Assembly: GCA_963790205.1 (NCBI GenBank)
Contig: CAWBNQ010000003.1
Span: 576,001-640,000 of the forward strand
Reading direction: 5' to 3'
Length of the DNA: 64,000 nt
Origin: Nitrospirota bacterium
Lineage (GTDB): Bacteria; Nitrospirota; UBA9217
Under the pieces are notes generated by a model. It ran no database searches and was not told where the DNA came from. It saw nothing but the letters and a program-made list of their open reading frames with translations. A program made the translations under genes and the position numbers. Below are positions 1 to 64,000 of the stretch, piece by piece. Positions within the stretch are counted from its first letter, which is position 1; each line of letters begins with the position of its first letter.

Positions 1-2091
1 TTCGAAAAGACGACCGGTGCAGTGCTCAAGAAATTCTATGACACATGGTATGCACCGAACAATGCCATTCTTATTATTGCGGGAGATGTAGTGCCGGCCA
101 GGACCCTGGAAAAGGTGAAGGAACTGTTCGAATCGATCCCCGCGAGACCCTTACCGCCGCGCCCGGAGATTCACCTTGAGGCGCTCAGGCCTACTTCGAT
201 CAAGCTCGATACCGACCTGCCCTATGGACTTGCCATCGTGGCATTCCGCTTGCCCGGCTACGACAGCCCTGACTATGCAGCGGGGCAAATCCTGTCTGAT
301 GTTCTGGACAGTCAGCGGGGAAGTCTCTATGAGCTGGTCACAGAAGGAAAAGCGCTCTTCACCGGATTCGACGGCGAGTCTCTTCCCAGGGCGTCGTTCG
401 GGTACGCTACAGCGGCATTTCCCTCCGGAGGGGATGGTTCTGCACTGGTCGCCACAATAAAAAGCATAGTCGCTGATTATGCGAAAAAAGGGGTTCCGGC
501 CGACATTGTCGAGGCGTCAAAACGCCATGAGGTCACGGACGCCGAATTTCAGTCCAACTCCATTTCCGGGCTCGCCGCAGTTTGGTCCCAGGCGCTAGCG
601 GTGGAGGGCCGCTCCTCTCCTGATGACGATATCGCGGCGATCAAAAAAGTGACCGTGGCAGATGTGAACCGCGTTCTCAGGGAATACCTCGTGAATGATA
701 CCGCGATTACAGCCGTTCTTACACCGCGCCCCTCGGGGAAGCCGGTGTCAGCAAAAGGATTTGGCGGCAAGGAATCGTTCGCCCCGGCGAAGACCACCCA
801 TGCCGAACTTCCTGATTGGGCGAAAAGGGTCGCATCATTGCCCGGCGTCCCGGTTTCAAGAGTCAAACCCACGGTCTCTACATTGCCCAATGGTATCCGC
901 TTGATCGTTCAACCGGAAAATGTCAGCCCTACAGTAACCGTCATGGGGCAGATCAAGAACAAGCCGGAGCTCGAGGAACCCGCGGGAAAAGAAGGGGTCG
1001 CCGATGTTCTGCAAGGCCTGTTTTCTTACGGCACGACATCCCTCGACAGGCTTGCGTTTCAGAAGGCACAGGACGACATCGGAGCAAACATTTCGGCCGG
1101 CACGAGTTTTTCGCTCAGGGTTCTCTCAGACCAATTTGACCGCGGCATGGCGCTTCTTGCCGACAATCTGCTGCACCCCGCCCTTCCTGATTCCGCGTTC
1201 GAGACCGTGCGGCAGGAAAAATTAAGTTCTTTGCCCGGCCTGCTTAGAAGTCCTTCTTATATTTCACGGCGCGCACTGCGTGAAGCGCTCTATCCCAAAA
1301 ATGATCCATCGCTCCGTCAGGCCTTGCCCGAGACGGTAAGCAAGCTGTCGTTGCAAGACGTCAGGTCTTATTACGATACGGTCTTTCGCCCCGACCTGAC
1401 GACGGTCGTTGTCATCGGTCGGATAACTCCCGAGCTGGCCAGGGGCACAATTGAAAAGTATCTCGGTTCATGGAAGGCGCACGGCAGCAAACCGGAGACG
1501 GACCTCCCTCCGGTGCCGCCAAACAAGCCATTTTTAGCCGCGGTGCCCGATGCAAGCAGGGTCCAGGATCAGGTTACCTTGGCGGAGACGATCGGCATCA
1601 CGCGTTCCCACCCGGATTATTACAAACTTACGCTCGGCAACCATGTGTTGTCAGGCGCATTTTACGCTTCCCGGCTGTACCACGATCTGCGAGAGCAGGC
1701 CGGCCTGGTCTACACGGTAGAGTCCTTCATCGAAGCGAGAAAGACCCGCTCGCTTTTCGGGGTCTTCTTTGCCTGCGATCCTCCGAACGTAGCCAAGGCC
1801 CGTGCCATGGTGGAACATAACCTGAGAGCAATGCAGACTGCCCCTGTTACGCAAGCTGAATTGCTGCAGGCCAAAATCCTGCTCTTACGGCAACTGCCCC
1901 TTTCAGAAGCGAGCACGGACAGTATCGCGGGCGGAATGCTTGCCCGTTCCGAGGAGGGTTTGCCTCTGGACGAGCCTGTGCGGGCTGCCGAACAGTACCT
2001 GCACCTTACGTCGAAACAGGTGCAGAAAGCCTTTGCCAAATGGATCCGGCCCGCGGGGTTTGTTCAAGTGACTTTTGGGCCGAACCCATGA
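1..2091 (+). CDS. M16 family (pitrilysin-like) zinc peptidase, 5'-truncated by window edge
   Basis: FYDTWYAPNNAILIIAGD, LPNGIRLIV and SRLYHDLREQAGLVY motifs of tandem M16 domains; frame open from window start. Confidence 0.85.
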   Translation, partial: FEKTTGAVLKKFYDTWYAPNNAILIIAGDVVPARTLEKVKELFESIPARPLPPRPEIHLEALRPTSIKLDTDLPYGLAIVAFRLPGYDSPDYAAGQILSDVLDSQRGSLYELVTEGKALFTGFDGESLPRASFGYATAAFPSGGDGSALVATIKSIVADYAKKGVPADIVEASKRHEVTDAEFQSNSISGLAAVWSQALAVEGRSSPDDDIAAIKKVTVADVNRVLREYLVNDTAITAVLTPRPSGKPVSAKGFGGKESFAPAKTTHAELPDWAKRVASLPGVPVSRVKPTVSTLPNGIRLIVQPENVSPTVTVMGQIKNKPELEEPAGKEGVADVLQGLFSYGTTSLDRLAFQKAQDDIGANISAGTSFSLRVLSDQFDRGMALLADNLLHPALPDSAFETVRQEKLSSLPGLLRSPSYISRRALREALYPKNDPSLRQALPETVSKLSLQDVRSYYDTVFRPDLTTVVVIGRITPELARGTIEKYLGSWKAHGSKPETDLPPVPPNKPFLAAVPDASRVQDQVTLAETIGITRSHPDYYKLTLGNHVLSGAFYASRLYHDLREQAGLVYTVESFIEARKTRSLFGVFFACDPPNVAKARAMVEHNLRAMQTAPVTQAELLQAKILLLRQLPLSEASTDSIAGGMLARSEEGLPLDEPVRAAEQYLHLTSKQVQKAFAKWIRPAGFVQVTFGPNP

Positions 2092-2398
2092 AAGCGTAAC
2101 CGCGAATAAAAGAGTTTGGAATGATACACGCCCAAGTATCAGTTTCAAACAAGTACTCCTGGGCATGATAGGCATTACGCTTCTTTCGCTTCCTCTGCCC
2201 GTCTGAGGGACCGGGGCACAAAACGAACCAATCGGTTGACGCTGTTGTGCGCGAAATCGTTTATGCATACCGTGGATAGCCGGTACGGGAGAATATTCAC
2301 GCGCTCTCCGCGACTTTGGTTTGATTGACCATTTTGGAATTGAGAGCTATCATATGAATTGGCAGTAGCGAATAGCACGCTCTTCAGCGTGAAAGGAG

Positions 2399-2806
2399 GT
2401 GCGGATCATGATCCGTAATATATTTACGAAAAAAGGATCGGCCAAGGCGGCAATGCTGCTGACCGGGCTCGTTGTTCTGGTCGCTGCCGCGCTTATTGTG
2501 CTGTCCTTTGCCAATACGGCCTTTACCCGGGGAAGCATGCAAGCGGGAGAAAAGGTCGCCCTTATTAAAGGAGAGGTTGTGGCCATAGATACCGTGAGAC
2601 ATTTAACGGTACTGACCGTTCAGTCCGGCGAGATAGGCCAGTTCCCGAATGATCAGATGCACATCTATTTAAATCCGAATACTATGGTGAAAATCTGCAA
2701 AGCAACCGAACCTGCTAAAGACATAAAGGTCGACTATAATGCGACCATCAAGTATCACGAGTTAGGCGGCTTGGCCGTTGCCAACAGCGCTTCAGAGCGC
2801 TGCTGA
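2399..2806 (+). CDS. hypothetical exported protein (N-terminal hydrophobic helix, small beta domain)
   Basis: AAGGAGG at the start region, signal/TM segment, followed by a terminator; exact start codon uncertain. Confidence 0.65.
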   Translation: MRIMIRNIFTKKGSAKAAMLLTGLVVLVAAALIVLSFANTAFTRGSMQAGEKVALIKGEVVAIDTVRHLTVLTVQSGEIGQFPNDQMHIYLNPNTMVKICKATEPAKDIKVDYNATIKYHELGGLAVANSASERC

Positions 2807-2820
2807 GAATGTTTCATCCC

Positions 2821-2862
2821 GAAAGGCTCCGTACCTGTGTACCGGTGCGGAGCCTTTCTTTT
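2821..2862 (+). terminator. intrinsic terminator
   Basis: GAAAGGCTCCGTACC...GGTGCGGAGCCTTTC stem followed by T-tract. Confidence 0.75.
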
Positions 2863-3175
2863 GCGATAAACGCGGTGAGGCGTATTGTCGATACTCCGGC
2901 GGTCCTTCCTCGGTGGCGCTCGGCGCTTCGGCCCGTAACGAGCGCCCCCCAGCTCAAATGAAAAATACTGTCATTCCTGAATCGCATGCATGATGCAGTG
3001 CGTCTGACGACACCATGTTCGCGCCGGATCAGAAGCACAATAACAATATCCAGGCAGGTCAACAGCAGCAAAAAAGCGCCGAATGGATCGCTGCAAGGGT
3101 CGGCAAAATTCAGGAAGACCGTCTCAGGAGCGGCTGCGACGCGATTGCGCACAGTTCGGAAGGCAGGAAGATTCG

Positions 3176-5578
3176 TCAGTCCTCTACGACCGTGACCGAG
3201 TAGTCCACGCCTTCCCATTTATTCTGATCAGGCCGGTAGATCGTGAATAAGATCATGCCGCCCGCGGAAAGGTCTTTCGAAGGCAGGTCCGTCACATGAA
3301 CGCCGAGTCCGGTATCGCGCGTCTCGCTGTCCTTTGCCGTCCGCCAATAGTCCGCGCTCCAGTGGACCACGGCCGCCTGAAGTGTCTCAATGCGCAATAT
3401 CCTGCCCGCTTTCATGGTGCGGATCTTGTGATTATAACGCCAGAGGGAGTGGAGAGGCCCTCTCTTCTCAACCTGGTAGCGCTGTACGGTCTGGGGAGGC
3501 ATGCCGAAAACCCTGTTGTCGCGGAGGGAGCGGAGCAGCATCACGTATTCCGCGTGGGCCCACACGAGCGGCATGGCAGAGCCGGACGGCCTGCCGAAAA
3601 AAAGTTCCCGCCCAGGAATGTCTGCCGCGTCCCATATCTGCTCGGGGATGAGACCTCCTGCATTGGCCGTGGATGCTAATGCACGAAGAAGCCTTTCCGC
3701 CCCGCTCTTCCTGCCTGCGGCAAGCTCATAGTGCGCCCGCTCGCCCGCAATCAGGGGCCATGCCCTTCCGATACCGGTCCCGTCAAAAGGAGAACCATCG
3801 CCATGCTCGCCGTACCCGTCGTCATTATACCGGCGCCAGAGAGAGCCATAGGGCATATCCACTTTGAGCAGCGAATCGATGACCCTCACGGTGTTCAGAA
3901 TCCTGGGATCATCTGCTCGCCGGAGACCGAAGCGGACGAGCGCGAGGGCATCGGGACTCACGATCGCCGAAGCGGGCAGGCTGCTCTGGCCCGGGGGCCG
4001 GTTCTTGATCGTGACAAAACCTCCGGCCGGCGACGATGCGTCGGAGACCTCGGGAGGAGCGATCCGCACATAGTAGCCCTTTACTCCCGTCTTTTTTGCA
4101 AGGTCCGTCCCTTTCACATAGATCCACTGTTCGATGCTGTCGTTCCAGAAGTCCGCCGTTTCCCGCAAGTATGCAGCAACTTCCGGCTCATGATTGAGCT
4201 CCGACAGATCGGCTGCGCAGAGCAGGGCCGCGATCTCCGCGGCAAGGGTGAAGGGAGAGTAGCCCGGGTCCTCCTCCCACCGGTCCTGCTGCGTCACCGG
4301 ACCGTTTTGGACGATGAAGGACGCAGCCCGTTTCACCATGGGCCACAGCCGCTGCTGCTCCCCCTGGTCAAGCGCTTGTTCCCGCCTCGCAAGATCAACG
4401 AGGAGGATCGGGAGCGCTGTCTCATCCATCTGGATGCCGCCCCAATAGGGACTGCCGTCGAGCCACATGTTCTGGGGCCAATGGCCGTCCGCTTCCTGCG
4501 TGGACTGAAGATAATGGAGCACTCTTCGCGCGTCCTCATGCGCTCCTGCCGCCAGGAGCCCTGATGCGGTTTCCACAAGATCACGGGGCCAGGCAAGATG
4601 GTACCCTCCCAGATCGTCGTCGCCCTTGGAAAAACCCCAGGGCACCGAGAGGCTCGCGATCAAACCTCCGGGAGAGTTCTTGGCCTCGTGGGTCCGCATG
4701 ACTGCCGTGCTGGTCCGGTAGAGAGCGTCCTGTCCGTCTCCGCCAAGCGGAAGCAACGTCTGCTGCCATGCTTGCCACTCGTTGACATAATCCTTTTTTG
4801 CGCGTTCGAATCCGTCGGACAGACTCGCCAAAGCCCGGTTTCCTGCTTCGGCAGCATTCCTCCCGAAAGCGAGAGCAAGCGTAAATGCTCCCTGTGCAGC
4901 TTGCATATCGATCTCTCCGATGAGCGCGATATTCCCGTTCTCTGCCCGATCATAGGTCCAGGTCATCTGTTTATGCTGTGAAAGGTCCTGCCATCCGTCG
5001 GACGCGCCGACAAAGCCTGCGGACCTCTTGAGCCATGGCACCGAGCAGGCAAGAGCAAGCGTAATCCCCGCCCGTTCGGCAAAAAGCATCGGCACTCCCT
5101 TGTAGTCGCCGAGCCAGCCATTGTTTCCCCATCCCCCATTCGCGATGTGCGGAGCGAGCAGCGTGTAGACATGGTATGTTTCCAAGGACCCCTGAAGCGG
5201 CATGAAGCGCGTCTGCTGCAGCAGTACCTCGCGCCAGGAGTCGGTCAATACCTCTTTCTCGATCCGGTAGCGGCCGTCCTCGCTCGTATTCTCAATATGA
5301 TAAGCAGGGACCCCCGGAGCGAGTTGAGCAATGGAATGCCGCGTACTTCTTTTCTCGTCGGAGAAATATTCCGCGCCGTCCGTAACCAGCATTCCCATGT
5401 CGCGGGTGCATGCCTGGTCCATACGAGGATAGTAGATTTCGTTCATTATGCCGTGGCTCACGGTGAACCAGACGCGGCTTGCGGGGTTCAGGGACGCGCC
5501 GACGCCGTCCTTTGCGCTCGACGTCCAGCGCGGCGGAATCCCGGGCCAGCCGGGAGCGTAACGATATTCTTTACTCAT
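3176..5578 (-). CDS. GH15 glucoamylase / glucan 1,4-alpha-glucosidase with glucodextranase N-domain
   Basis: APGWPGIPPRWTSSAK N-terminus, GGYHLAWPRD, QDRWEE, RYNDDGYGE and LVWAHAEY motifs; ATG at 5578 overlaps upstream stop. Confidence 0.9.
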   Translation of the reverse strand: MSKEYRYAPGWPGIPPRWTSSAKDGVGASLNPASRVWFTVSHGIMNEIYYPRMDQACTRDMGMLVTDGAEYFSDEKRSTRHSIAQLAPGVPAYHIENTSEDGRYRIEKEVLTDSWREVLLQQTRFMPLQGSLETYHVYTLLAPHIANGGWGNNGWLGDYKGVPMLFAERAGITLALACSVPWLKRSAGFVGASDGWQDLSQHKQMTWTYDRAENGNIALIGEIDMQAAQGAFTLALAFGRNAAEAGNRALASLSDGFERAKKDYVNEWQAWQQTLLPLGGDGQDALYRTSTAVMRTHEAKNSPGGLIASLSVPWGFSKGDDDLGGYHLAWPRDLVETASGLLAAGAHEDARRVLHYLQSTQEADGHWPQNMWLDGSPYWGGIQMDETALPILLVDLARREQALDQGEQQRLWPMVKRAASFIVQNGPVTQQDRWEEDPGYSPFTLAAEIAALLCAADLSELNHEPEVAAYLRETADFWNDSIEQWIYVKGTDLAKKTGVKGYYVRIAPPEVSDASSPAGGFVTIKNRPPGQSSLPASAIVSPDALALVRFGLRRADDPRILNTVRVIDSLLKVDMPYGSLWRRYNDDGYGEHGDGSPFDGTGIGRAWPLIAGERAHYELAAGRKSGAERLLRALASTANAGGLIPEQIWDAADIPGRELFFGRPSGSAMPLVWAHAEYVMLLRSLRDNRVFGMPPQTVQRYQVEKRGPLHSLWRYNHKIRTMKAGRILRIETLQAAVVHWSADYWRTAKDSETRDTGLGVHVTDLPSKDLSAGGMILFTIYRPDQNKWEGVDYSVTVVED

Positions 5579-6680
5579 GGGACCACTCCAATACGACTTT
5601 GATCTCATCCGCTTCATGACGCGTTAATGCAAGTTGAAATTCCGCAAAGGGTCGGCGATGTGAAATGAGGCGCGTCACATGGTCTCCCCAGGCAAGCCGT
5701 GCGCGAACGAGGTCGTCAACAGCCATTTGAAAGTGATCGCGGGAAGCGTTCACGCTTCCGATCATCACCTGATTTCCGAGCACGAGCCTTCGTATCAAGT
5801 CTGCGCCGTCGAGCTGGAGAGGCCGGTCTCCGCCGGGAATGCCGGTGAGCACATAGACGCCGTTCTTGCCGAGCGCGTCGAGCAGGTTGAATTCGAGCGC
5901 GGCAACGCCTGTCGCCTCAAGGAGCAAATCCATCTGCCCCAGTTCGCGTTCGACCTTGTCAGGAGGGATTTTCCGGCCGTCCACGTACGAGCCGCCAATA
6001 TGAGCGAGCCATTGCGGACGGGCGCTGTCCGCGTCCACGACATCGAGGCCGTAGACCTTTGCCCCGCGAAGGCGCAAAGCGACGGCCGCCAGAAGCCCGA
6101 TTGGGCCGAGGCCTGCCACGAGGCAGCGGCGGCCGTAGAGCCAGTTGGGCGTTGCGGCAGCTTCAGGCAGGCGTGCTGATTGGATGCGGACAGACTCGTC
6201 GATGGCCTTCTCGGCAACCGAGAGCGGCTCGGTAAGCACGCCTACCGGCTCAAGATCGGCGGGCACGCGGACGACATACTGCTCCCTGTCCACGGCAAAT
6301 TCAGTCTGATACCCGTCCATGCCCCAAATGCCCCGCTCATGATAGTTGCCGGTAAGACACATGTCCGAGCGATTCATCAGGCAGGGCAGGCATTCACCGC
6401 ACCCGCGGCGTACCGTGAACACGGCATAGTCGCCGGGCTTCACCCGGGTCGCGGATTTTCCTGTTTCTACGACCCGGCCGAACATCTCGTGGCCGATCAC
6501 AAGCTCTTTTCGACCTTGCGGGGCCATGGCCCGTCCCCCTGAAGTCTCTTCACGGTCTGTGCCGCAGATGCCCACGCGAAGAATCCGCACTTTCACGTCG
6601 TCAAGAGAAGTGATGGCCGGTTCGGGAAGATCGGTCAGCCTGATCGCAGGTGTGCCGGGTGTAAGAGCGACTGCTTTCAT
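5571..6680 (-). CDS. zinc-dependent glucose 1-dehydrogenase (MDR family)
   Basis: GICGTD, GHE, CxxCxxC...C zinc site, GLGPIG and GSVNAS motifs; TAATG coupling to the MFS gene. Confidence 0.85.
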   Translation of the reverse strand: MKAVALTPGTPAIRLTDLPEPAITSLDDVKVRILRVGICGTDREETSGGRAMAPQGRKELVIGHEMFGRVVETGKSATRVKPGDYAVFTVRRGCGECLPCLMNRSDMCLTGNYHERGIWGMDGYQTEFAVDREQYVVRVPADLEPVGVLTEPLSVAEKAIDESVRIQSARLPEAAATPNWLYGRRCLVAGLGPIGLLAAVALRLRGAKVYGLDVVDADSARPQWLAHIGGSYVDGRKIPPDKVERELGQMDLLLEATGVAALEFNLLDALGKNGVYVLTGIPGGDRPLQLDGADLIRRLVLGNQVMIGSVNASRDHFQMAVDDLVRARLAWGDHVTRLISHRRPFAEFQLALTRHEADEIKVVLEWSHE

Positions 6681-7942
6681 TAATGTACCTCCTTGCGTTC
6701 CTGAATTGCCGGATGGGAATTGAATCGTGTAATAATGAGCACAATAAAACCGGCGCCGACTCCGATTATTCCCATGATGGGAATTGCGACATAACCCCAC
6801 AGATTCGCTGCCCATCCTCCCAGGATGGCACCGATGACGCCGGACAGCGAGGTAACAGCGTTAAAGATGCCCATCCCTTCTCCTTCGTTTTCCGGGGAAA
6901 GGGAAGCGACCAGTGCCGTGCTGCTCACGCTGAGCAAGGACCATGCAAGAACGACAAAAAGAAAGAACAGCATGGCGAGCCATCCTCGTCCGCCGAGCTG
7001 CGCGATTGCAAGAACAGTCAGCACAAGAAAAGCAGTAATACGCAGGGCAAGTGCGTCCCGAAGTATCGGCAGCGGCCCTCTCCGCGCAGACCATTTTCCC
7101 GCCGGCGCATACAGGATGAGTCCCAGCCCAGCGGCCAGGGCGTATCCTGTCGACGACAGTCCCGGCAGAACCCCGTATACCTTCTGCATCAAAACGGGAT
7201 AGAAGGAAAAAAATGCTGCACTGCCTGAAAAGCTCATTAGCCAGGCGATCAAAAAAAGACCGAAGGGCGTCCTGAAAGGCGCGAAAAACGTCCTCATGCC
7301 CTGCAAGGTCAGATGGTGGTAAAGGTGCTGGGGAGAGCCGGCAGGCCACTCGGCATGGTGCGCGGGGAGTGAGAGAACAGGCCGGCGCTGCAGGAGGACA
7401 CCCGGCTTCGACCGCGTTCCGAACGCGGCCGGAATGATTGCAGCGATTCCTATCCCCCCGGCAAGCCAAAGACCGAATTCAGGCTCGCTCTGGCCGATCA
7501 CTCCTGCGAGCGCCAGTCCTATGACCTGACCGCCGCCGTAAAAGGTCTGGAGCCAGCCGATGCGCGCGTCCCACTCTGACTCCGGATGGACCTCCACGAT
7601 AAAGAGGTTCGCGACCGTGGAAGCTGACGCCAAACCGATGCCCGATATGAGCGCCAGCCCTGTCCGGTGTACAAGCGACAAGGTGAACGGGAAGACGGTT
7701 GCGCCGAGAGCTGTCCCGAGAAGGCCTCCGATGAGCAGCTGTCGGTGCAGCCGGAAACGGTCGGCAATCCCGCCCCACACCGGCGCGGTGAGGCCTCCCA
7801 GGCTGAATGCCGCCATGACAAGGCCGATGTCCGCGGCCCCGCTTGTCCGGCTGACAACAAGGGGCAGAAGGAGGGGGATCAGACCGGCGGCGGAAAACCC
7901 AAGCAATGCGTATGAAATATACCAGCTTTCAACCCACTTCAT
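6680..7942 (-). CDS. MFS transporter
   Basis: about 12 TM helices, WGGIADRFR motif A; ATG at 7942. Confidence 0.85.
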   Translation of the reverse strand: MKWVESWYISYALLGFSAAGLIPLLLPLVVSRTSGAADIGLVMAAFSLGGLTAPVWGGIADRFRLHRQLLIGGLLGTALGATVFPFTLSLVHRTGLALISGIGLASASTVANLFIVEVHPESEWDARIGWLQTFYGGGQVIGLALAGVIGQSEPEFGLWLAGGIGIAAIIPAAFGTRSKPGVLLQRRPVLSLPAHHAEWPAGSPQHLYHHLTLQGMRTFFAPFRTPFGLFLIAWLMSFSGSAAFFSFYPVLMQKVYGVLPGLSSTGYALAAGLGLILYAPAGKWSARRGPLPILRDALALRITAFLVLTVLAIAQLGGRGWLAMLFFLFVVLAWSLLSVSSTALVASLSPENEGEGMGIFNAVTSLSGVIGAILGGWAANLWGYVAIPIMGIIGVGAGFIVLIITRFNSHPAIQERKEVH

Positions 7943-8209
7943 ACAATTACCCGATGCCTTTCTTATAGAATTATATATCCATCTCTCTCTTCTTTCGCAG
8001 GGACCTGCCCTGCGCATCGCCATAAATGAACGCAAGAGGGAATGACCGTTTTGTGAAGATCGGCATCCGCGGGAGAGGCCCTGCCGAGGAGGTGCAATAC
8101 AGCCTCTGGAAATCCGCGGTGATCAAACCGGATGCTTCGCTATTCTCTGCTCTGCGGATCGTATAAGATATGGCCATCTTTTGCAGAGATGTGAACGTTG
8201 CGGTTTTGC

Positions 8210-8584
8210 TTATTCCCGTCGGGAGCTGTGAGGCTTCCTGATCTCGGCGGCGTCGGTAGTATTGAACGTGTAGGAGGTTACGACGTTGTTTGCATCAAAT
8301 CGGACTACAAGGTCTTTAGTTCTCGCCTCTCCGAACGCGCTGTAGTGGTAGCTCCCGTATGTCCAGGTCGGCTTGCCGTCGTCGATTCCCACCCTCCAGG
8401 GCCGGCCGAACATGTCCTGGATCTCAGCCTGGGTCGTTTTTCCTATCTGGATATCATATACTTTCGACGCGGGAAAATCGTGACCGATGGTCGCACATGC
8501 TGAGAGAGAAAGGATAAGGCTGACAACGAGTGCAAGTCCTATCGCTGTATGAGCCTTCTGCGCATTATTGTCCCCGATTGTCAT
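8210..8584 (-). CDS. SmpA/BamE-like lipoprotein
   Basis: lipobox LSAC and IQIGKTTQAEIQDMFGRP motif. Confidence 0.75.
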   Translation of the reverse strand: MTIGDNNAQKAHTAIGLALVVSLILSLSACATIGHDFPASKVYDIQIGKTTQAEIQDMFGRPWRVGIDDGKPTWTYGSYHYSAFGEARTKDLVVRFDANNVVTSYTFNTTDAAEIRKPHSSRRE

Positions 8585-10007
8585 TGCTGTTTTTCCCTCC
8601 TTCTCTTTTGATCTCGACTTCTTTTAGAATTATATCGCTTATTGGCTCATACTTCCCGCCGAAATGGTGTCCGCCGGGCATTGGAATGACCTTTGCCAAG
8701 CCCGGCCCCAGCAGGGGGCACAGGCTCCCCGCTTCTTCTGTCCCATACAAACAGATCACCTTTCGGTTTCGAAGCTTTTCGACTTCGGGCAACACCGGTT
8801 TTGCGCTCCCCCCTCCCGATTCGCCCAGCCACTCCGTGAGATGAAACTTGAACTCCGTTTTCCTGCCAGGTCCCAGGAGGACGATCTCACGCACCTGGTG
8901 AAGGAGGTCCGACGGCAAACGGTTCGCCATGAAGGGAAGCACCTCTGCGCCCAGGGAATAGCCGATAAGCAGAACATATTTTTTATTCCAGGTACGCTGA
9001 TAGTGCCGCAGAATCCTGGCAAGGTCTTCCGAAGCGCCCTCGGGCGTGCGCCTGGTCCAGAAATACTGAAGGGCGTTCAGCCCGACTACCGGGATCCCGC
9101 GTTCCGCGAGTGCACCCCCGACTTCCCGGTCCAGGCCGGCCCAACCGCCGTCGCCGGAGATGATAACGGCGAACAGGTCCGACCTGTCACCGTGCGCCGG
9201 GACCTCCACGAGGGGCAGGTCGTCCAGTAGGCCGCTCGCGACCCTTGTTGTTCCTTCTCCGGCCGCGAGCCGGTCAAAGGTTTTGTTAAGTTCCGGGAGC
9301 CGGTTCCTTTCCGCGGAAAATCCGCGCCCCACTTCCGAAAGGAAAACAATGTTCGCATCAGGAACGTCGCGCACGAACGAGCGTACCTCTGCATTGCCGC
9401 AGCCCCTGTCGATCGCGCCCTCCAGGACAATCCAGTGCCCCGAAAGTTTCCGGCTCGGCAGGAACACGGTCCTCTTGTTGTCGAGATCATGCTTCGATAC
9501 AAGCCCATAGCCTTGGCACAGGGGTTTCCTGATCAAGAGATCCGGGCAGAACTCCATGCTGATGCCTCCTTGAAAGGTATTCGGCGGGGCCTGGGCCAGC
9601 ACGGCATAGACCAGCGCTGCTCCGGATGCGTAGCCTGCAAGGATGGGGAGCTTATACTGCGGGAGGTCCAGCCTTTTCTGCACATACTTGCTCAGGGCCT
9701 CGAAGTCCGCCGCCGGGTACAGGCATCTCCCTTCGGATGATTCGAGGCTGTGCAGGTAACGCGTAAGGTCCACACCTGCGACAACAACGCCGGACCTGCT
9801 GAGGCTGTGGGCCATGTCCACCACTGCCTTGTTCCATCCGCCGTCCCCGGAGATGAAGAGCGCTATCGCGCGTGGCTGCGCTTGCGCCCGGTACAGGAGC
9901 ACCCTTCCGAAGGGCCCGAAGGTAAATGATTCCTCATCAGCAGGAGCCACGCCACGGCAACACAGGACCAGGGTTGCAACAACAAAGATAATACATAACC
10001 GGTTCAT
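8565..10007 (-). CDS. acvB: AcvB/VirJ family lysyl-phosphatidylglycerol hydrolase
   Basis: two SGDGGW alpha/beta-hydrolase repeats, GYSLG nucleophile motif, GGHHF; coupled to mprF. Confidence 0.85.
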   Translation of the reverse strand: MNRLCIIFVVATLVLCCRGVAPADEESFTFGPFGRVLLYRAQAQPRAIALFISGDGGWNKAVVDMAHSLSRSGVVVAGVDLTRYLHSLESSEGRCLYPAADFEALSKYVQKRLDLPQYKLPILAGYASGAALVYAVLAQAPPNTFQGGISMEFCPDLLIRKPLCQGYGLVSKHDLDNKRTVFLPSRKLSGHWIVLEGAIDRGCGNAEVRSFVRDVPDANIVFLSEVGRGFSAERNRLPELNKTFDRLAAGEGTTRVASGLLDDLPLVEVPAHGDRSDLFAVIISGDGGWAGLDREVGGALAERGIPVVGLNALQYFWTRRTPEGASEDLARILRHYQRTWNKKYVLLIGYSLGAEVLPFMANRLPSDLLHQVREIVLLGPGRKTEFKFHLTEWLGESGGGSAKPVLPEVEKLRNRKVICLYGTEEAGSLCPLLGPGLAKVIPMPGGHHFGGKYEPISDIILKEVEIKREGGKNSNDNRGQ

Positions 10008-12559
10008 TTTTTGAGTGCTCCCATCAGGCCGCCGGATATGAGGGACGCAAGGTTCGTCAGAATGCGGGGCAGCAGAAAGATCCGGGGAAAGACGATATAT
10101 TTCGGTTCCCAGAGCGGATCGAATTGTTCCTTGAACTGCCGCAACCCCTGGAAGTTATAAAAATGTTCGCCATGCCGAAAGATCTGCGCACCAAGGCGGT
10201 TCCAGACCGGCGCCAATGCCCGGTCCTCGAATCCGGCAAGGGGCGCCATACCGAGGTTGAATTGGCGATATCCCTGTTCCTTGCCCCAGAGCATCAGTTC
10301 CGCGAAGAGGAATTCCATGATCCCGTCCAGGGAACCTGGAACATGACGCATCAGGTCGATAGAAAGCTCCTCCTTGCCCGCTCCAGGCCAGATATTGGAA
10401 AAGGCGATGATGCCCCCTTCCTTTCTGACCAAAGCAATGGGAAATTCCCGCAGATAAGCATCGTTGAAATTCCCGAGGGAGAAACGTTTCTCCCGCGTGT
10501 TCTTGGCAGCAAGCCAGGCATCGGAGATGACTTTGAGTTCGGGCAGCAGCGCAGGCACCTCCGCAGCCGGCATGACCGAAAATACAGCGCCCTCACGCAT
10601 CGCGCGCCGATGTACATAGCGCAGGTCTTTCCTGCCTCTGCCCTCCAGGGAGAAGTCCGGCAGAAAAACTCTCGCCTCCTCGCCGATCTTCAGTGAAGTA
10701 AGTCCGAGGTCGATGTAGAGATAGAGACTGTTTTTTCCGGCTTCGTAGAACGCCGGCCATCCTCCCTGCCGGTCGCACAGCTCCCGAAAACTCCAAACCA
10801 GGTCCTTCCAGTCTTCTTCGCGGCCCATCGGGTCGCCCATGGCGATCCAGCTCCTTCCCTCCACGCCGTACATGATAAATGAATCGCCGCTCCCGCCGAA
10901 TAGAAACCTCTTGTCTCCGAGGAGACCAAGGTACGCCCTCGTATCCTTGCTCGCTATGATTACCGCGCGTGCCTTGCCCAGATCCTGGTCCCCGGCAACG
11001 GCCGTTTCCAACGGCATCGGCCGAAGAAGCCGCGTGATGCCGGCGATGACCGAGAAGCAGATTACGCCGACGCTCGCCCGCAGGAACCGCGATGCGTCGC
11101 CTTTAACGGTGAACTGCCACCACAGGTCCTGGGAATATTCCACGTGGCGATAGGCAAAGAGCCCCAGCCAGATCGATCCGGCCAGGACTGCAATGATGGA
11201 CATGATCCATCCCGCTGAAAAGCTTTGGCCCAGGAGCGAAGCGCGGCGGTAGAAAAACCGTTTGGACGGCAGCAGGGCGCCGAGGATGATCGCCAGGATT
11301 AATGCTTCTTCGTAATCAAAGCCCTTGAACAGAGAAAAGAGAATGCCCGCGCCGAGGAAGACGATCGTAAGATGGTATGCGGCATCCAGCCTTCGCTGAA
11401 TCCCCCGCGCCAGGAGCACCAGCGCGACGCCGCACAGGCTGCCGAGAAAGTGTGAAAGTTCGAGAAGAGGCAGCGGCAGGATGTTCTTTATCCATTGCAG
11501 CCGCGCAGGAAGCTCCGGCGTCGCGCCGGAGAACAGAAGCAGCGCGCCAGACGCGAAGATGATCACGGAAAGGACCCGGGGAGCAATTGCAGCCGCACCC
11601 TGTCCCATGACCCTGGCCAAAGCCGCAACTCGCATTTTAGCCGAAACCATTTCATAGGCGCCGAGCATGACCGCGGCAGCGATGAGCGGCAGGAGATAGT
11701 ATATCCCCCGGTATAACAGCAGGGCGCCCATAGTCTGTGATATTGTGGGCCCGGGAGGGTGGAGCAGGAGGAATACGGTCTCAAACACGCCGAGACCGCC
11801 CGGGACCTGGCTCACCAGGCCGGCGGTCTGAGCCAACAAAAAGACACTGTAAAAGAGCGGCAGTGAGAAAAGGTCCGCGTGAGGGAGAAGAACGAACAGT
11901 ACGCTTCCGGCCAGGAGCCAGTCGAGAGACGATACCGCGATCTGCGCCAAAGACAGCCCTGCCGAGGGAAGAGGTATCTCGCGATGCCCGATCATGAGGG
12001 GCTTCCTGCTGGCTGCGCTCCAGGCTATGTATGCGGCTGCTACGGCAAGAAAGAGGATGCCCAGCGGACGCGCGGAGACGATAGGCAGTCTCAGCGGTGA
12101 CGGCAGTGCGACCGGCTCGACCACGAATGCGATGCCTCCTACCGACAACAGCCCCAGCCAAAGCGTCAGCGTTGAAAAGGCAACCATCTTCGTGACATCC
12201 AGGACCGACAGGCCCCACGACGTGTACAACCGGTACCGCACGGAGCTTCCCGCAAGCATGGACATTCCTATGTTATTGCTGAAGGCATATCCGATGAATG
12301 ATGCGAACGCGATTCTTCCGTACTCCAGATTGCGGCCGACGTATCGGAACGCCAGGGCATCGTATCCCGTGAGGACAAGATAGTTCAGTGTTGTCAGCAG
12401 CACAGAAGCGATCAAGCCGAGGGCCGGGACGGCGCGCGCCTCTAAGGCGATATCCCTGTAGTGGTATTCGGACAACGCGCGGTGGAGGAACCAGAGGGCG
12501 ACGAGGAAAAGCACGAGACCCAAGAGAGCCCATAACAGGTTTGCAATTTTTCTGTTCAT
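10004..12559 (-). CDS. mprF: bifunctional lysyl-phosphatidylglycerol flippase/synthetase
   Basis: multi-TM N-terminus with VPGGLGVFE; C-terminal DLMR, FNLGMAPL and FYNFQGLRQFKEQF motifs. Confidence 0.92.
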   Translation of the reverse strand: MNRKIANLLWALLGLVLFLVALWFLHRALSEYHYRDIALEARAVPALGLIASVLLTTLNYLVLTGYDALAFRYVGRNLEYGRIAFASFIGYAFSNNIGMSMLAGSSVRYRLYTSWGLSVLDVTKMVAFSTLTLWLGLLSVGGIAFVVEPVALPSPLRLPIVSARPLGILFLAVAAAYIAWSAASRKPLMIGHREIPLPSAGLSLAQIAVSSLDWLLAGSVLFVLLPHADLFSLPLFYSVFLLAQTAGLVSQVPGGLGVFETVFLLLHPPGPTISQTMGALLLYRGIYYLLPLIAAAVMLGAYEMVSAKMRVAALARVMGQGAAAIAPRVLSVIIFASGALLLFSGATPELPARLQWIKNILPLPLLELSHFLGSLCGVALVLLARGIQRRLDAAYHLTIVFLGAGILFSLFKGFDYEEALILAIILGALLPSKRFFYRRASLLGQSFSAGWIMSIIAVLAGSIWLGLFAYRHVEYSQDLWWQFTVKGDASRFLRASVGVICFSVIAGITRLLRPMPLETAVAGDQDLGKARAVIIASKDTRAYLGLLGDKRFLFGGSGDSFIMYGVEGRSWIAMGDPMGREEDWKDLVWSFRELCDRQGGWPAFYEAGKNSLYLYIDLGLTSLKIGEEARVFLPDFSLEGRGRKDLRYVHRRAMREGAVFSVMPAAEVPALLPELKVISDAWLAAKNTREKRFSLGNFNDAYLREFPIALVRKEGGIIAFSNIWPGAGKEELSIDLMRHVPGSLDGIMEFLFAELMLWGKEQGYRQFNLGMAPLAGFEDRALAPVWNRLGAQIFRHGEHFYNFQGLRQFKEQFDPLWEPKYIVFPRIFLLPRILTNLASLISGGLMGALKK

Positions 12560-12837
12560 GATTGATATAATTTTACAAGATTTTTCGTTGAGCTGCCTGA
12601 AGATACTGCTAGGGTATGAAGTAAAATAAGAACTAGCCATAAAAAATTTATTTTTGATATTTAATGCAACCTTGATCAATTTTCGGTTCTTACAGGCTTG
12701 GCCCTGGAAGTTGTGAAAGAAGTACATTTTTCGCGCTATAATCGAATGAATAACTTGTCGTTGTTGCGATAGGCAGAGAGCGGGGTAAATGTCGATGACA
12801 GTCGTTGCAGGGCGTTCTACTAATACTTGAGGTAGCA

Positions 12838-13983
12838 ATGGGCATCGTTCGACACTTTCGCAGTGATGCACGGCGAGCACGGGACGCGCAAAAATGCCGC
12901 CACCTTAGGAGAGCGGCAATGCTCCTTGTTACAGTTCTCAGCGTGACCGGAGCTATTCCGGCTTCCTCCGTGAAACAGTATGCTCAAAAGAATCTCGCGT
13001 CCGACGTTGCCGGAGTGGGCCTGACGGTGAATTCCACCCTCGTGAACCCCTGGGGCCTGGCGCAATCGCCTTCGGGTCAATGGTGGATCGCAAACAACGC
13101 TAAAGGCGTCATCACCCTCTCTACCGGGAAGGGGCTGGCTTATCCCGTATCGGCTCCGTTGATCATCACCGTGCCATTGCCTCCAGGCACGACCGGCATG
13201 CCGTCAGCACCGACCGGCATCGCGCTGAACAGCACCGCCGATTTTATCGTGGGTCCGGGCAAGCCGGCACAGGTCATCTGCGTGACGGAAGACGGGACCA
13301 TATCGGGCTGGAACCCGGAAGTGGACAAGTATCATGCTGTTCTCGCTGTGGATAAATCGACGCAGGCTGTTTACAAGGGGGTGGCGCTCGGGCAGGCGCG
13401 GGGCCGGAATTATCTTTATGCGGCGAACTTCTGGGCCGGAACGATCGATGTCTTCGACGCCTATTTTCATCAGGTGGACCTTCCGGACGGCGCATTCGTA
13501 GACGGTCTGCTCCCGGGGAACTTTGCTCCTTTGAATGTGCAGAACATCAACGGAAAAATCTATGTTGCCTACGCTCAGCAGGACGTGGACTCCTATGATC
13601 CGGTGCGGGGCGCCGGGCTCGGTTATGTAACGGTTTACGACGAAGACGGCAAATTGATCACAAGGTTGAAGTCCGGGCCGGAGTTGAATGCCCCCTGGGG
13701 TATGACCCTGGCACCACGGGGATTCGGCAAATACGGCAATATGCTGCTGGTCGGTAATGCAGGGGACGGCACGATTGCGGTTTATGATCCGGCTACCGGT
13801 GAATTTAAAGGACGTCTCGAAGGAATGAAGGGAGACCTCATTACGATCCAGGGGCTGCGCGGTATAGCTGCAGGAAACAATGCGTCGGCGGGTTCTCCTG
13901 CAGCGGTCTATTTCTGCGCAGGCATCGACGAGGGGGAGCACGGGCTCTTCGGATTACTGAAGCCCGGCCCTCCGTCCAAGTAA
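12838..13983 (+). CDS. TIGR03118 family exported beta-propeller protein
   Basis: LVNPWGLA, TEDGTISGWNP, AVYKGVA and LNAPWG motifs. Confidence 0.85.
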   Translation: MGIVRHFRSDARRARDAQKCRHLRRAAMLLVTVLSVTGAIPASSVKQYAQKNLASDVAGVGLTVNSTLVNPWGLAQSPSGQWWIANNAKGVITLSTGKGLAYPVSAPLIITVPLPPGTTGMPSAPTGIALNSTADFIVGPGKPAQVICVTEDGTISGWNPEVDKYHAVLAVDKSTQAVYKGVALGQARGRNYLYAANFWAGTIDVFDAYFHQVDLPDGAFVDGLLPGNFAPLNVQNINGKIYVAYAQQDVDSYDPVRGAGLGYVTVYDEDGKLITRLKSGPELNAPWGMTLAPRGFGKYGNMLLVGNAGDGTIAVYDPATGEFKGRLEGMKGDLITIQGLRGIAAGNNASAGSPAAVYFCAGIDEGEHGLFGLLKPGPPSK

Positions 13984-14033
13984 AGGGAATAAGTCCAACA
14001 GGCGCAGGTACGACCTGCGGAAAGGAGACGGCA

Positions 14034-14492
14034 ATGAAAAAAAGAGGGGCGATCATTGCGATCATTTCGATCATCAGTCTTGTTGTGGCGGCAGAATCGT
14101 TCGGTCAGCGCGGGATGCACTGGAGAGGCGGCGGCGGATGGGGGATGGGTTCCCAGTACGGCAGAATGTACGATCCCAAAACCGTCGAGACGATCAGCGG
14201 CGAAGTGGAGCGCGTCGACACGATCACTCCGATGAAAGGCATGTCCGGCGGAGTGCATCTCGTGGTAAAAACAGACAAGGAGTCGATTTCCGTTCATCTC
14301 GGTCCCGCATGGTACCTGGAGAATCAGGACGTCAAGATACAACCCAAGGACAAAGTGGAAATAACCGGCTCCCGCATCACCTTTGACGGAAAACCGGCGA
14401 TCATTGCCAAGGAAGTGAAGAAGGGTGACGAAGTGATGAACCTTCGCGATGACAAAGGCTATCCGGTCTGGAGCGGCTGGAAGAGGAGATAG
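14034..14492 (+). CDS. exported OB-fold-like protein
   Basis: signal peptide; YDPKTVETISG, VHLGPAWYL and LRDDKGYPVWSG conserved-looking motifs. Confidence 0.7.
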   Translation: MKKRGAIIAIISIISLVVAAESFGQRGMHWRGGGGWGMGSQYGRMYDPKTVETISGEVERVDTITPMKGMSGGVHLVVKTDKESISVHLGPAWYLENQDVKIQPKDKVEITGSRITFDGKPAIIAKEVKKGDEVMNLRDDKGYPVWSGWKRR

Positions 14493-14508
14493 GGGTTGAA
14501 GGGTTTTG

Positions 14509-14540
14509 CGGAGAACCTGTGTCGATGGTTCTCCGTTTTC
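14509..14540 (+). terminator. intrinsic terminator
   Basis: CGGAGAACC/GGTTCTCCG stem plus TTTT. Confidence 0.7.
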
Positions 14541-14734
14541 CTTCTTGTAAATACTTCAGAGACTCTCCTCCACTTCTCTTTATGAAAGAGGGACATTCCT
14601 TGCTTCAGGAAAGAAGGGTAGGAGGTATTTCATGATAAATGGATGTTCAAACTACTGCGAGGTAGTTTCTAACGATTTGATTTCACTGTAACGTACAAAA
14701 AAATGTGAAAAGAGAGAGAAGTCGAGGTAACCAA

Positions 14735-15397
14735 ATGATCCCGCTAAAGGATATTGACCGCAGGCCCTCGCGCTTTCCGGTGATGACGAGCCTTATCATC
14801 GCGGCGAACACGCTCGTGTTTCTGCTTGAACTGGTGAATGGCAATGCTTTCATCGAACGGTGGTCGCTCGTTCCGTCGGAGATCGCATCCGGAAGAGACC
14901 TGATCACCGTTGTGACCGCGATGTTCATGCACGGCGGTCTGCTGCATATCGCGGGCAATATGGTGTTTTTCTGGGCATTCGGACCGGAGGTTGAAGACAT
15001 GATGGGGCGGGCGAGATATACCGCGTTCTACCTGTTGGGAGGACTGGCGGCATTCGGAGCCCAGGTTGCGCTGAATCCGGATTCGCAGGTGCCCACGCTT
15101 GGAGCGAGCGGCGCCATAGCGGCGGTCATGGGCGCCTTTCTCATCACGTTTCCCCGCGACAGAATCCGCACACTCGTGTTTCTCGGATTTTTTGTGACTA
15201 CTTTTCTTGTCCCGGCAATCGTGCTGGTGGGGCTCTGGTTTCTCCTGCAGATAGTAAGTGAAGCCGGCACGCTGGCGGAAAGTCAGACGAGTGGTGGAGT
15301 AGCGTATGCGGCTCATATCGGAGGCTTTATATTCGGCCTGGCCTTTGCGCGTTTATTTGAGGGCCGCCGACCGGGCAGACAGACTCAAACGATCTGA
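14735..15397 (+). CDS. rhomboid family intramembrane serine protease
   Basis: MFMHGGLLHIAGNM, GASG and AHIGG motifs. Confidence 0.92.
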   Translation: MIPLKDIDRRPSRFPVMTSLIIAANTLVFLLELVNGNAFIERWSLVPSEIASGRDLITVVTAMFMHGGLLHIAGNMVFFWAFGPEVEDMMGRARYTAFYLLGGLAAFGAQVALNPDSQVPTLGASGAIAAVMGAFLITFPRDRIRTLVFLGFFVTTFLVPAIVLVGLWFLLQIVSEAGTLAESQTSGGVAYAAHIGGFIFGLAFARLFEGRRPGRQTQTI

Positions 15398-15460
15398 TGC
15401 CGATGGTTCTTCCGTTACGCGGACCTTCACTTGCGGCAGGCGACATCGGAGAAAATTGTG

Positions 15461-18451
15461 ATGCTACGAATTAAAATAGTACGGATTTTATTTTTTATCC
15501 TTGCTCTGATTCTGTATAAGACTGACGTGTATGCTGCGAAGGAAAGACCCGGGCAATCGCTCCCGATCTACCGCCTCGCGGTTTCGTTCGATTTAAAAAA
15601 CGGTCTTGTGAGGGGCTCCGCGTCGATTACCGCGCCTGAAGCCGGGACGACAATGGTTTCTCAAGGCAATCTCAGGATCACCTCGGTCATGCTGAACGGA
15701 TCGCCCATACCGTACGGAGCAAAAGACAACGTCTTCAAGATAAGGGCCAAAGAAACGCTCGAAATACAGTACGAGGCGACATACAGGGGAGACGGAGGAA
15801 ATCTCGAGAATCCAGGCGTGGTGCAGGCCGGTCTCGTGAGCGACAGGGGCATCTCGCTCACGGGCAACTGGTACCCCGCGATCGAGGGACTTGCTTATTA
15901 TAAACTCACTGCTCTCGTTCCGGGCCATTTCATCGCCGTATCCGAGGCTGATGAAATTACTGCGCGGGAGACTGCATCCGGGAAGGAGTATTCCTTCAAT
16001 TTTTCTCATCCTTTGTCCGGGGTGGATCTCGTTGCGGGCAACTACCGGGAGATCAGGGACACCGTGGACGGCATCGCTGTCTATACCTACTTTTTCCCCG
16101 AAGACGTCTCCCTTGCCGCCGACTATATCAGCCACGCGAAGAAATTCCTGAAACTGTACCAGGAGCTGCTCGTTCCCTATCCCTACAAAAGGTTCTCCGT
16201 CGTGGAAAACATCCTGCCTACCGGTGAATCGATGCCCACCTTCACGCTCCTCGGGCAGGAGATCATCCGCCTTCCTTTTATACCCGAGACCTCGCTCGGT
16301 CACGAGATCACGCATCAATGGTTCGGCAACTATGTCTATGCCGACTTCAACAAGGGCAACTGGCTGGAAGCGATCACGTCCTATCTCTCGGACCATTTAT
16401 ATAAAGAACAGGAGGGCAAGGGATGGGAGTACCGCAAGAACATCATGATCGAGTTCCAGAGCTATGTCCACCCTGGAAACGATTTCCCGCTGAGAGAGTT
16501 CAGGGAAAGGACGGGCCGCGCGTCCATGGCCATCGGTTACGGCAAGGGCGCGATGCTTTTTCACATGCTCGAAACCATGGTGGGAAGAGAGACGTTCTTA
16601 AAATCCGCGAGAAGGCTTGTCACGGACCACGAATTTCAGGAAGCATCATGGGCCGATATAGAGAAAGTTTTCGAGCAGGAGTCCGGCAAAGACCTTGGTT
16701 GGTTTTTCAAGGAGTGGCTCGACCGCAAGGGCGTTCCTTCCTGGGAAGTGCGGAATCCCGGAGCACGGGTTTTAGAGGGGGTCCCTGCCGCTGCATTCGA
16801 GCTTCTGCAAAAAGGTGAGGCGTACAAAATCGAATTGCCCGCGAAAGCGGAAGACGCCCAGGGCGAAGTGAAGCAGACGCTTGCTGTCGATAAAGAGCGG
16901 CAGTATTTCACGATCGTGTCAAAAGTAGTCCCCACCGCCCTCATTTTGGACCAGGACTATGATGTCATGAGAGCGCTCACTTCCGGGGAATTCCCTCCTG
17001 TTATCGCTCGCCTGCTCGGGGATAAAAAAAAGCTTCTCGTTTATCCTGAAAAGGAGAAAGAAAAATACGCCGGGTTGATAGAAATTTTCAGGAGTGAGGG
17101 ATTCATCGTGAAGGAGCAGGAACAGGTGAACGACGACGAGATCCGAGACTCCTCTCTCCTTATTCTGGGCGACAGTCCTGTATGGAAGAGACTCTTCGGT
17201 TCAGCCGGAGAAAAAAGGCCGGGATTCCATCTCTTCGTCAGAAACAATCCCCTCAATACGTTAAAGGTCGCAGTCTCTGTTCGTGCCGATTCGAAAGAAG
17301 AGGCCGATCTCGCCGCGGAAAAGATATTCCACTACGGAACGTATTCGATGCTTCAGTTCGAAAAAGGGAAAAATATCGCAAAGGAAACCGCTGAAACAAG
17401 CCGCGGCATGGTTTTCAATATCAGCGAACCGGCAGCGGGGGTCGAGCCGAAAAAGACCTCAAATCTCGCCGAAATCATCGATACCATTGCCGGCAGCCCT
17501 CTTATCCTGATCGGAGAGCGGCATACCAATTACGAAGACCATAAAGTGGAGCTCTCGGTGATCATGGGCCTTCATGAAAAAGGGAGAAAATTCGCCATAG
17601 GGATGGAAATGTTCCAGGAGCCTTTCCAGAACGTGGTCAATGAGTATCTTGCCGGGTCCATCGATGAGCGGCAGTTTCTCAAAAAGACGGAATATTTCAA
17701 GCGCTGGGGATTCGACTACAATCTGTACCGGGAGATCATCGAATTCGCCCGGGCCAAGGGGATCCCGATCGTGGCGCTCAACCAGAGGACCGAGATCATG
17801 GACAAGGTGGCCATGGGCGGGCTCGATGCGCTTTCACCGGAAGAACGGAAGGAGATACCTCAGGACATGAACATGGCGGATGAGCCTTATAAAAAACGCC
17901 TGAGAGCGGTCTATGAGGACCATCCCCCGGGTACGACCTTTGCGAACTTTTACCAGTCCCAGATACTCTGGGATGAGACCATGGCGCACTCTGCGGCGCG
18001 GTTCCTCGAGGAACGGCCCGATTACCAGCTTGTGGTGCTCGCCGGGGTCGAACACATCATGTACGGATCGGGGATCCCGAGCAGGGTCCACCGGCTTACC
18101 GACAGGGAGTATTCGACCCTTATCAACGGCTCATTCGACAGCGGCATCGGCACCTATGTGCTCTTTCCAAAACCCCTCGATCCTCCCTTTACTCCGAAAC
18201 TGGGCGTGATCGCGAAGGAATCCGGCGGCAGGGTGGCGATCGTTTCTTTTCCGGATGAGAGCGCCGCATTGAAAGGCGGGCTCAAAGAAGGGGACATCAT
18301 CACTTCCGTAGACGGATGGAGGATAGAAACCGTTTCCGATATCAAGATAGCTCTCTTGGATAGGGAGCCGGGCCAGACGGTAAGCGTGAAAGTCATAAGA
18401 AAGAACTTTTTCCTCGGATCGAGGGACCTTGAATTTCACCTCGAACTCTGA
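15461..18451 (+). CDS. M1 aminopeptidase - ChaN-like - PDZ fusion protein
   Basis: HEITH-x18-E gluzincin motif, then IGERH / GMEMF / WDETMA / LAGVEH ChaN-type motifs, then C-terminal PDZ (GLKEGDIITSVDG). Confidence 0.8.
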   Translation: MLRIKIVRILFFILALILYKTDVYAAKERPGQSLPIYRLAVSFDLKNGLVRGSASITAPEAGTTMVSQGNLRITSVMLNGSPIPYGAKDNVFKIRAKETLEIQYEATYRGDGGNLENPGVVQAGLVSDRGISLTGNWYPAIEGLAYYKLTALVPGHFIAVSEADEITARETASGKEYSFNFSHPLSGVDLVAGNYREIRDTVDGIAVYTYFFPEDVSLAADYISHAKKFLKLYQELLVPYPYKRFSVVENILPTGESMPTFTLLGQEIIRLPFIPETSLGHEITHQWFGNYVYADFNKGNWLEAITSYLSDHLYKEQEGKGWEYRKNIMIEFQSYVHPGNDFPLREFRERTGRASMAIGYGKGAMLFHMLETMVGRETFLKSARRLVTDHEFQEASWADIEKVFEQESGKDLGWFFKEWLDRKGVPSWEVRNPGARVLEGVPAAAFELLQKGEAYKIELPAKAEDAQGEVKQTLAVDKERQYFTIVSKVVPTALILDQDYDVMRALTSGEFPPVIARLLGDKKKLLVYPEKEKEKYAGLIEIFRSEGFIVKEQEQVNDDEIRDSSLLILGDSPVWKRLFGSAGEKRPGFHLFVRNNPLNTLKVAVSVRADSKEEADLAAEKIFHYGTYSMLQFEKGKNIAKETAETSRGMVFNISEPAAGVEPKKTSNLAEIIDTIAGSPLILIGERHTNYEDHKVELSVIMGLHEKGRKFAIGMEMFQEPFQNVVNEYLAGSIDERQFLKKTEYFKRWGFDYNLYREIIEFARAKGIPIVALNQRTEIMDKVAMGGLDALSPEERKEIPQDMNMADEPYKKRLRAVYEDHPPGTTFANFYQSQILWDETMAHSAARFLEERPDYQLVVLAGVEHIMYGSGIPSRVHRLTDREYSTLINGSFDSGIGTYVLFPKPLDPPFTPKLGVIAKESGGRVAIVSFPDESAALKGGLKEGDIITSVDGWRIETVSDIKIALLDREPGQTVSVKVIRKNFFLGSRDLEFHLEL

Positions 18452-18529
18452 AACGAATGTTCGCGTCGTTGTCAGGTTTTCGGGAAAGCCAAAAACTGAA
18501 AAAATCAATAACCCAAGGAGGATGATGTC

Positions 18530-19375
18530 ATGAACACCGGCCAGTCCTGTCCCGTATCAAAACTAGAAAAATTGCTCGTAGCAACAGACCGTTCGATGTT
18601 CAGCGAGGGCGCGATAACCGCGGCGATAACCTTTGCAAAGCACTGTTCGAGCAAGCTCTATGTCATGACGGTCGTAGAAACGAATCCGGAATACGAGACC
18701 GCCGGCGCGGAGCTTCTGCAGAAGGAAACGGAAGAGGCCGCCCGCTACCTTGCAGCCCTCAAGGCGAGGGCGCTGGAAGAGATACCGTCCTGCGAGACGA
18801 TTTTTCGCCGCGGAGACAGCGCCTCTCGGCTTATTGTTGAAGAGGCGGCGCAGAAAAAAGTCGACATGATCGCGGTCGGCAGGCGCGGCCGGCACGGGCT
18901 GGAGAAGGTCCTCCTCGGCAGCGCAGCCGCGAAGATCATCGGCCACGCACCGTGCAAGGTACTGGTTGTTCCCCGGGCGGCAGGGATCGAGTTCAAGAAT
19001 ATTCTGGTCGCAACGGACGGCTCGGAGCACGCCCGCACAGCGGCCGCGGAGGCGATCGAGATCGCAAAACGCTGCGGAAGCCGGCTGACAGCTATTTCCG
19101 TGGCTCACTTGGAAGCCGAGAGGGAAAAAGCGCGGGCGAATGCCGGCGATGTCGTGCTGTCGGCGCAGCAGGCCGGTATCAATGTCGAGACGATGGCCCT
19201 TGTCGGGAAACCCCATGAGACCATAGCCGGGACCGCAAAAAGCATGGGTGTCGATTTGATCGTCATGGGCGCGTACGGGAGAACGGGACTCAAGAAACTC
19301 CTGATGGGGAGCACGACGGAAAAGGTGATCGGGCTGGCGGGCTGCGCCGTTCTGATCGCAAAGACAGCGCAATAG
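18530..19375 (+). CDS. tandem universal stress protein
   Basis: two USP domains (LVATDGS; MGAYGRTGLKKLLMGSTTEKVI). Confidence 0.9.
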   Translation: MNTGQSCPVSKLEKLLVATDRSMFSEGAITAAITFAKHCSSKLYVMTVVETNPEYETAGAELLQKETEEAARYLAALKARALEEIPSCETIFRRGDSASRLIVEEAAQKKVDMIAVGRRGRHGLEKVLLGSAAAKIIGHAPCKVLVVPRAAGIEFKNILVATDGSEHARTAAAEAIEIAKRCGSRLTAISVAHLEAEREKARANAGDVVLSAQQAGINVETMALVGKPHETIAGTAKSMGVDLIVMGAYGRTGLKKLLMGSTTEKVIGLAGCAVLIAKTAQ

Positions 19376-19383
19376 GAGCGGGC

Positions 19384-21810
19384 ATGAATTTAACATCGAA
19401 AAGTACATCCGACTATAAGGGCCTCTCCCCTGAAGAGTCGCTTCAGCGCCTGGAGACATCCAGAAATGGTCTTACGCAGTCTGAAGCGGTAAAGCGGCTC
19501 GAGACGTTCGGGTACAACGAAATTGTCGAGAAAAAGAAGAACCCTGTCCTCGAATTTCTTCTGCGCTACTGGGGACCCATGCCGTGGCTATTGGAGCTGG
19601 CCATGGCCCTGTCTTTCATATTGAGCCATTATCTTGAAGGGGTGATCATTTTTATACTCCTCACGGTCAACGCTGTCATCGGCCACATGCATTCACGCGG
19701 CTCTCAAAAAGCGGTGGAGCTTCTCAAGAAAAAGCTGGCAATCAAGGCGAAGGCCTTGCGGGACGGGAAATGGGGCATGCAAGAGTCGCGAGAGCTCGTG
19801 CCCGGAGACATTATCTCCGTCGGGCTCGGGGACATCGTGCCGGCCGACGCCAAAATCGTGAGCGGGGGGCTTTCCGTCGACGCCTCGGCCCTGACCGGGG
19901 AGTCCCTGCCTGTGGAGACACATGAATCGGACATCATTTACTCAAGCGCTGTCGTGCGGAGGGGTGCAGCGAGGTGCGTCGTGGTCAATACCGGCGCGCA
20001 CACGTACTTCGGAAAGACCGCGGAACTGGTCAACATAGCCAAGCCCAAGTCCCACCAAGAGGCTGTGATGATGGCCATGGTCAAATATATGATGTACTTT
20101 GGCATAACCGCGTTGGTTCTTGTTCTCGCCTATGGTCTGCTCGCGAATTTGCACGAACACCTCGTCACCGTGCTGACCCTGGCCGTGATTTTTCTCATGG
20201 GCGCGGTCCCCGTGGCCCTTCCGGCGGTGCTCACCATCGTCCAGGCCGTGGGTGCAATGGAGCTTGCCAAGAAGGGTGTGCTGGTGACCAGGCTCGATTC
20301 GATCGAGGATGCGGCTTCCATCGACGTTCTTTGCTTTGACAAAACAGGGACTATAACTCAGAACAGGTTGTCGGTTGCCGATGCCGTTCCGTTTTCCGGG
20401 TTCCGAAAAGAAGACGTCGTCGTCACGGCCGCGTTAGCGTCTCAAAAGGAAGGCATGGACCTCATAGACAGCGCGGTCCTTGAATATGCCAAAACCACGG
20501 GCGCAGAACTCAAGCCCTTTCATCAGCTCTCGTTTAAGCCCTTCGACCCGTCGATCAAGAGAACAGAGGCAATCGTCGAAGTTGCAGGAAGGCGCTTCAA
20601 AGCCGTGAAAGGCGCGGCCCAGGTGGTCATGTCCCTGTGCCGGGACATGGACCAAAAGACGCGAGAGAAGGCGAACGGAACGATCGAGGAGTTCTCGCGG
20701 AACGGATACCGGACGATAGCGGTCGCGCGGTCGGGAGATGATGGATTGGATGATCTCAAATTCGCGGGCTTGCTGCCCATGGCGGACCCGCCCAGGCCGG
20801 AATCAAAAAGCATGATAGAGCAGGCGAGAAAACTGGGGATCAAGCCGATAATGCTTACCGGCGACAGTATGGCCATAGCAAAAGAAATAGCCGGTCAGGT
20901 AGGGATCGGGAGCAACATTATCCGGATGGCGGACATCCAGGGCTTGAGCGAAGAGGAGCAGGTCAAAATCGTGGGAGAATCCAACGGGTTCGCTGAGATC
21001 TATCCCGAGGACAAGTACAAAGTCGTGAAGCTCCTCCAGTCGCAAGGCCACATGGTGGGAATGACCGGAGACGGGGTGAACGATGCGCCGGCGCTCAAAC
21101 AAGCGGAGATGGGAATCGCGGTCAGCAACTCGACCGATGTGGCAAAGGCGTCCGCAAGCGTGGTCCTGACCGAGCCGGGGATCGGCGTGATCATCAATGC
21201 GGTGACCATCAGCAGGCAGACCTACCAGCGGATGCTCACCTGGGTCCTCAATAAAGTCACGAAGGTCATAGAATTCGTCGGGCTGATCACCCTGAGCTTT
21301 TTCTGGCTCCACGATATCGTGCTTTCCCTCCTGGGCATGTCGCTGCTCGTGTTCGCGAACGATTTCGTGACCATGTCCCTGGCGACCGACAGGGTGACCT
21401 CTACGCCCAATCCGAACATATGGAACGTCAGGAACATTACGCTGGCGTCGCTCGTTCCCGGCATGCTCCTGGTCGTGGAAGGCCTGCTCGTGATCCTCAT
21501 GGGGAAAAACTATTTTCATCTTGCATGGGAACAGCTGCGCACCCTGGTCATGCTGAACCTGATATTCAACAGCCAGTTCAGGGTATTGATCGTGCGGGAG
21601 AGGCGGCACTTCTGGTCGTCCTTGCCGGGCAGGGAATTGCTGCTCCTGAGCACGGCGACCATCATCGGATTTGCGCTCCTGGGCGTGTACGGCATCTTTG
21701 TCCCGTCCCTCGCTCCCTCCCAGGTCCTCGCGGTGCTGGGGTTCTCAATAGTCTTTACGCTCGGCATAGACTTTCCCAAATACTATTTGTTCAGGAGGTT
21801 CGGATTATGA
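19384..21810 (+). CDS. plasma-membrane proton-efflux P-type ATPase (P3A)
   Basis: TGES, PVALP, DKTGT and GDGVNDAPALKQA motifs; WGPMPW typical of P3A. Confidence 0.88.
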   Translation: MNLTSKSTSDYKGLSPEESLQRLETSRNGLTQSEAVKRLETFGYNEIVEKKKNPVLEFLLRYWGPMPWLLELAMALSFILSHYLEGVIIFILLTVNAVIGHMHSRGSQKAVELLKKKLAIKAKALRDGKWGMQESRELVPGDIISVGLGDIVPADAKIVSGGLSVDASALTGESLPVETHESDIIYSSAVVRRGAARCVVVNTGAHTYFGKTAELVNIAKPKSHQEAVMMAMVKYMMYFGITALVLVLAYGLLANLHEHLVTVLTLAVIFLMGAVPVALPAVLTIVQAVGAMELAKKGVLVTRLDSIEDAASIDVLCFDKTGTITQNRLSVADAVPFSGFRKEDVVVTAALASQKEGMDLIDSAVLEYAKTTGAELKPFHQLSFKPFDPSIKRTEAIVEVAGRRFKAVKGAAQVVMSLCRDMDQKTREKANGTIEEFSRNGYRTIAVARSGDDGLDDLKFAGLLPMADPPRPESKSMIEQARKLGIKPIMLTGDSMAIAKEIAGQVGIGSNIIRMADIQGLSEEEQVKIVGESNGFAEIYPEDKYKVVKLLQSQGHMVGMTGDGVNDAPALKQAEMGIAVSNSTDVAKASASVVLTEPGIGVIINAVTISRQTYQRMLTWVLNKVTKVIEFVGLITLSFFWLHDIVLSLLGMSLLVFANDFVTMSLATDRVTSTPNPNIWNVRNITLASLVPGMLLVVEGLLVILMGKNYFHLAWEQLRTLVMLNLIFNSQFRVLIVRERRHFWSSLPGRELLLLSTATIIGFALLGVYGIFVPSLAPSQVLAVLGFSIVFTLGIDFPKYYLFRRFGL

Positions 21811-22206
21811 TGATAATGAGGCCGGGAACATTCCTGCGACTTATCCTTACGCCCGGTCGCTTGTACTGTGCATCATGAAAGGTACAGCAGACTCTCTCAA
21901 TTTAGTCGCAAACAAAGTGAACACTTGGAAATTTGAAGCCTTATTACCTGTATTACTTTTATTTTGAGATGAGTTTCATTATTATTATTTTTTAGTTGAC
22001 AGGCAGCACTCTACCAGCACTCTACCCTAATATTTGAAACAGCTTGTTGTAGTAGTCGGTCCAGGCGCGGAGGGTAAGAGCGTTTGCATTAAAATTTCAA
22101 AAACCTTCACGCACTTTCAGGGTTTCCCCCCGGCAACCGTACGTTTTTTAGGCCATGGCAGTTCACTCTCATTGCCCTTCCGGCTTGTACGATTCAAAGA
22201 TTACTA

Positions 22207-23088
22207 TTACGCTGCCTGGGCTGTGGCCTCTTTCCATTCGCCCGCAACCTCCTTAACAAAGTCCTCGAAACTGTGCGGCTTGCGGCCGAGGAGCCTTTGC
22301 TGCCTTTCCAGGTCGGCCGCGCTGGCAGCCATCCCGTGGTCCTGGTAGAACTTGTACATTACCCGGTAATCACGGACCTTCCATTCCGGCATGACGTTCC
22401 TGACCCGCTGCACCCACGCATCGAGGTCGTTGCCGCCGTAGCGGACGTCTCTGCCGACGTATTGGCTGTAAATACGGGCGATATCAATGCCGGTCAAGGT
22501 GTCCGGACCGTGGAGCGCAAGGGTCTGTCCCTCAAAGCCCGGCTTGGTCAACGCATTCACGGCACACTCGGCGATGTCCCGTACATCGACACGGTTCAAG
22601 CCGATCTTGCCGATGGGGGGCAGATATATGCCGTACTGCATGATCATGTCCTTCAACGCCAAGTCGTTCTGGAAGAAGTTGTTCGGCCTCAGGATCGTGT
22701 AGGCGATGCCGGACTCTTTTATGGCGTTCTCGACCGGTATCTTGCTGCCGAAGTGCGGGATGTGCGTCGACCCCTCGGGCATGGAGACCGACAGGTAGAC
22801 GATCTTCTTGACGCCGGCTGATTTGGCCGCCTCAACAGCGGCTCGGCCTTGACTGGTCTCGCTCGGGCCCACGGTATTGACCAGGAACACGCTGTCTGCG
22901 CCGGGAAAAGCAGAGGAAAGCGTGTCCGGATTATCCAGGTCCGCGAGGCGTCCTTCGACTCCCGACGGCAGTCCCTTGAGCTTATTAACTGAGCGGGACA
23001 TGCACCGCACATTGACGCCCTGGGCCGCAAGTTTTTTCATGACCACGCTGCCAACCGTTCCGGTGCAGCCGATAACCAGTGTTTTCAT
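22207..23088 (-). CDS. NmrA-like NAD(P)-binding protein
   Basis: IGCTGTVG Rossmann motif, YTILRPNNFFQN, VDVRDIA. Confidence 0.85.
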   Translation of the reverse strand: MKTLVIGCTGTVGSVVMKKLAAQGVNVRCMSRSVNKLKGLPSGVEGRLADLDNPDTLSSAFPGADSVFLVNTVGPSETSQGRAAVEAAKSAGVKKIVYLSVSMPEGSTHIPHFGSKIPVENAIKESGIAYTILRPNNFFQNDLALKDMIMQYGIYLPPIGKIGLNRVDVRDIAECAVNALTKPGFEGQTLALHGPDTLTGIDIARIYSQYVGRDVRYGGNDLDAWVQRVRNVMPEWKVRDYRVMYKFYQDHGMAASAADLERQQRLLGRKPHSFEDFVKEVAGEWKEATAQAA

Positions 23089-23394
23089 GGATTGTCCCTC
23101 CTTCATTGTACGCATAGTAGATCTTTTCACTTTCGTGTAAAAAAGTTTGGAACAGGTTGATTGATGCGCCTCTCTATAAAAAGTATTGCACGGTATTTTC
23201 AGCCTGTCAAATCTACAGAACGGGTAGAGACGATGTGCTGTAGCGTAATACTTTTATCATATAGCAGGAAGGGGCAACTCAGTAAGAATGCGAACGCCGA
23301 GTTCGGCCAAGCCATTTGGCGCACAGGACTTATCCTGAGTATTTAAAAAATGGAATAGACCTCTTTGCAGGATTCATGAGAGGAAGGGTAGAAG

Positions 23395-23446
23395 AAACGG
23401 CGTGGAATTGAAAGGAAGTCCGCCTTTAAGCAATTCCACGCCGTTT
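23395..23446 (-). terminator. intrinsic terminator downstream of pal
   Basis: perfect 16-bp inverted repeat AAACGGCGTGGAATTG / CAATTCCACGCCGTTT. Confidence 0.75.
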
Positions 23447-23457
23447 GTGATGCGCTG

Positions 23458-24003
23458 CTAGTCGTTTACCGCGACGAGATCATCGCGCCGGTTTTTTTGC
23501 CAGCACTCCTCAGTGCTTTCCGTGCAGACCGGTTTTTCTTTACCATAGCTGATGAGGGTAATGCGTTTGGCCGAAATTCCCAGGTCTGTGAGGAATTTTT
23601 TGGCGCTCGAAGCGCGGCGCTGTCCCAGCGACTGGTTATATTCTTTCGTTCCTCGCTCGTCGCAATTCCCTTCGATCCTTACTTTTACCGTCGGATTCGC
23701 CTTGAGCCACTCGGCGTTCACCTTCATTACCTCCCGGGCGTCGTCACGGACAAAAGATTTGTTGAAATCGAAGTAGATCGGCTGGATGCCCGACGACGCC
23801 GTGGAGGATCGCTCGGCCGGTCCCCCTTTTGCCTGGGTACCCGTTTCCGAACTTGCGGCCGGTTTCTGATCGCCGCTCTGAACGGCCCCCCCGTTCGATG
23901 CTTCCGGTGTGGCAGTAATCTGAGCATTCTTGGGGCAGCCCCATAGTGTAAGCGAACTCGCCAGTAGAATGAATGTATAGTGCAGTATTCTGGGATGTTT
24001 CAT
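23458..24003 (-). CDS. pal: peptidoglycan-associated lipoprotein (OmpA-like domain)
   Basis: lipobox LWGC, IYFDFNK, EGNCDERGTKEYN, SYGKEKP and NRR motifs. Confidence 0.92.
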   Translation of the reverse strand: MKHPRILHYTFILLASSLTLWGCPKNAQITATPEASNGGAVQSGDQKPAASSETGTQAKGGPAERSSTASSGIQPIYFDFNKSFVRDDAREVMKVNAEWLKANPTVKVRIEGNCDERGTKEYNQSLGQRRASSAKKFLTDLGISAKRITLISYGKEKPVCTESTEECWQKNRRDDLVAVND

Positions 24004-24177
24004 GTAGGTCTCCTTATTCTTTAATATATTTTATGAAAAAAGACAGCGATTTCCAAGATCCCTCCGCGCGGTCGCTTGCAGAGACCGACTGTTGACACTA
24101 AACCACTGTTCTGGAATGTGCTCAAGACTAACGTTCCGGCGGTACGGATATGTGAATCTGTCGGTGAAGTGGGAAAA

Positions 24178-24642
24178 TCACCCCAAGGGGGGAGAATGGC
24201 CTGCGTATACCGTGGAGAAGCCCTCCCGAGTGCCGTGAAACGCAACGTGCCCGGCAATCCGGCAGCCGGTTAGGACGGGAGGCGTATAATGGTCTTTCGG
24301 GATTGATGCCGTGTCGAACAACAATAGTTTTGCTGCCGCGTTTTCCGGCAGGAGCGCGCGCTTTTTCTTGATTATAACGGTATCGCCGGTGTGGTCCGGT
24401 TCGGTCTCCGCCGGCGAAGCAACATTCTCCATGACGAGTTCCCACAGGAAAAGACGGATATGTTTTACGACAGGAGATGCCGGGCTTGACTCACGCTTGT
24501 TTTCGAGGTTTTTTTGTTCTAAAAACGTATAGGTAAGGGGAGATATCGCGTAGACGATATAATAGAGAAAGAAAAGAAGCGTGAACAGTCGTTTTTTCCC
24601 GAGAGAGAAAGTCATCATACCATGGACCCAATGACGCATCAT
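24178..24642 (-). CDS. hypothetical protein with N-terminal hydrophobic helix and C-terminal GHSPP
   Basis: ORF preceded by a consensus sigma70 promoter. Confidence 0.6.
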   Translation of the reverse strand: MMRHWVHGMMTFSLGKKRLFTLLFFLYYIVYAISPLTYTFLEQKNLENKRESSPASPVVKHIRLFLWELVMENVASPAETEPDHTGDTVIIKKKRALLPENAAAKLLLFDTASIPKDHYTPPVLTGCRIAGHVAFHGTREGFSTVYAGHSPPLG

Positions 24643-24660
24643 GTGCCTGAAATAAAAGTC

Positions 24661-24689
24661 ATGCTAGCAAATCGTGGCCGGCTTGTCAA
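24661..24689 (-). promoter_or_regulatory. sigma70-type promoter
   Basis: TTGACA-17 nt-TAGCAT on minus strand. Confidence 0.6.
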
Positions 24690-24714
24690 GAAAGCAATGA
24701 TCACAGCATCGCCC

Positions 24715-25110
24715 GCACGCTCATCGTCGCTGCGGATCAGATGATGTCCATCGGGACCAGGAGGTCGCAGGTGGAGTCGAAGAGCAGGTCCGCGCGGGCC
24801 GGAAACTCCTTGTCTTCCAGCCAGAGCGAGAGGATGACCGGGACCTTCGGCCGGGGAAAAAACGAAGGGCCGCGTCCCCAGGATTTACAAGCTCACCGCC
24901 GAGGCTTTCCCCTTTATCGAGAAATCCTGCCTTGTTCCTTCCGTGTTTCCCTGCCAGCGGCTCCAGCGGCAGAACCTGCGAGCCTTTCGTGAAGATATCT
25001 CTTCCCCTGATGTTCCGAAGTTTCAACAGACTGCGGTGCAGGAGAGGTTCCTGGAGTTTGCAGGCACCATATAGCTGCGATTTGCTCGCAATGATGACAA
25101 AAAAAATAGA
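24715..25110 (-). pseudogene. degraded DUF3786-family gene
   Basis: fragments IFTKGSQVLPLEPLA...GDAALRF and VPVILSLWLEDKEFPARADLLFDSTC lie in different frames, with an internal stop. Confidence 0.6.
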
Positions 25111-25397
25111 AATCTGCTCATCTTTTATCAGCTTTCATACTATCAGATTCTTTTCTGTTTTCAAAGGAGAATCATGTTCCATATTTAAACACTCAAATTT
25201 TTAGTCAGTTTCCGTTGAACCTATTGCATTATCATTAGTTGTATTGCATTTTCGGCCCGTAAACAAAGGTTCAATCCCATTTTTTATCAGCTGCCGTGAA
25301 TTGATTTTAATATGCAGTGCTCATCTGAGTTCAAATATGAAACGTGACAATTATTTGTAATTTTAAAATTAATTAATAAAAACAATATATTATATAT

Positions 25398-25413
25398 TGG
25401 CATCCATGTTGCT
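25398..25413 (+). promoter_or_regulatory. sigma54 (-24/-12) promoter
   Basis: TGGCAT-CCATG-TTGCT with correct GG/GC spacing, AT-rich upstream region, about 40 nt before ATG. Confidence 0.75.
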
Positions 25414-25453
25414 TTAGTAATATCAGCATTTCAAGCTAAGGAGGCCTCTTAAT

Positions 25454-25951
25454 ATGGGAAAGAGACAGTTGTTGTTCGTCACTTACGGCGATGAGAACCT
25501 CGAGGAAGGGGTCTCGTACGCTATCGAGCTTGCGAAGGCGATGTACGAGGATATCACGCTGCTGCTTGTCCAGAAGAAGAACAATCTCATGGAGAAGCTT
25601 GGCAATCTGATGACGGCCGTGAGCTTTGCCGAGGCGGATGACCATGAAACGGCGCGGCAGATCATGGCCGGCGGCTCTCAGGACGGGCACGAGAGATTGG
25701 AGAGGAAGCTCGCAGAACTCGCGGAGCGCTGCAAACGGGAAGGGGTCCAGGTTAACGTGCAGCATACGGGCCTGGACGCTGTAGCGGGCATCCGGACGTT
25801 TCTCCGGGAGCACACGGGGATTGACAAAGTCGTTCTGAGCCCGGTGGTGACTGAGGCGGGCAATGTTACCGCCAAGGACCTGAACCGGCTCGTGCGCACG
25901 GCGTCCCGGCCGATCGTGACCATGACCCGGCAGGCCTGTGTTGTCGGGTAA
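25454..25951 (+). CDS. USP-like hypothetical protein
   Basis: AAGGAGG RBS; LLFVT...GVSYAIELAK degenerate USP fold. Confidence 0.65.
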   Translation: MGKRQLLFVTYGDENLEEGVSYAIELAKAMYEDITLLLVQKKNNLMEKLGNLMTAVSFAEADDHETARQIMAGGSQDGHERLERKLAELAERCKREGVQVNVQHTGLDAVAGIRTFLREHTGIDKVVLSPVVTEAGNVTAKDLNRLVRTASRPIVTMTRQACVVG

Positions 25952-26080
25952 TTGTAAACAAAAACTTTTTCACCGCAGAGAACGCAGGGAACCGTTTATT
26001 TTTGTTTTACCTCAGACGTCCTCCGCGAGCTTTGCAATAAACTAAAAGCGTCAAATAAACCATACGAAAAGGAGCATGCG

Positions 26081-27007
26081 ATGTACCTGTATCTACCTGT
26101 AGCATTGACCAGCATCAACATCTTGATCCCTGTGGGGCTTGGGCTTGCCGTGGGCCTGCTGTCCGGCCTCTTCGGCGTGGGCGGCGGATTCCTGATGACC
26201 CCGCTCCTCATCATGTTCGGCATTCCCTCGACCGTTGCAGCAGCGACCGATTCGAACCAGATTGTGGCGGCCTCGACCTCCGGGACCTATGCGCACTGGA
26301 AGGTCGGGAACGTTGATTTCAAGATGGGGCTGTACCTTCTCGTCGGCGGTTTTATCGGCGGCATAGTCGGGGTGCAGGTCATCAAGGTCCTCCATGCCAT
26401 GGGCAATGCCGATTTCGTCATCAAGATGACCTATGTGTTTATGCTCGGCATCGTCGGCGTCTACATGTTCATCGAGAGCCTCCAAAGCATGAGAAAGAAA
26501 AAGACCGCCGTGGTGGAGAAGAAAAAAGAGGAGAAAGAGTCCGCCGTGGGCAGGTTCCTCAAGTCTCTGCCGCTTCAGACGCATTTTGAAAAATCGGGCA
26601 TCACCCATTCGGTCCTGGTCCCCATAGTCCTCGGCGGGTTCGTGGGCGTGCTTGCCGCCATCATGGGCGTGGGCGGCGGGTTCCTCATGGTGCCGATCAT
26701 GGTCTACATGCTCCGGATGCCGATGCACGTGGTGGTCGGGACGAGCCTGTTCCAGATCCTGTTCACCTGCATCGAGGTAACGTTCCTCCAGGCCTATACG
26801 AACCACAGTGTGGACTTTGTCCTTGCCGTACTCCTGCTTCTGGGGTCCACGATCGGGGCGCAGGCAGGCGCGGTCATGGGAAGAAAGCTCAAGGCCGAAC
26901 AGCTCAAGATCCTCCTCGCGGGGATCGTGCTCGTGGTGACCGTGAAGATCATCTTCGAACTGACGCTCGCACCGTCATTACTTCTCTCTCAGGCAGGAGG
27001 ACACTAA
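26081..27007 (+). CDS. TauE/SafE (TSUP) family transporter
   Basis: duplicated GLFGVGGGFL / IMGVGGGFL motifs, VGTSLFQI. Confidence 0.92.
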   Translation: MYLYLPVALTSINILIPVGLGLAVGLLSGLFGVGGGFLMTPLLIMFGIPSTVAAATDSNQIVAASTSGTYAHWKVGNVDFKMGLYLLVGGFIGGIVGVQVIKVLHAMGNADFVIKMTYVFMLGIVGVYMFIESLQSMRKKKTAVVEKKKEEKESAVGRFLKSLPLQTHFEKSGITHSVLVPIVLGGFVGVLAAIMGVGGGFLMVPIMVYMLRMPMHVVVGTSLFQILFTCIEVTFLQAYTNHSVDFVLAVLLLLGSTIGAQAGAVMGRKLKAEQLKILLAGIVLVVTVKIIFELTLAPSLLLSQAGGH

Positions 27008-27843
27008 TGCATATCCATTTACATTCGCTCCTGATTCATTATGCCAGGTTTTTTGGCAGTACGCGGTTTTTAAGCACGTTGATTCTCATGTTGGTGTTTT
27101 CACTGTTCCAGTTCGCCAGCGCAAAACCGGCATCGGCAATGCTGACAGCTAAGGCGAACCATGATCACATCACCATCGATTTCTTCTATCACGGAAGCAC
27201 CGTAAGCGTAAAGGGCGAGTCTGACCCGGGCGTCGATCTCGTCATCAAGATGACCTCTCCCGAGGGGCATCAGGTCCTGAAGCAGAAAGGGAAGGTCGGA
27301 GGACTTTTGTGGATGAATGTGGGACAGCTCAAGTTCGAGCAAACGCCCAACTTCTACGCCGTGTACAGCACAAAGAAGCTCGATGAGATATTGAACAAGG
27401 AAGAGCAGGAAAATTATGTCATCGGCTACCCGGCGCTTGAAAAGCACATTACGGTAACTCCGGTAAACGGCGAAGAAGAGAAAGCTAAGTGGTTCGATGA
27501 ATTCGTCAAGTACAAGGAGGAGTCCAGGGTGTATGCAAACTCCTTCGGGAAAATAGAGACAAAGGTGAATGCCCAGGGGCAGCAGGAATATTTCATCTTG
27601 ACCGATTGGCCTTATCAGGCTGCCCCCGGCGATTATCTGGTAACGGTCTATGCAGTGAAGAAGGGGAAGGTTGTGGAACAGGCTGAGTCGAAGGTGAACG
27701 TCGAACAGGTCGGCGTGGTCAAAACACTCGCTACCATGGCTAAGAACAGCGCTGCGTTCTACGGACTTCTCTCGATCGGTATCGCGCTCGGCGCCGGCTT
27801 CGGCGTCGGCCTGGTGTTTAGGAAGGGCGGAGGTTCTCATTAA
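27007..27843 (+). CDS. TIGR02186 family membrane-anchored protein
   Basis: ITIDFFYHGS and KGKVGGLLWMN motifs, C-terminal TM helix; TAATG-coupled to TauE gene. Confidence 0.8.
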   Translation: MHIHLHSLLIHYARFFGSTRFLSTLILMLVFSLFQFASAKPASAMLTAKANHDHITIDFFYHGSTVSVKGESDPGVDLVIKMTSPEGHQVLKQKGKVGGLLWMNVGQLKFEQTPNFYAVYSTKKLDEILNKEEQENYVIGYPALEKHITVTPVNGEEEKAKWFDEFVKYKEESRVYANSFGKIETKVNAQGQQEYFILTDWPYQAAPGDYLVTVYAVKKGKVVEQAESKVNVEQVGVVKTLATMAKNSAAFYGLLSIGIALGAGFGVGLVFRKGGGSH

Positions 27844-27845
27844 GC

Positions 27846-28709
27846 ATGTATAAATCAATTATCGTTGGATACGACGAGTCGCTTTCGAGCAAGGCCGCGC
27901 TCAAGGAAGCGTCGCTCCGGATAAAGCGGCAGGGCGGTACGCTGGTCCTCGTCCATGCGGTGTATTTCGATCAGGAGGAGTTCGCGATCTTGCCGTCACA
28001 GATGGAAAAGCGTTTTGAATTCGGTACCCACGTGTGTCTCCAGGCGAAAAAAGACCTTCATGATGAATTCGGGTTGAACGGCAGCGTCGAGTCGTTTGTA
28101 TGCGAGGGCGAGCCGCCCGATGTTATCGTTGAAACGGCCCAGGGAAAGAAGGCCGATCTCATCGCCCTCGGCACCTACGGCAGGAAGGGACTCAAGCGCC
28201 TGCTAATGGGCAGCGTGACGTCGCAGGTCATTTTGAACTCGCCCTGTGATGTTCTAGTGGTCAAAAATCCCTGCGAGAAGTGCGCAGGCGCCTATGGATC
28301 GCTCCTCGTTCCATTCGACGGGTCGGACACCAGCAAAAAAGCGCTGGTCCGGGCCTGCGAGTTGTCAAAAAGCGACGGCTCGGAGATTTCGGTCCTGTAT
28401 GTGATCCCGCGCTATGAGGAAATGATGGATTTTTTCAAGACTGAAACCATCAAGAAGAGCCTCTATCAGGAAGCGGAAAAGATCGCAGAAGGGGCCAAAA
28501 AAATCGCGGCCGCGCAGGGGACGCAAATCAAGGCAGTTGTTCAGGAAGGCCATGCGGGCGAGAAGATCGTGGAGATTGCTGACAAGCTCAAGAACGACCT
28601 GATCGTCATGGGGACCCACGGCTGGCGGGGCATGGACAAAGCGATCCTGGGAAGCACGACGGAGCGGATTATTGCGTACGCATCGTGTCCCATATTGATT
28701 GTCAGATAA
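27846..28709 (+). CDS. tandem universal stress protein
   Basis: two USP domains with GTYGRKGLKRLLMGS and GTHGWRG...LGST. Confidence 0.9.
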   Translation: MYKSIIVGYDESLSSKAALKEASLRIKRQGGTLVLVHAVYFDQEEFAILPSQMEKRFEFGTHVCLQAKKDLHDEFGLNGSVESFVCEGEPPDVIVETAQGKKADLIALGTYGRKGLKRLLMGSVTSQVILNSPCDVLVVKNPCEKCAGAYGSLLVPFDGSDTSKKALVRACELSKSDGSEISVLYVIPRYEEMMDFFKTETIKKSLYQEAEKIAEGAKKIAAAQGTQIKAVVQEGHAGEKIVEIADKLKNDLIVMGTHGWRGMDKAILGSTTERIIAYASCPILIVR

Positions 28710-28808
28710 CAAAATTAACCACAGAGGATGCGGGAGGCCGGGGAAAGGCGCTTACTTGTTTGATTTATCGTCTGTGGTGAAGATATTCTTTATGAGGAGT
28801 GCAGCGAT

Positions 28809-29231
28809 ATGAAAGGCTATAGAAAAGTATTGATCGCGCTAAACGGCTCAAAGGAAGTTCTGCAGCAGGGCATCAGGCTTGCCCGGGACGAGAAGACCTG
28901 GATCACCGTGGTAAAGGTCGTTCGGCCGTTCGACGGAGAGCTGAACCTCACGGGCATAAAAAACCTGAACGACGTGCTCGATGACGGCGGAACCGCGGCC
29001 GTCAGGGAAATCAACAAGACCGCCGAATACGAGGGCGCCCTGGTGAAGACCAGGCTGGAGCAGGGCGACGTGCCGCAGCGGATCGTGGAGGTCGCGGAAG
29101 AGGAAAAGTGCGATCTCATCATCATGGGCTCGAAAAAGAAAAAGGGCATCCTGAGCAGGCTCTTCGGCGACCACGTGGTGGAAAAGGTCATCGACCGCGC
29201 CCCGTGCCCGGTGTTCGTCGTCGGGATATAA
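28809..29231 (+). CDS. universal stress protein
   Basis: CDLIIMGS...[12 protein letters not shown]. Confidence 0.88.
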
Positions 29232-29269
29232 ATTACTATTTATCAGCATTGAAAAAAGGAGTATTAATC

Positions 29270-29455
29270 ATGGAAGGGTTATTTCAGCCTTTGCATCTGA
29301 TCGTTATTCTATTCATTGTATTGATCATCTTCGGCCCGGGTAAGCTCCCGGAGTTCGGAGAAGGCCTTGGGAAGAGCATCAAGGCCTTTAAGAAGGCCCT
29401 GAGAGAGGGACAGGATTCATCGGTGATAGAGCACAAGGAAGAGAAAAAATCCTGA
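29270..29455 (+). CDS. tatA: twin-arginine translocase TatA/TatE subunit
   Basis: TM helix plus [30 protein letters not shown]. Confidence 0.9.
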
Positions 29456-29744
29456 TCTCTGACGTTAAAATAAGCAGTAATAAGCAGTAAGATGAATGGT
29501 GGGAAGATTGTCAGCTTTTTCAATGCAGCGATTCTGCTGCGATGGAGAAAGGTCTTCCCATAGCAACATCCTATTATTCCAGCAAGGTATGACGCTGTCG
29601 AGGGCAATTGCCGGCTCGGCAAGAAGTTGTAATATATCACAGACTGAGGGGAAAGGTCCTCAAGAATTGCGCGAGAAAAGGATATTTTTGGATTATGAAG
29701 TATCGCTTTGGCTTTCGTAACTGTCTTCAGGACGTTAGTATAGA

Positions 29745-31394
29745 ATGTCAGACGCTATTCAACTGAAAAAAAAGTTTAATCGGCTAGTAAGAAGAGGAAT
29801 TCTGACCGATGGTGAATTAGAGGGCGCTGTAAAAGAATCAAAAACCTCTGGTAAATATCCTGAGGATTGGTTCATAGAAATAGGCGTGCCCAAGCACGAG
29901 ATCCTTTTCTGCCTGTCCGAACACTACGGGCTACCCTTCGTAGAATATGATGAAAGCGTTATTGCCGCTTATCTCCTGATCATCCGTTTGGACATGGAGA
30001 AACTGAAACAGGCTCTCTGGTTTCCGCGATCGGTCAGTCAGGACCGGGCCGAAGTGATCGCATACCGCCCCGACGATCCCCAGGTAGTCGGCGATATAAA
30101 AAAGACCTTGGGCGTTCACCATATCGATTTTATTGTTGCCCTTCCTGCTGACATCGTCCGCATCATCGAGCACAATTTTGACGTTAATCCCTCGTTTTCC
30201 TTCTCAGGGGGAAGAACGCCCCTTGCGCGAGTGAGGACTTATTTCGCTTACCGGCGGTCGACCTATGCTCATTATAGGACGTTATATGCCAAGGGAAGGA
30301 CCGGCCTTGCGTTTATCAGGACCGGTGTTTCCTTCATCGTTATTGCGCTTTTGTTCCTGAGAGTGTTTGGCATAGGAGCTTTGACCGTCATGGAGGCGCC
30401 GCTCCTTATCGTCGGCGTTATCATGCTCTATGACGGGCTTAAATGGTATTTCCCTGCGCGAAGAATAGCGAAAAAACCGATCATTTCCACGTGCACCGAG
30501 CCTTCCTGGGGAGCCTGCGTGCTGGAGGAGTCGATGTCCGAAAAAGGGGCCCCTATTTTCAACCGCGGCGGCATGGTCAAGGGCGCAGAAGCGCTCCGGG
30601 CGGGGTGGGAGTATCTTTCTCCGGTCATGCGGCGCAGGTTTCTTGCTTCCGACAGAACGGACATGGCAGAGGAACGGACCGCTCTGGCGGGCCACAGGAC
30701 CAAACTGGCGCGTGCCCGGACAGGGCTTGCCTTTACGCGGACGGGAATTGCCTTCATCGGCCTGGGCGTTGGTTTGTTCCGGCAATTTCACGCCAGCAAG
30801 TGGACGCTTCTCGACCTATCGCTCGTCGTTACAGGGCTGTTGATGTCTGCGGAAGGTTTCTACTGGTATTTGGCCGGAAGACGGTCCGGCATAGAAAGCT
30901 TTAAATCTGTGATCAACGCGGTTAATAAAGAAAGCATCTGGGACAGGGTATTCCCGCTCCGGCATAACCGTCAACAGGACAAGGCCGGTCCCCCGGTTCG
31001 CGCTTCTCATTTGCCGGGCATATGGGCCACTACCGGGCTCGCTCTCGAACGGACCGTTCTCGCGGACCGGCGATGCGTGATGGCCAGGCTGCGCTCGGTT
31101 ATGGCAGTCACGCGGACAGGCCTGGCATTTGTCCGGACGGGCATGAGTATTACTTCTGTTGGCGCGGGTCTCATGGTGTACTTCGGCACGGCATCGGCAG
31201 GCTGGACGCTCTTTAATGCGGTGATGATCTTCACCGGCCTTGCGTTGATTGCCGATGGGTACTATTGGATCGTTCCGACCGAAAAAATGAGAGCGCAATA
31301 CCCCTATTGTTACGGTGATATGGAGATAACCCTTCCCGATTACGGCGTACCGACGAACAAATGGGGAACGGTTTTTTTTAGTCAGTATGAATAA
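29745..31394 (+). CDS. GspE/MshE N-terminal-like domain fused to three DUF202 (YidH/Vtc1-like) units
   Basis: N-terminal LVRRGILTDGELEGA...LSEHYGLPFVEYD; three Arg-heptad runs, each ending RTGLAFxRTG followed by a TM hairpin. Confidence 0.75.
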   Translation: MSDAIQLKKKFNRLVRRGILTDGELEGAVKESKTSGKYPEDWFIEIGVPKHEILFCLSEHYGLPFVEYDESVIAAYLLIIRLDMEKLKQALWFPRSVSQDRAEVIAYRPDDPQVVGDIKKTLGVHHIDFIVALPADIVRIIEHNFDVNPSFSFSGGRTPLARVRTYFAYRRSTYAHYRTLYAKGRTGLAFIRTGVSFIVIALLFLRVFGIGALTVMEAPLLIVGVIMLYDGLKWYFPARRIAKKPIISTCTEPSWGACVLEESMSEKGAPIFNRGGMVKGAEALRAGWEYLSPVMRRRFLASDRTDMAEERTALAGHRTKLARARTGLAFTRTGIAFIGLGVGLFRQFHASKWTLLDLSLVVTGLLMSAEGFYWYLAGRRSGIESFKSVINAVNKESIWDRVFPLRHNRQQDKAGPPVRASHLPGIWATTGLALERTVLADRRCVMARLRSVMAVTRTGLAFVRTGMSITSVGAGLMVYFGTASAGWTLFNAVMIFTGLALIADGYYWIVPTEKMRAQYPYCYGDMEITLPDYGVPTNKWGTVFFSQYE

Positions 31395-32637
31395 TGAACT
31401 TTTGAACATGAATAATAAAGATCTGACCAATGCCCACGTGCGGAGAGGCCCGGAGTTATCCTTCCTCGTTGAGCGCGGGTTTTTAGACCGACAAGCGCTT
31501 GAGGAGGCGTCATTCGTCGCCCGGGCGCGGGGGATTGACCTCGAGAAGCTTCTGCTTGCGGAATACGGCGTGCCCAAGCTCCGGCTGCTTGAGGCCCTTG
31601 CCGCGTATTATCAATGCTCATTCATTGAATATGATGAACGTCTCCCCATCCCGTCCGAGCTTCTGACCGGTCTCAGCGCTGATGCGCTTTCAACGAACCA
31701 ATGGATGCCCGTCATCAAAGAAAGCACCGGCACGGTGGTCATCGCGGCGAGAAACCCTGATAGCCCCGCCATGAGGGAAGATGTAAAAAAATACGTAAAG
31801 GCCGAGCGATATGAGTTCCGGGTCACCCTTGATTTCGATATACAGTGGTTTATTCAGGATTATCTTCATGCCAAGCCGGGTTTATTGATAGGTACGGAAC
31901 GGACGGGACTCGCGTACTGGCGCAATACCATGGCCCATTGGAGGACGAGGCTCGCCTGTTACCGGACCGACCTCGCGAGCGCCCGGACCGGTCTTGCCTT
32001 CCTGAGATGGGGCTTAGGCACGATTGCGCTCTCCAATACCCTGCTTCAGACAAAAAACGTGAGCAATTCCCCCTCCCTGTATTTCTCGGTGCTGGCCGTC
32101 GGGATCGTCATTTCCTTTTACGGTCTTCCCACCTATCTGAATGTGCGGAAATCCCGAATGACGCCCCCCGGCCACCAGACGCTGGTGGAGGTTACGGCGG
32201 CCACCATTCAATTCCTCGAAAATTATCATTTTCTGGAAAACACCGGGATTGAACGCCAAACACAGGGCACGATGCTCGCCAGGATGGGAGATTATCTATC
32301 AGACCACAGCACGTATCTTTATCCGTCTCCCTCGAGCAAAGTGCGCACCGTGTTCGCCCGTGAACGAAATGTCCTGGCGGCCCAACGGACGATAGCGGCG
32401 TGTTACCGCACGATCTATGCTCGTGCGAGGACCGGGCTTGCCTTTATCCGCACCGGAATTTCCTTCTTGAGCATAGGGGTGGGCATTATCAGCTATTTCG
32501 GTTTTGGCTGGCTTACGTCGTTCAATCTCTGGCTTATTGCCGCGGGGCTTTTGATGGTGATAGACGGGGCACTGTGGTACTGGCCCGTGCGGAAGGAACA
32601 GGCTGAGATCCCGAGAGGGATTGCCTATCCGGAGTGA
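31387..32637 (+). CDS. GspE/MshE N-terminal-like domain fused to two DUF202 units
   Basis: LVERGFLDRQALEEA...YQCSFIEYDE; two RTGLAFxR(T/W)G plus TM hairpin units; 8-bp overlap with upstream paralog. Confidence 0.75.
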   Translation: MNNELLNMNNKDLTNAHVRRGPELSFLVERGFLDRQALEEASFVARARGIDLEKLLLAEYGVPKLRLLEALAAYYQCSFIEYDERLPIPSELLTGLSADALSTNQWMPVIKESTGTVVIAARNPDSPAMREDVKKYVKAERYEFRVTLDFDIQWFIQDYLHAKPGLLIGTERTGLAYWRNTMAHWRTRLACYRTDLASARTGLAFLRWGLGTIALSNTLLQTKNVSNSPSLYFSVLAVGIVISFYGLPTYLNVRKSRMTPPGHQTLVEVTAATIQFLENYHFLENTGIERQTQGTMLARMGDYLSDHSTYLYPSPSSKVRTVFARERNVLAAQRTIAACYRTIYARARTGLAFIRTGISFLSIGVGIISYFGFGWLTSFNLWLIAAGLLMVIDGALWYWPVRKEQAEIPRGIAYPE

Positions 32638-32697
32638 CCGGCGGGACACGAGTGTGCCGGCGGTATCGGCATCGAGTTTTCATAAGTAGGGGCACTA

Positions 32698-33129
32698 ATG
32701 CATATCCATATACATTCACTCATATATTATGCCAGACAAGCCAGACTGCTGGGCAGTAGTATGCGTTTCCTCGGTGCGATGCTGCTCATGCTGTTGCTCG
32801 GCCTGCTCCAGCTTGTCAGCGCCAGACCGGCATCGTCCCTGCTCACGGCAAAGGAGGACCACCGTGCCACCATCGATTTTTTCTGTCACGTCAGCGCGGT
32901 GAACATACTCGGGACGTTTGACCCGGCCATGGATCCGAGATTCTGCGGGCAGGATCGAACGGATCCGGGCCCTCCGGATGCAATGAATGAGAACACGTAT
33001 GCAAGCGTTTTCCATCGGCTCAAGCCGGGAATCGTCCTCGTTCCACGGATGAACCGGACCCCGAAACCGAAAAGCGTGTATCGGTTTTTTGCAAGGGCGC
33101 CCGGCACCGGGAATTGTTGTGAAGTGTGA
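32698..33129 (+). pseudogene. truncated diverged duplicate of the TIGR02186 gene 5' end
   Basis: MHIHIHSLIYYAR...ARPASSLLTAKEDH.ATIDFFCH aligns with the N-terminus of the 27007 ORF; same CACTAATGCATATCCAT junction. Confidence 0.7.
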
Positions 33130-33194
33130 TACTTGAGTAGTTTCATTAAATGGTTTATAATATTAGTATATTTAAGAGAGGAGATGTTGCTATT

Positions 33195-34709
33195 ATGAAG
33201 AAGTTTTTGCAGTTTCCCCATCCGTTTTTTTCCGCACGCCCAACGTGGAAGTGGTTTATTTTGATCAACGTTCTTATCGGCGCGACCATGTCGGCCTTGG
33301 ACGTCAGCATTGTCAACGTTGCCATGCCGACCCTGAAGAGTGAGTTCGGGGTTTCCATGTCCCTTATCGAGTGGGTGGCAATGTCGTACATGCTCACGTT
33401 GACCATTTTTCTTCCCTTTTTCGGAAGACTCGCCGACATGTTCGGCAGGTCCAGGCTCTACAATGCCGGTTTTGTCGTGTTCACCGTAGGGTCGCTGTTC
33501 TGCGGCATGTCGACGTCCGCTGTGATGCTCATTGCCGCACGCGTCATCCAGGCAGTCGGCGCAGGGCTCCTGCAGGCGAACTCCGTTGCGCTGATCACGC
33601 AGGCCTTCCCGGGGAACGAGCGGGGCAAGGCCATCGGCATACAGGGCGCTGTCCAGGCGATTGCCATGGCCGTTGGTCCTTTCGTAGGAGGCGTGTTGAT
33701 CGCCACGATCGGCTGGCGTTCCGTGTTTTATATCAATATTCCGATCGGCATTGTCGGCACGATCGCTGCCTTGTATATTCTGCCGCCCAATGAAAAATCG
33801 GGGAAAAAGGAGTCAATCGACTACCTCGGCACGGTGTTTTTCGCTTCGGGTCTTGCATTTCTCGTCCTGGCGTTCAATGAAGTAGTCAATCTTGGATGGG
33901 GTTCGATGACCATCATGGTTTACTTCTTTAATGCCTGTATCCTGCTCGGCTTGTTCGTGCTTACGGAACTCCGTGTCAAGCATCCGTTGATCGATTTGAA
34001 ACTGTTCAAGAACAGCACGTTCCTGATCGGCAACCTGACCGGCATGATGTCCTATTATGTACTTTTTGCCGTCCTGTTCCTGATGCCGTTTTACCTTGAG
34101 AAGGTGCTCAACTACAGCCCTGCGCTTACGGGCAGCCTGCTCACCCCTATTCCTCTCGCCATGGCGATCGTTGCGCCCTTCTCTGGCCATATTTCTGACA
34201 AGTACGGTGCGAGGATCATGACGGCGAGCGGGATGTTCGTGGCCGCGCTCGCCTGTTTTTCCCTCATGTTCCTGGGAGCTCAGGCACACCTGCCGCTGCT
34301 GATCGGTGAACTAATACTGCTGGGCATCGGCATGGGCATGTTCACTCCGCCGAACAACAGCGCAATCATGGGATCCGCTCCCAGAGAAAAACTCGGGCTG
34401 GCCGGCGGCGTTTTGAATATGATGAGGTCCCTTGGCCTGATCTTCGGTGTGGACATCTCCGGCTTGATCTTCACCAAACTGGAACACAGATATCTTGCTG
34501 ATAAGGGGTATGGGGATGTTCGGCACGTCTTCAGCAACAACGCCATCCCGCTTGACATGAAAGACCACGCTTTTATGAGGGGCTTTATCGTTGTGATGGG
34601 CGTGCTTTTGGTCCTGAATGTGGTTGCCGCAGTGCTTTCAACCGCCAAGAAGGAAGCCAAGGTGGACGCCGAAGCAGCGGAGGCAGCCAAAGAATTCGCG
34701 GAAGTCTAG
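33195..34709 (+). CDS. DHA2 family MFS efflux transporter
   Basis: about 14 TM; SALDVSIVNVAMP, GRLADMFGR and WRSVFYINIPIG motifs. Confidence 0.9.
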   Translation: MKKFLQFPHPFFSARPTWKWFILINVLIGATMSALDVSIVNVAMPTLKSEFGVSMSLIEWVAMSYMLTLTIFLPFFGRLADMFGRSRLYNAGFVVFTVGSLFCGMSTSAVMLIAARVIQAVGAGLLQANSVALITQAFPGNERGKAIGIQGAVQAIAMAVGPFVGGVLIATIGWRSVFYINIPIGIVGTIAALYILPPNEKSGKKESIDYLGTVFFASGLAFLVLAFNEVVNLGWGSMTIMVYFFNACILLGLFVLTELRVKHPLIDLKLFKNSTFLIGNLTGMMSYYVLFAVLFLMPFYLEKVLNYSPALTGSLLTPIPLAMAIVAPFSGHISDKYGARIMTASGMFVAALACFSLMFLGAQAHLPLLIGELILLGIGMGMFTPPNNSAIMGSAPREKLGLAGGVLNMMRSLGLIFGVDISGLIFTKLEHRYLADKGYGDVRHVFSNNAIPLDMKDHAFMRGFIVVMGVLLVLNVVAAVLSTAKKEAKVDAEAAEAAKEFAEV

Positions 34710-34735
34710 TCGTTCAGTATATATGTGGCATGTGG

Positions 34736-34776
34736 ACCTGCCCCCGGAGCTTAGAAAAATCCGGGGGCGGGTTTTT
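34736..34776 (+). terminator. intrinsic terminator
   Basis: ACCTGCCCCCGGA / TCCGGGGGCGGGT stem plus TTTT. Confidence 0.75.
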
Positions 34777-34847
34777 CATGCGCTCTACGCTGAACTGCGC
34801 GTTCTAGAAACGACTTCTTTTTCCACGGAGCTTTTTATCGTACTATC

Positions 34848-35381
34848 ATGAAATGCTCAACGGTACAGATTTCTGCGTCTTGTATCAGTCAACTCGATGA
34901 CAGCCGGATTGCGGTTACCGTCCCTAAAGAGGATATTCGGCGGATCAAGTTGGCCTATGATCCGGAATCACGCCACCCCTTTCTGCGGTTTCTCGCCGGC
35001 TTCGGTCTGGTCGTCGCCGGTCTCATTATGATCATTGCGGATTACATCATAGTGGAAGTTGGCATATTCCGCATTCATATAGCATCCCATACGTTCAGCA
35101 TTCCTGTCGCCACGATAAGCCTGTGGCTCGGGGTCGGCGCAGGTTTGTGGATCTTGATCGGGGTCTTTCGGGGCAGATACAATCTGTTGATCAACACCGG
35201 ACAGGGATTCCGCAAAATATTCTTTGCGGCGTCGACTGATATCAGGGAAATCCAACGCTTCGTCGGGAGAGCGAACCGGGAATTGGGATATGACATTGAT
35301 ATGTCCATTATGGACACCATGTATATAGCACCTGCCCCCGCTGACGATCGAACAGACAGTAAATCCCCTGACGTAATCTGA
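34848..35381 (+). CDS. hypothetical membrane protein (2 TM)
   Basis: ORF with two hydrophobic segments. Confidence 0.55.
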   Translation: MKCSTVQISASCISQLDDSRIAVTVPKEDIRRIKLAYDPESRHPFLRFLAGFGLVVAGLIMIIADYIIVEVGIFRIHIASHTFSIPVATISLWLGVGAGLWILIGVFRGRYNLLINTGQGFRKIFFAASTDIREIQRFVGRANRELGYDIDMSIMDTMYIAPAPADDRTDSKSPDVI

Positions 35382-35573
35382 TCCGTCCAGCCCTTCAAGG
35401 TCGCGCTCAACTCCTTCAAAAAAAATCCTCCTGACCGGGCATCTTCATTGTTTTCTCCATTGACGGATTCAACGAAACGCGGGACTCTTGCGGTCAGAGT
35501 TCCGAAAGCGGAGTGACGACCCGCATGTTACCGCTGGCAATGAGGTGACGTAATAGAGTATAATAAGCACTAG

Positions 35574-36971
35574 ATGAAGATAGAACGCAAACTCATACTC
35601 TCGAACATCATCAACGGCGCCTTCATCATCCTGATCGGCTTTTTCGCCTTTCAGAACCTGAACCTCGTGCTGACCAAGCTCAGGTTCGTGGAGATCGCAG
35701 ACGACCTGAACGCCTCCTTTCTCGAGATGAGGCTTTCGGAAAAGAACTATTTTCTCTACAAGGACAAACAGGCCCTCGTTCAGATCCAAAGCAATCTCGA
35801 GAAGACCATGGAAACCATCGAGGGCGTGCGCGGCGACATCACACGGGCCATCGGAGAAACGGACCTCAAGGACCTCGTTGCGCACCTTCAGGCTTATGCA
35901 GCGGTCGTGGAAGAGGCCCGGACCGGCAGCCCCGCTGACGCGAAACTGGAGGCGCAGCTCAGGGCCGAAGGGAAGGGACTGAAGGAATTTTCCGATTCCA
36001 TCACGCACCTGGAGCGGAAACGCGTCAACGATATCATCCTGAGCTCGAAATGGATCCTGATCTTTTCCTTCTGGGTCATTCTGGCTTCCGCGCTCTTTAT
36101 CGGGCACTTTATCTCTCAGAAGATACTCAGGTCTCTGCGGGAGATCGAGAAGCTGACCAAGTCCATCGCGGAGGGAAATTTCCACCGGATAGAGGGCTTT
36201 CGGTCGAACGATGAGCTCGGCGCCGTCATCACGGCGATCAACTCCATGTCCGAGGAACTGGGTCTTCGCGAGGAGGAGCTCATCCAGTCCAAAAAGCTCG
36301 CCTCCCTCGGCATTCTTACCGCGGGCGTGGCACATGAGCTCACCAATCCCCTCAATAATATTTCCATGATCGCCCAGACCTATGCGGAACTGTACCGGAA
36401 CCTCGGCGAGCAGGACCGGATAGAGTTCATGCAGAAGGTCGAGGGGGAGACGGAGCGGATCCGGCAGATCGTCAAGAACCTGCTGGACTTTTCCAAGCCG
36501 AAAGACGCACAGCCGGTGGAGGCGGATATCAACGCCGTTATCCAGAAGACGCTCACCCTCGTCCAGAACATGATCGACGTATCGAACATCGAGACCACGG
36601 TGCATCTGGGCGACGGGCTGCCGCACGTTTTCATCGATGAGCACCAGATGCAGCAGGTGCTGGTGAACCTCGTAACGAACGCCGTCCAGGCCACGGCAGC
36701 CGGAGGCAGGATCGTCATCTCGTCGAGGCCGGGGAAGAACAACGGATCCGTCGAGATCAGCGTGGCGGACACGGGTAAGGGCATCCCGCCCGAGTTTTTG
36801 CCCCATATCTTCGATCCCTTTTTCAGCACCAAGGGCGACGGGGGAACGGGCCTCGGACTTTCCGTAAGCTACGGCATCATTAAGAACCATCACGGCGAGA
36901 TCAGGGTTGAGAGCAAGGTGGGGGTGGGGACGACCTTCACCATCCAACTGCCGCGCCATGTTATTAAGTAA
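35574..36971 (+). CDS. HAMP-domain sensor histidine kinase (NtrB-like)
   Basis: GVAHELTNPL H-box; N, G1, F and G2 boxes (DTGKGI, FDPFFSTK, GTGLGL). Confidence 0.93.
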   Translation: MKIERKLILSNIINGAFIILIGFFAFQNLNLVLTKLRFVEIADDLNASFLEMRLSEKNYFLYKDKQALVQIQSNLEKTMETIEGVRGDITRAIGETDLKDLVAHLQAYAAVVEEARTGSPADAKLEAQLRAEGKGLKEFSDSITHLERKRVNDIILSSKWILIFSFWVILASALFIGHFISQKILRSLREIEKLTKSIAEGNFHRIEGFRSNDELGAVITAINSMSEELGLREEELIQSKKLASLGILTAGVAHELTNPLNNISMIAQTYAELYRNLGEQDRIEFMQKVEGETERIRQIVKNLLDFSKPKDAQPVEADINAVIQKTLTLVQNMIDVSNIETTVHLGDGLPHVFIDEHQMQQVLVNLVTNAVQATAAGGRIVISSRPGKNNGSVEISVADTGKGIPPEFLPHIFDPFFSTKGDGGTGLGLSVSYGIIKNHHGEIRVESKVGVGTTFTIQLPRHVIK

Positions 36972-37179
36972 GCGCCGGAGCTCAAGCACCACGCCACGAA
37001 TAAGCTCCAAACGCCAAGAACTAAATTCGGAACGTGTTGGACATTGGCGCTTAAAATTTGGATAGTAGGCGGTATTTGTTGTTTGTAATTTGAGATACGC
37101 ACGTTCTCGTGGCGCCGCGATGATTGCGGGATCCGAAAAAACAGAAATAAATCAACAACACACTGCAAGGAGAAAAAAT

Positions 37180-37551
37180 ATGGCAACGAGCAGGATCATG
37201 GTAATAGACGACGAAAAGATCGTGGGCGACATGGCGAAGCTGTCGCTCGAGCAGGACGGCTACGCAGTCGAGACCTTTCTGAACGCCGAGCCTGCGCTCA
37301 AGCGGCTGCAGGAGGAACAGTTCGACGTCGTGGTGACCGACTACAAGATGAAGGGCATCGATGGGATGGAGGTGTTGAAGACCGTCAAAGAGCATTATCC
37401 GAAGACCCAGGTCATCATGATCACAGCCTTCGCCAACCTCGACGCCGCCATCGAGGCGCTCCGGCGGGACGTGCACGACTTTTTCCCCAAGCCGGTCAAG
37501 ATTAAGGAACTGAAGGCGTCCATCAAGCGGGCGCTGGAAAAACAGGCGTGA
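37180..37551 (+). CDS. single-domain response regulator
   Basis: VIDDE, VVTDYKM, ITAF and KP receiver motifs; AAGGAG RBS. Confidence 0.92.
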   Translation: MATSRIMVIDDEKIVGDMAKLSLEQDGYAVETFLNAEPALKRLQEEQFDVVVTDYKMKGIDGMEVLKTVKEHYPKTQVIMITAFANLDAAIEALRRDVHDFFPKPVKIKELKASIKRALEKQA

Positions 37552-37711
37552 TGAGGGAATGATAAATCCCAAACAGCAAATCATAGATTACAAATCTTTT
37601 CTAATTTTCAGGAGCATAATGGCCAAAGCCTTTTAAATTTGGATCTTGGCGCTTATTTGATATTTGGCGCATGCGATTCGGGCATTTTCGATTGTCCACA
37701 GGAATGCATAG

Positions 37712-40285
37712 ATGAAGCGATTAGCCGCAAAAATTCGTTCACTGCTCCGGGTCATCGCGCTCCGGCGCCGCAACCGGGGGTCCTTCGAGCGGCTGTTCAA
37801 CGGCTTCCGCGATGTGCTGGACCGGAACAACCGGTCACTTGAGATCATCACGGACATGGGCGATACGCTGGGCGGGGACTACCTGTTCGACATCCAGTAC
37901 GTCAGGCGCTCCTATGCCGAGCTGTACGCGGCCATGGACGGATCACTCACCAGTTTCAACAATCTCACGCAGAACAGATACCCGAAACTCCATGACGTAT
38001 TCTCGGCCATAGACGGCCAGATCAGACGCATGATCGACGAGTCCACGCCGGTGTCCGACGCGCTCATCATGTTCTACGAGGAGGTCACCGCAGACATGGC
38101 AGTGGCCGTCGGGGGCAAGAACGGCAATCTCGCCGAGATAAGGAATACCGTAAAGCTCAACGTCCCGGACGGCTACGCCGTAACAACCCGGGCCTTCGAC
38201 GTTTTCCTCCGTCACAACCATATTCTGGAAAAGATACAGCTGCCTGATGACAACGCTCCTGTTTCCGATGCGATGATCCACGAAATGCGAGAACTGGTCC
38301 TGCACGGGACCATGCCTCCCGAACTCAGCCGGGCCATGGAGAAGGCCGTCAAGAGGATCAAATCCCGATGCGGCGCGGACTGCACCCTGGCCGTACGGAG
38401 CAGCGCCGGCGAGGAAGACGGGGACTTTTCTTTTGCCGGACAGTTTGAAACAATCCTGAACGTTCCCGCTGATCCGGCGGCAATCGGGAAGGCGTACCGG
38501 AAGGTGGTCGCGAGCCTCTTTTCCGAAAAAGCGCGGGCCTATCAATCGCGGCTGGGCCTTGATGTCCGGGGCATGAAAATGGCCGTGGCCTGCGTGGTGA
38601 TGGTGGACGCAGCGGCGAGCGGGGTACTGTACTCGGTTGATCCCCAGGGAAACCGCGAGACCATGGTCATCAACGCCGCCTGGGGACTGGGAACGGCGAT
38701 TGCCGAGGGGCAGACGGACGCCGATTTTTACCGGATAAAGAAAACCGGCCCCCTTGAAATCGTCGAAACGCGGACAGGCGCAAAGGACACCATGGTCGTA
38801 TCACGCTCGAGCGGCGGGGTGGCGTCCGTTGCGACCCCCGAGCAAAAGAAAAAAGAGCCGAGCCTTACGCGGGCTCAGGCCCAGGAGCTAGCCCGGATGG
38901 CGCTCCTGCTTGAGAAGCATTTCAAGAGGCCGCAGGACATCGAGTGGGCGATAGACCAGAAAGGGAAAATCTTCATCCTCCAGTCTCGGCCGCTCAGGAT
39001 GCACGAGGACAACGCGGGTGATACAACCGCGGCCCCCGCGATGCCTGATGCGAAGGTCATTGCCAGGAACAGGGGCGTCGTCGTGCAGAAAGGCGCGGCA
39101 GCGGGCCGGGCCTTTATTCTGAAAAACGATCGCGATCTTGATTCAATCCCGCGCGGGGCCATCCTCGTTGCGCACCGTGACTCGTCCCATTTTGTCCGTG
39201 TGATGACGACGGTATCCGCGATCATCACGGACATTGGAACGCCCACGAGCCATATGGCGGCCCTGTGCCGGGAATTCAGGATCCCCACTGCCGTGAACGC
39301 CGGCAACGCGACGCAAATGCTCAGCCAGGGGCAGGAGGTCACCGTCCAGGTCGAGAGCGACGGCGCAACATTCTACGACGGGCTGATCAGGCAGATCGTG
39401 GATCAGGCGGAGAATGACTCTGCGAAGATGGAGGACCTCTTCGAGTTCCGCAGGAAACGGTATCTTCTTCGCTACATTGCGCCGTTGAACCTCGTCGATC
39501 CCTTGAAGAACGAGTTTACGCCGCAAGCCTGCAGGACCATGCACGATATCCTGCGTTTCATCCATGAGAAGTCCGTTGCCGAGTTGATCGAAAACGCCGA
39601 GAAGGTCAGGACCGGCGCTGTTAAACTGGACCTGCCGATCCCCGCAGGGATCATGCTCATCGATATCGGCGGGGGACTGGACAACCCGGAAGGGCGGGGC
39701 CATGTTGCGCCGGAACAGGTAACCTCATTACCGCTCCGGGCGATCATTACCGGAATGACCAGGCCCGGGGTCTGGCGCTCCGACGCGGTGCCGCTCAGGG
39801 TCAATGACTTTATGGCGAGCATGTTGCGTGTGCCGGACATCACCACCGACGCGGGCGGCCGCGTGGAGCAGAACATGGCGGTTATCTCGCGGGAATACGC
39901 GAACATCAACCTCAAGTTCGGCTACCATTTCATCATCCTGGACTGCTTTTGCAGCGAGAACACGAGGAACAACCACATCTATTTCCGCTTCGCCGGCGGC
40001 GCCACGGACATGACCAAGCGGTCCCGGCGGCTGCAGCTCATCGCCGCGATCCTCGAAGAGTACGGGTTCAACATCAAGACCAAAGGGGACTTGATCGTGG
40101 CCCGGCTGGCGAACATCCGGCAGCAGGAAGCAGAGGACCTCCTCGACCATATCGGCAGGCTCTTTTCCTACACCCGGCAGCTCGATGCCGTGCTCAACGA
40201 TGACCTCTCGGTCGAACGCTACGCGCGTTGCTTCCTTGAAGGGAATTACGAACTGGCAGCGTCCGGGGAGAGTTCTAAAAAATAG
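37712..40285 (+). CDS. PEP-utilising enzyme (PEP synthase-like ATP-grasp plus phospho-His swivel domain, non-canonical C-terminus)
   Basis: VGGKNGNL, AVRSSAGEEDG..SFAGQF, PQDIEWA and TSHMAALCRE motifs. Confidence 0.85.
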   Translation: MKRLAAKIRSLLRVIALRRRNRGSFERLFNGFRDVLDRNNRSLEIITDMGDTLGGDYLFDIQYVRRSYAELYAAMDGSLTSFNNLTQNRYPKLHDVFSAIDGQIRRMIDESTPVSDALIMFYEEVTADMAVAVGGKNGNLAEIRNTVKLNVPDGYAVTTRAFDVFLRHNHILEKIQLPDDNAPVSDAMIHEMRELVLHGTMPPELSRAMEKAVKRIKSRCGADCTLAVRSSAGEEDGDFSFAGQFETILNVPADPAAIGKAYRKVVASLFSEKARAYQSRLGLDVRGMKMAVACVVMVDAAASGVLYSVDPQGNRETMVINAAWGLGTAIAEGQTDADFYRIKKTGPLEIVETRTGAKDTMVVSRSSGGVASVATPEQKKKEPSLTRAQAQELARMALLLEKHFKRPQDIEWAIDQKGKIFILQSRPLRMHEDNAGDTTAAPAMPDAKVIARNRGVVVQKGAAAGRAFILKNDRDLDSIPRGAILVAHRDSSHFVRVMTTVSAIITDIGTPTSHMAALCREFRIPTAVNAGNATQMLSQGQEVTVQVESDGATFYDGLIRQIVDQAENDSAKMEDLFEFRRKRYLLRYIAPLNLVDPLKNEFTPQACRTMHDILRFIHEKSVAELIENAEKVRTGAVKLDLPIPAGIMLIDIGGGLDNPEGRGHVAPEQVTSLPLRAIITGMTRPGVWRSDAVPLRVNDFMASMLRVPDITTDAGGRVEQNMAVISREYANINLKFGYHFIILDCFCSENTRNNHIYFRFAGGATDMTKRSRRLQLIAAILEEYGFNIKTKGDLIVARLANIRQQEAEDLLDHIGRLFSYTRQLDAVLNDDLSVERYARCFLEGNYELAASGESSKK

Positions 40286-40363
40286 TATTTCCCGAGTTAC
40301 TCCATACATCAGGGTGCGCAGGATTCCCGGGGCAAGGGGCGCGCTATCGGAGAGGTGACGGAA

Positions 40364-40675
40364 ATGGCCGCAGGAAACAACGACAAAAAAAACATATCGA
40401 AACATATCCTGCCGGCGTCTTCAAATCTTCTCGGGTTATGCTTTTTGATCCTGACGCTCAAGAAGCTCTGGAGGGGCAACAGCGTGGTTCAGTTCATGGA
40501 CAAGCTGGATGCAGTAGCGATCCTCATTTTTCTTGCCGCCAGTTTCCTGTCGTACGCATCCATGCGCGTGACACGGCGGGGAGATCTGTACGAAAAGGTT
40601 GCAGATGCCGTCTTCCTTGCCGGTTTGCTCTTGCTGTCGCTCATAGCGGTCGTGACGGCTTTTGAACTTGCATAG
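40364..40675 (+). CDS. small membrane protein (3 TM)
   Basis: HILPASSNLLGLC...SFLSYASMR hydrophobic ORF with GGAGAGG RBS. Confidence 0.65.
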   Translation: MAAGNNDKKNISKHILPASSNLLGLCFLILTLKKLWRGNSVVQFMDKLDAVAILIFLAASFLSYASMRVTRRGDLYEKVADAVFLAGLLLLSLIAVVTAFELA

Positions 40676-40709
40676 CAGCCCGCATTGTTGCCTGCATGGC
40701 AGGGCTGTC

Positions 40710-41732
40710 TCATGCTTTTACGCGGTCCGACCTCTTCCCATCATACGGCAATTCTATCGTCATCGCGGTTCCCTCCCCCCTCATGCTGTTAACGCGGATT
40801 TTTCCCCCGTGCCCCTCGACGACCTTTTTCGCGATGGACATGCCGAGGCCCGTCCCGTCCCGCTTCTTCGTGTAAAAAGGGACGAATAAATTTTCGAGGG
40901 TTTCTTTTTCCATACCGGGACCCTGGTCCAGAATCCTGATCCTCAGACTGCTGCCGCCCGCCTCCAGGGCGATGGAAACGCGCTGCTCCTTGCCCGAGGC
41001 TTCGATGGCATTGGTGATGAGATTCATCAAAGCCCTCTCCATGTGAAAACTGTCTATGCCTTTATTCAGGGGAACAGAGGGCAGATCGATTGACAGAACC
41101 ACGCCTTTCTGCTCTGCCTTTATCCTGCACGAGTCGCACGCATGCGTTATAATGTTCCGCATATCTTCTTGTTTCAGCTCCCACCGCGTAGGCCGGGCGA
41201 AATCAAGTACGTCATGCACGATTTTCTCCATCTGGGTAGCAGAATTAATGATCACCTGCGCCTCGGCCTCGGCCTTTCCCTTTCCTTCCTTGATGCGTTC
41301 CGCGAACCCCAATATCGCAAAAAGCGGATTTTTCAAATCATGGGCGATGACTGCGGCCACCCGGCCGATCGCGGAAAGGTATTGTTCTTTTTCCAATTGT
41401 TCCTGTTGTTTTCTTTCCCGATCGACGAGGTATCCGGCGATGATCGCGAACAGGCCCTGCAGCAGGAGCGGCAGCAATCGGTTCGTCTCATTGAGAAGCG
41501 AGCCAGGCCAGGTCATGATCACGTAAGGAAGATAGAGGACAAAGACCAGCAGATATGACAGCAGGGCGCCAAGAAGGCCGTATGCAAGCGCGCCGAGAAG
41601 CACCGGTATATAATATAATTCCCGGTAGATATTGTGCAAGGCGTGGCCCTCGCCGATAGACGCGTAGTGCACGTAGGTGATGAACAGGGTAAGAGCGACG
41701 ATAACAATTCCGCTGTATCTCCTCAGGCGCAT
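40710..41732 (-). CDS. membrane sensor histidine kinase
   Basis: N-terminal TM bundle; IAHDLKNPL, NLITNAIEA and GTGLGM motifs. Confidence 0.9.
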   Translation of the reverse strand: MRLRRYSGIVIVALTLFITYVHYASIGEGHALHNIYRELYYIPVLLGALAYGLLGALLSYLLVFVLYLPYVIMTWPGSLLNETNRLLPLLLQGLFAIIAGYLVDRERKQQEQLEKEQYLSAIGRVAAVIAHDLKNPLFAILGFAERIKEGKGKAEAEAQVIINSATQMEKIVHDVLDFARPTRWELKQEDMRNIITHACDSCRIKAEQKGVVLSIDLPSVPLNKGIDSFHMERALMNLITNAIEASGKEQRVSIALEAGGSSLRIRILDQGPGMEKETLENLFVPFYTKKRDGTGLGMSIAKKVVEGHGGKIRVNSMRGEGTAMTIELPYDGKRSDRVKA

Positions 41733-41831
41733 GCGTTTCTCCTCGTTCGAAAATAACGACGCTCATCCGATGGATATATTCTCTACCCGAATAATCAGGA
41801 GTGCAGGACCGTGTCCGTGGACGAGGAGCTC

Positions 41832-42455
41832 TTAACGCATCCGGCCGGCATCGGCGCGCGCAGCGGAGGCGTCCTGGGGCCAGGGAGACTCTCCTTCTAT
41901 CTTTGCAAGAGCACGCCACAATATGTTCTGAAGGTCGTCGCCCGTTTTGTTCCCCAGGAATGTCGCCGTCAGGGTCTCGCGCAGCGTAAGCATGAGCGGG
42001 TCCGTCTTGAGGAACGACAGAAATATCCGCAGGCGCGCTTCTCCGGTGCCGATCTTCGACGCCGTCTTCAGGCTCCCGTTGTTCCCGTAGTATTGCTGCA
42101 GGTAGATCAAAAACCACAGCTGGGACATATCGTAAAAAAATTCGAGCGCGGGATAGTGGCTGTACAGCCGCCTGATTTCCTCTTCCAGCGACACGCGGTT
42201 GGTCGGGACGTCGGGAAAAACGGCGACCAGCAGCCCTTCCGCAAAATCCTCGTAGAAGAAAAAGGAGCCTGAAAACTGCCGGTTCCCGCAGCGGGGGCAG
42301 GTAATGACATTGAAGGTCCATTCTTTCAGCAATACCTTCACCTGCGGTGACCGGGAAATGTCGACCCACGTGGCGATCGTGGCCTGAAAATCATTCTTGC
42401 AGCGAGCACACTGGAAGGTCTCAGTATTGTATGCTTCAGCTTGAAAAGTCAGCAT
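41832..42455 (-). CDS. CpXC domain-containing protein
   Basis: CARC...FNVITCPRCG...FFYED zinc-ribbon pattern; AGGGG RBS before ATG 42455. Confidence 0.75.
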   Translation of the reverse strand: MLTFQAEAYNTETFQCARCKNDFQATIATWVDISRSPQVKVLLKEWTFNVITCPRCGNRQFSGSFFFYEDFAEGLLVAVFPDVPTNRVSLEEEIRRLYSHYPALEFFYDMSQLWFLIYLQQYYGNNGSLKTASKIGTGEARLRIFLSFLKTDPLMLTLRETLTATFLGNKTGDDLQNILWRALAKIEGESPWPQDASAARADAGRMR

Positions 42456-42648
42456 CTGTTCACCCCTATAAATTTTATCGTGAATGATCGCCGAAGACAG
42501 GGCAGAAACAGGCCGGAACCGACGCACCGGCTTTCCCGGGGCGGGCAATCACCCGTGTGTGCACATGGCACATATGGCCGGAGTGTGGAAGTCGGGCGCT
42601 GAGTGCACTGTCTGTTCGGAAAAAACGTGAAACAGAATATCGGGGTGA

Positions 42649-42924
42649 CTACGCGGGAGGGGCGCGGCTTTCTGTGGCTGAGGGAAGAGCTTTCGGCAGA
42701 TTATACGAGATCCCCGGAGATACAGATGTTTCTACCTGGCGAACATCGTGGCAAATCACATAATGTGCGTTTGTTGCGGTGAAGAGCTGGTCATAGGCAT
42801 TACAGAAGGGGCAGTCCTTGCGAAGCGTCTCGTTATCAATCGGACAATAAGCCGGTACAAGGGCGAGTATGAAGAGAATCGCTACAAAAAGAAGCGCAAT
42901 CCTCTTCTGCATGGTTCCAGTCAT
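42649..42924 (-). CDS. DUF2946-like exported peptide with CPFC and C-terminal RAPP (candidate ribosome-arrest leader)
   Basis: signal-like N-terminus, CPFC, ends SRAPPA-stop. Confidence 0.7.
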   Translation of the reverse strand: MTGTMQKRIALLFVAILFILALVPAYCPIDNETLRKDCPFCNAYDQLFTATNAHYVICHDVRQVETSVSPGISYNLPKALPSATESRAPPA

Positions 42925-42930
42925 GTGTGA

Positions 42931-42959
42931 ATTATACAGAGGGGAAACTTCAGAGTCAA
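42931..42959 (-). promoter_or_regulatory. sigma70 promoter, probably leaderless transcript
   Basis: TTGACT-17 nt-TATAAT, 6 nt before ATG 42924. Confidence 0.7.
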
Positions 42960-43202
42960 GGTTCTTTTGAGCCCGGAAACGCCTGAACAAAAGGAAGCGC
43001 GGTCTCGACATCAGGCAGAGGGGGCCGATCGTCGCCGCCTGGCGAACATCCGGCAGGCGGACGCGGGACACCTCCTCGGCCGGACCGGGAGGCCGTTTTT
43101 CAACACGCGGCAATTGGCGCCATGCTCAACCATGCCGTGCGGCCACGCGGTGCGGCGGTCGTTTCTTGACGGGGATTATGTACTTGCGGAGACCGGGGGA
43201 AG

Positions 43203-43261
43203 GGATAACGATAACACACGGGTGAGCCCCGCTATGCGGGACTCGTACCCGCAGGTTGAAC
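43203..43261 (-). repeat. attC-like site (distal, degenerate)
   Basis: minus strand GTTCAAC-CTGCG-GGTACGAG-hairpin-CTCACC-CGTGT-GTTATC(GTTATCC), directly after rsgA stop. Confidence 0.6.
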
Positions 43262-44331
43262 TACTGGTCACTTTTTTTATGATGTTTCATTGCAGTCTTG
43301 ACGAACTGTCCGAATTTTCTGTCCTTTCTACGCTTTTCAACGTAGGACAGCTCGTTGTATTCAGATTCCTTCATCAGCTTCAAAAAGCTCTGATATCGAT
43401 CCGCTTGTAATGTGCCATTGTCAATTGCGTTTAGGAGTGCGCAACCGACTTCCTTGGTATGAGTGCAATTGGCAAAACGACAGGTTTTTGAAAGGCTCCA
43501 AATATCAACGAAGCTTTCTTCAAGACCCGAACTGGCGCCGATATTCCCCAGTTCCCTCATTCCAGGGGTGTCGATCAGCATTGCCCCTTGATCGAGGACG
43601 ATCAGTTGGCGCTGCGCCGTCGTGTGTTTGCCCTTCCCGTCGCTTGCACGGACTGTGTTTGTCTCAAATAAATCGCGGCCTATAATATGGTTCAAGAGCG
43701 TTGTTTTGCCTACTCCGGAAGATCCAACGAGACAATACGTTTTGCCCGGCTCCAGTAATTGACGCACGTGATCCAATCCGAAGCCGGTCACGTTGCTGAG
43801 CGGAAGGACTTTGCATTGGATGTTAGCTTGACGTACTTCCGATATTCTTTGCTCCAGCTTCTCGGGGCTGACCAGATCGCTTTTTGTCAAGAGGAGGGTC
43901 GGTTCAACGTGCCCTTCGTTTACCATCACAAGGTAGCGCTCCAGCCTGCGCAGATTGAAATCGAAATCACAGGCTTGCACGATCAAGGCGGAATCTATGT
44001 TGACCGCGATCATCTGGTAGTCTATTTTTTTACCAGGGGCTTTTCTCCGTAAAAAAGATTTGCGGGGGAGAAGACCATGGATGATGGCAAAGGTATCATC
44101 GTTGTGAAACTGGACAAGTGCCCAATCACCTACCGAAGGAAGATCTATGCTCGACTCAACTGAGTAAATAAAATTTCCTGCTAATTCGGCAAACACTTCG
44201 CTCTTATTATTTCTTATAAGGTAGCTGTCCTTATGGACCGCAGTCACGCGAGCCACGGTGCAGTCTGGTCTCAGCGCCTCCGATCTTTTGTCTTCAAACC
44301 ACTGATCAAATCCGAGCGTTATAAGTTCCAT
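43261..44331 (-). CDS. rsgA: ribosome small subunit-dependent GTPase A paralog (probable gene cassette)
   Basis: circularly permuted GTPase: TKSDL, GSSGVGKT, GKHTT, DTPG and CRFANCTH.KE.GC zinc finger. Confidence 0.88.
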   Translation of the reverse strand: MELITLGFDQWFEDKRSEALRPDCTVARVTAVHKDSYLIRNNKSEVFAELAGNFIYSVESSIDLPSVGDWALVQFHNDDTFAIIHGLLPRKSFLRRKAPGKKIDYQMIAVNIDSALIVQACDFDFNLRRLERYLVMVNEGHVEPTLLLTKSDLVSPEKLEQRISEVRQANIQCKVLPLSNVTGFGLDHVRQLLEPGKTYCLVGSSGVGKTTLLNHIIGRDLFETNTVRASDGKGKHTTAQRQLIVLDQGAMLIDTPGMRELGNIGASSGLEESFVDIWSLSKTCRFANCTHTKEVGCALLNAIDNGTLQADRYQSFLKLMKESEYNELSYVEKRRKDRKFGQFVKTAMKHHKKSDQ

Positions 44332-44335
44332 ATTA

Positions 44336-44388
44336 AGTTAACGAGTTCACGCGCCGCGAAGCAGTCGGCGTGGAACGACAGGTTATGC
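44336..44388 (-). repeat. attC site (shortened right spacer)
   Basis: GCATAAC-CTGTC-GTTCCAC...GTGAAC-TC-GTTAACT; L boxes pair with one extrahelical base. Confidence 0.7.
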
Positions 44389-44960
44389 TATTTGCTCTTG
44401 GGCGCGAATATCTCGTTTACTTGAGCACGTAACTTCTCACCATGCTGTCCAGGGTTCCTAGTGTATGTATAAGATGTAATCAATTGCTTGTTGTGCAGTA
44501 CGTATATGACTGGTATAGAATTGTCGTAATAGCGAACGCCGAACTTTGTAAATAATTCGTCAGCTCGCTCTCGTGTCTGTTTTCCGCATTCAACAATCAG
44601 AATACTCATTTTTTTTGGATCAGGAGAACCAGAAGGTGTTAGGGCGTCCCTTTCTTCAAGTCTTCGTACATCCTTGAGATAGCCCTCAAGAACGCCGGCA
44701 GGCGTTAGATTATTGCGTTTCTTGGCAGGGAACCAAGTTGGACCACTATGCCGGCCGGAATTCTTAAGGTTATTTTCATCATAAGAATCTACAAGGCACA
44801 ATATGACGATTTCTGCGGAATCAAGTTGGTTTAGTACGCTTTCCCACGATACTATGGAAACCGGCCAATAAGTGTTCCCCTCATTCGAATCATGACTCGG
44901 TTTTGCACAAGCAGAAAGAAAAACGAATGCGATTACAGCAATGATTTTGACAAATTTCAT
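44388..44960 (-). CDS. hypothetical lipoprotein (cassette)
   Basis: GGAGG RBS, lipobox LSAC; stop overlaps attC R'' box. Confidence 0.7.
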   Translation of the reverse strand: MKFVKIIAVIAFVFLSACAKPSHDSNEGNTYWPVSIVSWESVLNQLDSAEIVILCLVDSYDENNLKNSGRHSGPTWFPAKKRNNLTPAGVLEGYLKDVRRLEERDALTPSGSPDPKKMSILIVECGKQTRERADELFTKFGVRYYDNSIPVIYVLHNKQLITSYTYTRNPGQHGEKLRAQVNEIFAPKSK

Positions 44961-45010
44961 TAATATCCTCCCCGTGCTCTTAATGGGGAATTGCGACGAC
45001 GGAGGTGATT

Positions 45011-45601
45011 TTATATGCATTTTGCCTTTTTCTTTACAGCAACAATATAGTCTTCATAGCTGTCGAACCCAGTAGGCAAATTAATTTTCATATTCGGATT
45101 TTGTTTCCGAAATGTCTGGTAATCTGTCAAACTTTGATCATAATGCTTACATGCCTCGTTTTCATCTCCAATATACGATAAATATGTGTTGCCCATAACG
45201 AGATCAATATTGGTTAATGCATCATACTTGGCATTTTTAACAAGGATCTCTTTTGCCATCTGAAAATATTCAATCGACTTTTTGTATCGTACGTCAAAGT
45301 TTATCGACTTGTCGAGGAAACCATTTTTTCGATAATGCGGTTCCCATCGGTCTACAGTCGGAGACTCCAAGAAGAAAGCATATTGCCGATACGTCTCAGC
45401 AAGCCCAAGTTCGTCATTCTTACTCTGATATATGTCTCTCGCCTCTAGAATCAAACGTTCCGCCGGTAAAGGACGATTTTGTTTTTCATATAAATTGTGA
45501 GCCCAACCAAGTTTTTCTCTAGGGTCACTTGTTACAGGTACCCCCATCGCTGCACATCCCGTAAGTGTTGCGACTATCAAAGCTATGGCAAAGCGATGCA
45601 T
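45011..45601 (-). CDS. hypothetical lipoprotein, helical/TPR-like (cassette)
   Basis: AAGGAGG RBS just after attC R' box, lipobox LTGC. Confidence 0.75.
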   Translation of the reverse strand: MHRFAIALIVATLTGCAAMGVPVTSDPREKLGWAHNLYEKQNRPLPAERLILEARDIYQSKNDELGLAETYRQYAFFLESPTVDRWEPHYRKNGFLDKSINFDVRYKKSIEYFQMAKEILVKNAKYDALTNIDLVMGNTYLSYIGDENEACKHYDQSLTDYQTFRKQNPNMKINLPTGFDSYEDYIVAVKKKAKCI

Positions 45602-45621
45602 AAATCGTCTTTCCTCCTTCT

Positions 45622-45678
45622 GGATAACACGCGGCTGACGCGCCGCACGGCGCGTCGCAGTCGAGCCGCAGGTTGGTA
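45622..45678 (-). repeat. attC site (57 bp)
   Basis: TACCAAC-CTGCG-GCTCGAC...GTCAGC-CGCGT-GTTATCC; canonical extrahelical base. Confidence 0.88.
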
Positions 45679-45685
45679 TCCCGAA

Positions 45686-45997
45686 TCAGCTGTGAGATGC
45701 TGCTGCATGCAGTTTCAAGCCGAGCGCATCCATGACCTTGAGGATGGTATCGAAACCGGGACTGCGTTCGCCGGAGAGCGCTTTATAGAGACTTTCGCGT
45801 GATAAACCGGAGTCACGCGCGACCTGCGCCATCCCTTTTGCACGGGCAATATCGCCCAGTGCCTTGGCAATGAATGCAGCATCGCCGTTGGCCTCCTCAA
45901 AACATGCCTCAAGATATGCGGCCATTTCCTCCGGGGTGCGAAGATGTTCGGCAACATCGTACCGTGTTGTTTTGGTTTTGGCTTTTGTCTGGCTCAT
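45686..45997 (-). CDS. addiction module antidote protein (HigA-like HTH)
   Basis: YDVAEHLRTPEEMAAYL, ALGDIARAKGMAQVA and LSRESLYKALS motifs. Confidence 0.9.
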   Translation of the reverse strand: MSQTKAKTKTTRYDVAEHLRTPEEMAAYLEACFEEANGDAAFIAKALGDIARAKGMAQVARDSGLSRESLYKALSGERSPGFDTILKVMDALGLKLHAAASHS

Positions 45998-46006
45998 AAT
46001 GCCCTC

Positions 46007-46297
46007 CTACAGATTGTGTGCGAGGCGTAACGCTGTCTTGATATCAGCGGCCTGAGTGCGTTTATCTCCACCGGCCAGCAAAATTATCAATGTACGGCCT
46101 CGCATCGTGTAATACACCCGGTATCCGGGACCATAGTCGATTCGCAGTTCCGAGACACCCTCACCGACTGGCTTAACGTCACCAGGATTCCCCGTGGCTA
46201 AGCGTTCGACGCGAGCCTGCACGCGGGCGCGTGCATGAATGTCGCGCAGGCCATCAAGCCACTTAGCATATGTATCAGTTTTTCGGATTTCGAGCAT
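46007..46297 (-). CDS. RelE/ParE-family addiction module toxin (HigB-like)
   Basis: GNPGDVKPVGEGVSELRIDYGPGYRVY and LLAGGDK motifs; toxin-first order. Confidence 0.92.
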   Translation of the reverse strand: MLEIRKTDTYAKWLDGLRDIHARARVQARVERLATGNPGDVKPVGEGVSELRIDYGPGYRVYYTMRGRTLIILLAGGDKRTQAADIKTALRLAHNL

Positions 46298-46303
46298 GAA
46301 TGT

Positions 46304-46332
46304 ATTGTAGCCTTATGGCTACACATTGTCAA
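46304..46332 (-). promoter_or_regulatory. TA promoter with overlapping palindromic operator
   Basis: TTGACA-17 nt-TACAAT, 6 nt before ATG; TGTAGCC-N4-GGCTACA palindrome at 46306-46323. Confidence 0.85.
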
Positions 46333-46363
46333 TATTTTTCAATTAGGTTAATGTGCAACGTTA

Positions 46364-46604
46364 TCAAAAGACAGGCAGGATAATGAAGGCAGTGAATGAC
46401 GTAAAGGACACAACGAATATCCAGAACCAGATTCCTATTTTCCCATCTTTACGTCGCGTGATCGCGATATAGTCAAAGATATTCTATAAAACTAGCAAAG
46501 TAATTGCTCTTCCCTGTCTCATTTCGAGCAATAGTCGAAATTCGCATGGCTGAGATTCCGGCAGCAATGGCGGAGAGCCATTTTATGATTTGAATGAGAA
46601 TCAT
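46364..46604 (-). pseudogene. small 2-TM membrane protein with apparent +1 frameshift (cassette)
   Basis: MILIQIIKWLSAIAAG...NYFASF continues in another frame as NIFDYIAITRRKDGKIGIWFWIFVVSF... Confidence 0.45.
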
Positions 46605-46613
46605 GATGTTTTA

Positions 46614-46674
46614 GACTAATGCGGGGCTGAGCCATGACCCCTTGGGGTCATTGGTCTCCAGCTCCTGGTTCTCC
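46614..46674 (-). repeat. attC site with atypical R' (ATT instead of GTT)
   Basis: GGAGAAC-CAGGA-GCTGGAG...ATGACCCC AA GGGGTCAT..CTCAGC-CCCGC-ATTAGTC. Confidence 0.7.
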
Positions 46675-46741
46675 CGGCGCGTTTTTCGCGCTGGGAAGGA
46701 GCGCATGGCTCAGCCCCGCATTCTCGCGGCGCGAAGCGCCG

Positions 46742-46800
46742 GGAGAACGCGGCGCTGACGCGCCGACCTTGGCGCGTCGCTGTCGAGCGCCAGGTTAATC
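46742..46800 (-). repeat. attC site (59 bp)
   Basis: GATTAAC-CTGGC-GCTCGAC...GTCAGC-GCCGC-GTTCTCC. Confidence 0.88.
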
Positions 46801-47274
46801 ATTGTTCTTTTGTTCTGTGTTTAGTTCATCAAGTTCTTTTCGGCTGAGCGTAAACGACATAAATAAAAACAGAAAGCTGATAATGAAATAAGCGGTATAT
46901 TCTGCAAGCACGGAAAAGGAGTGCATCCATTTCCAAAATCCCATACCAATGGGGATTGAAATAGGTCCGAGCCATTTCGGGATAGGAATACTTTTCAGCT
47001 TTGATCTGAATTTCCAAATTACGAGCCATATTGGACAGACAGCTAACAAGTCGAAGAAAATGATTTTATTAAGGGTTATCAAGTCTAGCTCTTTTTCTGT
47101 CTTTGCCATGAATAAAAGGGCAATGAAAACGAGAGCAGATGCATATTGTGAACGTGACTTAAAAGGTCTTTTACTGAATTTGCGAAGGGCCAATACGAGT
47201 GTAACGGCAAATGCTATACACGCAATGGAAACGAGAAGAATATAAAGGTAGAATTTGTCCGTACTCATTTCCAT
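46795..47274 (-). CDS. hypothetical membrane protein (cassette)
   Basis: AT-rich multi-TM ORF bounded by complementary GTTAATC / GATTAAC core sites. Confidence 0.75.
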   Translation of the reverse strand: MEMSTDKFYLYILLVSIACIAFAVTLVLALRKFSKRPFKSRSQYASALVFIALLFMAKTEKELDLITLNKIIFFDLLAVCPIWLVIWKFRSKLKSIPIPKWLGPISIPIGMGFWKWMHSFSVLAEYTAYFIISFLFLFMSFTLSRKELDELNTEQKNND

Positions 47275-47305
47275 TTGTCACCAAACCATGATCAAATTAT
47301 TTCCC

Positions 47306-47365
47306 GATTAACACGCGCCTGACGCGCCGCCTTCGGGCGCGTCGCTGTCGAGGCGCTTGTTAGGC
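47306..47365 (-). repeat. attC site (60 bp)
   Basis: GCCTAAC-AAGCG-CCTCGAC...GTCAGG-CGCGT-GTTAATC. Confidence 0.9.
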
Positions 47366-47398
47366 TACCTTTCCTCTTGTCATGTTCGAACTAGATGT

Positions 47399-48529
47399 CT
47401 AGTGGGCTTTTTTGATAGCTACGTATTCTTCGAGCGTTTTGTAGTATTTCAGATCATGGCCACGGAATATGCTAGCATAACGTTTCTTCAGTTGGGAGCC
47501 CCGCTTGCAAGCAGCTGGATTCACCACGTCGATTTCAATCTTTGTAAATTTTGGCTGTGGTCGCATTTCTTCAACAAGATAATTAATTTGCCGAAAGAGC
47601 CATTCAGCGTAGCAGTCAGTGGAGGGAAAAGAATAACCTATAAAGACAAGTCTCCTGCTTTGCTGAAGTTTTCGCCTAGCGATTTTCCACTGGCGGTTGT
47701 AAAGACTGTTCTGATGAATTTCAATTTTTTCTGACACAGGAGGGATGATGTTTATCTCCATTACGGAATTGCAAGACTTACACTTAGGATAATCAGCAAG
47801 TGTTATTTCCGCGATGTTTCCTTTTTTACTTCTTATAAATGTGTTTGTCTTCTTTGATTTGCATTTATCGTTTCTGCATGTTGCCCAGTTTAATGACCCA
47901 TGAAGCTTCAAATAAACAGGGGCAGAATAGTAGGTTGTTATCCGGTTGTGACCTGTTATTAGTGCGACATAATTCTTAAAATGTGCTTTGTCATGTTTTT
48001 CAAGTGTAACATCTGCTATTGTGTCCCAATTGAACGAAACCACAGTGTCGAGATCAGACAAATCTCCGAACAGCCTTTCTAAATATCCACAGTATTGTCC
48101 GTAAGACCGCATGGTAAGCATCAATGTGATGAATCGCACAAGACTTCTTTTCGCTTCAAGGAAGACTTTTTGGTACGCACTGCCTTTAGGGTACATCTTT
48201 GTCCCAATGTCGAAATGAGTAAAAACACTTTCAATGTTCAAACCTTTCCAAGTGCTACCATCATAAAAAGAGCGCGTGTCGTCTAGTTTGTATGTTTGGT
48301 GCAAAAGAAGATTGAGCCCTTCATGTGTAGCTCCAAGCAAATTTAAGAAATTGGTACCCGTTGCGCCGTATTCTTTGTCGGAAACCAATATGTCATAAAA
48401 GAAATTATCACCAGAAGGCATTCGCCGATCTCGAAGCCAGTCGTCCGATTCCGGCAGCCGTTTAGCTCCAATTGATGCACCGGCACCGAGTATATACATC
48501 GTTCCGCGATCGTCATTATCTATAGCCAT
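47399..48529 (-). CDS. SIR2-like (sirtuin-fold) protein with zinc-ribbon insert (cassette)
   Basis: ILGAGAS, SFNWD, KLHGS, C..C pairs, IIPP and FIGYSF motifs. Confidence 0.8.
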   Translation of the reverse strand: MAIDNDDRGTMYILGAGASIGAKRLPESDDWLRDRRMPSGDNFFYDILVSDKEYGATGTNFLNLLGATHEGLNLLLHQTYKLDDTRSFYDGSTWKGLNIESVFTHFDIGTKMYPKGSAYQKVFLEAKRSLVRFITLMLTMRSYGQYCGYLERLFGDLSDLDTVVSFNWDTIADVTLEKHDKAHFKNYVALITGHNRITTYYSAPVYLKLHGSLNWATCRNDKCKSKKTNTFIRSKKGNIAEITLADYPKCKSCNSVMEINIIPPVSEKIEIHQNSLYNRQWKIARRKLQQSRRLVFIGYSFPSTDCYAEWLFRQINYLVEEMRPQPKFTKIEIDVVNPAACKRGSQLKKRYASIFRGHDLKYYKTLEEYVAIKKAH

Positions 48530-48547
48530 CAATTCTCACGTATTTCC

Positions 48548-48578
48548 TTTCGCGACCCTCTCGACGCGACTGTTAGTC
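48548..48578 (-). repeat. truncated (left-half) attC
   Basis: GACTAAC-AGTCG-CGTCGAG-AGGGTCGCG at ORF stop; no matching L'/R' arm. Confidence 0.55.
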
Positions 48579-49286
48579 GGCAGAGTCGATCTTTATAGCT
48601 TCTTCAACTCGTCGGCACAACAAACTGGAAAGAACGAGGTATTGGGCTGCAACGTTCTGAGTTGGATTAATAGTAAGAGTATGTGCTTTCGGATTTCTTA
48701 CTCCCTGATATACGCCTTGAAGAATCTGGATAAACCCCTTCTGATCGTTACAACCGGACTCTGTTTCCAAAGATGAAAGGACAAGAACTGGTCTTTGCAA
48801 GGAAAATGTTGCGGCAACAAGTTCGGGACCATCCTTGTCAATTCCTGTGCGTTCTCGAATAAAATCAAAAACTGTAACAATGGAATTTAAAACAGCATCC
48901 CTAAAACGACCAGCTCTGAAGTGGGCATATGAAGCCGCAGTTACTCTCGGATGTAGAAGGTCTAGGATTGAATAGCTAAGGTCAGAGTAGGGTTGTGATG
49001 AAAAATAGTCATCTATTGCATCCTCTAGTTGTGTTATTAGCTCTAGGATGCTCCAATGCGAACCCCTTTCGTCAGCAGCGATATGATGTAAAATATCCTT
49101 AATTTTAGAACTATCAAGTCCTTTTGGCCAAATACGCTCAAGATCTCCAAGTGACCGCACCAATAGGCTTGTAAGTGAGCCGGTCGCATAGCCTTCGCCC
49201 TCATTGAACTTCGCATCCATAATTTCTCGTGTGGTTGCTTGGATGGCCCGAAGTGATCTGTTTATTGCTATGTATTTTTCTATCAT
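48573..49286 (-). CDS. TIGR02391 (Ymh-like) domain protein with helical N-terminal domain
   Basis: LHPRV...DAV...IRERTG..KDG.ELV..TFS...QKG...GVRNPKAH. Confidence 0.8.
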   Translation of the reverse strand: MIEKYIAINRSLRAIQATTREIMDAKFNEGEGYATGSLTSLLVRSLGDLERIWPKGLDSSKIKDILHHIAADERGSHWSILELITQLEDAIDDYFSSQPYSDLSYSILDLLHPRVTAASYAHFRAGRFRDAVLNSIVTVFDFIRERTGIDKDGPELVAATFSLQRPVLVLSSLETESGCNDQKGFIQILQGVYQGVRNPKAHTLTINPTQNVAAQYLVLSSLLCRRVEEAIKIDSAD

Positions 49287-49360
49287 ATATTTCCCTTGGC
49301 GACAGGCTGTCACATAAAATGTACTTAATGTATATATGCCTCTACATATGATGTGATTTA

Positions 49361-50197
49361 TTAGCGCGCATCTTGGCTTGGTTCCGGGTTATCGATTTGT
49401 TCAACTGTGACGGTTGCAGCTATAGCGTTCCATGCATCAAGCATCCAATGTGGTAATTGGTCATGTCGTTTTACCGATACTCGCGCATTTGCGTATGGCA
49501 TGTGAGGTAAGAGGACGGTTCTAACAATGAGAGTGTCTGGATTGACTTGAATTGGGGCGATGAGATCAGGTGACTGGGTGATGTTTTCTCGACTCTGCAT
49601 ATAGAGTGGCACAAGGTAGTTCATTCGCCCGTAATACCAGTACGGAAGTTGCAAGCCTCGATTAATTGACCACTGAATAGCCCCAGATACAGCGCACATC
49701 TGCGAAACCGGGGGCGTTTGTCCTAAAAAAGGTACGCGATCTGAATTGTCTCTGAGTATGTGGTCATGAAGCATGACGATCTCAGCTCCGCATGGCAACG
49801 CTGGCGCTGCTGGTAAATCAGGCGGCGTTGGTAGTGCACCGGCAGAGATATCGGAGCCGACGTGAACGCAGTAAAGAGGCCCACGCCCTGCATTGGTGTT
49901 CCTCTCAAATACCATGTAAATTGGCGTCCCGTATCGCGTCTGTAAGTGTCCGGCGGTGACGAATAATTGGTTACTACTGGTGGTGTATCGATCTTGCTCG
50001 ATGCTCCAAGCGATATGGACAGCAAGATATTTCTCAAGAACGTAGTTGTCGTTTCCCCAATTTTCAGAGAGGGCTGTACTGCTAAGCGATGAAAAGATGC
50101 GTTGCGGGATTTGGGCAAGGCGTCGCAATCGAACTACCACTTCGTTTGTGAATGGATCTCCTAATGCGGCCGATAGTTCTTCTTTCGTGAATGACAT
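49361..50197 (-). CDS. DUF3825-like protein (first cassette)
   Basis: A..ENW...VLEKYL, HILRDN..RVP, PYWY...YLVPL and RTVL..MPYANAR pattern; GGAGG RBS. Confidence 0.65.
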   Translation of the reverse strand: MSFTKEELSAALGDPFTNEVVVRLRRLAQIPQRIFSSLSSTALSENWGNDNYVLEKYLAVHIAWSIEQDRYTTSSNQLFVTAGHLQTRYGTPIYMVFERNTNAGRGPLYCVHVGSDISAGALPTPPDLPAAPALPCGAEIVMLHDHILRDNSDRVPFLGQTPPVSQMCAVSGAIQWSINRGLQLPYWYYGRMNYLVPLYMQSRENITQSPDLIAPIQVNPDTLIVRTVLLPHMPYANARVSVKRHDQLPHWMLDAWNAIAATVTVEQIDNPEPSQDAR

Positions 50198-50210
50198 CAA
50201 GCCTCCTTGG

Positions 50211-50240
50211 AACTAACATGTTATTGACTATAAGGACCAG
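50211..50240 (-). other. attI recombination site (crossover G/TTAGTT at 50217)
   Basis: TATAGTCAATAACAT-GTTAGTT; core nearly complementary to the first cassette's R'' GACTAAC; no attC hairpin upstream. Confidence 0.7.
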
Positions 50241-50250
50241 GTTTATGATA

Positions 50251-50613
50251 TCAATAACCTTCTGACTCCCCGTTTATGATAAGCCGTTCCAATTCAGTTC
50301 CCTTGATTTTGCCGTATTGAATATGCCAGGCGCGTGTTTTTGGATCCCATTTCCCTTGCGCCGCTTTGGCCTTCTCCCGCAAAACTGTATCATTATATGC
50401 AATGCGCACAGGCACTCGAGTGTTGTCCTCGAATCGGCGTACAGCAGGCGCCCAGGTTTTCTTCTCAATGATCAGTTCTGCGGTCTTCAGCCGGGTGCGG
50501 CTCACCTTGTCGTAACGGTAGCGTACGCAGAGGAGCGCCGCGCCGTATTTGGCAACCAGGCTTTTTGTCCCTTTTTGCCCCGGTTTCAGCTTGATGGTCG
50601 TAATGATTGGCAT
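50251..50613 (-). CDS. basic hypothetical protein within the integron platform
   Basis: GAGGGGG RBS; LKPGQKGTK, CVRYRYD and GKWDPKTRAW motifs. Confidence 0.75.
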   Translation of the reverse strand: MPIITTIKLKPGQKGTKSLVAKYGAALLCVRYRYDKVSRTRLKTAELIIEKKTWAPAVRRFEDNTRVPVRIAYNDTVLREKAKAAQGKWDPKTRAWHIQYGKIKGTELERLIINGESEGY

Positions 50614-50643
50614 CGCATCCCCCTCAAGGGTATAACATGGAAA

Positions 50644-50672
50644 AGCCTACTATAAATATCCACTAATTGCAA
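50644..50672 (-). promoter_or_regulatory. candidate Pc-like promoter towards platform gene and cassettes
   Basis: TTGCAA-17 nt-TAGGCT. Confidence 0.4.
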
Positions 50673-50748
50673 GAATTTCAATGGGGTATCGCGGGGTATT
50701 GAGGCCGGGGTATTGCTAATTCGATATATTCCCGGTATGCCATCCTGT

Positions 50749-52162
50749 ATGGAACCCATCCCCCCGGATACCCTTGCTCGCTTTAACAACTTCATGAAAC
50801 GGCATAATGTCGCCCCTCTTTGCCGGTCCGATTACCGGAAGTGGCTCCGCTATTTTCTCGACTTTCGCGCCAAATATTCTCTGCCCGACCCTCATACCGA
50901 TCAAGTGAAGCTGTTTGCGGAAAAGTTGCGGTCGAAGAATCAAACCACGGCGCAGGTAAAACAGGCGACTGATGCGATCTCGCTTTATTTCTCTCTCCAG
51001 CCTGAAATTGAAATTGTCTCTACGACGGGGCTCATGCGGCGTCAGGACCGGACGGAGGAACAACGTCTGTCGGAACGGCGCTCTTCCCCGGAGCAGTCTC
51101 CTGAGTTGGTCCGTGAGCCTCCCGGACTTTTGCAGGCCCAGCCTCCCGTCAGATCAGGCAGGCGGTATGACGAATGGCGTTGCCTCAGAAAAACCGCGTC
51201 ACCTGCGTGGGACGGGGTGATCGGAAAGCTGGCCGAGGAAATAAAGGTCCGGCACTATTCCCGCAAAACACTCAAACACTATGCTGATTGGATCAGAAAA
51301 TTTCAGAATTACCTGAAAGACAAAACACCCGGGGATCTGTCCTCGCAGGATGTCAAAGAGTATCTCACTCATCTGGCCGTCTAAGGAAGACGTCTCTTCA
51401 AGCCACCAGAATCTCGCATTCAATTCTCTGCTGTTTCTGTACAGGCACATCCTGAAGAAGGACTTTGGAGATCATAAAGATGTCCCGCGCGCGAAGACCT
51501 CGAACTATATCCCTGCGGTTCTTTCCCGCAAGGAGATCGATTCGGTTCTGGTTCATCTCAGACATCCCTTCAGGCTTGTGGCCCAGCTCCAGTATGGCTG
51601 CGGGCTGCGCATTTCCGAGGGCTGCCAGCTGCGCGTCAAGGATTTTGACTTCGATACGGGTCTCCTTAGGGTGCGGGGAAAGGGCGACAAAGTACGGACC
51701 GTGCCGCTGCCGAAAACGCTCCTCACGGAACTTCATGCCCAGTTGGAGCACGTGAAAAAACTGCATGAGGAGGATCTCACAGCGGGTTTCTCCGGGGTCT
51801 TTCTCGACGATCAACTTGAAAAGAAGTATCCGCGGGCCGCGAAGGAGTTTGTCTGGCAATGGTTTTTCCCGCAGGAGTCGCTGACTTTCATCGCTCAAAC
51901 GAAAGAATCGCGGTGCTATCATGTGCATGATTCGCGGATGCAGGAAGCTTTCGGCGAAGCGGTGCGCAAGGCGAAACTCACAAAGCGCGTCACCTCCCAC
52001 ACCTTCCGCCATTCCTATGCAACCGCAATGCTGCAGGCCGGTTACGATCTCCGCACGATTCAGACGCTCCTTGGCCACGCGGACGTCAGGACCACGATGA
52101 TCTATCTGCACTGCCTCCCGCCAAAACCCGGGAAAGAGGTAAAAAGCCCGTTGGATTTCTGA
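50749..52162 (+). CDS. intI: integron integrase with extra N-terminal domain; +1 frameshift at about 51382
   Basis: HYSRKT..Y..W, YGCGLR, GKGDK, IntI-specific insert LEKKYPRAAKEFVWQWFFP, HTFRH, LGH, TTMIY; removing T51382 gives HLAVKEDVSSSHQNLAF. Confidence 0.88.
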
Positions 52163-52228
52163 GGCCAGGATCGACTGTTAAGTTTTTCTTTGCCTTCTTG
52201 CCCTTCTCGCGGTAAAATCCTTCTGCAT

Positions 52229-52961
52229 ATGGACATCATCATCGCTCACAATTTGAAAAAGGACTACAACGGCCTTCGGGCCGTGGACAACATCGATTTT
52301 GCGATCAGGCAGGGCGAGTGCTTCGGTTTCCTCGGCCCCAACGGCGCGGGAAAGACCACGGTCATGCGCATCATCTCCTGCTTCATGCCGCCCACGGCAG
52401 GGACGGTGACGGTCTTCGGGATGGATGTCGTGGACCGGCCGAGCGCGATCAAGTCCCGCATCGGCGTCATGCCGCAGGACATCAATCTCGACCCCGATCT
52501 TTCCGTGACCGAGAACCTCAGGGTCTATGCCCGGTACTTCGACATCCGGAAAAAGGACGCGCTCAGGCTCAGCCGGGCGCTCCTCGAGTTCGTCGAACTC
52601 ACCGACAAGGGGGCCGCCGAGATCGACCAGCTTTCGGGCGGGATGAAGCACCGCCTCCTGCTCGCGCGCGCGCTCGTGAACAACCCGGAGATCCTGGTCC
52701 TCGACGAGCCCACGACCGGGCTGGACCCGCACAGCAGGCGGGCGGTCTGGGAAAAGCTCAACCACTTGAAATCAAAAAATACCACGCTTCTCCTCACGAC
52801 GCACTACATGGAAGAGGCGGAGAAGCTGTGCGACCGGGTGGCGATCATGGATTCGGGCAGGATCGTGACCGTTGATTCTCCCCGGCATCTTACGGAGGAA
52901 CACGGCGGGAACCTTGAGGACGTCTACCTTCAAGCTCACGGGGAGGAGCCTTGCAGATTAA
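52229..52961 (+). CDS. ABC-2 transporter ATP-binding protein (NodI-like); apparent +1 insertion at about 52930
   Basis: GPNGAGKT, LSGG and LDEPT motifs; corrected end reads LEDVYLKLTGRSLAD. Confidence 0.88.
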
Positions 52962-53707
52962 GCGCGCGATGAGGGTCTGGCAGCGTCACTGGACGGTGTA
53001 CACCAAGCTCTACAAGACGAGCTTTGCGCTCAACTTCGCCGAACCGGCGCTGTACCTCGTGGCCATGGGTCTGGGGCTCGGCGCCTTCGTGAAGGACATC
53101 CACGGCGTGCCGTATATCAAGTACATCGCGCCCGGCATCATCGCCTCCTCGTCGGTCTTCGCCGCGGTGTACGAGTGCACCTACGGCACGTACATCCGGA
53201 TGACCTTCCAGAAGACCTTCGACGCCATCCTCGCGACGCCGGTGAACCTCGACGATCTTGTGGCGGGCGAGCTCATCTGGGGCGCGACCAAGAGCGTGAT
53301 CTTCGGGATCACGATCATGATCGTCGTGGCCCTCTTCGGGCTCGTGGATTCGCCCTTGATCCTCCTCGCCATCCCTTTCATCTTCCTGGGCGGGCCTGAT
53401 CTTTGCCGAGCTTTCGCTTGTCTTCTGCGCGCTCGTGCCGGGCATCGACTTTTTCAGCTATTTCTACACGCTCTTCATGACGCCGCTGTTTTTGTTTTCG
53501 GGAATATTTTTCCCCCTCGACGCCATGCCTCCCATCGTTGCCCGCCTGGCGTTCTTTACGCCGCTCTATCACCTCGTGAACGTGTGCCGCGCTTTTTCAG
53601 CAGGGACCGTCTCCGGGGCGGGCGTGGACATCCTCTGGATCGTGCTGATTGTTCTCATCCTGGCGCCCTTTCCCTTCAGGCTCATGAGAAAGAGGATCAT
53701 CGTTTGA
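52951..53707 (+). CDS. ABC-2 permease (NodJ-like); apparent +1 insertion at about 53393
   Basis: YIAPGIIA and FDAILATP continue in the next frame with PLFLFSGIFFPL and TPLYHLV. Confidence 0.85.
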
Positions 53708-53799
53708 CGGGTCTTTGTTCCGTACTCCGGTGCGGCGCTGAAGCAGGAAATTCAGAATGCGCGATATCATATCAGGAAGGGTCTGGTATAATTGATACT

Positions 53800-54807
53800 A
53801 TGAATTTTTCCATAAAAATAACGGGCGAGGAAAATTGTGCCGGCTTGAAACAGAACTCGTTCAAAGACACTATTCAGGCTGCCGGGCACGGACAGCTTCA
53901 AGCGCGGAACATTTCGGTGCTGCAGGTCAACATGGGCTACCGATGCAATATGGCGTGCAGGCATTGTCATGTTGCCGCCGGTCCGGTCCGGACCGAGGTC
54001 ATGGAGCGGAGGACCGTTGACGCGGTGCTCTCCGCATTGCTCCGGAACCCCATCGGGACCCTGGACATCACCGGAGGGGCGCCGGAGCTGAATCCTTTTT
54101 TCCGCACCCTTGTAAGAGAGGCGCGAAAGGCGGGCAAGCGGGTCATCTGCCGCACGAACCTCACGATATTCTCGGAGCAGGGCATGAAAGATCTCCCGGA
54201 GTTTTACGGCGAACAGGGTGTGGAGCTTATCGCCTCGCTTCCCTGCTATCTCGAAGAGAACGTCGCCGCAGTGCGGGGGAACGACGCATTCCAAAAGAGC
54301 ATCGCCGCGCTCCGCACATTGAACGGCCTCGGGTTCGGCGATGGACCGGAAGGGAGGCCCTTGAGCCTTGTGTACAATCCCGGAGGCGCTTTTCTTCCTC
54401 CTTCTCAATGCGCGCTCGAAGCGGATTACAAGCGGGAGCTCAGGGACCGCTACGGCGTTTTCTTTACGCGGCTCTACGCATTTACGAACATGCCCATCGG
54501 CCGCTTCCGCGATTCCCTGGTCGCATCGGGAACATTCGACCGGTATCGCGACATGCTGGCTTCTGCTTTCAACCCGCAAACCCTCGACAACATCATGTGC
54601 CGTGGCCTCGTGAGCGTGGGATGGGACGGCAGACTTTTCGACTGCGACTTCAACCAGGTCCTCGGCCTGGGCGTGGCTGCCGACATTCCTCAACATATTC
54701 AGAATTTCGATTACGACGCCCTTGCCCACAGGCGCATAACCGTGGACGATCACTGCTTCGGCTGCACGGCAGGGCAGGGGTCCACGTGAGTGGGCGCCGT
54801 TGCCTAG
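53800..54807 (+). CDS. ArsS-like radical SAM / Cys-rich protein, probable selenoprotein (UGA at 54787)
   Basis: CNMACRHC, TGGAPE, DCDFNQ and HCFGCTAGQGST-UGA-VGAVA-UAG, with downstream hairpin. Confidence 0.85.
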
Positions 54808-54823
54808 CAGGCGGTCGCCTGCT
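54806..54823 (+). promoter_or_regulatory. candidate bacterial SECIS hairpin
   Basis: AGCAGGC-GGTC-GCCTGCT starting 16 nt after in-frame UGA. Confidence 0.6.
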
Positions 54824-54869
54824 GACAGAAGACCTCAATAAAAAACAGTGATCGGCCGAAGGGGAAAAC

Positions 54870-55487
54870 ATGACAACGACGAAGATCACGACGTTGTTCC
54901 TGGACATCGGAGGCGTTCTGCTCACGAACGGCTGGGGCAGGGCCTCACGAAAGTCCGCGGCCGAGAGTTTTAAGCTTGATTTTGCCGAAATGGACGAGCG
55001 GCACCACCTGACCTTCGATACCTACGAGTCGGGCAAGCTGGGCCTCGACGAGTACCTCGACCGCGTGGTCTTTCATGAAGCCCGGCCGTTCTCGCGCGAG
55101 GCGTTCAAAACGTTCATGTACGACCAGTCCCAACCCTATCCCGAGATGATCGCTCTGATCAAAAATATTAAGGCGCAACACGGATTGAAGATCGTTGCCG
55201 TGAACAACGAAGGCCGCGAGCTTACCACCCACCGCATTCGGAAATTTGCACTCGATACGTTCATCGATTTTTTCGTGTCATCCTGTTTTACCCACCTCCG
55301 CAAGCCCGACGCTGATATCTACCGCATGGCCCTCGACATTGCCCACGCGCCGGTGGGACGAACGCTCTCTATCGATGACCGCCTCCTGTTCGTGGAAGTG
55401 GCGCGGGGGCTCGGCATAGAGAGCATCCATCACAAGGCCTTCGAAACGACAAGGACGGCGCTGGAAACATACGGACTGTCCGTGTGA
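54870..55487 (+). CDS. HAD family phosphatase
   Basis: FLDIGGVL, RKPD and IDDR motifs. Confidence 0.88.
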   Translation: MTTTKITTLFLDIGGVLLTNGWGRASRKSAAESFKLDFAEMDERHHLTFDTYESGKLGLDEYLDRVVFHEARPFSREAFKTFMYDQSQPYPEMIALIKNIKAQHGLKIVAVNNEGRELTTHRIRKFALDTFIDFFVSSCFTHLRKPDADIYRMALDIAHAPVGRTLSIDDRLLFVEVARGLGIESIHHKAFETTRTALETYGLSV

Positions 55488-55690
55488 ACCGTTCTGTTCC
55501 CTCGGCCCGTCGCAGTGCTGTTTTGGAGGTCCAGAAATGAGGGAATGCGAGCAGGGCCACAATTCGAGGTTCGCCTTCCACTGGCTGGGACCCGACCTCT
55601 GGGAAGGGCAGGATTACGAGGTTGCGGTTGCCGATTGACCCGGTTGCAGGCTGACCAAAAAACCGGCATGTTCTTGGAAAGGAACCCCCC

Positions 55691-57217
55691 ATGGATCAAG
55701 GACCTTTCATCCTGCCCCAAGACGAGAGCAACGAGCGCCTCGTCAGAAACGTTCATCCCCTGGACTGGAAGAACCCCGAGCCCGCTTCCCGCTACAATCT
55801 CGTCGTGCTGGGCGCAGGCACGGCAGGGTTGGTCGCTGCTGCGGGCGCGGCGGGTTTGGGCGCGAAGGTCGCGCTTGTTGAGCGCAATCTTCTGGGCGGC
55901 GACTGTCTTAATGTCGGCTGCGTGCCCTCCAAGGGGATCATCAGATCGGGCCGCGCGGCATACGATGTGAAAAAAGCGGTCGAATTCGGGGTCAACGGCG
56001 GACCGGAAGTTTCCATTGATTTCGGCAAAGCCATGGAGCGAATGCGCCGCATCAGGGCCGGGATCAGCAAACACGACTCTGTCGAGCGGTTCAGCAACGA
56101 GCTGGGAGTGGACGTGTTTCTGGGCGACGGCAGGTTTATCGGGCGGGACGCGATCGAAGTCGGAGGCAAGCGGCTCCGCTTCAGGAAGGCGGCGATCTGT
56201 ACGGGAGCGCGCGCCGCTGCGACCTCCCTCCCGGGGATCGAGGAGACAGGGTATCTGACGAATGAAAACGTCTTTTGGCTCACGGAACTCCCCAAAAGAT
56301 TGATCGTCATCGGCGGCGGCCCCATCGGCTGCGAGTTGTCCCAGGCCTTTGCGCGGCTGGGGAGCCGGGTCACGCTCCTGCACGCTCACGGCCATATCCT
56401 GCCGCGGGAAGATGCCGATGCCGCTGAGGTTGTCCAGAGGTCGCTCCTTCGCGACGGCGTCAAACTCTTTCTCAACGTGAAGATCGTTCAGGCTGTCCGG
56501 CGTGGCTTCGAAAAGATCGTCATCGTGGAACGGAATGGAAAGAAGGAGGAGATGGCCGCTGACGAGATCCTGATCGGCATCGGCCGTGCCCCGAATGTGG
56601 AGGGCCTGGCCCTGGAAACTGCGGGTGTTGAGTACGATAAACAGGAAGGAGTCAAGGTCAACGCGCGTCTCCAGACATCCAACCCCGACGTATACGCTGC
56701 CGGCGACATCTGTTTTCCCTACCAGTTCACCCATACGGCCGACGCCATGGCGCGGATCGTGATCGCAAACGCGCTCTTCATGGCCAGGCAAAAGACCTCA
56801 AGGCTCGTTATTCCCTGGTGCACCTACACCGACCCCGAGGTTGCCCACGTGGGGATGTATGAAAAAGAAGCAGGGGACAAAGGCATCGATGTGCTCACCC
56901 TAACCATACCGCTCATTGACGTGGACCGGGCGCTTCTGGACGGCGAGACGGAAGGGTTCGCGCGGGTGCACCTGAAAAAGGGGAGCGACAGGATACTGGG
57001 CGCCACGGTCGTCGCGCGCCACGCAGGGGAGATGATCAGCGAACTATCGCTCGCCATGACCGCCGGCCTTGGCCTGTCCGCCGTCGGCAAGACCATCCAT
57101 CCCTATCCGACCCAGGCTGAGGTGATCAAAAAACTGGCCGATGCCTATACCAGGACGCGACTCACGGCGTTCATCAAGAAAGCGTTTGCCGCCTGGCTGG
57201 AGTGGCAGAGGCGATAA
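55691..57217 (+). CDS. mercuric reductase-like pyridine nucleotide-disulfide oxidoreductase
   Basis: GAGTAG, GGDCLNVGCVPSK, GGGPIG and HPYPT motifs; no C-terminal Cys pair. Confidence 0.85.
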   Translation: MDQGPFILPQDESNERLVRNVHPLDWKNPEPASRYNLVVLGAGTAGLVAAAGAAGLGAKVALVERNLLGGDCLNVGCVPSKGIIRSGRAAYDVKKAVEFGVNGGPEVSIDFGKAMERMRRIRAGISKHDSVERFSNELGVDVFLGDGRFIGRDAIEVGGKRLRFRKAAICTGARAAATSLPGIEETGYLTNENVFWLTELPKRLIVIGGGPIGCELSQAFARLGSRVTLLHAHGHILPREDADAAEVVQRSLLRDGVKLFLNVKIVQAVRRGFEKIVIVERNGKKEEMAADEILIGIGRAPNVEGLALETAGVEYDKQEGVKVNARLQTSNPDVYAAGDICFPYQFTHTADAMARIVIANALFMARQKTSRLVIPWCTYTDPEVAHVGMYEKEAGDKGIDVLTLTIPLIDVDRALLDGETEGFARVHLKKGSDRILGATVVARHAGEMISELSLAMTAGLGLSAVGKTIHPYPTQAEVIKKLADAYTRTRLTAFIKKAFAAWLEWQRR

Positions 57218-57384
57218 GCCCCCCATACCCTAAAAATGTTTTGCACGGGGAGGTCCGATAAGCTATACTTTACACTATCCGGGTCATGGTCTCTTTATTC
57301 TGCACAAAAGTTACGTCTCTTGAACAATCAAGATTATATCCGGAAATCGTTGGTAAGGAATGATGGTTATTGGGGAGCGCAGCC

Positions 57385-57831
57385 ATGGATGCCCCATTCG
57401 CGTGTTTCAACAGGAAAAGCCTCGAAACGATCTTGCCGCACAGGGGGGCGGCCCTCAGAAAAATTGACGGTGTTTTTTACAGTTCCAGCGCACCTGATAG
57501 GATGACGGGGCTCAAGGAAATCCGTGAGAACGACCCGGATCTTGAAGGTCATTTCCCCGGGGCCCCCACCTATCCCGGATACGCCCAGGACGAATTTGTT
57601 TGTCTCGTTGCGGCGGCGCTCATTCCAATGGCGGTCGAAGATTTAAAGCGCGGTCCCCGGGTCGTCCAGAAGATCGCGCGGTATAAGAAAAATGCCGCGC
57701 CCGGGGACACTCTGGTTGCCGAGGTGAAGCTCCACGGAAGGCGGAACAAATTTTTTATTTTTTCCGCTGAAATTAAAAATCAGAACAACGAGCCTGTTGC
57801 TGAGTACGAAAAAATCATCGGCGCGGCATGA
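57385..57831 (+). CDS. FabZ/FabA-like hotdog dehydratase
   Basis: ILPHR, GHFPGAPTYPG and PGDTL motifs. Confidence 0.75.
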   Translation: MDAPFACFNRKSLETILPHRGAALRKIDGVFYSSSAPDRMTGLKEIRENDPDLEGHFPGAPTYPGYAQDEFVCLVAAALIPMAVEDLKRGPRVVQKIARYKKNAAPGDTLVAEVKLHGRRNKFFIFSAEIKNQNNEPVAEYEKIIGAA

Positions 57832-58133
57832 TGATGCATCGCCTTGTGATCAAGCAGGCGATGATATCCGTGTTTCACGCGCGCGCCTTCATGAACTGTA
57901 GCGGGGTTCGGTATGGATAGAAGATCAAGCCGGGAACGAAGGATATTCAATGATCCGGGCTTCCGTGGCCCTGAACGAAGAAGAGGAAAAGACCGAAGGT
58001 CGGGGAAAGACCGCAGAGTGTATAGAAAAATTATTCGTATGTTATACGGCCCCACGGACATCATCCCGTAATATCAGCAGCAATGCAGAACAGGCTGGCC
58101 GCGAGTGCCGTCCTTAGCTTCTTTCCCGTTCCG

Positions 58134-59003
58134 CTACTTCTTCTCGCTCAGGAGCTTATACACAGCCGAGAAATCCTGTTCCCCCAGCCCTTTCCTGACG
58201 GCCAAGGAATAGATTTCCTTCACGACATTTGCCGCCGGCATGGCCACCCCTGCCTCGTAGGCGGTCTCTGCGATGAGCTGCATGTCTTTATGCATCCACC
58301 GGAGCGGAAACTCGGTCTCAAAATCTTCTGATTCCAGCTTTCCCCGTTTCATGGATAAAAACGGCGCTGCGACCGGGGAGCCCAGGAGCGTGTTGAACAA
58401 CAGGTCTTTGGGTATGCCGAGCGACTCGCCAAGCACGACGGCCTCGGAGAATGCGACCATGGCCTGTGCCACGACAAGGTTGTTCACCAGCTTCATCGCT
58501 GTTCCCATGCCGTGGCCGCCGATATGGTACACGGCCTTGCCCATGGCTTCCAGAAACGGCCGCGACTCGTCCACATCCGCTTTGTCTCCCCCGACGTAGA
58601 ACACGAGCTGCGCCTGCTCAGCCGGGCCCTTTGATCCGGCGACGGGCGCGTCGAGAAACCTGACCTTGCGCTGTTTCGCTTCACCTGCCATCAGCTTGGA
58701 AAAGGAAGGGTTGACCGTGCTGCAGTCGATCCAGAGCGAGTTGTCCGCAAGGCGGTTCAAAAACCCGTATTTACCGATGAGCGCCGTTTCGGCGACGGCG
58801 TCGGGTTTGGCAAGCATGGTGAAGATGACGGTCACCTGTTTGGCCGCGTCCGCGGGCGTCGGAGCCCAGACCGCGCCGGCGGCGATGAGCGGATCGGCCT
58901 TCTGCCTCGTCCTGTTATACACGACAAGCTCGTGGCCTTTCTTCAGGAGATTCGCCGCCATGCGGCTGCCCATAATCCCCAGTCCGATGAATCCGATCTT
59001 CAT
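58134..59003 (-). CDS. 3-hydroxyisobutyrate dehydrogenase family NAD(P)-dependent oxidoreductase
   Basis: IGFIGLGIMG, FLDAPVAGS and MKLVNN motifs; GGAGG RBS. Confidence 0.9.
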   Translation of the reverse strand: MKIGFIGLGIMGSRMAANLLKKGHELVVYNRTRQKADPLIAAGAVWAPTPADAAKQVTVIFTMLAKPDAVAETALIGKYGFLNRLADNSLWIDCSTVNPSFSKLMAGEAKQRKVRFLDAPVAGSKGPAEQAQLVFYVGGDKADVDESRPFLEAMGKAVYHIGGHGMGTAMKLVNNLVVAQAMVAFSEAVVLGESLGIPKDLLFNTLLGSPVAAPFLSMKRGKLESEDFETEFPLRWMHKDMQLIAETAYEAGVAMPAANVVKEIYSLAVRKGLGEQDFSAVYKLLSEKK

Positions 59004-59060
59004 GCGTCCTCCTTGGTCGTGTTCATTCACGGACCTTCGCCGGTGCGTGCTCTTCCAGGA

Positions 59061-60704
59061 TCACCGCTGCTGCGGCCCTTCTTGCCGCTCTTCGCGATTT
59101 TGTTTCTGCTGTTTCTGCTGTTTCTGCTGCTTCTGAGGCGTCGCCGGGCGCCTGTTTATTTCCCGCGGCTCCTTCATCTTTCTGACCGGCAGGTTCTCCG
59201 GCTGCTGCTGCCTGAACACCGACGATTCACGTTCCTTAACCACCCTGCGCTCCTGTTTCATCTCTTCCGGATTGGTGTTCCTGACCCGTGCCGGCGGAAG
59301 CTGCCGCTCAGGCGTCCGCTGCGTCGCACGCGGAGGACGTTCTTCCCTTTCCGGCCTCACGGCAGGCGGGGTCGCCGGGGTTATGCGCCGCGTTTCGGGA
59401 GCTTCCGACCGTATCCGTTCAGGGACGCGCTGCTTCATCTGTTCCCGTTCTGCCCGCGGCACAAGGACGATCGGCTGCTTCGGCTTCGCCCGGGGAGGGA
59501 CGATGGCTATGTTCCTGATATCCTGTTCTCTCTGCTGTCTCGTCTCAAGGAAAGGGTTCTCCTTTATCTTCACCCGTTCATGCCTGCCTGTCCCAAAGGC
59601 CTCCCGCTGCACCACGGTCACCGAGTTGTTGACCCGTGCGTTGACGTAGGTACGATTGACGAATACCGTATTGACATTGACGTTGGTGATGTCCACGCTC
59701 CCGGGCCCGTAATAGCCGTACCCGTAATAGACCTCCCCGGGAGCGAGCGGCACCCACGCCACGTAGGTCGGCGTCACGACCCAGCCCACATAGCCCGGCC
59801 CCCAGAAGGCGGCGCCCCTTGCCGGCGGCACCCAACACCAGCCGCGGCCTCCTATGAATACCCAGCGGCCGTAATGGCAGGGCGCCCAGCCCCAGGGATC
59901 ATAGTCGATCCAGACAGAGATTCCCCTGATCCAGACCCAGCTGCCGTAGCTGTAAGGCGCCCAGCCCGCAGGCACCGCGGTGGGGGCCCAGACATAGCCG
60001 TAGTCGCCCGTATAGCCCCACTGGCCGTTCCGGTCGAAATCGGACGAGTATTCATGGAGCTCATCGGGAAGATAACGGGAACTCTCTCCCCAGGCCGTGA
60101 GCTGCCGGTCCCGGTCCGCGTTCCAGCGTTCCCATTCGTCTGGCGAACCGATGGGCGCGATCTCGGCATTGCTCTCACTTCGGATCGTCAGGGTGTTCCC
60201 CGCGTTCACGCGCGTGGCGCCCGCCCTGCTCTCGGCATAGACGTAACCCTTGAGCACCGAGACCTCGGTTGCGCCGTCAAGGTCGGAGACGTCGATCATC
60301 ATGATGGAATTATCGTAACTGCGGAGAGACGACAGCGGGGTATCGACCTGGACGGTCTCGATCCCGCCGCGCCGGTTATTGATGTAGATATGGCCCTGGT
60401 CGAGATAGAACTGCGCGGATTCGTGGCTTATGGTCAGAAGGTCCAGTGCCGTATTTCCATCACCCCGGACATAAACGCCCCCTTCGATCTGAAGCTCGGC
60501 CTTGCTTTCTTCGGAGACCCACAGCCGGTCGCCCTCATTGAGCGGCAGGTTGATGGCAGCATCCGTCCAATCCGTGGTGTCCTTGATGAGCGTCTGTACG
60601 TCGCCGTCGATCAGGCTCAATCGTACGAGCCCGAGGTCGTCGGCAAATACCAGCCCCGGAAGCAGCATAACGCCGAGCAGCATCGCATATCTTATCCATC
60701 GCAT
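59061..60704 (-). CDS. FecR-like / DUF6600 domain exported protein with low-complexity tail
   Basis: RLSLIDGDVQ, WAPYSYGSW and PWGWAPCHYGRW motifs; R/E/Q/P-rich C-terminus. Confidence 0.8.
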   Translation of the reverse strand: MRWIRYAMLLGVMLLPGLVFADDLGLVRLSLIDGDVQTLIKDTTDWTDAAINLPLNEGDRLWVSEESKAELQIEGGVYVRGDGNTALDLLTISHESAQFYLDQGHIYINNRRGGIETVQVDTPLSSLRSYDNSIMMIDVSDLDGATEVSVLKGYVYAESRAGATRVNAGNTLTIRSESNAEIAPIGSPDEWERWNADRDRQLTAWGESSRYLPDELHEYSSDFDRNGQWGYTGDYGYVWAPTAVPAGWAPYSYGSWVWIRGISVWIDYDPWGWAPCHYGRWVFIGGRGWCWVPPARGAAFWGPGYVGWVVTPTYVAWVPLAPGEVYYGYGYYGPGSVDITNVNVNTVFVNRTYVNARVNNSVTVVQREAFGTGRHERVKIKENPFLETRQQREQDIRNIAIVPPRAKPKQPIVLVPRAEREQMKQRVPERIRSEAPETRRITPATPPAVRPEREERPPRATQRTPERQLPPARVRNTNPEEMKQERRVVKERESSVFRQQQPENLPVRKMKEPREINRRPATPQKQQKQQKQQKQNREERQEGPQQR

Positions 60705-60899
60705 GGGAAAAGCCTCCTGTACGTTCGTAGGGCGTGATTATATAGGAATAGAGACACCAGTGCCACTGTTTAGGTTTAATTTTATTGTACCTCAGGGAAG
60801 AGGTCAATAAATAATTATTTTTTATTTCTTTCATCGACACCCGTTACGCTGTGGTCTTCTCTGAAAAGGAGAGGACAGGCGCTTGACAATGCTCTCGAT

Positions 60900-61547
60900 A
60901 TGAGCAAAAATGAGAATATGAAGCCGGCTTTGCCATACCGACTGACGCTCATTGTCCTGTGCCTGGCCCTTTCTTCCTGCGCCCCGGTGTTGAGCAGGGC
61001 CATCATGCGGGAGGGGGAGCGCGAGGTGTCTTTCGATGCGCTCCGGGAAAGCCCCGGCAGCTACGCGGGGAAGCTCTATATCCTCGGGGGGATCATTGTG
61101 AAAACGAAATTCACCGAAGCGGGATCTCAGATCGAGGCACTGCACGTGCCGGTGGACGGCCGGGGGTACTTCCGGGAACAGGGCCGCTCCGAAGGGCGTT
61201 TCCTTGCGTTCCTGCCCAGGGACAAAAAGGCGCTTGATCCGGTGGTGTTTCGCCGGGGGAGAAGGGTCACGCTCGCGGGTGTGTTCACGGCAACGAGGCA
61301 AGGCAGGATCGACGAGATGGAGTACACCTACCCCGTTTTCGAGATCAAGCAGATCTATCTCTGGCCGAGGGAGCGGCACTATGCCGCTCCGCCCTACTAT
61401 TACGATCCCTGGTTCTACCCCTGGCCGTATTACTACTGGGAGCCATGGTGGAGCTTTTATTATTATTCCGCGCCCGTACCGTCGCCGATGGTTCCCCGCC
61501 GGCTTCCCTCGGCGCAGCCGCCGCCGCACCCGCGGAACGAACGGTAA
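60900..61547 (+). CDS. Slp family outer membrane lipoprotein
   Basis: lipobox LSSC; LGGIIV, SEGRFLA, LDP and YTYP motifs. Confidence 0.8.
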   Translation: MSKNENMKPALPYRLTLIVLCLALSSCAPVLSRAIMREGEREVSFDALRESPGSYAGKLYILGGIIVKTKFTEAGSQIEALHVPVDGRGYFREQGRSEGRFLAFLPRDKKALDPVVFRRGRRVTLAGVFTATRQGRIDEMEYTYPVFEIKQIYLWPRERHYAAPPYYYDPWFYPWPYYYWEPWWSFYYYSAPVPSPMVPRRLPSAQPPPHPRNER

Positions 61548-61597
61548 GGGAACACGAGCGAAAGTGAGGACCGCAAGCAGCACGAAGGAGGCAGAGT

Positions 61598-62443
61598 ATG
61601 AAAAGATTCCTGTTGTCGTTTTTTGTCCTGGCCGTCGGTCAGTGGGTTTTCGTTCAGAGCGGTTTGAGCGCCGAAAGCATGGTCCTGAGGGTCAGCGACG
61701 GTAAAATCATCACGTTCGCCGGAATGATCGCCGACGTAAAAAAGGCCGATTTTGTTTTTATCGGCGAGGTGCACGATATCAGGGAACACCACCGCGACGA
61801 GCTTGCCATTATCAGGGCCGTTCATGAATCGGACGCAAAGACGGCCGTGGGTCTCGAGATGTTCCGGGCGGACAGCCAGGGCGTGCTGAATTCGTGGGTG
61901 AGGGGGAAACTGTCCCTGAAGCAGTTTTTACCGGCGTACTATGATAACTGGAAAGAGCCCTGGCTTTTGTATCGCGATATATTCCAGTACGCGCGGGACC
62001 ACGAAATTCCTCTTCTCGGTCTCAACGTTCCCGACCGGATTGCCGAAAAAGTGGCGCGCGAGGGTTTTGCCTCCCTTACGCAGGCAGAAAGAAGACAGCT
62101 GCCCCCCGGCATCAGCTGCAATGTGGACCCGACGTACATGGAGTTCATCCGGAGGGCCTATGCCGGACATGCCGCGCATGACCGCGCTTTCGTGAATTTT
62201 TGCGAGGCCCAGATGGTCTGGGACAAGGCCATGGCCTGGCACCTGATAGAGTATGTGAAGAAGAAACCGGGCAGGACCGTCGTGGTCCTTGCGGGGGTCG
62301 GCCATGCGTGGAAGCGGGGGATCCCCGAGCACGTCGGCACGGACTCGAAGTACACCTACCGGGTCGTCTTGCCGCTCATCCCGGACCAGATCGACCGGGA
62401 AACCGTGACGACGAACGATGCGGATTACGTGCTGCTCGATTAG
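61598..62443 (+). CDS. ChaN family protein
   Basis: FIGEVHD, GLEMF, AQMVWDKAMA and LAGVGHA motifs. Confidence 0.82.
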   Translation: MKRFLLSFFVLAVGQWVFVQSGLSAESMVLRVSDGKIITFAGMIADVKKADFVFIGEVHDIREHHRDELAIIRAVHESDAKTAVGLEMFRADSQGVLNSWVRGKLSLKQFLPAYYDNWKEPWLLYRDIFQYARDHEIPLLGLNVPDRIAEKVAREGFASLTQAERRQLPPGISCNVDPTYMEFIRRAYAGHAAHDRAFVNFCEAQMVWDKAMAWHLIEYVKKKPGRTVVVLAGVGHAWKRGIPEHVGTDSKYTYRVVLPLIPDQIDRETVTTNDADYVLLD

Positions 62444-62551
62444 TCCGGGAATCCCGGTCCGCAGGTTTCTCGGGGGAGCAAGATATGAGAGCAGTTGTCG
62501 GTTTTTTCTGACCGCGCCTTTGGAGTTCCCGGCACTGCTTTCGAGCTGATA

Positions 62552-62836
62552 TTATTTGATCTTTTTTATAAACTCATCGATCGGCAGGGCGGGGAGGGTG
62601 ACGAGGTGCACCGAGCCCCGTGAGCCGAGCTCTACGGACATTTTCATGACCGTTTCATTGTCAGGCGCCTCGACAAGGTTCAGGAAATCGTATTGTCCGA
62701 GCAGTGCGTACTGCTTCTGGATCTTGACGCCCATGGTTTCGACCTCCCTGTTCACCTCGAGAATCCTTTCCGGTTTCTGCTTGATCGTTCTTCGTCCTTC
62801 GTCCGTCAGATTGCTCAGGATCACATAGTATGGCAT
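62552..62836 (-). CDS. GYD domain-containing protein
   Basis: LTDEG, LGQYDF and EAPD motifs; AAGGAGG RBS. Confidence 0.85.
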   Translation of the reverse strand: MPYYVILSNLTDEGRRTIKQKPERILEVNREVETMGVKIQKQYALLGQYDFLNLVEAPDNETVMKMSVELGSRGSVHLVTLPALPIDEFIKKIK

Positions 62837-62940
62837 GGCGTTTCCTCCTTTCCGGTTATGCGGCCGGGTTTTATGATTTTTGGAACGACTTTATTAATTA
62901 TAGCTTTATTTCCAACCCTCCGCGTGATACAGTATGCCCT

Positions 62941-63924
62941 ATGAAAAGTCTCCGGTATGCGACGCTTGCCGTTCTTGTTCTCTCTGTTCCCGTATTTTTC
63001 CTGCCCTGTTCTTCTTTCGCGTTTTCCTTCGAGGGGCCCTTGCAGGTGAAGAACCAATTCCCGATCTTCCTGCCCGTTGACCAGCCGTACCTGGAGCAGG
63101 CATCAACGGAGAGCTCTTTGTCCCTGAGCCTTTCCCATTCCAGTGTTTATGTGGTGAAGGATTCGGCGCAATGGAGCGCGCACCTTGATATAGAACTGAC
63201 CGAGCTCGATATCCGTTATAAGAAGGACCTCCCCGGGCTGTTCGAAATCGGCGTTGACGTTCCCCTGGTGCGGGCCACGGCCGGGTTCATGGACCGGCCG
63301 CTTGCGTGGTATCATCGGACCTTCGGTTTCGGGGACTACGGGAGAAGCGCGCGTCCGAATAATGATTTTTTATATGACATAAAAAAGGACGGCGCTCCCG
63401 TTATCGAGGGGGATAACGACAGGGTCGGCTTCGGCGACGTGAGGCTGACGTTGAAGAAGAAGATCATGGGGACCGATCCCGTCCTCAGCGTCCTGGCCGA
63501 TCTGGAACTGCCGACCGGAAACGCGCGCGTGGGCTATGGGAACGGCAGCGTCGACACCGGCGTCGCGGTGCTCCTGGACAAGGACCTCGGGGCAGAGACG
63601 AAGCTTTACGCCAATCTCGGCGCGGTGTTTCCCGGCGACCTGAAGGCGTTTCAGGACATTGGGCTGAATAATTTTTATTACGCGGGCGCCGGCATCGAGG
63701 CCCTGGCCTGGCCGCGCGTGGGCCTGCTGGCCCAGCTCATGGTCCAGACATCGCCGTACCCGCATACCGGCATTTCGCAGATCGACGGTACGGGCATGCT
63801 TCTCGTGCTCGGGGGCAGATATTACGCGGACAGCGGCAGTTTCGAGTTTTCGCTGACCGAGGACCCGAATACGACCGGCGCGCCGGATTTCATCCTGAAC
63901 GGTACGTACAAAAAAAGGTTCTGA
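62941..63924 (+). CDS. DUF3187-like outer membrane beta-barrel protein
   Basis: signal peptide, GPLQVKNQFP, GFMD...YH.TFG, LPTG and TED motifs, C-terminal Phe. Confidence 0.7.
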   Translation: MKSLRYATLAVLVLSVPVFFLPCSSFAFSFEGPLQVKNQFPIFLPVDQPYLEQASTESSLSLSLSHSSVYVVKDSAQWSAHLDIELTELDIRYKKDLPGLFEIGVDVPLVRATAGFMDRPLAWYHRTFGFGDYGRSARPNNDFLYDIKKDGAPVIEGDNDRVGFGDVRLTLKKKIMGTDPVLSVLADLELPTGNARVGYGNGSVDTGVAVLLDKDLGAETKLYANLGAVFPGDLKAFQDIGLNNFYYAGAGIEALAWPRVGLLAQLMVQTSPYPHTGISQIDGTGMLLVLGGRYYADSGSFEFSLTEDPNTTGAPDFILNGTYKKRF

Positions 63925-64000
63925 TGGCATGAGGACGCATACCCTGCTCTGCGATTGACAGCCAGGACGTGAAGTTTTACAATAAAGACTGAAGCATCAC

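Follow-up and report, generated by a model that had tools for sequence, protein, structure and literature searches.

What could two overlapping bacterial genes, encoding between them five DUF202 units on arginine-rich helices, build in a membrane, and what might pass through it? To our knowledge, the one demonstrated role of DUF202 is in the eukaryotic VTC complex. Our literature search, with most subscription journals and supplements outside its reach, found no description of such a gene pair and, among the matches listed, no work joining DUF202 and MshEN. The pair lies in a 64,000-nucleotide stretch of a Nitrospirota genome (the window), and the original prediction, made from the sequence, saw in it a VTC-like pseudo-pentameric polyanion channel under ligand control. 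We tentatively favor a related reading, giving it somewhat less than an even chance, in which the two proteins pair 1:1 into a pseudo-five-fold, arginine-lined tube in the inner membrane, likely passing small anions and likely gated by a phosphorylated lone receiver. If the predicted pore forms, it would be a bacterial version of the VTC channel without the polymerase, its five units encoded as 3+2, and a small two-gene construct would make testable what bacterial DUF202 proteins carry, how the VTC channel originated, and what role is played by the widespread but unexplained TauE/kinase/PEP-synthase-like module of sulfate reducers. Control of a pore through a lone receiver would, moreover, be unusual as the output of a two-component system.

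Two paralogous genes and their five units

Gene A (29745..31394, plus strand, 549 aa) and gene B (31387..32637, plus strand, 416 aa) overlap by 8 nt between the stop of A and the start of B, and are paralogous (BLASTP 33% over 381 aa, E 1e-45; HHalign probability 100), with B aligning to the first two units of A and missing only the third. Pfam recognizes, all above gathering score, an MshEN domain (PF05157) and three DUF202 stretches in A, and an MshEN domain and two such stretches in B. The DUF202 (PF02656) scores are 53.4 bits for A and 32.7 bits for B, at a cut-off of 23.4, and in a genome-wide DUF202 search each of the five units passes the cut-off individually. Neither an ATPase nor a polymerase domain is found in A or B by NCBIfam or Pfam, and NCBIfam has no family name for either; a match to TIGR02538 (GspE/PilB-type) covers the N-terminal part only, at 16 bits versus a cut-off of 676. 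A GspE/PilB secretion ATPase was considered and rejected, as its C-terminal ATPase domain is absent from both proteins. The original prediction was thus correct on the overlapping paralogs, on a GspE/MshE N-terminal-like domain in each, on the total of three plus two units and on the lack of catalytic domains of these two kinds. Public contigs, of which run X1 is possibly the window's own source, span both genes without indels, and matches in the ESM Atlas belong solely to DUF202/MshEN clusters with automatic names. No plasmid match was found, no RNA holder was among the matches listed, and a promoter and terminator scan gave signal at shuffle level.

The five units, all on the plus strand, follow one plan. 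Those of A span residues 157-242 (A1, 30213..30470, with Arg at 157, 164, 171, 178, 185, and 192 and the TM1-TM2 pair), 293-380 (A2, 30621..30884, Arg 297, 304, 311, 318, 325, and 332), and 426-518 (A3, 31020..31298, Arg 436, 443, 450, 457, and 464), and those of B span residues 170-257 (B1, 31894..32157, Arg 172, 179, 186, 193, 200, and 207) and 316-405 (B2, 32332..32601, Arg 320, 327, 334, 341, 348, and 355). In alignments of 61 rows, the arginines are spaced 7 residues apart, at offsets -28 to +7 around the RTGLAF motif, and are conserved at 98-100% at 29 of the 30 heptad positions, the sole non-arginine position being offset -28 of unit A3 (Thr429). AlphaFold2 models give each unit one continuous helix (158-208, 293-347, and 426-480 in A; 170-221 and 316-371 in B), followed by one return helix; alignments and models agree on two membrane helices per unit, and the predicted long helix with arginine at every seventh residue, running into a membrane hairpin, is borne out. 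Conserved acidic residues (D303, E309, E310, E435, and E326) adjoin several of the arginines and could neutralize them within a purely structural coiled coil.

Comparison with the VTC channel and YidH

The yeast VTC complex (Vtc1 x3, Vtc3, Vtc4; PDB 7YTJ, 8I6V, and 9UMG) has in common with A/B a DUF202 module in five copies. The accessible parts of two reports describe its channel as having a stoichiometry of five and a pore of five TM1 helices with rings of K24 and R31 (PMC9911596; bioRxiv 2023.01.27.525886), and those of the latter place a hydrophobic gate at the level of Vtc1 Met42 and make TM3 part of the subunit interface. Offsets -7 and 0, arginine in 5/5 units (98-100% conserved), align with Vtc1 K24 and R31 via a canonical YidH-type protein, and the two systems are thus alike in their basic residues 7 apart at these positions. 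They differ in the number of chains (two versus five), in the number of helices per unit (two versus three), in the arginines (five to six per unit versus two rings in VTC), and at offset +11, the level of the Met42 gate, where the five units have the small residues S/A/S/G/S. Unlike VTC, A/B have MshEN domains and are linked to a two-component system, and they lack polymerase and SPX domains. A profile of the units matched Vtc1 in four of its five PDB matches, weakly (best E 0.18) and with two YidH-type rows in the profile, while fold searches with the A/B models found no VTC chain among the matches listed, the membrane parts matching generic helical bundles. The VTC-like reading stands as to the DUF202 units and the register of their arginines with the pore rings, and fails as to the third helix and the Met42 gate; with both of these missing, A/B may not share the geometry of VTC.

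Bacterial YidH, a single DUF202 protein, shares with the A/B units the R..ERT.LA..RT register of TM1 and the glycine of TM2, but it consists of a single short unit, in which a third hydrophobic helix is present and the extended arginine ladder is absent. The window's genome encodes one YidH (G000:C8, L192). As far as the available text of these reports goes, Escherichia coli YidH passed a screen for D-alanine export, yet internal D-alanine was not lowered (PMC10299036), and a yidH mutant is sensitive to peroxide (PMC4054840).

Conservation of the 3+2 pair

The 3+2 pair is present in 68 of the 78 genome loci and, among 80 metagenome loci, in 48 that are complete and 6 more that are end-cut; as each scan took the 80 with the highest scores out of 229, the loci lean toward close relatives. 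B adjoins A in 49/51 A-positive genomes, and genomes with B only were not seen among the matches listed for 301 genomes of the phylum. The arrangement is kept across two phyla, down to approximately 40% identity and with the reading frames overlapping, and it occurs in part of Nitrospirota and in 6/401 genomes of the second phylum (that of G301). Exceptions are five A+A'+B triplets (5/78 genome loci, one with a split A'), which suggest that other stoichiometries may apply, three metagenome loci in which over 200 nt follow A without a start of B (L125, L155, and L170), and one record of A with two units (P0124). Conservation of 3+2 in homologous pairs had been proposed as a check on the prediction, and the outcome is in its favor, the triplets aside. 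No fused A+B chain was found among proteins of 729-2080 aa, which is weak evidence, and covariation between A and B, computed on 137 paired rows (an effective 86 at 80% identity), had its top pairs scattered, with inter-chain peaks of z 8-10 versus 5-8 after shuffling of the pairing and no consistent interface pattern.

The MshEN domains

The N-terminal domains of A (residues 5-147; 29757..30185, plus strand) and B (residues 19-160; 31441..31866, plus strand) have the same two-subdomain fold as the MshEN/GSPII domain of MshE, PilF, PilB, and XpsE (to 5HTL, Z 14.1, rmsd 3.2, 138 aligned for A, and Z 14.5, rmsd 3.9, 139 aligned for B), but are fused to membrane hairpins and not to an ATPase, and lack the c-di-GMP motifs. 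That motif is two copies of RLGxx(L/V/I)2xxG(L/V/I)2xxxxLxxxLxxQ (PMC5013675). RLG is replaced by KKF and YPE in A and by PEL and DLE in B, the glycine position of motif 2 is Glu (93-100% in the alignments), and the terminal glutamine has become S/Y in A and A/Y in B; its R, G, and Q are thus absent from all four copies. The motif had been called degenerate, rightly, and because these residues are missing the proposed control by c-di-GMP is unsupported. Gating of the complex by c-di-GMP bound to these domains appears very improbable in spite of the full fold being retained, all the more since the Xanthomonas PilB domain, of the same fold without the motif, binds a protein partner, according to the accessible part of PMC8389850.

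A co-inherited kinase and receiver

A/B are linked most strongly to one histidine kinase together with a lone receiver (47/51 A-positive genomes). In the window, these are a HAMP-HisKA kinase (35574..36971, plus strand), separated from B by an MFS insertion where most relatives have it directly after B, and a stand-alone receiver of 123 aa with no output domain (37180..37551, plus strand). Of 104 non-redundant loci, 78 have the kinase immediately 3' of B, 9 more have it past an insertion, and 17 have no downstream kinase; the receiver follows the kinase in 67/69 loci, and the order B-kinase-receiver holds in 7/7 distant loci. Across 301 genomes the kinase ortholog and A occur together in 47, A only in 4 and the kinase only in 3. 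In the last three, which represent two families, a second TauE transporter occupies the A/B slot before the kinase. A, B, kinase, and receiver are thus co-inherited, and in one genome (G039) the receiver remains with A-B while the kinase is located elsewhere. Relatives with a single unit, carrying 9-25 heptads, are found upstream of a sister kinase or fused to a receiver: of the 120 matches listed for one fusion (P0180, query included), 86 are near full-length fusions of this type, and their receiver is 47% identical to that of the window. The 26 kinases that follow A/B fall into one group with the 3 that follow single-unit relatives (support 100/99), and at two single-unit loci (L237 and L239) the gene stands with kinase and receiver alone, as a bare unit of three genes. 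One further protein (P0363: DUF202, half a receiver and part of PPDK_N) is apparently a chimera produced by deletion, and we did not count it as evidence from fusions.

The surrounding module and the cargo

Upstream of A is a module (25454..29231, plus strand) of a Usp-like gene, TauE/SafE (TSUP, 26081-27007), Alph_Pro_TM (27007-27843), and two Usp genes, and downstream of the receiver is a PEP-synthase-like protein (37712..40285, plus strand; PPDK_N and PEP-utilizer mobile domain, below named-family cut-offs), which follows in 54/64 loci and is found also in modules without A/B. The original prediction mentioned neither this module nor the kinase and receiver. Neighbors of the same kinds form modules in sulfate reducers (TauE/TIGR02186/Usp/kinase-receiver/PEP-synthase-like), one being Desulfovibrio DVU0145-0152, whose genes are presumably those for TauE, TIGR02186, and the PEP-synthase-like protein; relative to such modules, A/B are an added component, with the distribution given above. 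The Desulfovibrio cluster is described, in the accessible part of the source, as unannotated, transport-related and up-regulated in syntrophy, and in sulfate reducers with such modules TSUP substrates are not established, as far as the available part of PMC5840216 extends. The literature search returned nothing on TIGR02186.

Polyphosphate enzymes are scarce in this setting. Of the 51 A-positive genomes, 28 have a completeness of 90% or more. Among these 51, the VTC polymerase (TTM, PF09359) and PPK2 are above cut-off in none and PPK1 in two; in all 301 genomes of the phylum, the polymerase is above cut-off in one, which is A-negative. None of the three is found in the window's genome (98% complete), and a scan of 29 representatives of the most frequent neighbor clusters at 158 loci recognized no polyphosphate enzyme. 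This scarcity makes polyphosphate, which the original prediction had suggested as cargo, unlikely.

Interpretation

In the reading that we favor, A and B would pair 1:1 and place five DUF202 helices around one pore, with arginine side chains probably facing the lumen, by homology to VTC, and with a cytoplasmic barrel perhaps three heptads (~30 A) longer than that of VTC. The MshEN domains would be protein docking sites for the receiver, whose phosphorylation would open or close the pore, and the cargo would be an anion handled by the TauE/PEP-synthase-like module, possibly an oxyanion of sulfur or else a small metabolite bearing phosphate or carboxylate groups. The counting of five may instead mislead: A and B may form larger or separate oligomers, the total being a frozen gene arrangement. 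The triplets, the absence of the TM3 interface, and the origin of B as if by simple duplication of A without the third unit all point that way, but we consider this rather improbable, given the constancy of three and two over two phyla, the lack of B-only genomes among the matches listed, and the agreement with VTC stoichiometry. In some two-component systems, transporters act as co-sensors that alter kinase activity, and A/B may be a non-conducting co-sensor, its arginine barrel binding a cytoplasmic or membrane-passing anion and altering the activity of the adjacent kinase. The tighter link to the kinase (47/50 kinase genomes with A) than to the transporter (48/85 Alph_Pro_TM genomes), the bare three-gene units, and numbers of heptads in single-unit relatives that exceed the needs of a pore are consistent with this. 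It seems unlikely, if worth serious attention, as a receiver without an output domain, fused to or staying with the DUF202 protein, fits A/B as the target and not the input, and as small residues run along the predicted lumen through the membrane.

As to a VTC-like channel for polyphosphate or another polyanion, supplied by another enzyme for which the linked PEP-synthase-like protein is a candidate, the shared register of the arginine rings, the suitability of a long basic tube for a linear polyanion, and the frequent PEP-synthase-like neighbor speak for it, while the scarcity of polyphosphate enzymes and the occurrence of PEP-synthase-like genes in modules without A/B make it quite doubtful. 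We rate just as low a bacterial VTC analog in which the PEP-synthase-like dikinase would make a polyanion without PPK, the A+B barrel would thread it, and the two-component system would act as the switch. As part of this same proposal, the single-unit relatives, at a length of up to ~26 nm if helical throughout, would form homopentameric arginine nanotubes, their length tuning the chain that is bound or passed.

The Gene Pair and Its Conservation

The observation that gave rise to this analysis is real. Gene A (29745-31394, + strand, 549 aa) and gene B (31387-32637, + strand, 416 aa) lie where the original prediction placed them, their reading frames sharing 8 nt, they are paralogues by sequence comparison, and both are spanned by public contigs with zero indels (one of the runs, X1, being possibly the window's own source); 1-2 nt indels between two public runs and the window, at 32682, 34755, 35417, and 37172, all fall outside A and B. 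The domain content found by Pfam is also as foreseen, an MshEN domain followed by three DUF202 stretches in A (units A1-A3) and by two in B (B1, B2), with each of the five units passing the DUF202 cut-off separately. The proposed spacing of arginines at every seventh residue holds well beyond the window: when 61 sequences each of A and B were aligned, a heptad R-T-x-L-A-x-x was seen to span offsets -28 to +7 about an RTGLAF anchor, with 98-100% conservation of Arg in 29 of the 30 heptad positions; unit A3 has Thr instead at offset -28. AlphaFold2 models (pLDDT 83.8 and pTM 0.74 for A; pLDDT 78.4 and pTM 0.56 for B) predict one unbroken helix of 51-56 residues and one return helix per unit. The MshEN and DUF202 domains are themselves already known; a literature search at the level of listings and abstract openings retrieved no description of the A/B architecture or of its two-component link.

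Conservation of the 3+2 arrangement, an A with three units beside a B with two, was likewise borne out. Among the best-scoring 80 of 229 GTDB matches, a sample leaning to close relatives, 68 of 78 loci possess it; four others have A, a second A-type paralogue (A') and B, one has A, a split A' and B, one has B split by a frameshift, three are interrupted by contig ends, and one has A at a contig end. Where A' is found (L073, L076, L078, L084, L109), it is of ~568 aa and adjoins A, with a single B, and such loci may give heterodimers of alternative composition or another stoichiometry. The 80 metagenome loci comprise 48 complete 3+2 pairs, six more with one end missing, 13 showing A only, and a remainder that is truncated. 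Most of the A-only loci stop less than 140 nt from a contig end; in three (L125, L155, L170), no B start was found in the 217-411 nt downstream of A, a search from which L141 (345 nt) was left out.

A is present in 51 of the 301 genomes of the window's phylum. Among the matches listed, 49 of the 51 have B next to A and two contain a partial A, and none of the 301 genomes appears with B only. Full-length A is also encoded by six of 401 genomes in the phylum of another genome, G301, and the titled relatives of A/B are mostly from Nitrospirota, with some from Desulfocapsaceae or deltaproteobacteria. As dsrA scores above cut-off in 42 of the 51 A-carrying genomes, the hosts are mostly sulfate/sulfite reducers. 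In the window's genome, G000, dsrA (G000:C14:63709-64855) is in two pieces spread over two frames, a pattern of splitting that recurs in G206, G239, and G242, possibly through assembly errors.

The Linked Two-Component Module

A census was taken of 104 non-redundant loci in which B is followed by at least 600 nt. In 78 of them, the gene directly after B encodes a HAMP histidine kinase (35574-36971 in the window); in nine, the window included, an MFS or small-gene insertion comes before the kinase, and in 17 the kinase is missing. A lone receiver (37180-37551) comes next after the kinase in 67 of 69 loci, a PEP-synthase-like gene (37712-40285) is downstream in 54 of 64, and TauE (26081-27007) and Alph_Pro_TM (27007-27843) genes are upstream in 48 of 81. 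All seven distant loci have kinase and receiver behind B, some of them with no TauE or PEP-synthase-like gene nearby. Kinase orthologues (at least 49% identity in the sensor part, the next matches having at most 39%; one is a contig-end fragment) co-occur with A in 47 of 301 genomes, A occurring alone in four and the kinase alone in three, counts that include related, non-independent genomes. Three of the four genomes with A only are fragmented assemblies in which A lies close to a contig end; the fourth has a divergent kinase right behind B. In the kinase-only genomes (L248, L249, L250, from two families; the L248 sequence stops inside the kinase), the A/B slot ahead of the genes for kinase, receiver, and PEP-synthase-like protein is filled by a second TauE; the one copy compared shares 66% identity with the window's TauE. 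G039 has its cluster split between two places, A-B-receiver versus TauE...kinase-PEP-synthase-like.

The PEP-synthase-like protein combines ATP-grasp and His-swivel domains, with no recognized pyruvate-binding domain, and scores below all NCBIfam cut-offs. The insertion parting B from the kinase, seen only in close relatives, consists in the window of a DHA2-type MFS gene (33150-34709) and a gene for a 177-aa protein (34848-35381), preceded by a decayed partial copy (32698-33129) of the Alph_Pro_TM gene start (compare 27007). A lone TatA-like gene (29270-29455) is just ahead of A, 11 of 158 loci having TatA close to A; a Usp and P-type ATPase pair is farther upstream (18530-21810), and GC content drops to ~45% within 44001-50000.

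Relationship to VTC and Possible Function

According to its cryo-EM descriptions (PMC9911596; bioRxiv 10.1101/2023.01.27.525886), the yeast polyphosphate polymerase complex, VTC, is a 3:1:1 pentamer of 15 membrane helices whose pore is surrounded by five TM1 helices; K24 and R31 form rings, and M42 a hydrophobic constriction. Vtc1 and a canonical YidH-type protein encoded in the window's genome can be aligned at the ANERTFL motif (E 0.5); the five A/B units align to the latter protein, which puts unit offsets -7 and 0 at Vtc1 K24 and R31. A unit profile that held two YidH-type rows retrieved Vtc1 as four of five PDB matches, weakly (best E 0.18), which is consistent with the Pfam DUF202 assignment. 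Of the proposed likeness to the VTC channel, the DUF202 module and the basic K24/R31 register stand, but the third helix is missing from the alignment and the models, the M42 position reads S/A/S/G/S across the units instead of forming a hydrophobic gate, and the Arg ladder reaches about three heptads farther into the cytoplasm. Fold searches with the A and B models returned generic helical bundles for the membrane parts, with no VTC chain among the matches listed, an outcome that carries little weight for helical hairpins. A/B does not belong to the VTC family. Apart from A and B, the window's genome has a canonical YidH-type DUF202 gene whose product has three helices (L192, G000:C8:246800-247054), and bacterial YidH is without a settled function (PMC10299036; PMC4054840).

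The most likely reading, which we hold tentatively, is that A and B would assemble 1:1 into a pseudo-pentamer with ten membrane helices, the arginines lining the lumen of a tube. The kinase would sense a periplasmic ligand and phosphorylate the lone receiver, which would then dock on A/B and gate the tube for the module's small anion. The component genes, the register, and the linkage in this scheme are observed, and the assembly, the orientation toward the lumen, the gating, and the cargo are inferred. Covariation across 137 paired A/B rows (effective number 86 at 80% identity) gave scattered top pairs and no consistent interface pattern, the inter-chain peaks having z 8-10 versus 5-8 once the pairing was shuffled. 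The MshEN domains may provide the docking sites. In the predicted models they keep the whole MshEN fold (5HTL, Z 14.1 for A and 14.5 for B), but relative to the c-di-GMP-binding motif as defined in PMC5013675, all four copies lack the terminal Gln and read, in place of RLG, KKF and YPE in A or PEL and DLE in B, so that binding of c-di-GMP, as originally suggested, loses its basis and gating by this ligand becomes very improbable. In this A/B resemble Xanthomonas PilB, which, per PMC8389850, has the MshEN fold without the motif and binds PilZ through it. The nearest MshEN relatives in the phylum of G301 are PilB/GspE-type ATPases of ~770 aa with an extra N-terminal region (L217-L225, L227; L220 checked).

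A polyanion channel, the function first proposed, is improbable, although less so than c-di-GMP gating: the register shared with Vtc1 is in keeping with it, but enzymes of polyphosphate metabolism are rare in the hosts. The window's genome, 98% complete, has no match to VTC polymerase, PPK1, or PPK2; the 51 A-carrying genomes include two with PPK1 and none with PPK2, and VTC polymerase is over cut-off in one of 301 genomes, which is not A-positive (one A-positive genome has a sub-threshold match). Controls of these searches behaved as expected. Ordinary polyphosphate is therefore an unlikely cargo. A stoichiometry other than the 1:1 pentamer, for which the A+A'+B loci offer a precedent while the prevalent 3+2 pairs speak for five units, is somewhat less improbable than a polyanion channel. 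Of the alternatives to the gated tube, the strongest, if still unlikely, is that A/B is a non-conducting co-sensor, an arrangement compatible with the tight kinase linkage. Conserved acidic residues are found beside several of the arginines, so a structural role is conceivable.

Single-Unit Relatives

Relatives in which 9-25 RT heptads, in some cases nearly perfect tandem repeats, precede a single DUF202 hairpin are also encountered (L228-L240; P0180, P0191-P0193, P0212). Of their 13 loci, three are right before a kinase and receiver, five are in a TauE/PEP-synthase-like cluster behind a CMP-kinase-like gene, one encodes a receiver-fused protein before a PEP-synthase-like gene, two are after a CMP-kinase-like gene only, and two have no module neighbor. 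A kinase tree with 46 members (the window's, the distant ones, and 18 sampled from collected loci; midpoint root only) joins the 26 after A/B and the three after single units in one group, with support of 100/99, versus 17 others. A/B may be a specialized two-chain form of an older homo-oligomer of the same signaling module, and the single-unit proteins, if pentameric, would form long arginine-lined tubes. The receiver-fused form represents a family, 86 of the 120 matches listed aligning over 87% or more of its member P0180 with 48-100% identity, and the receiver of P0180 shares 47% identity with that of the window.
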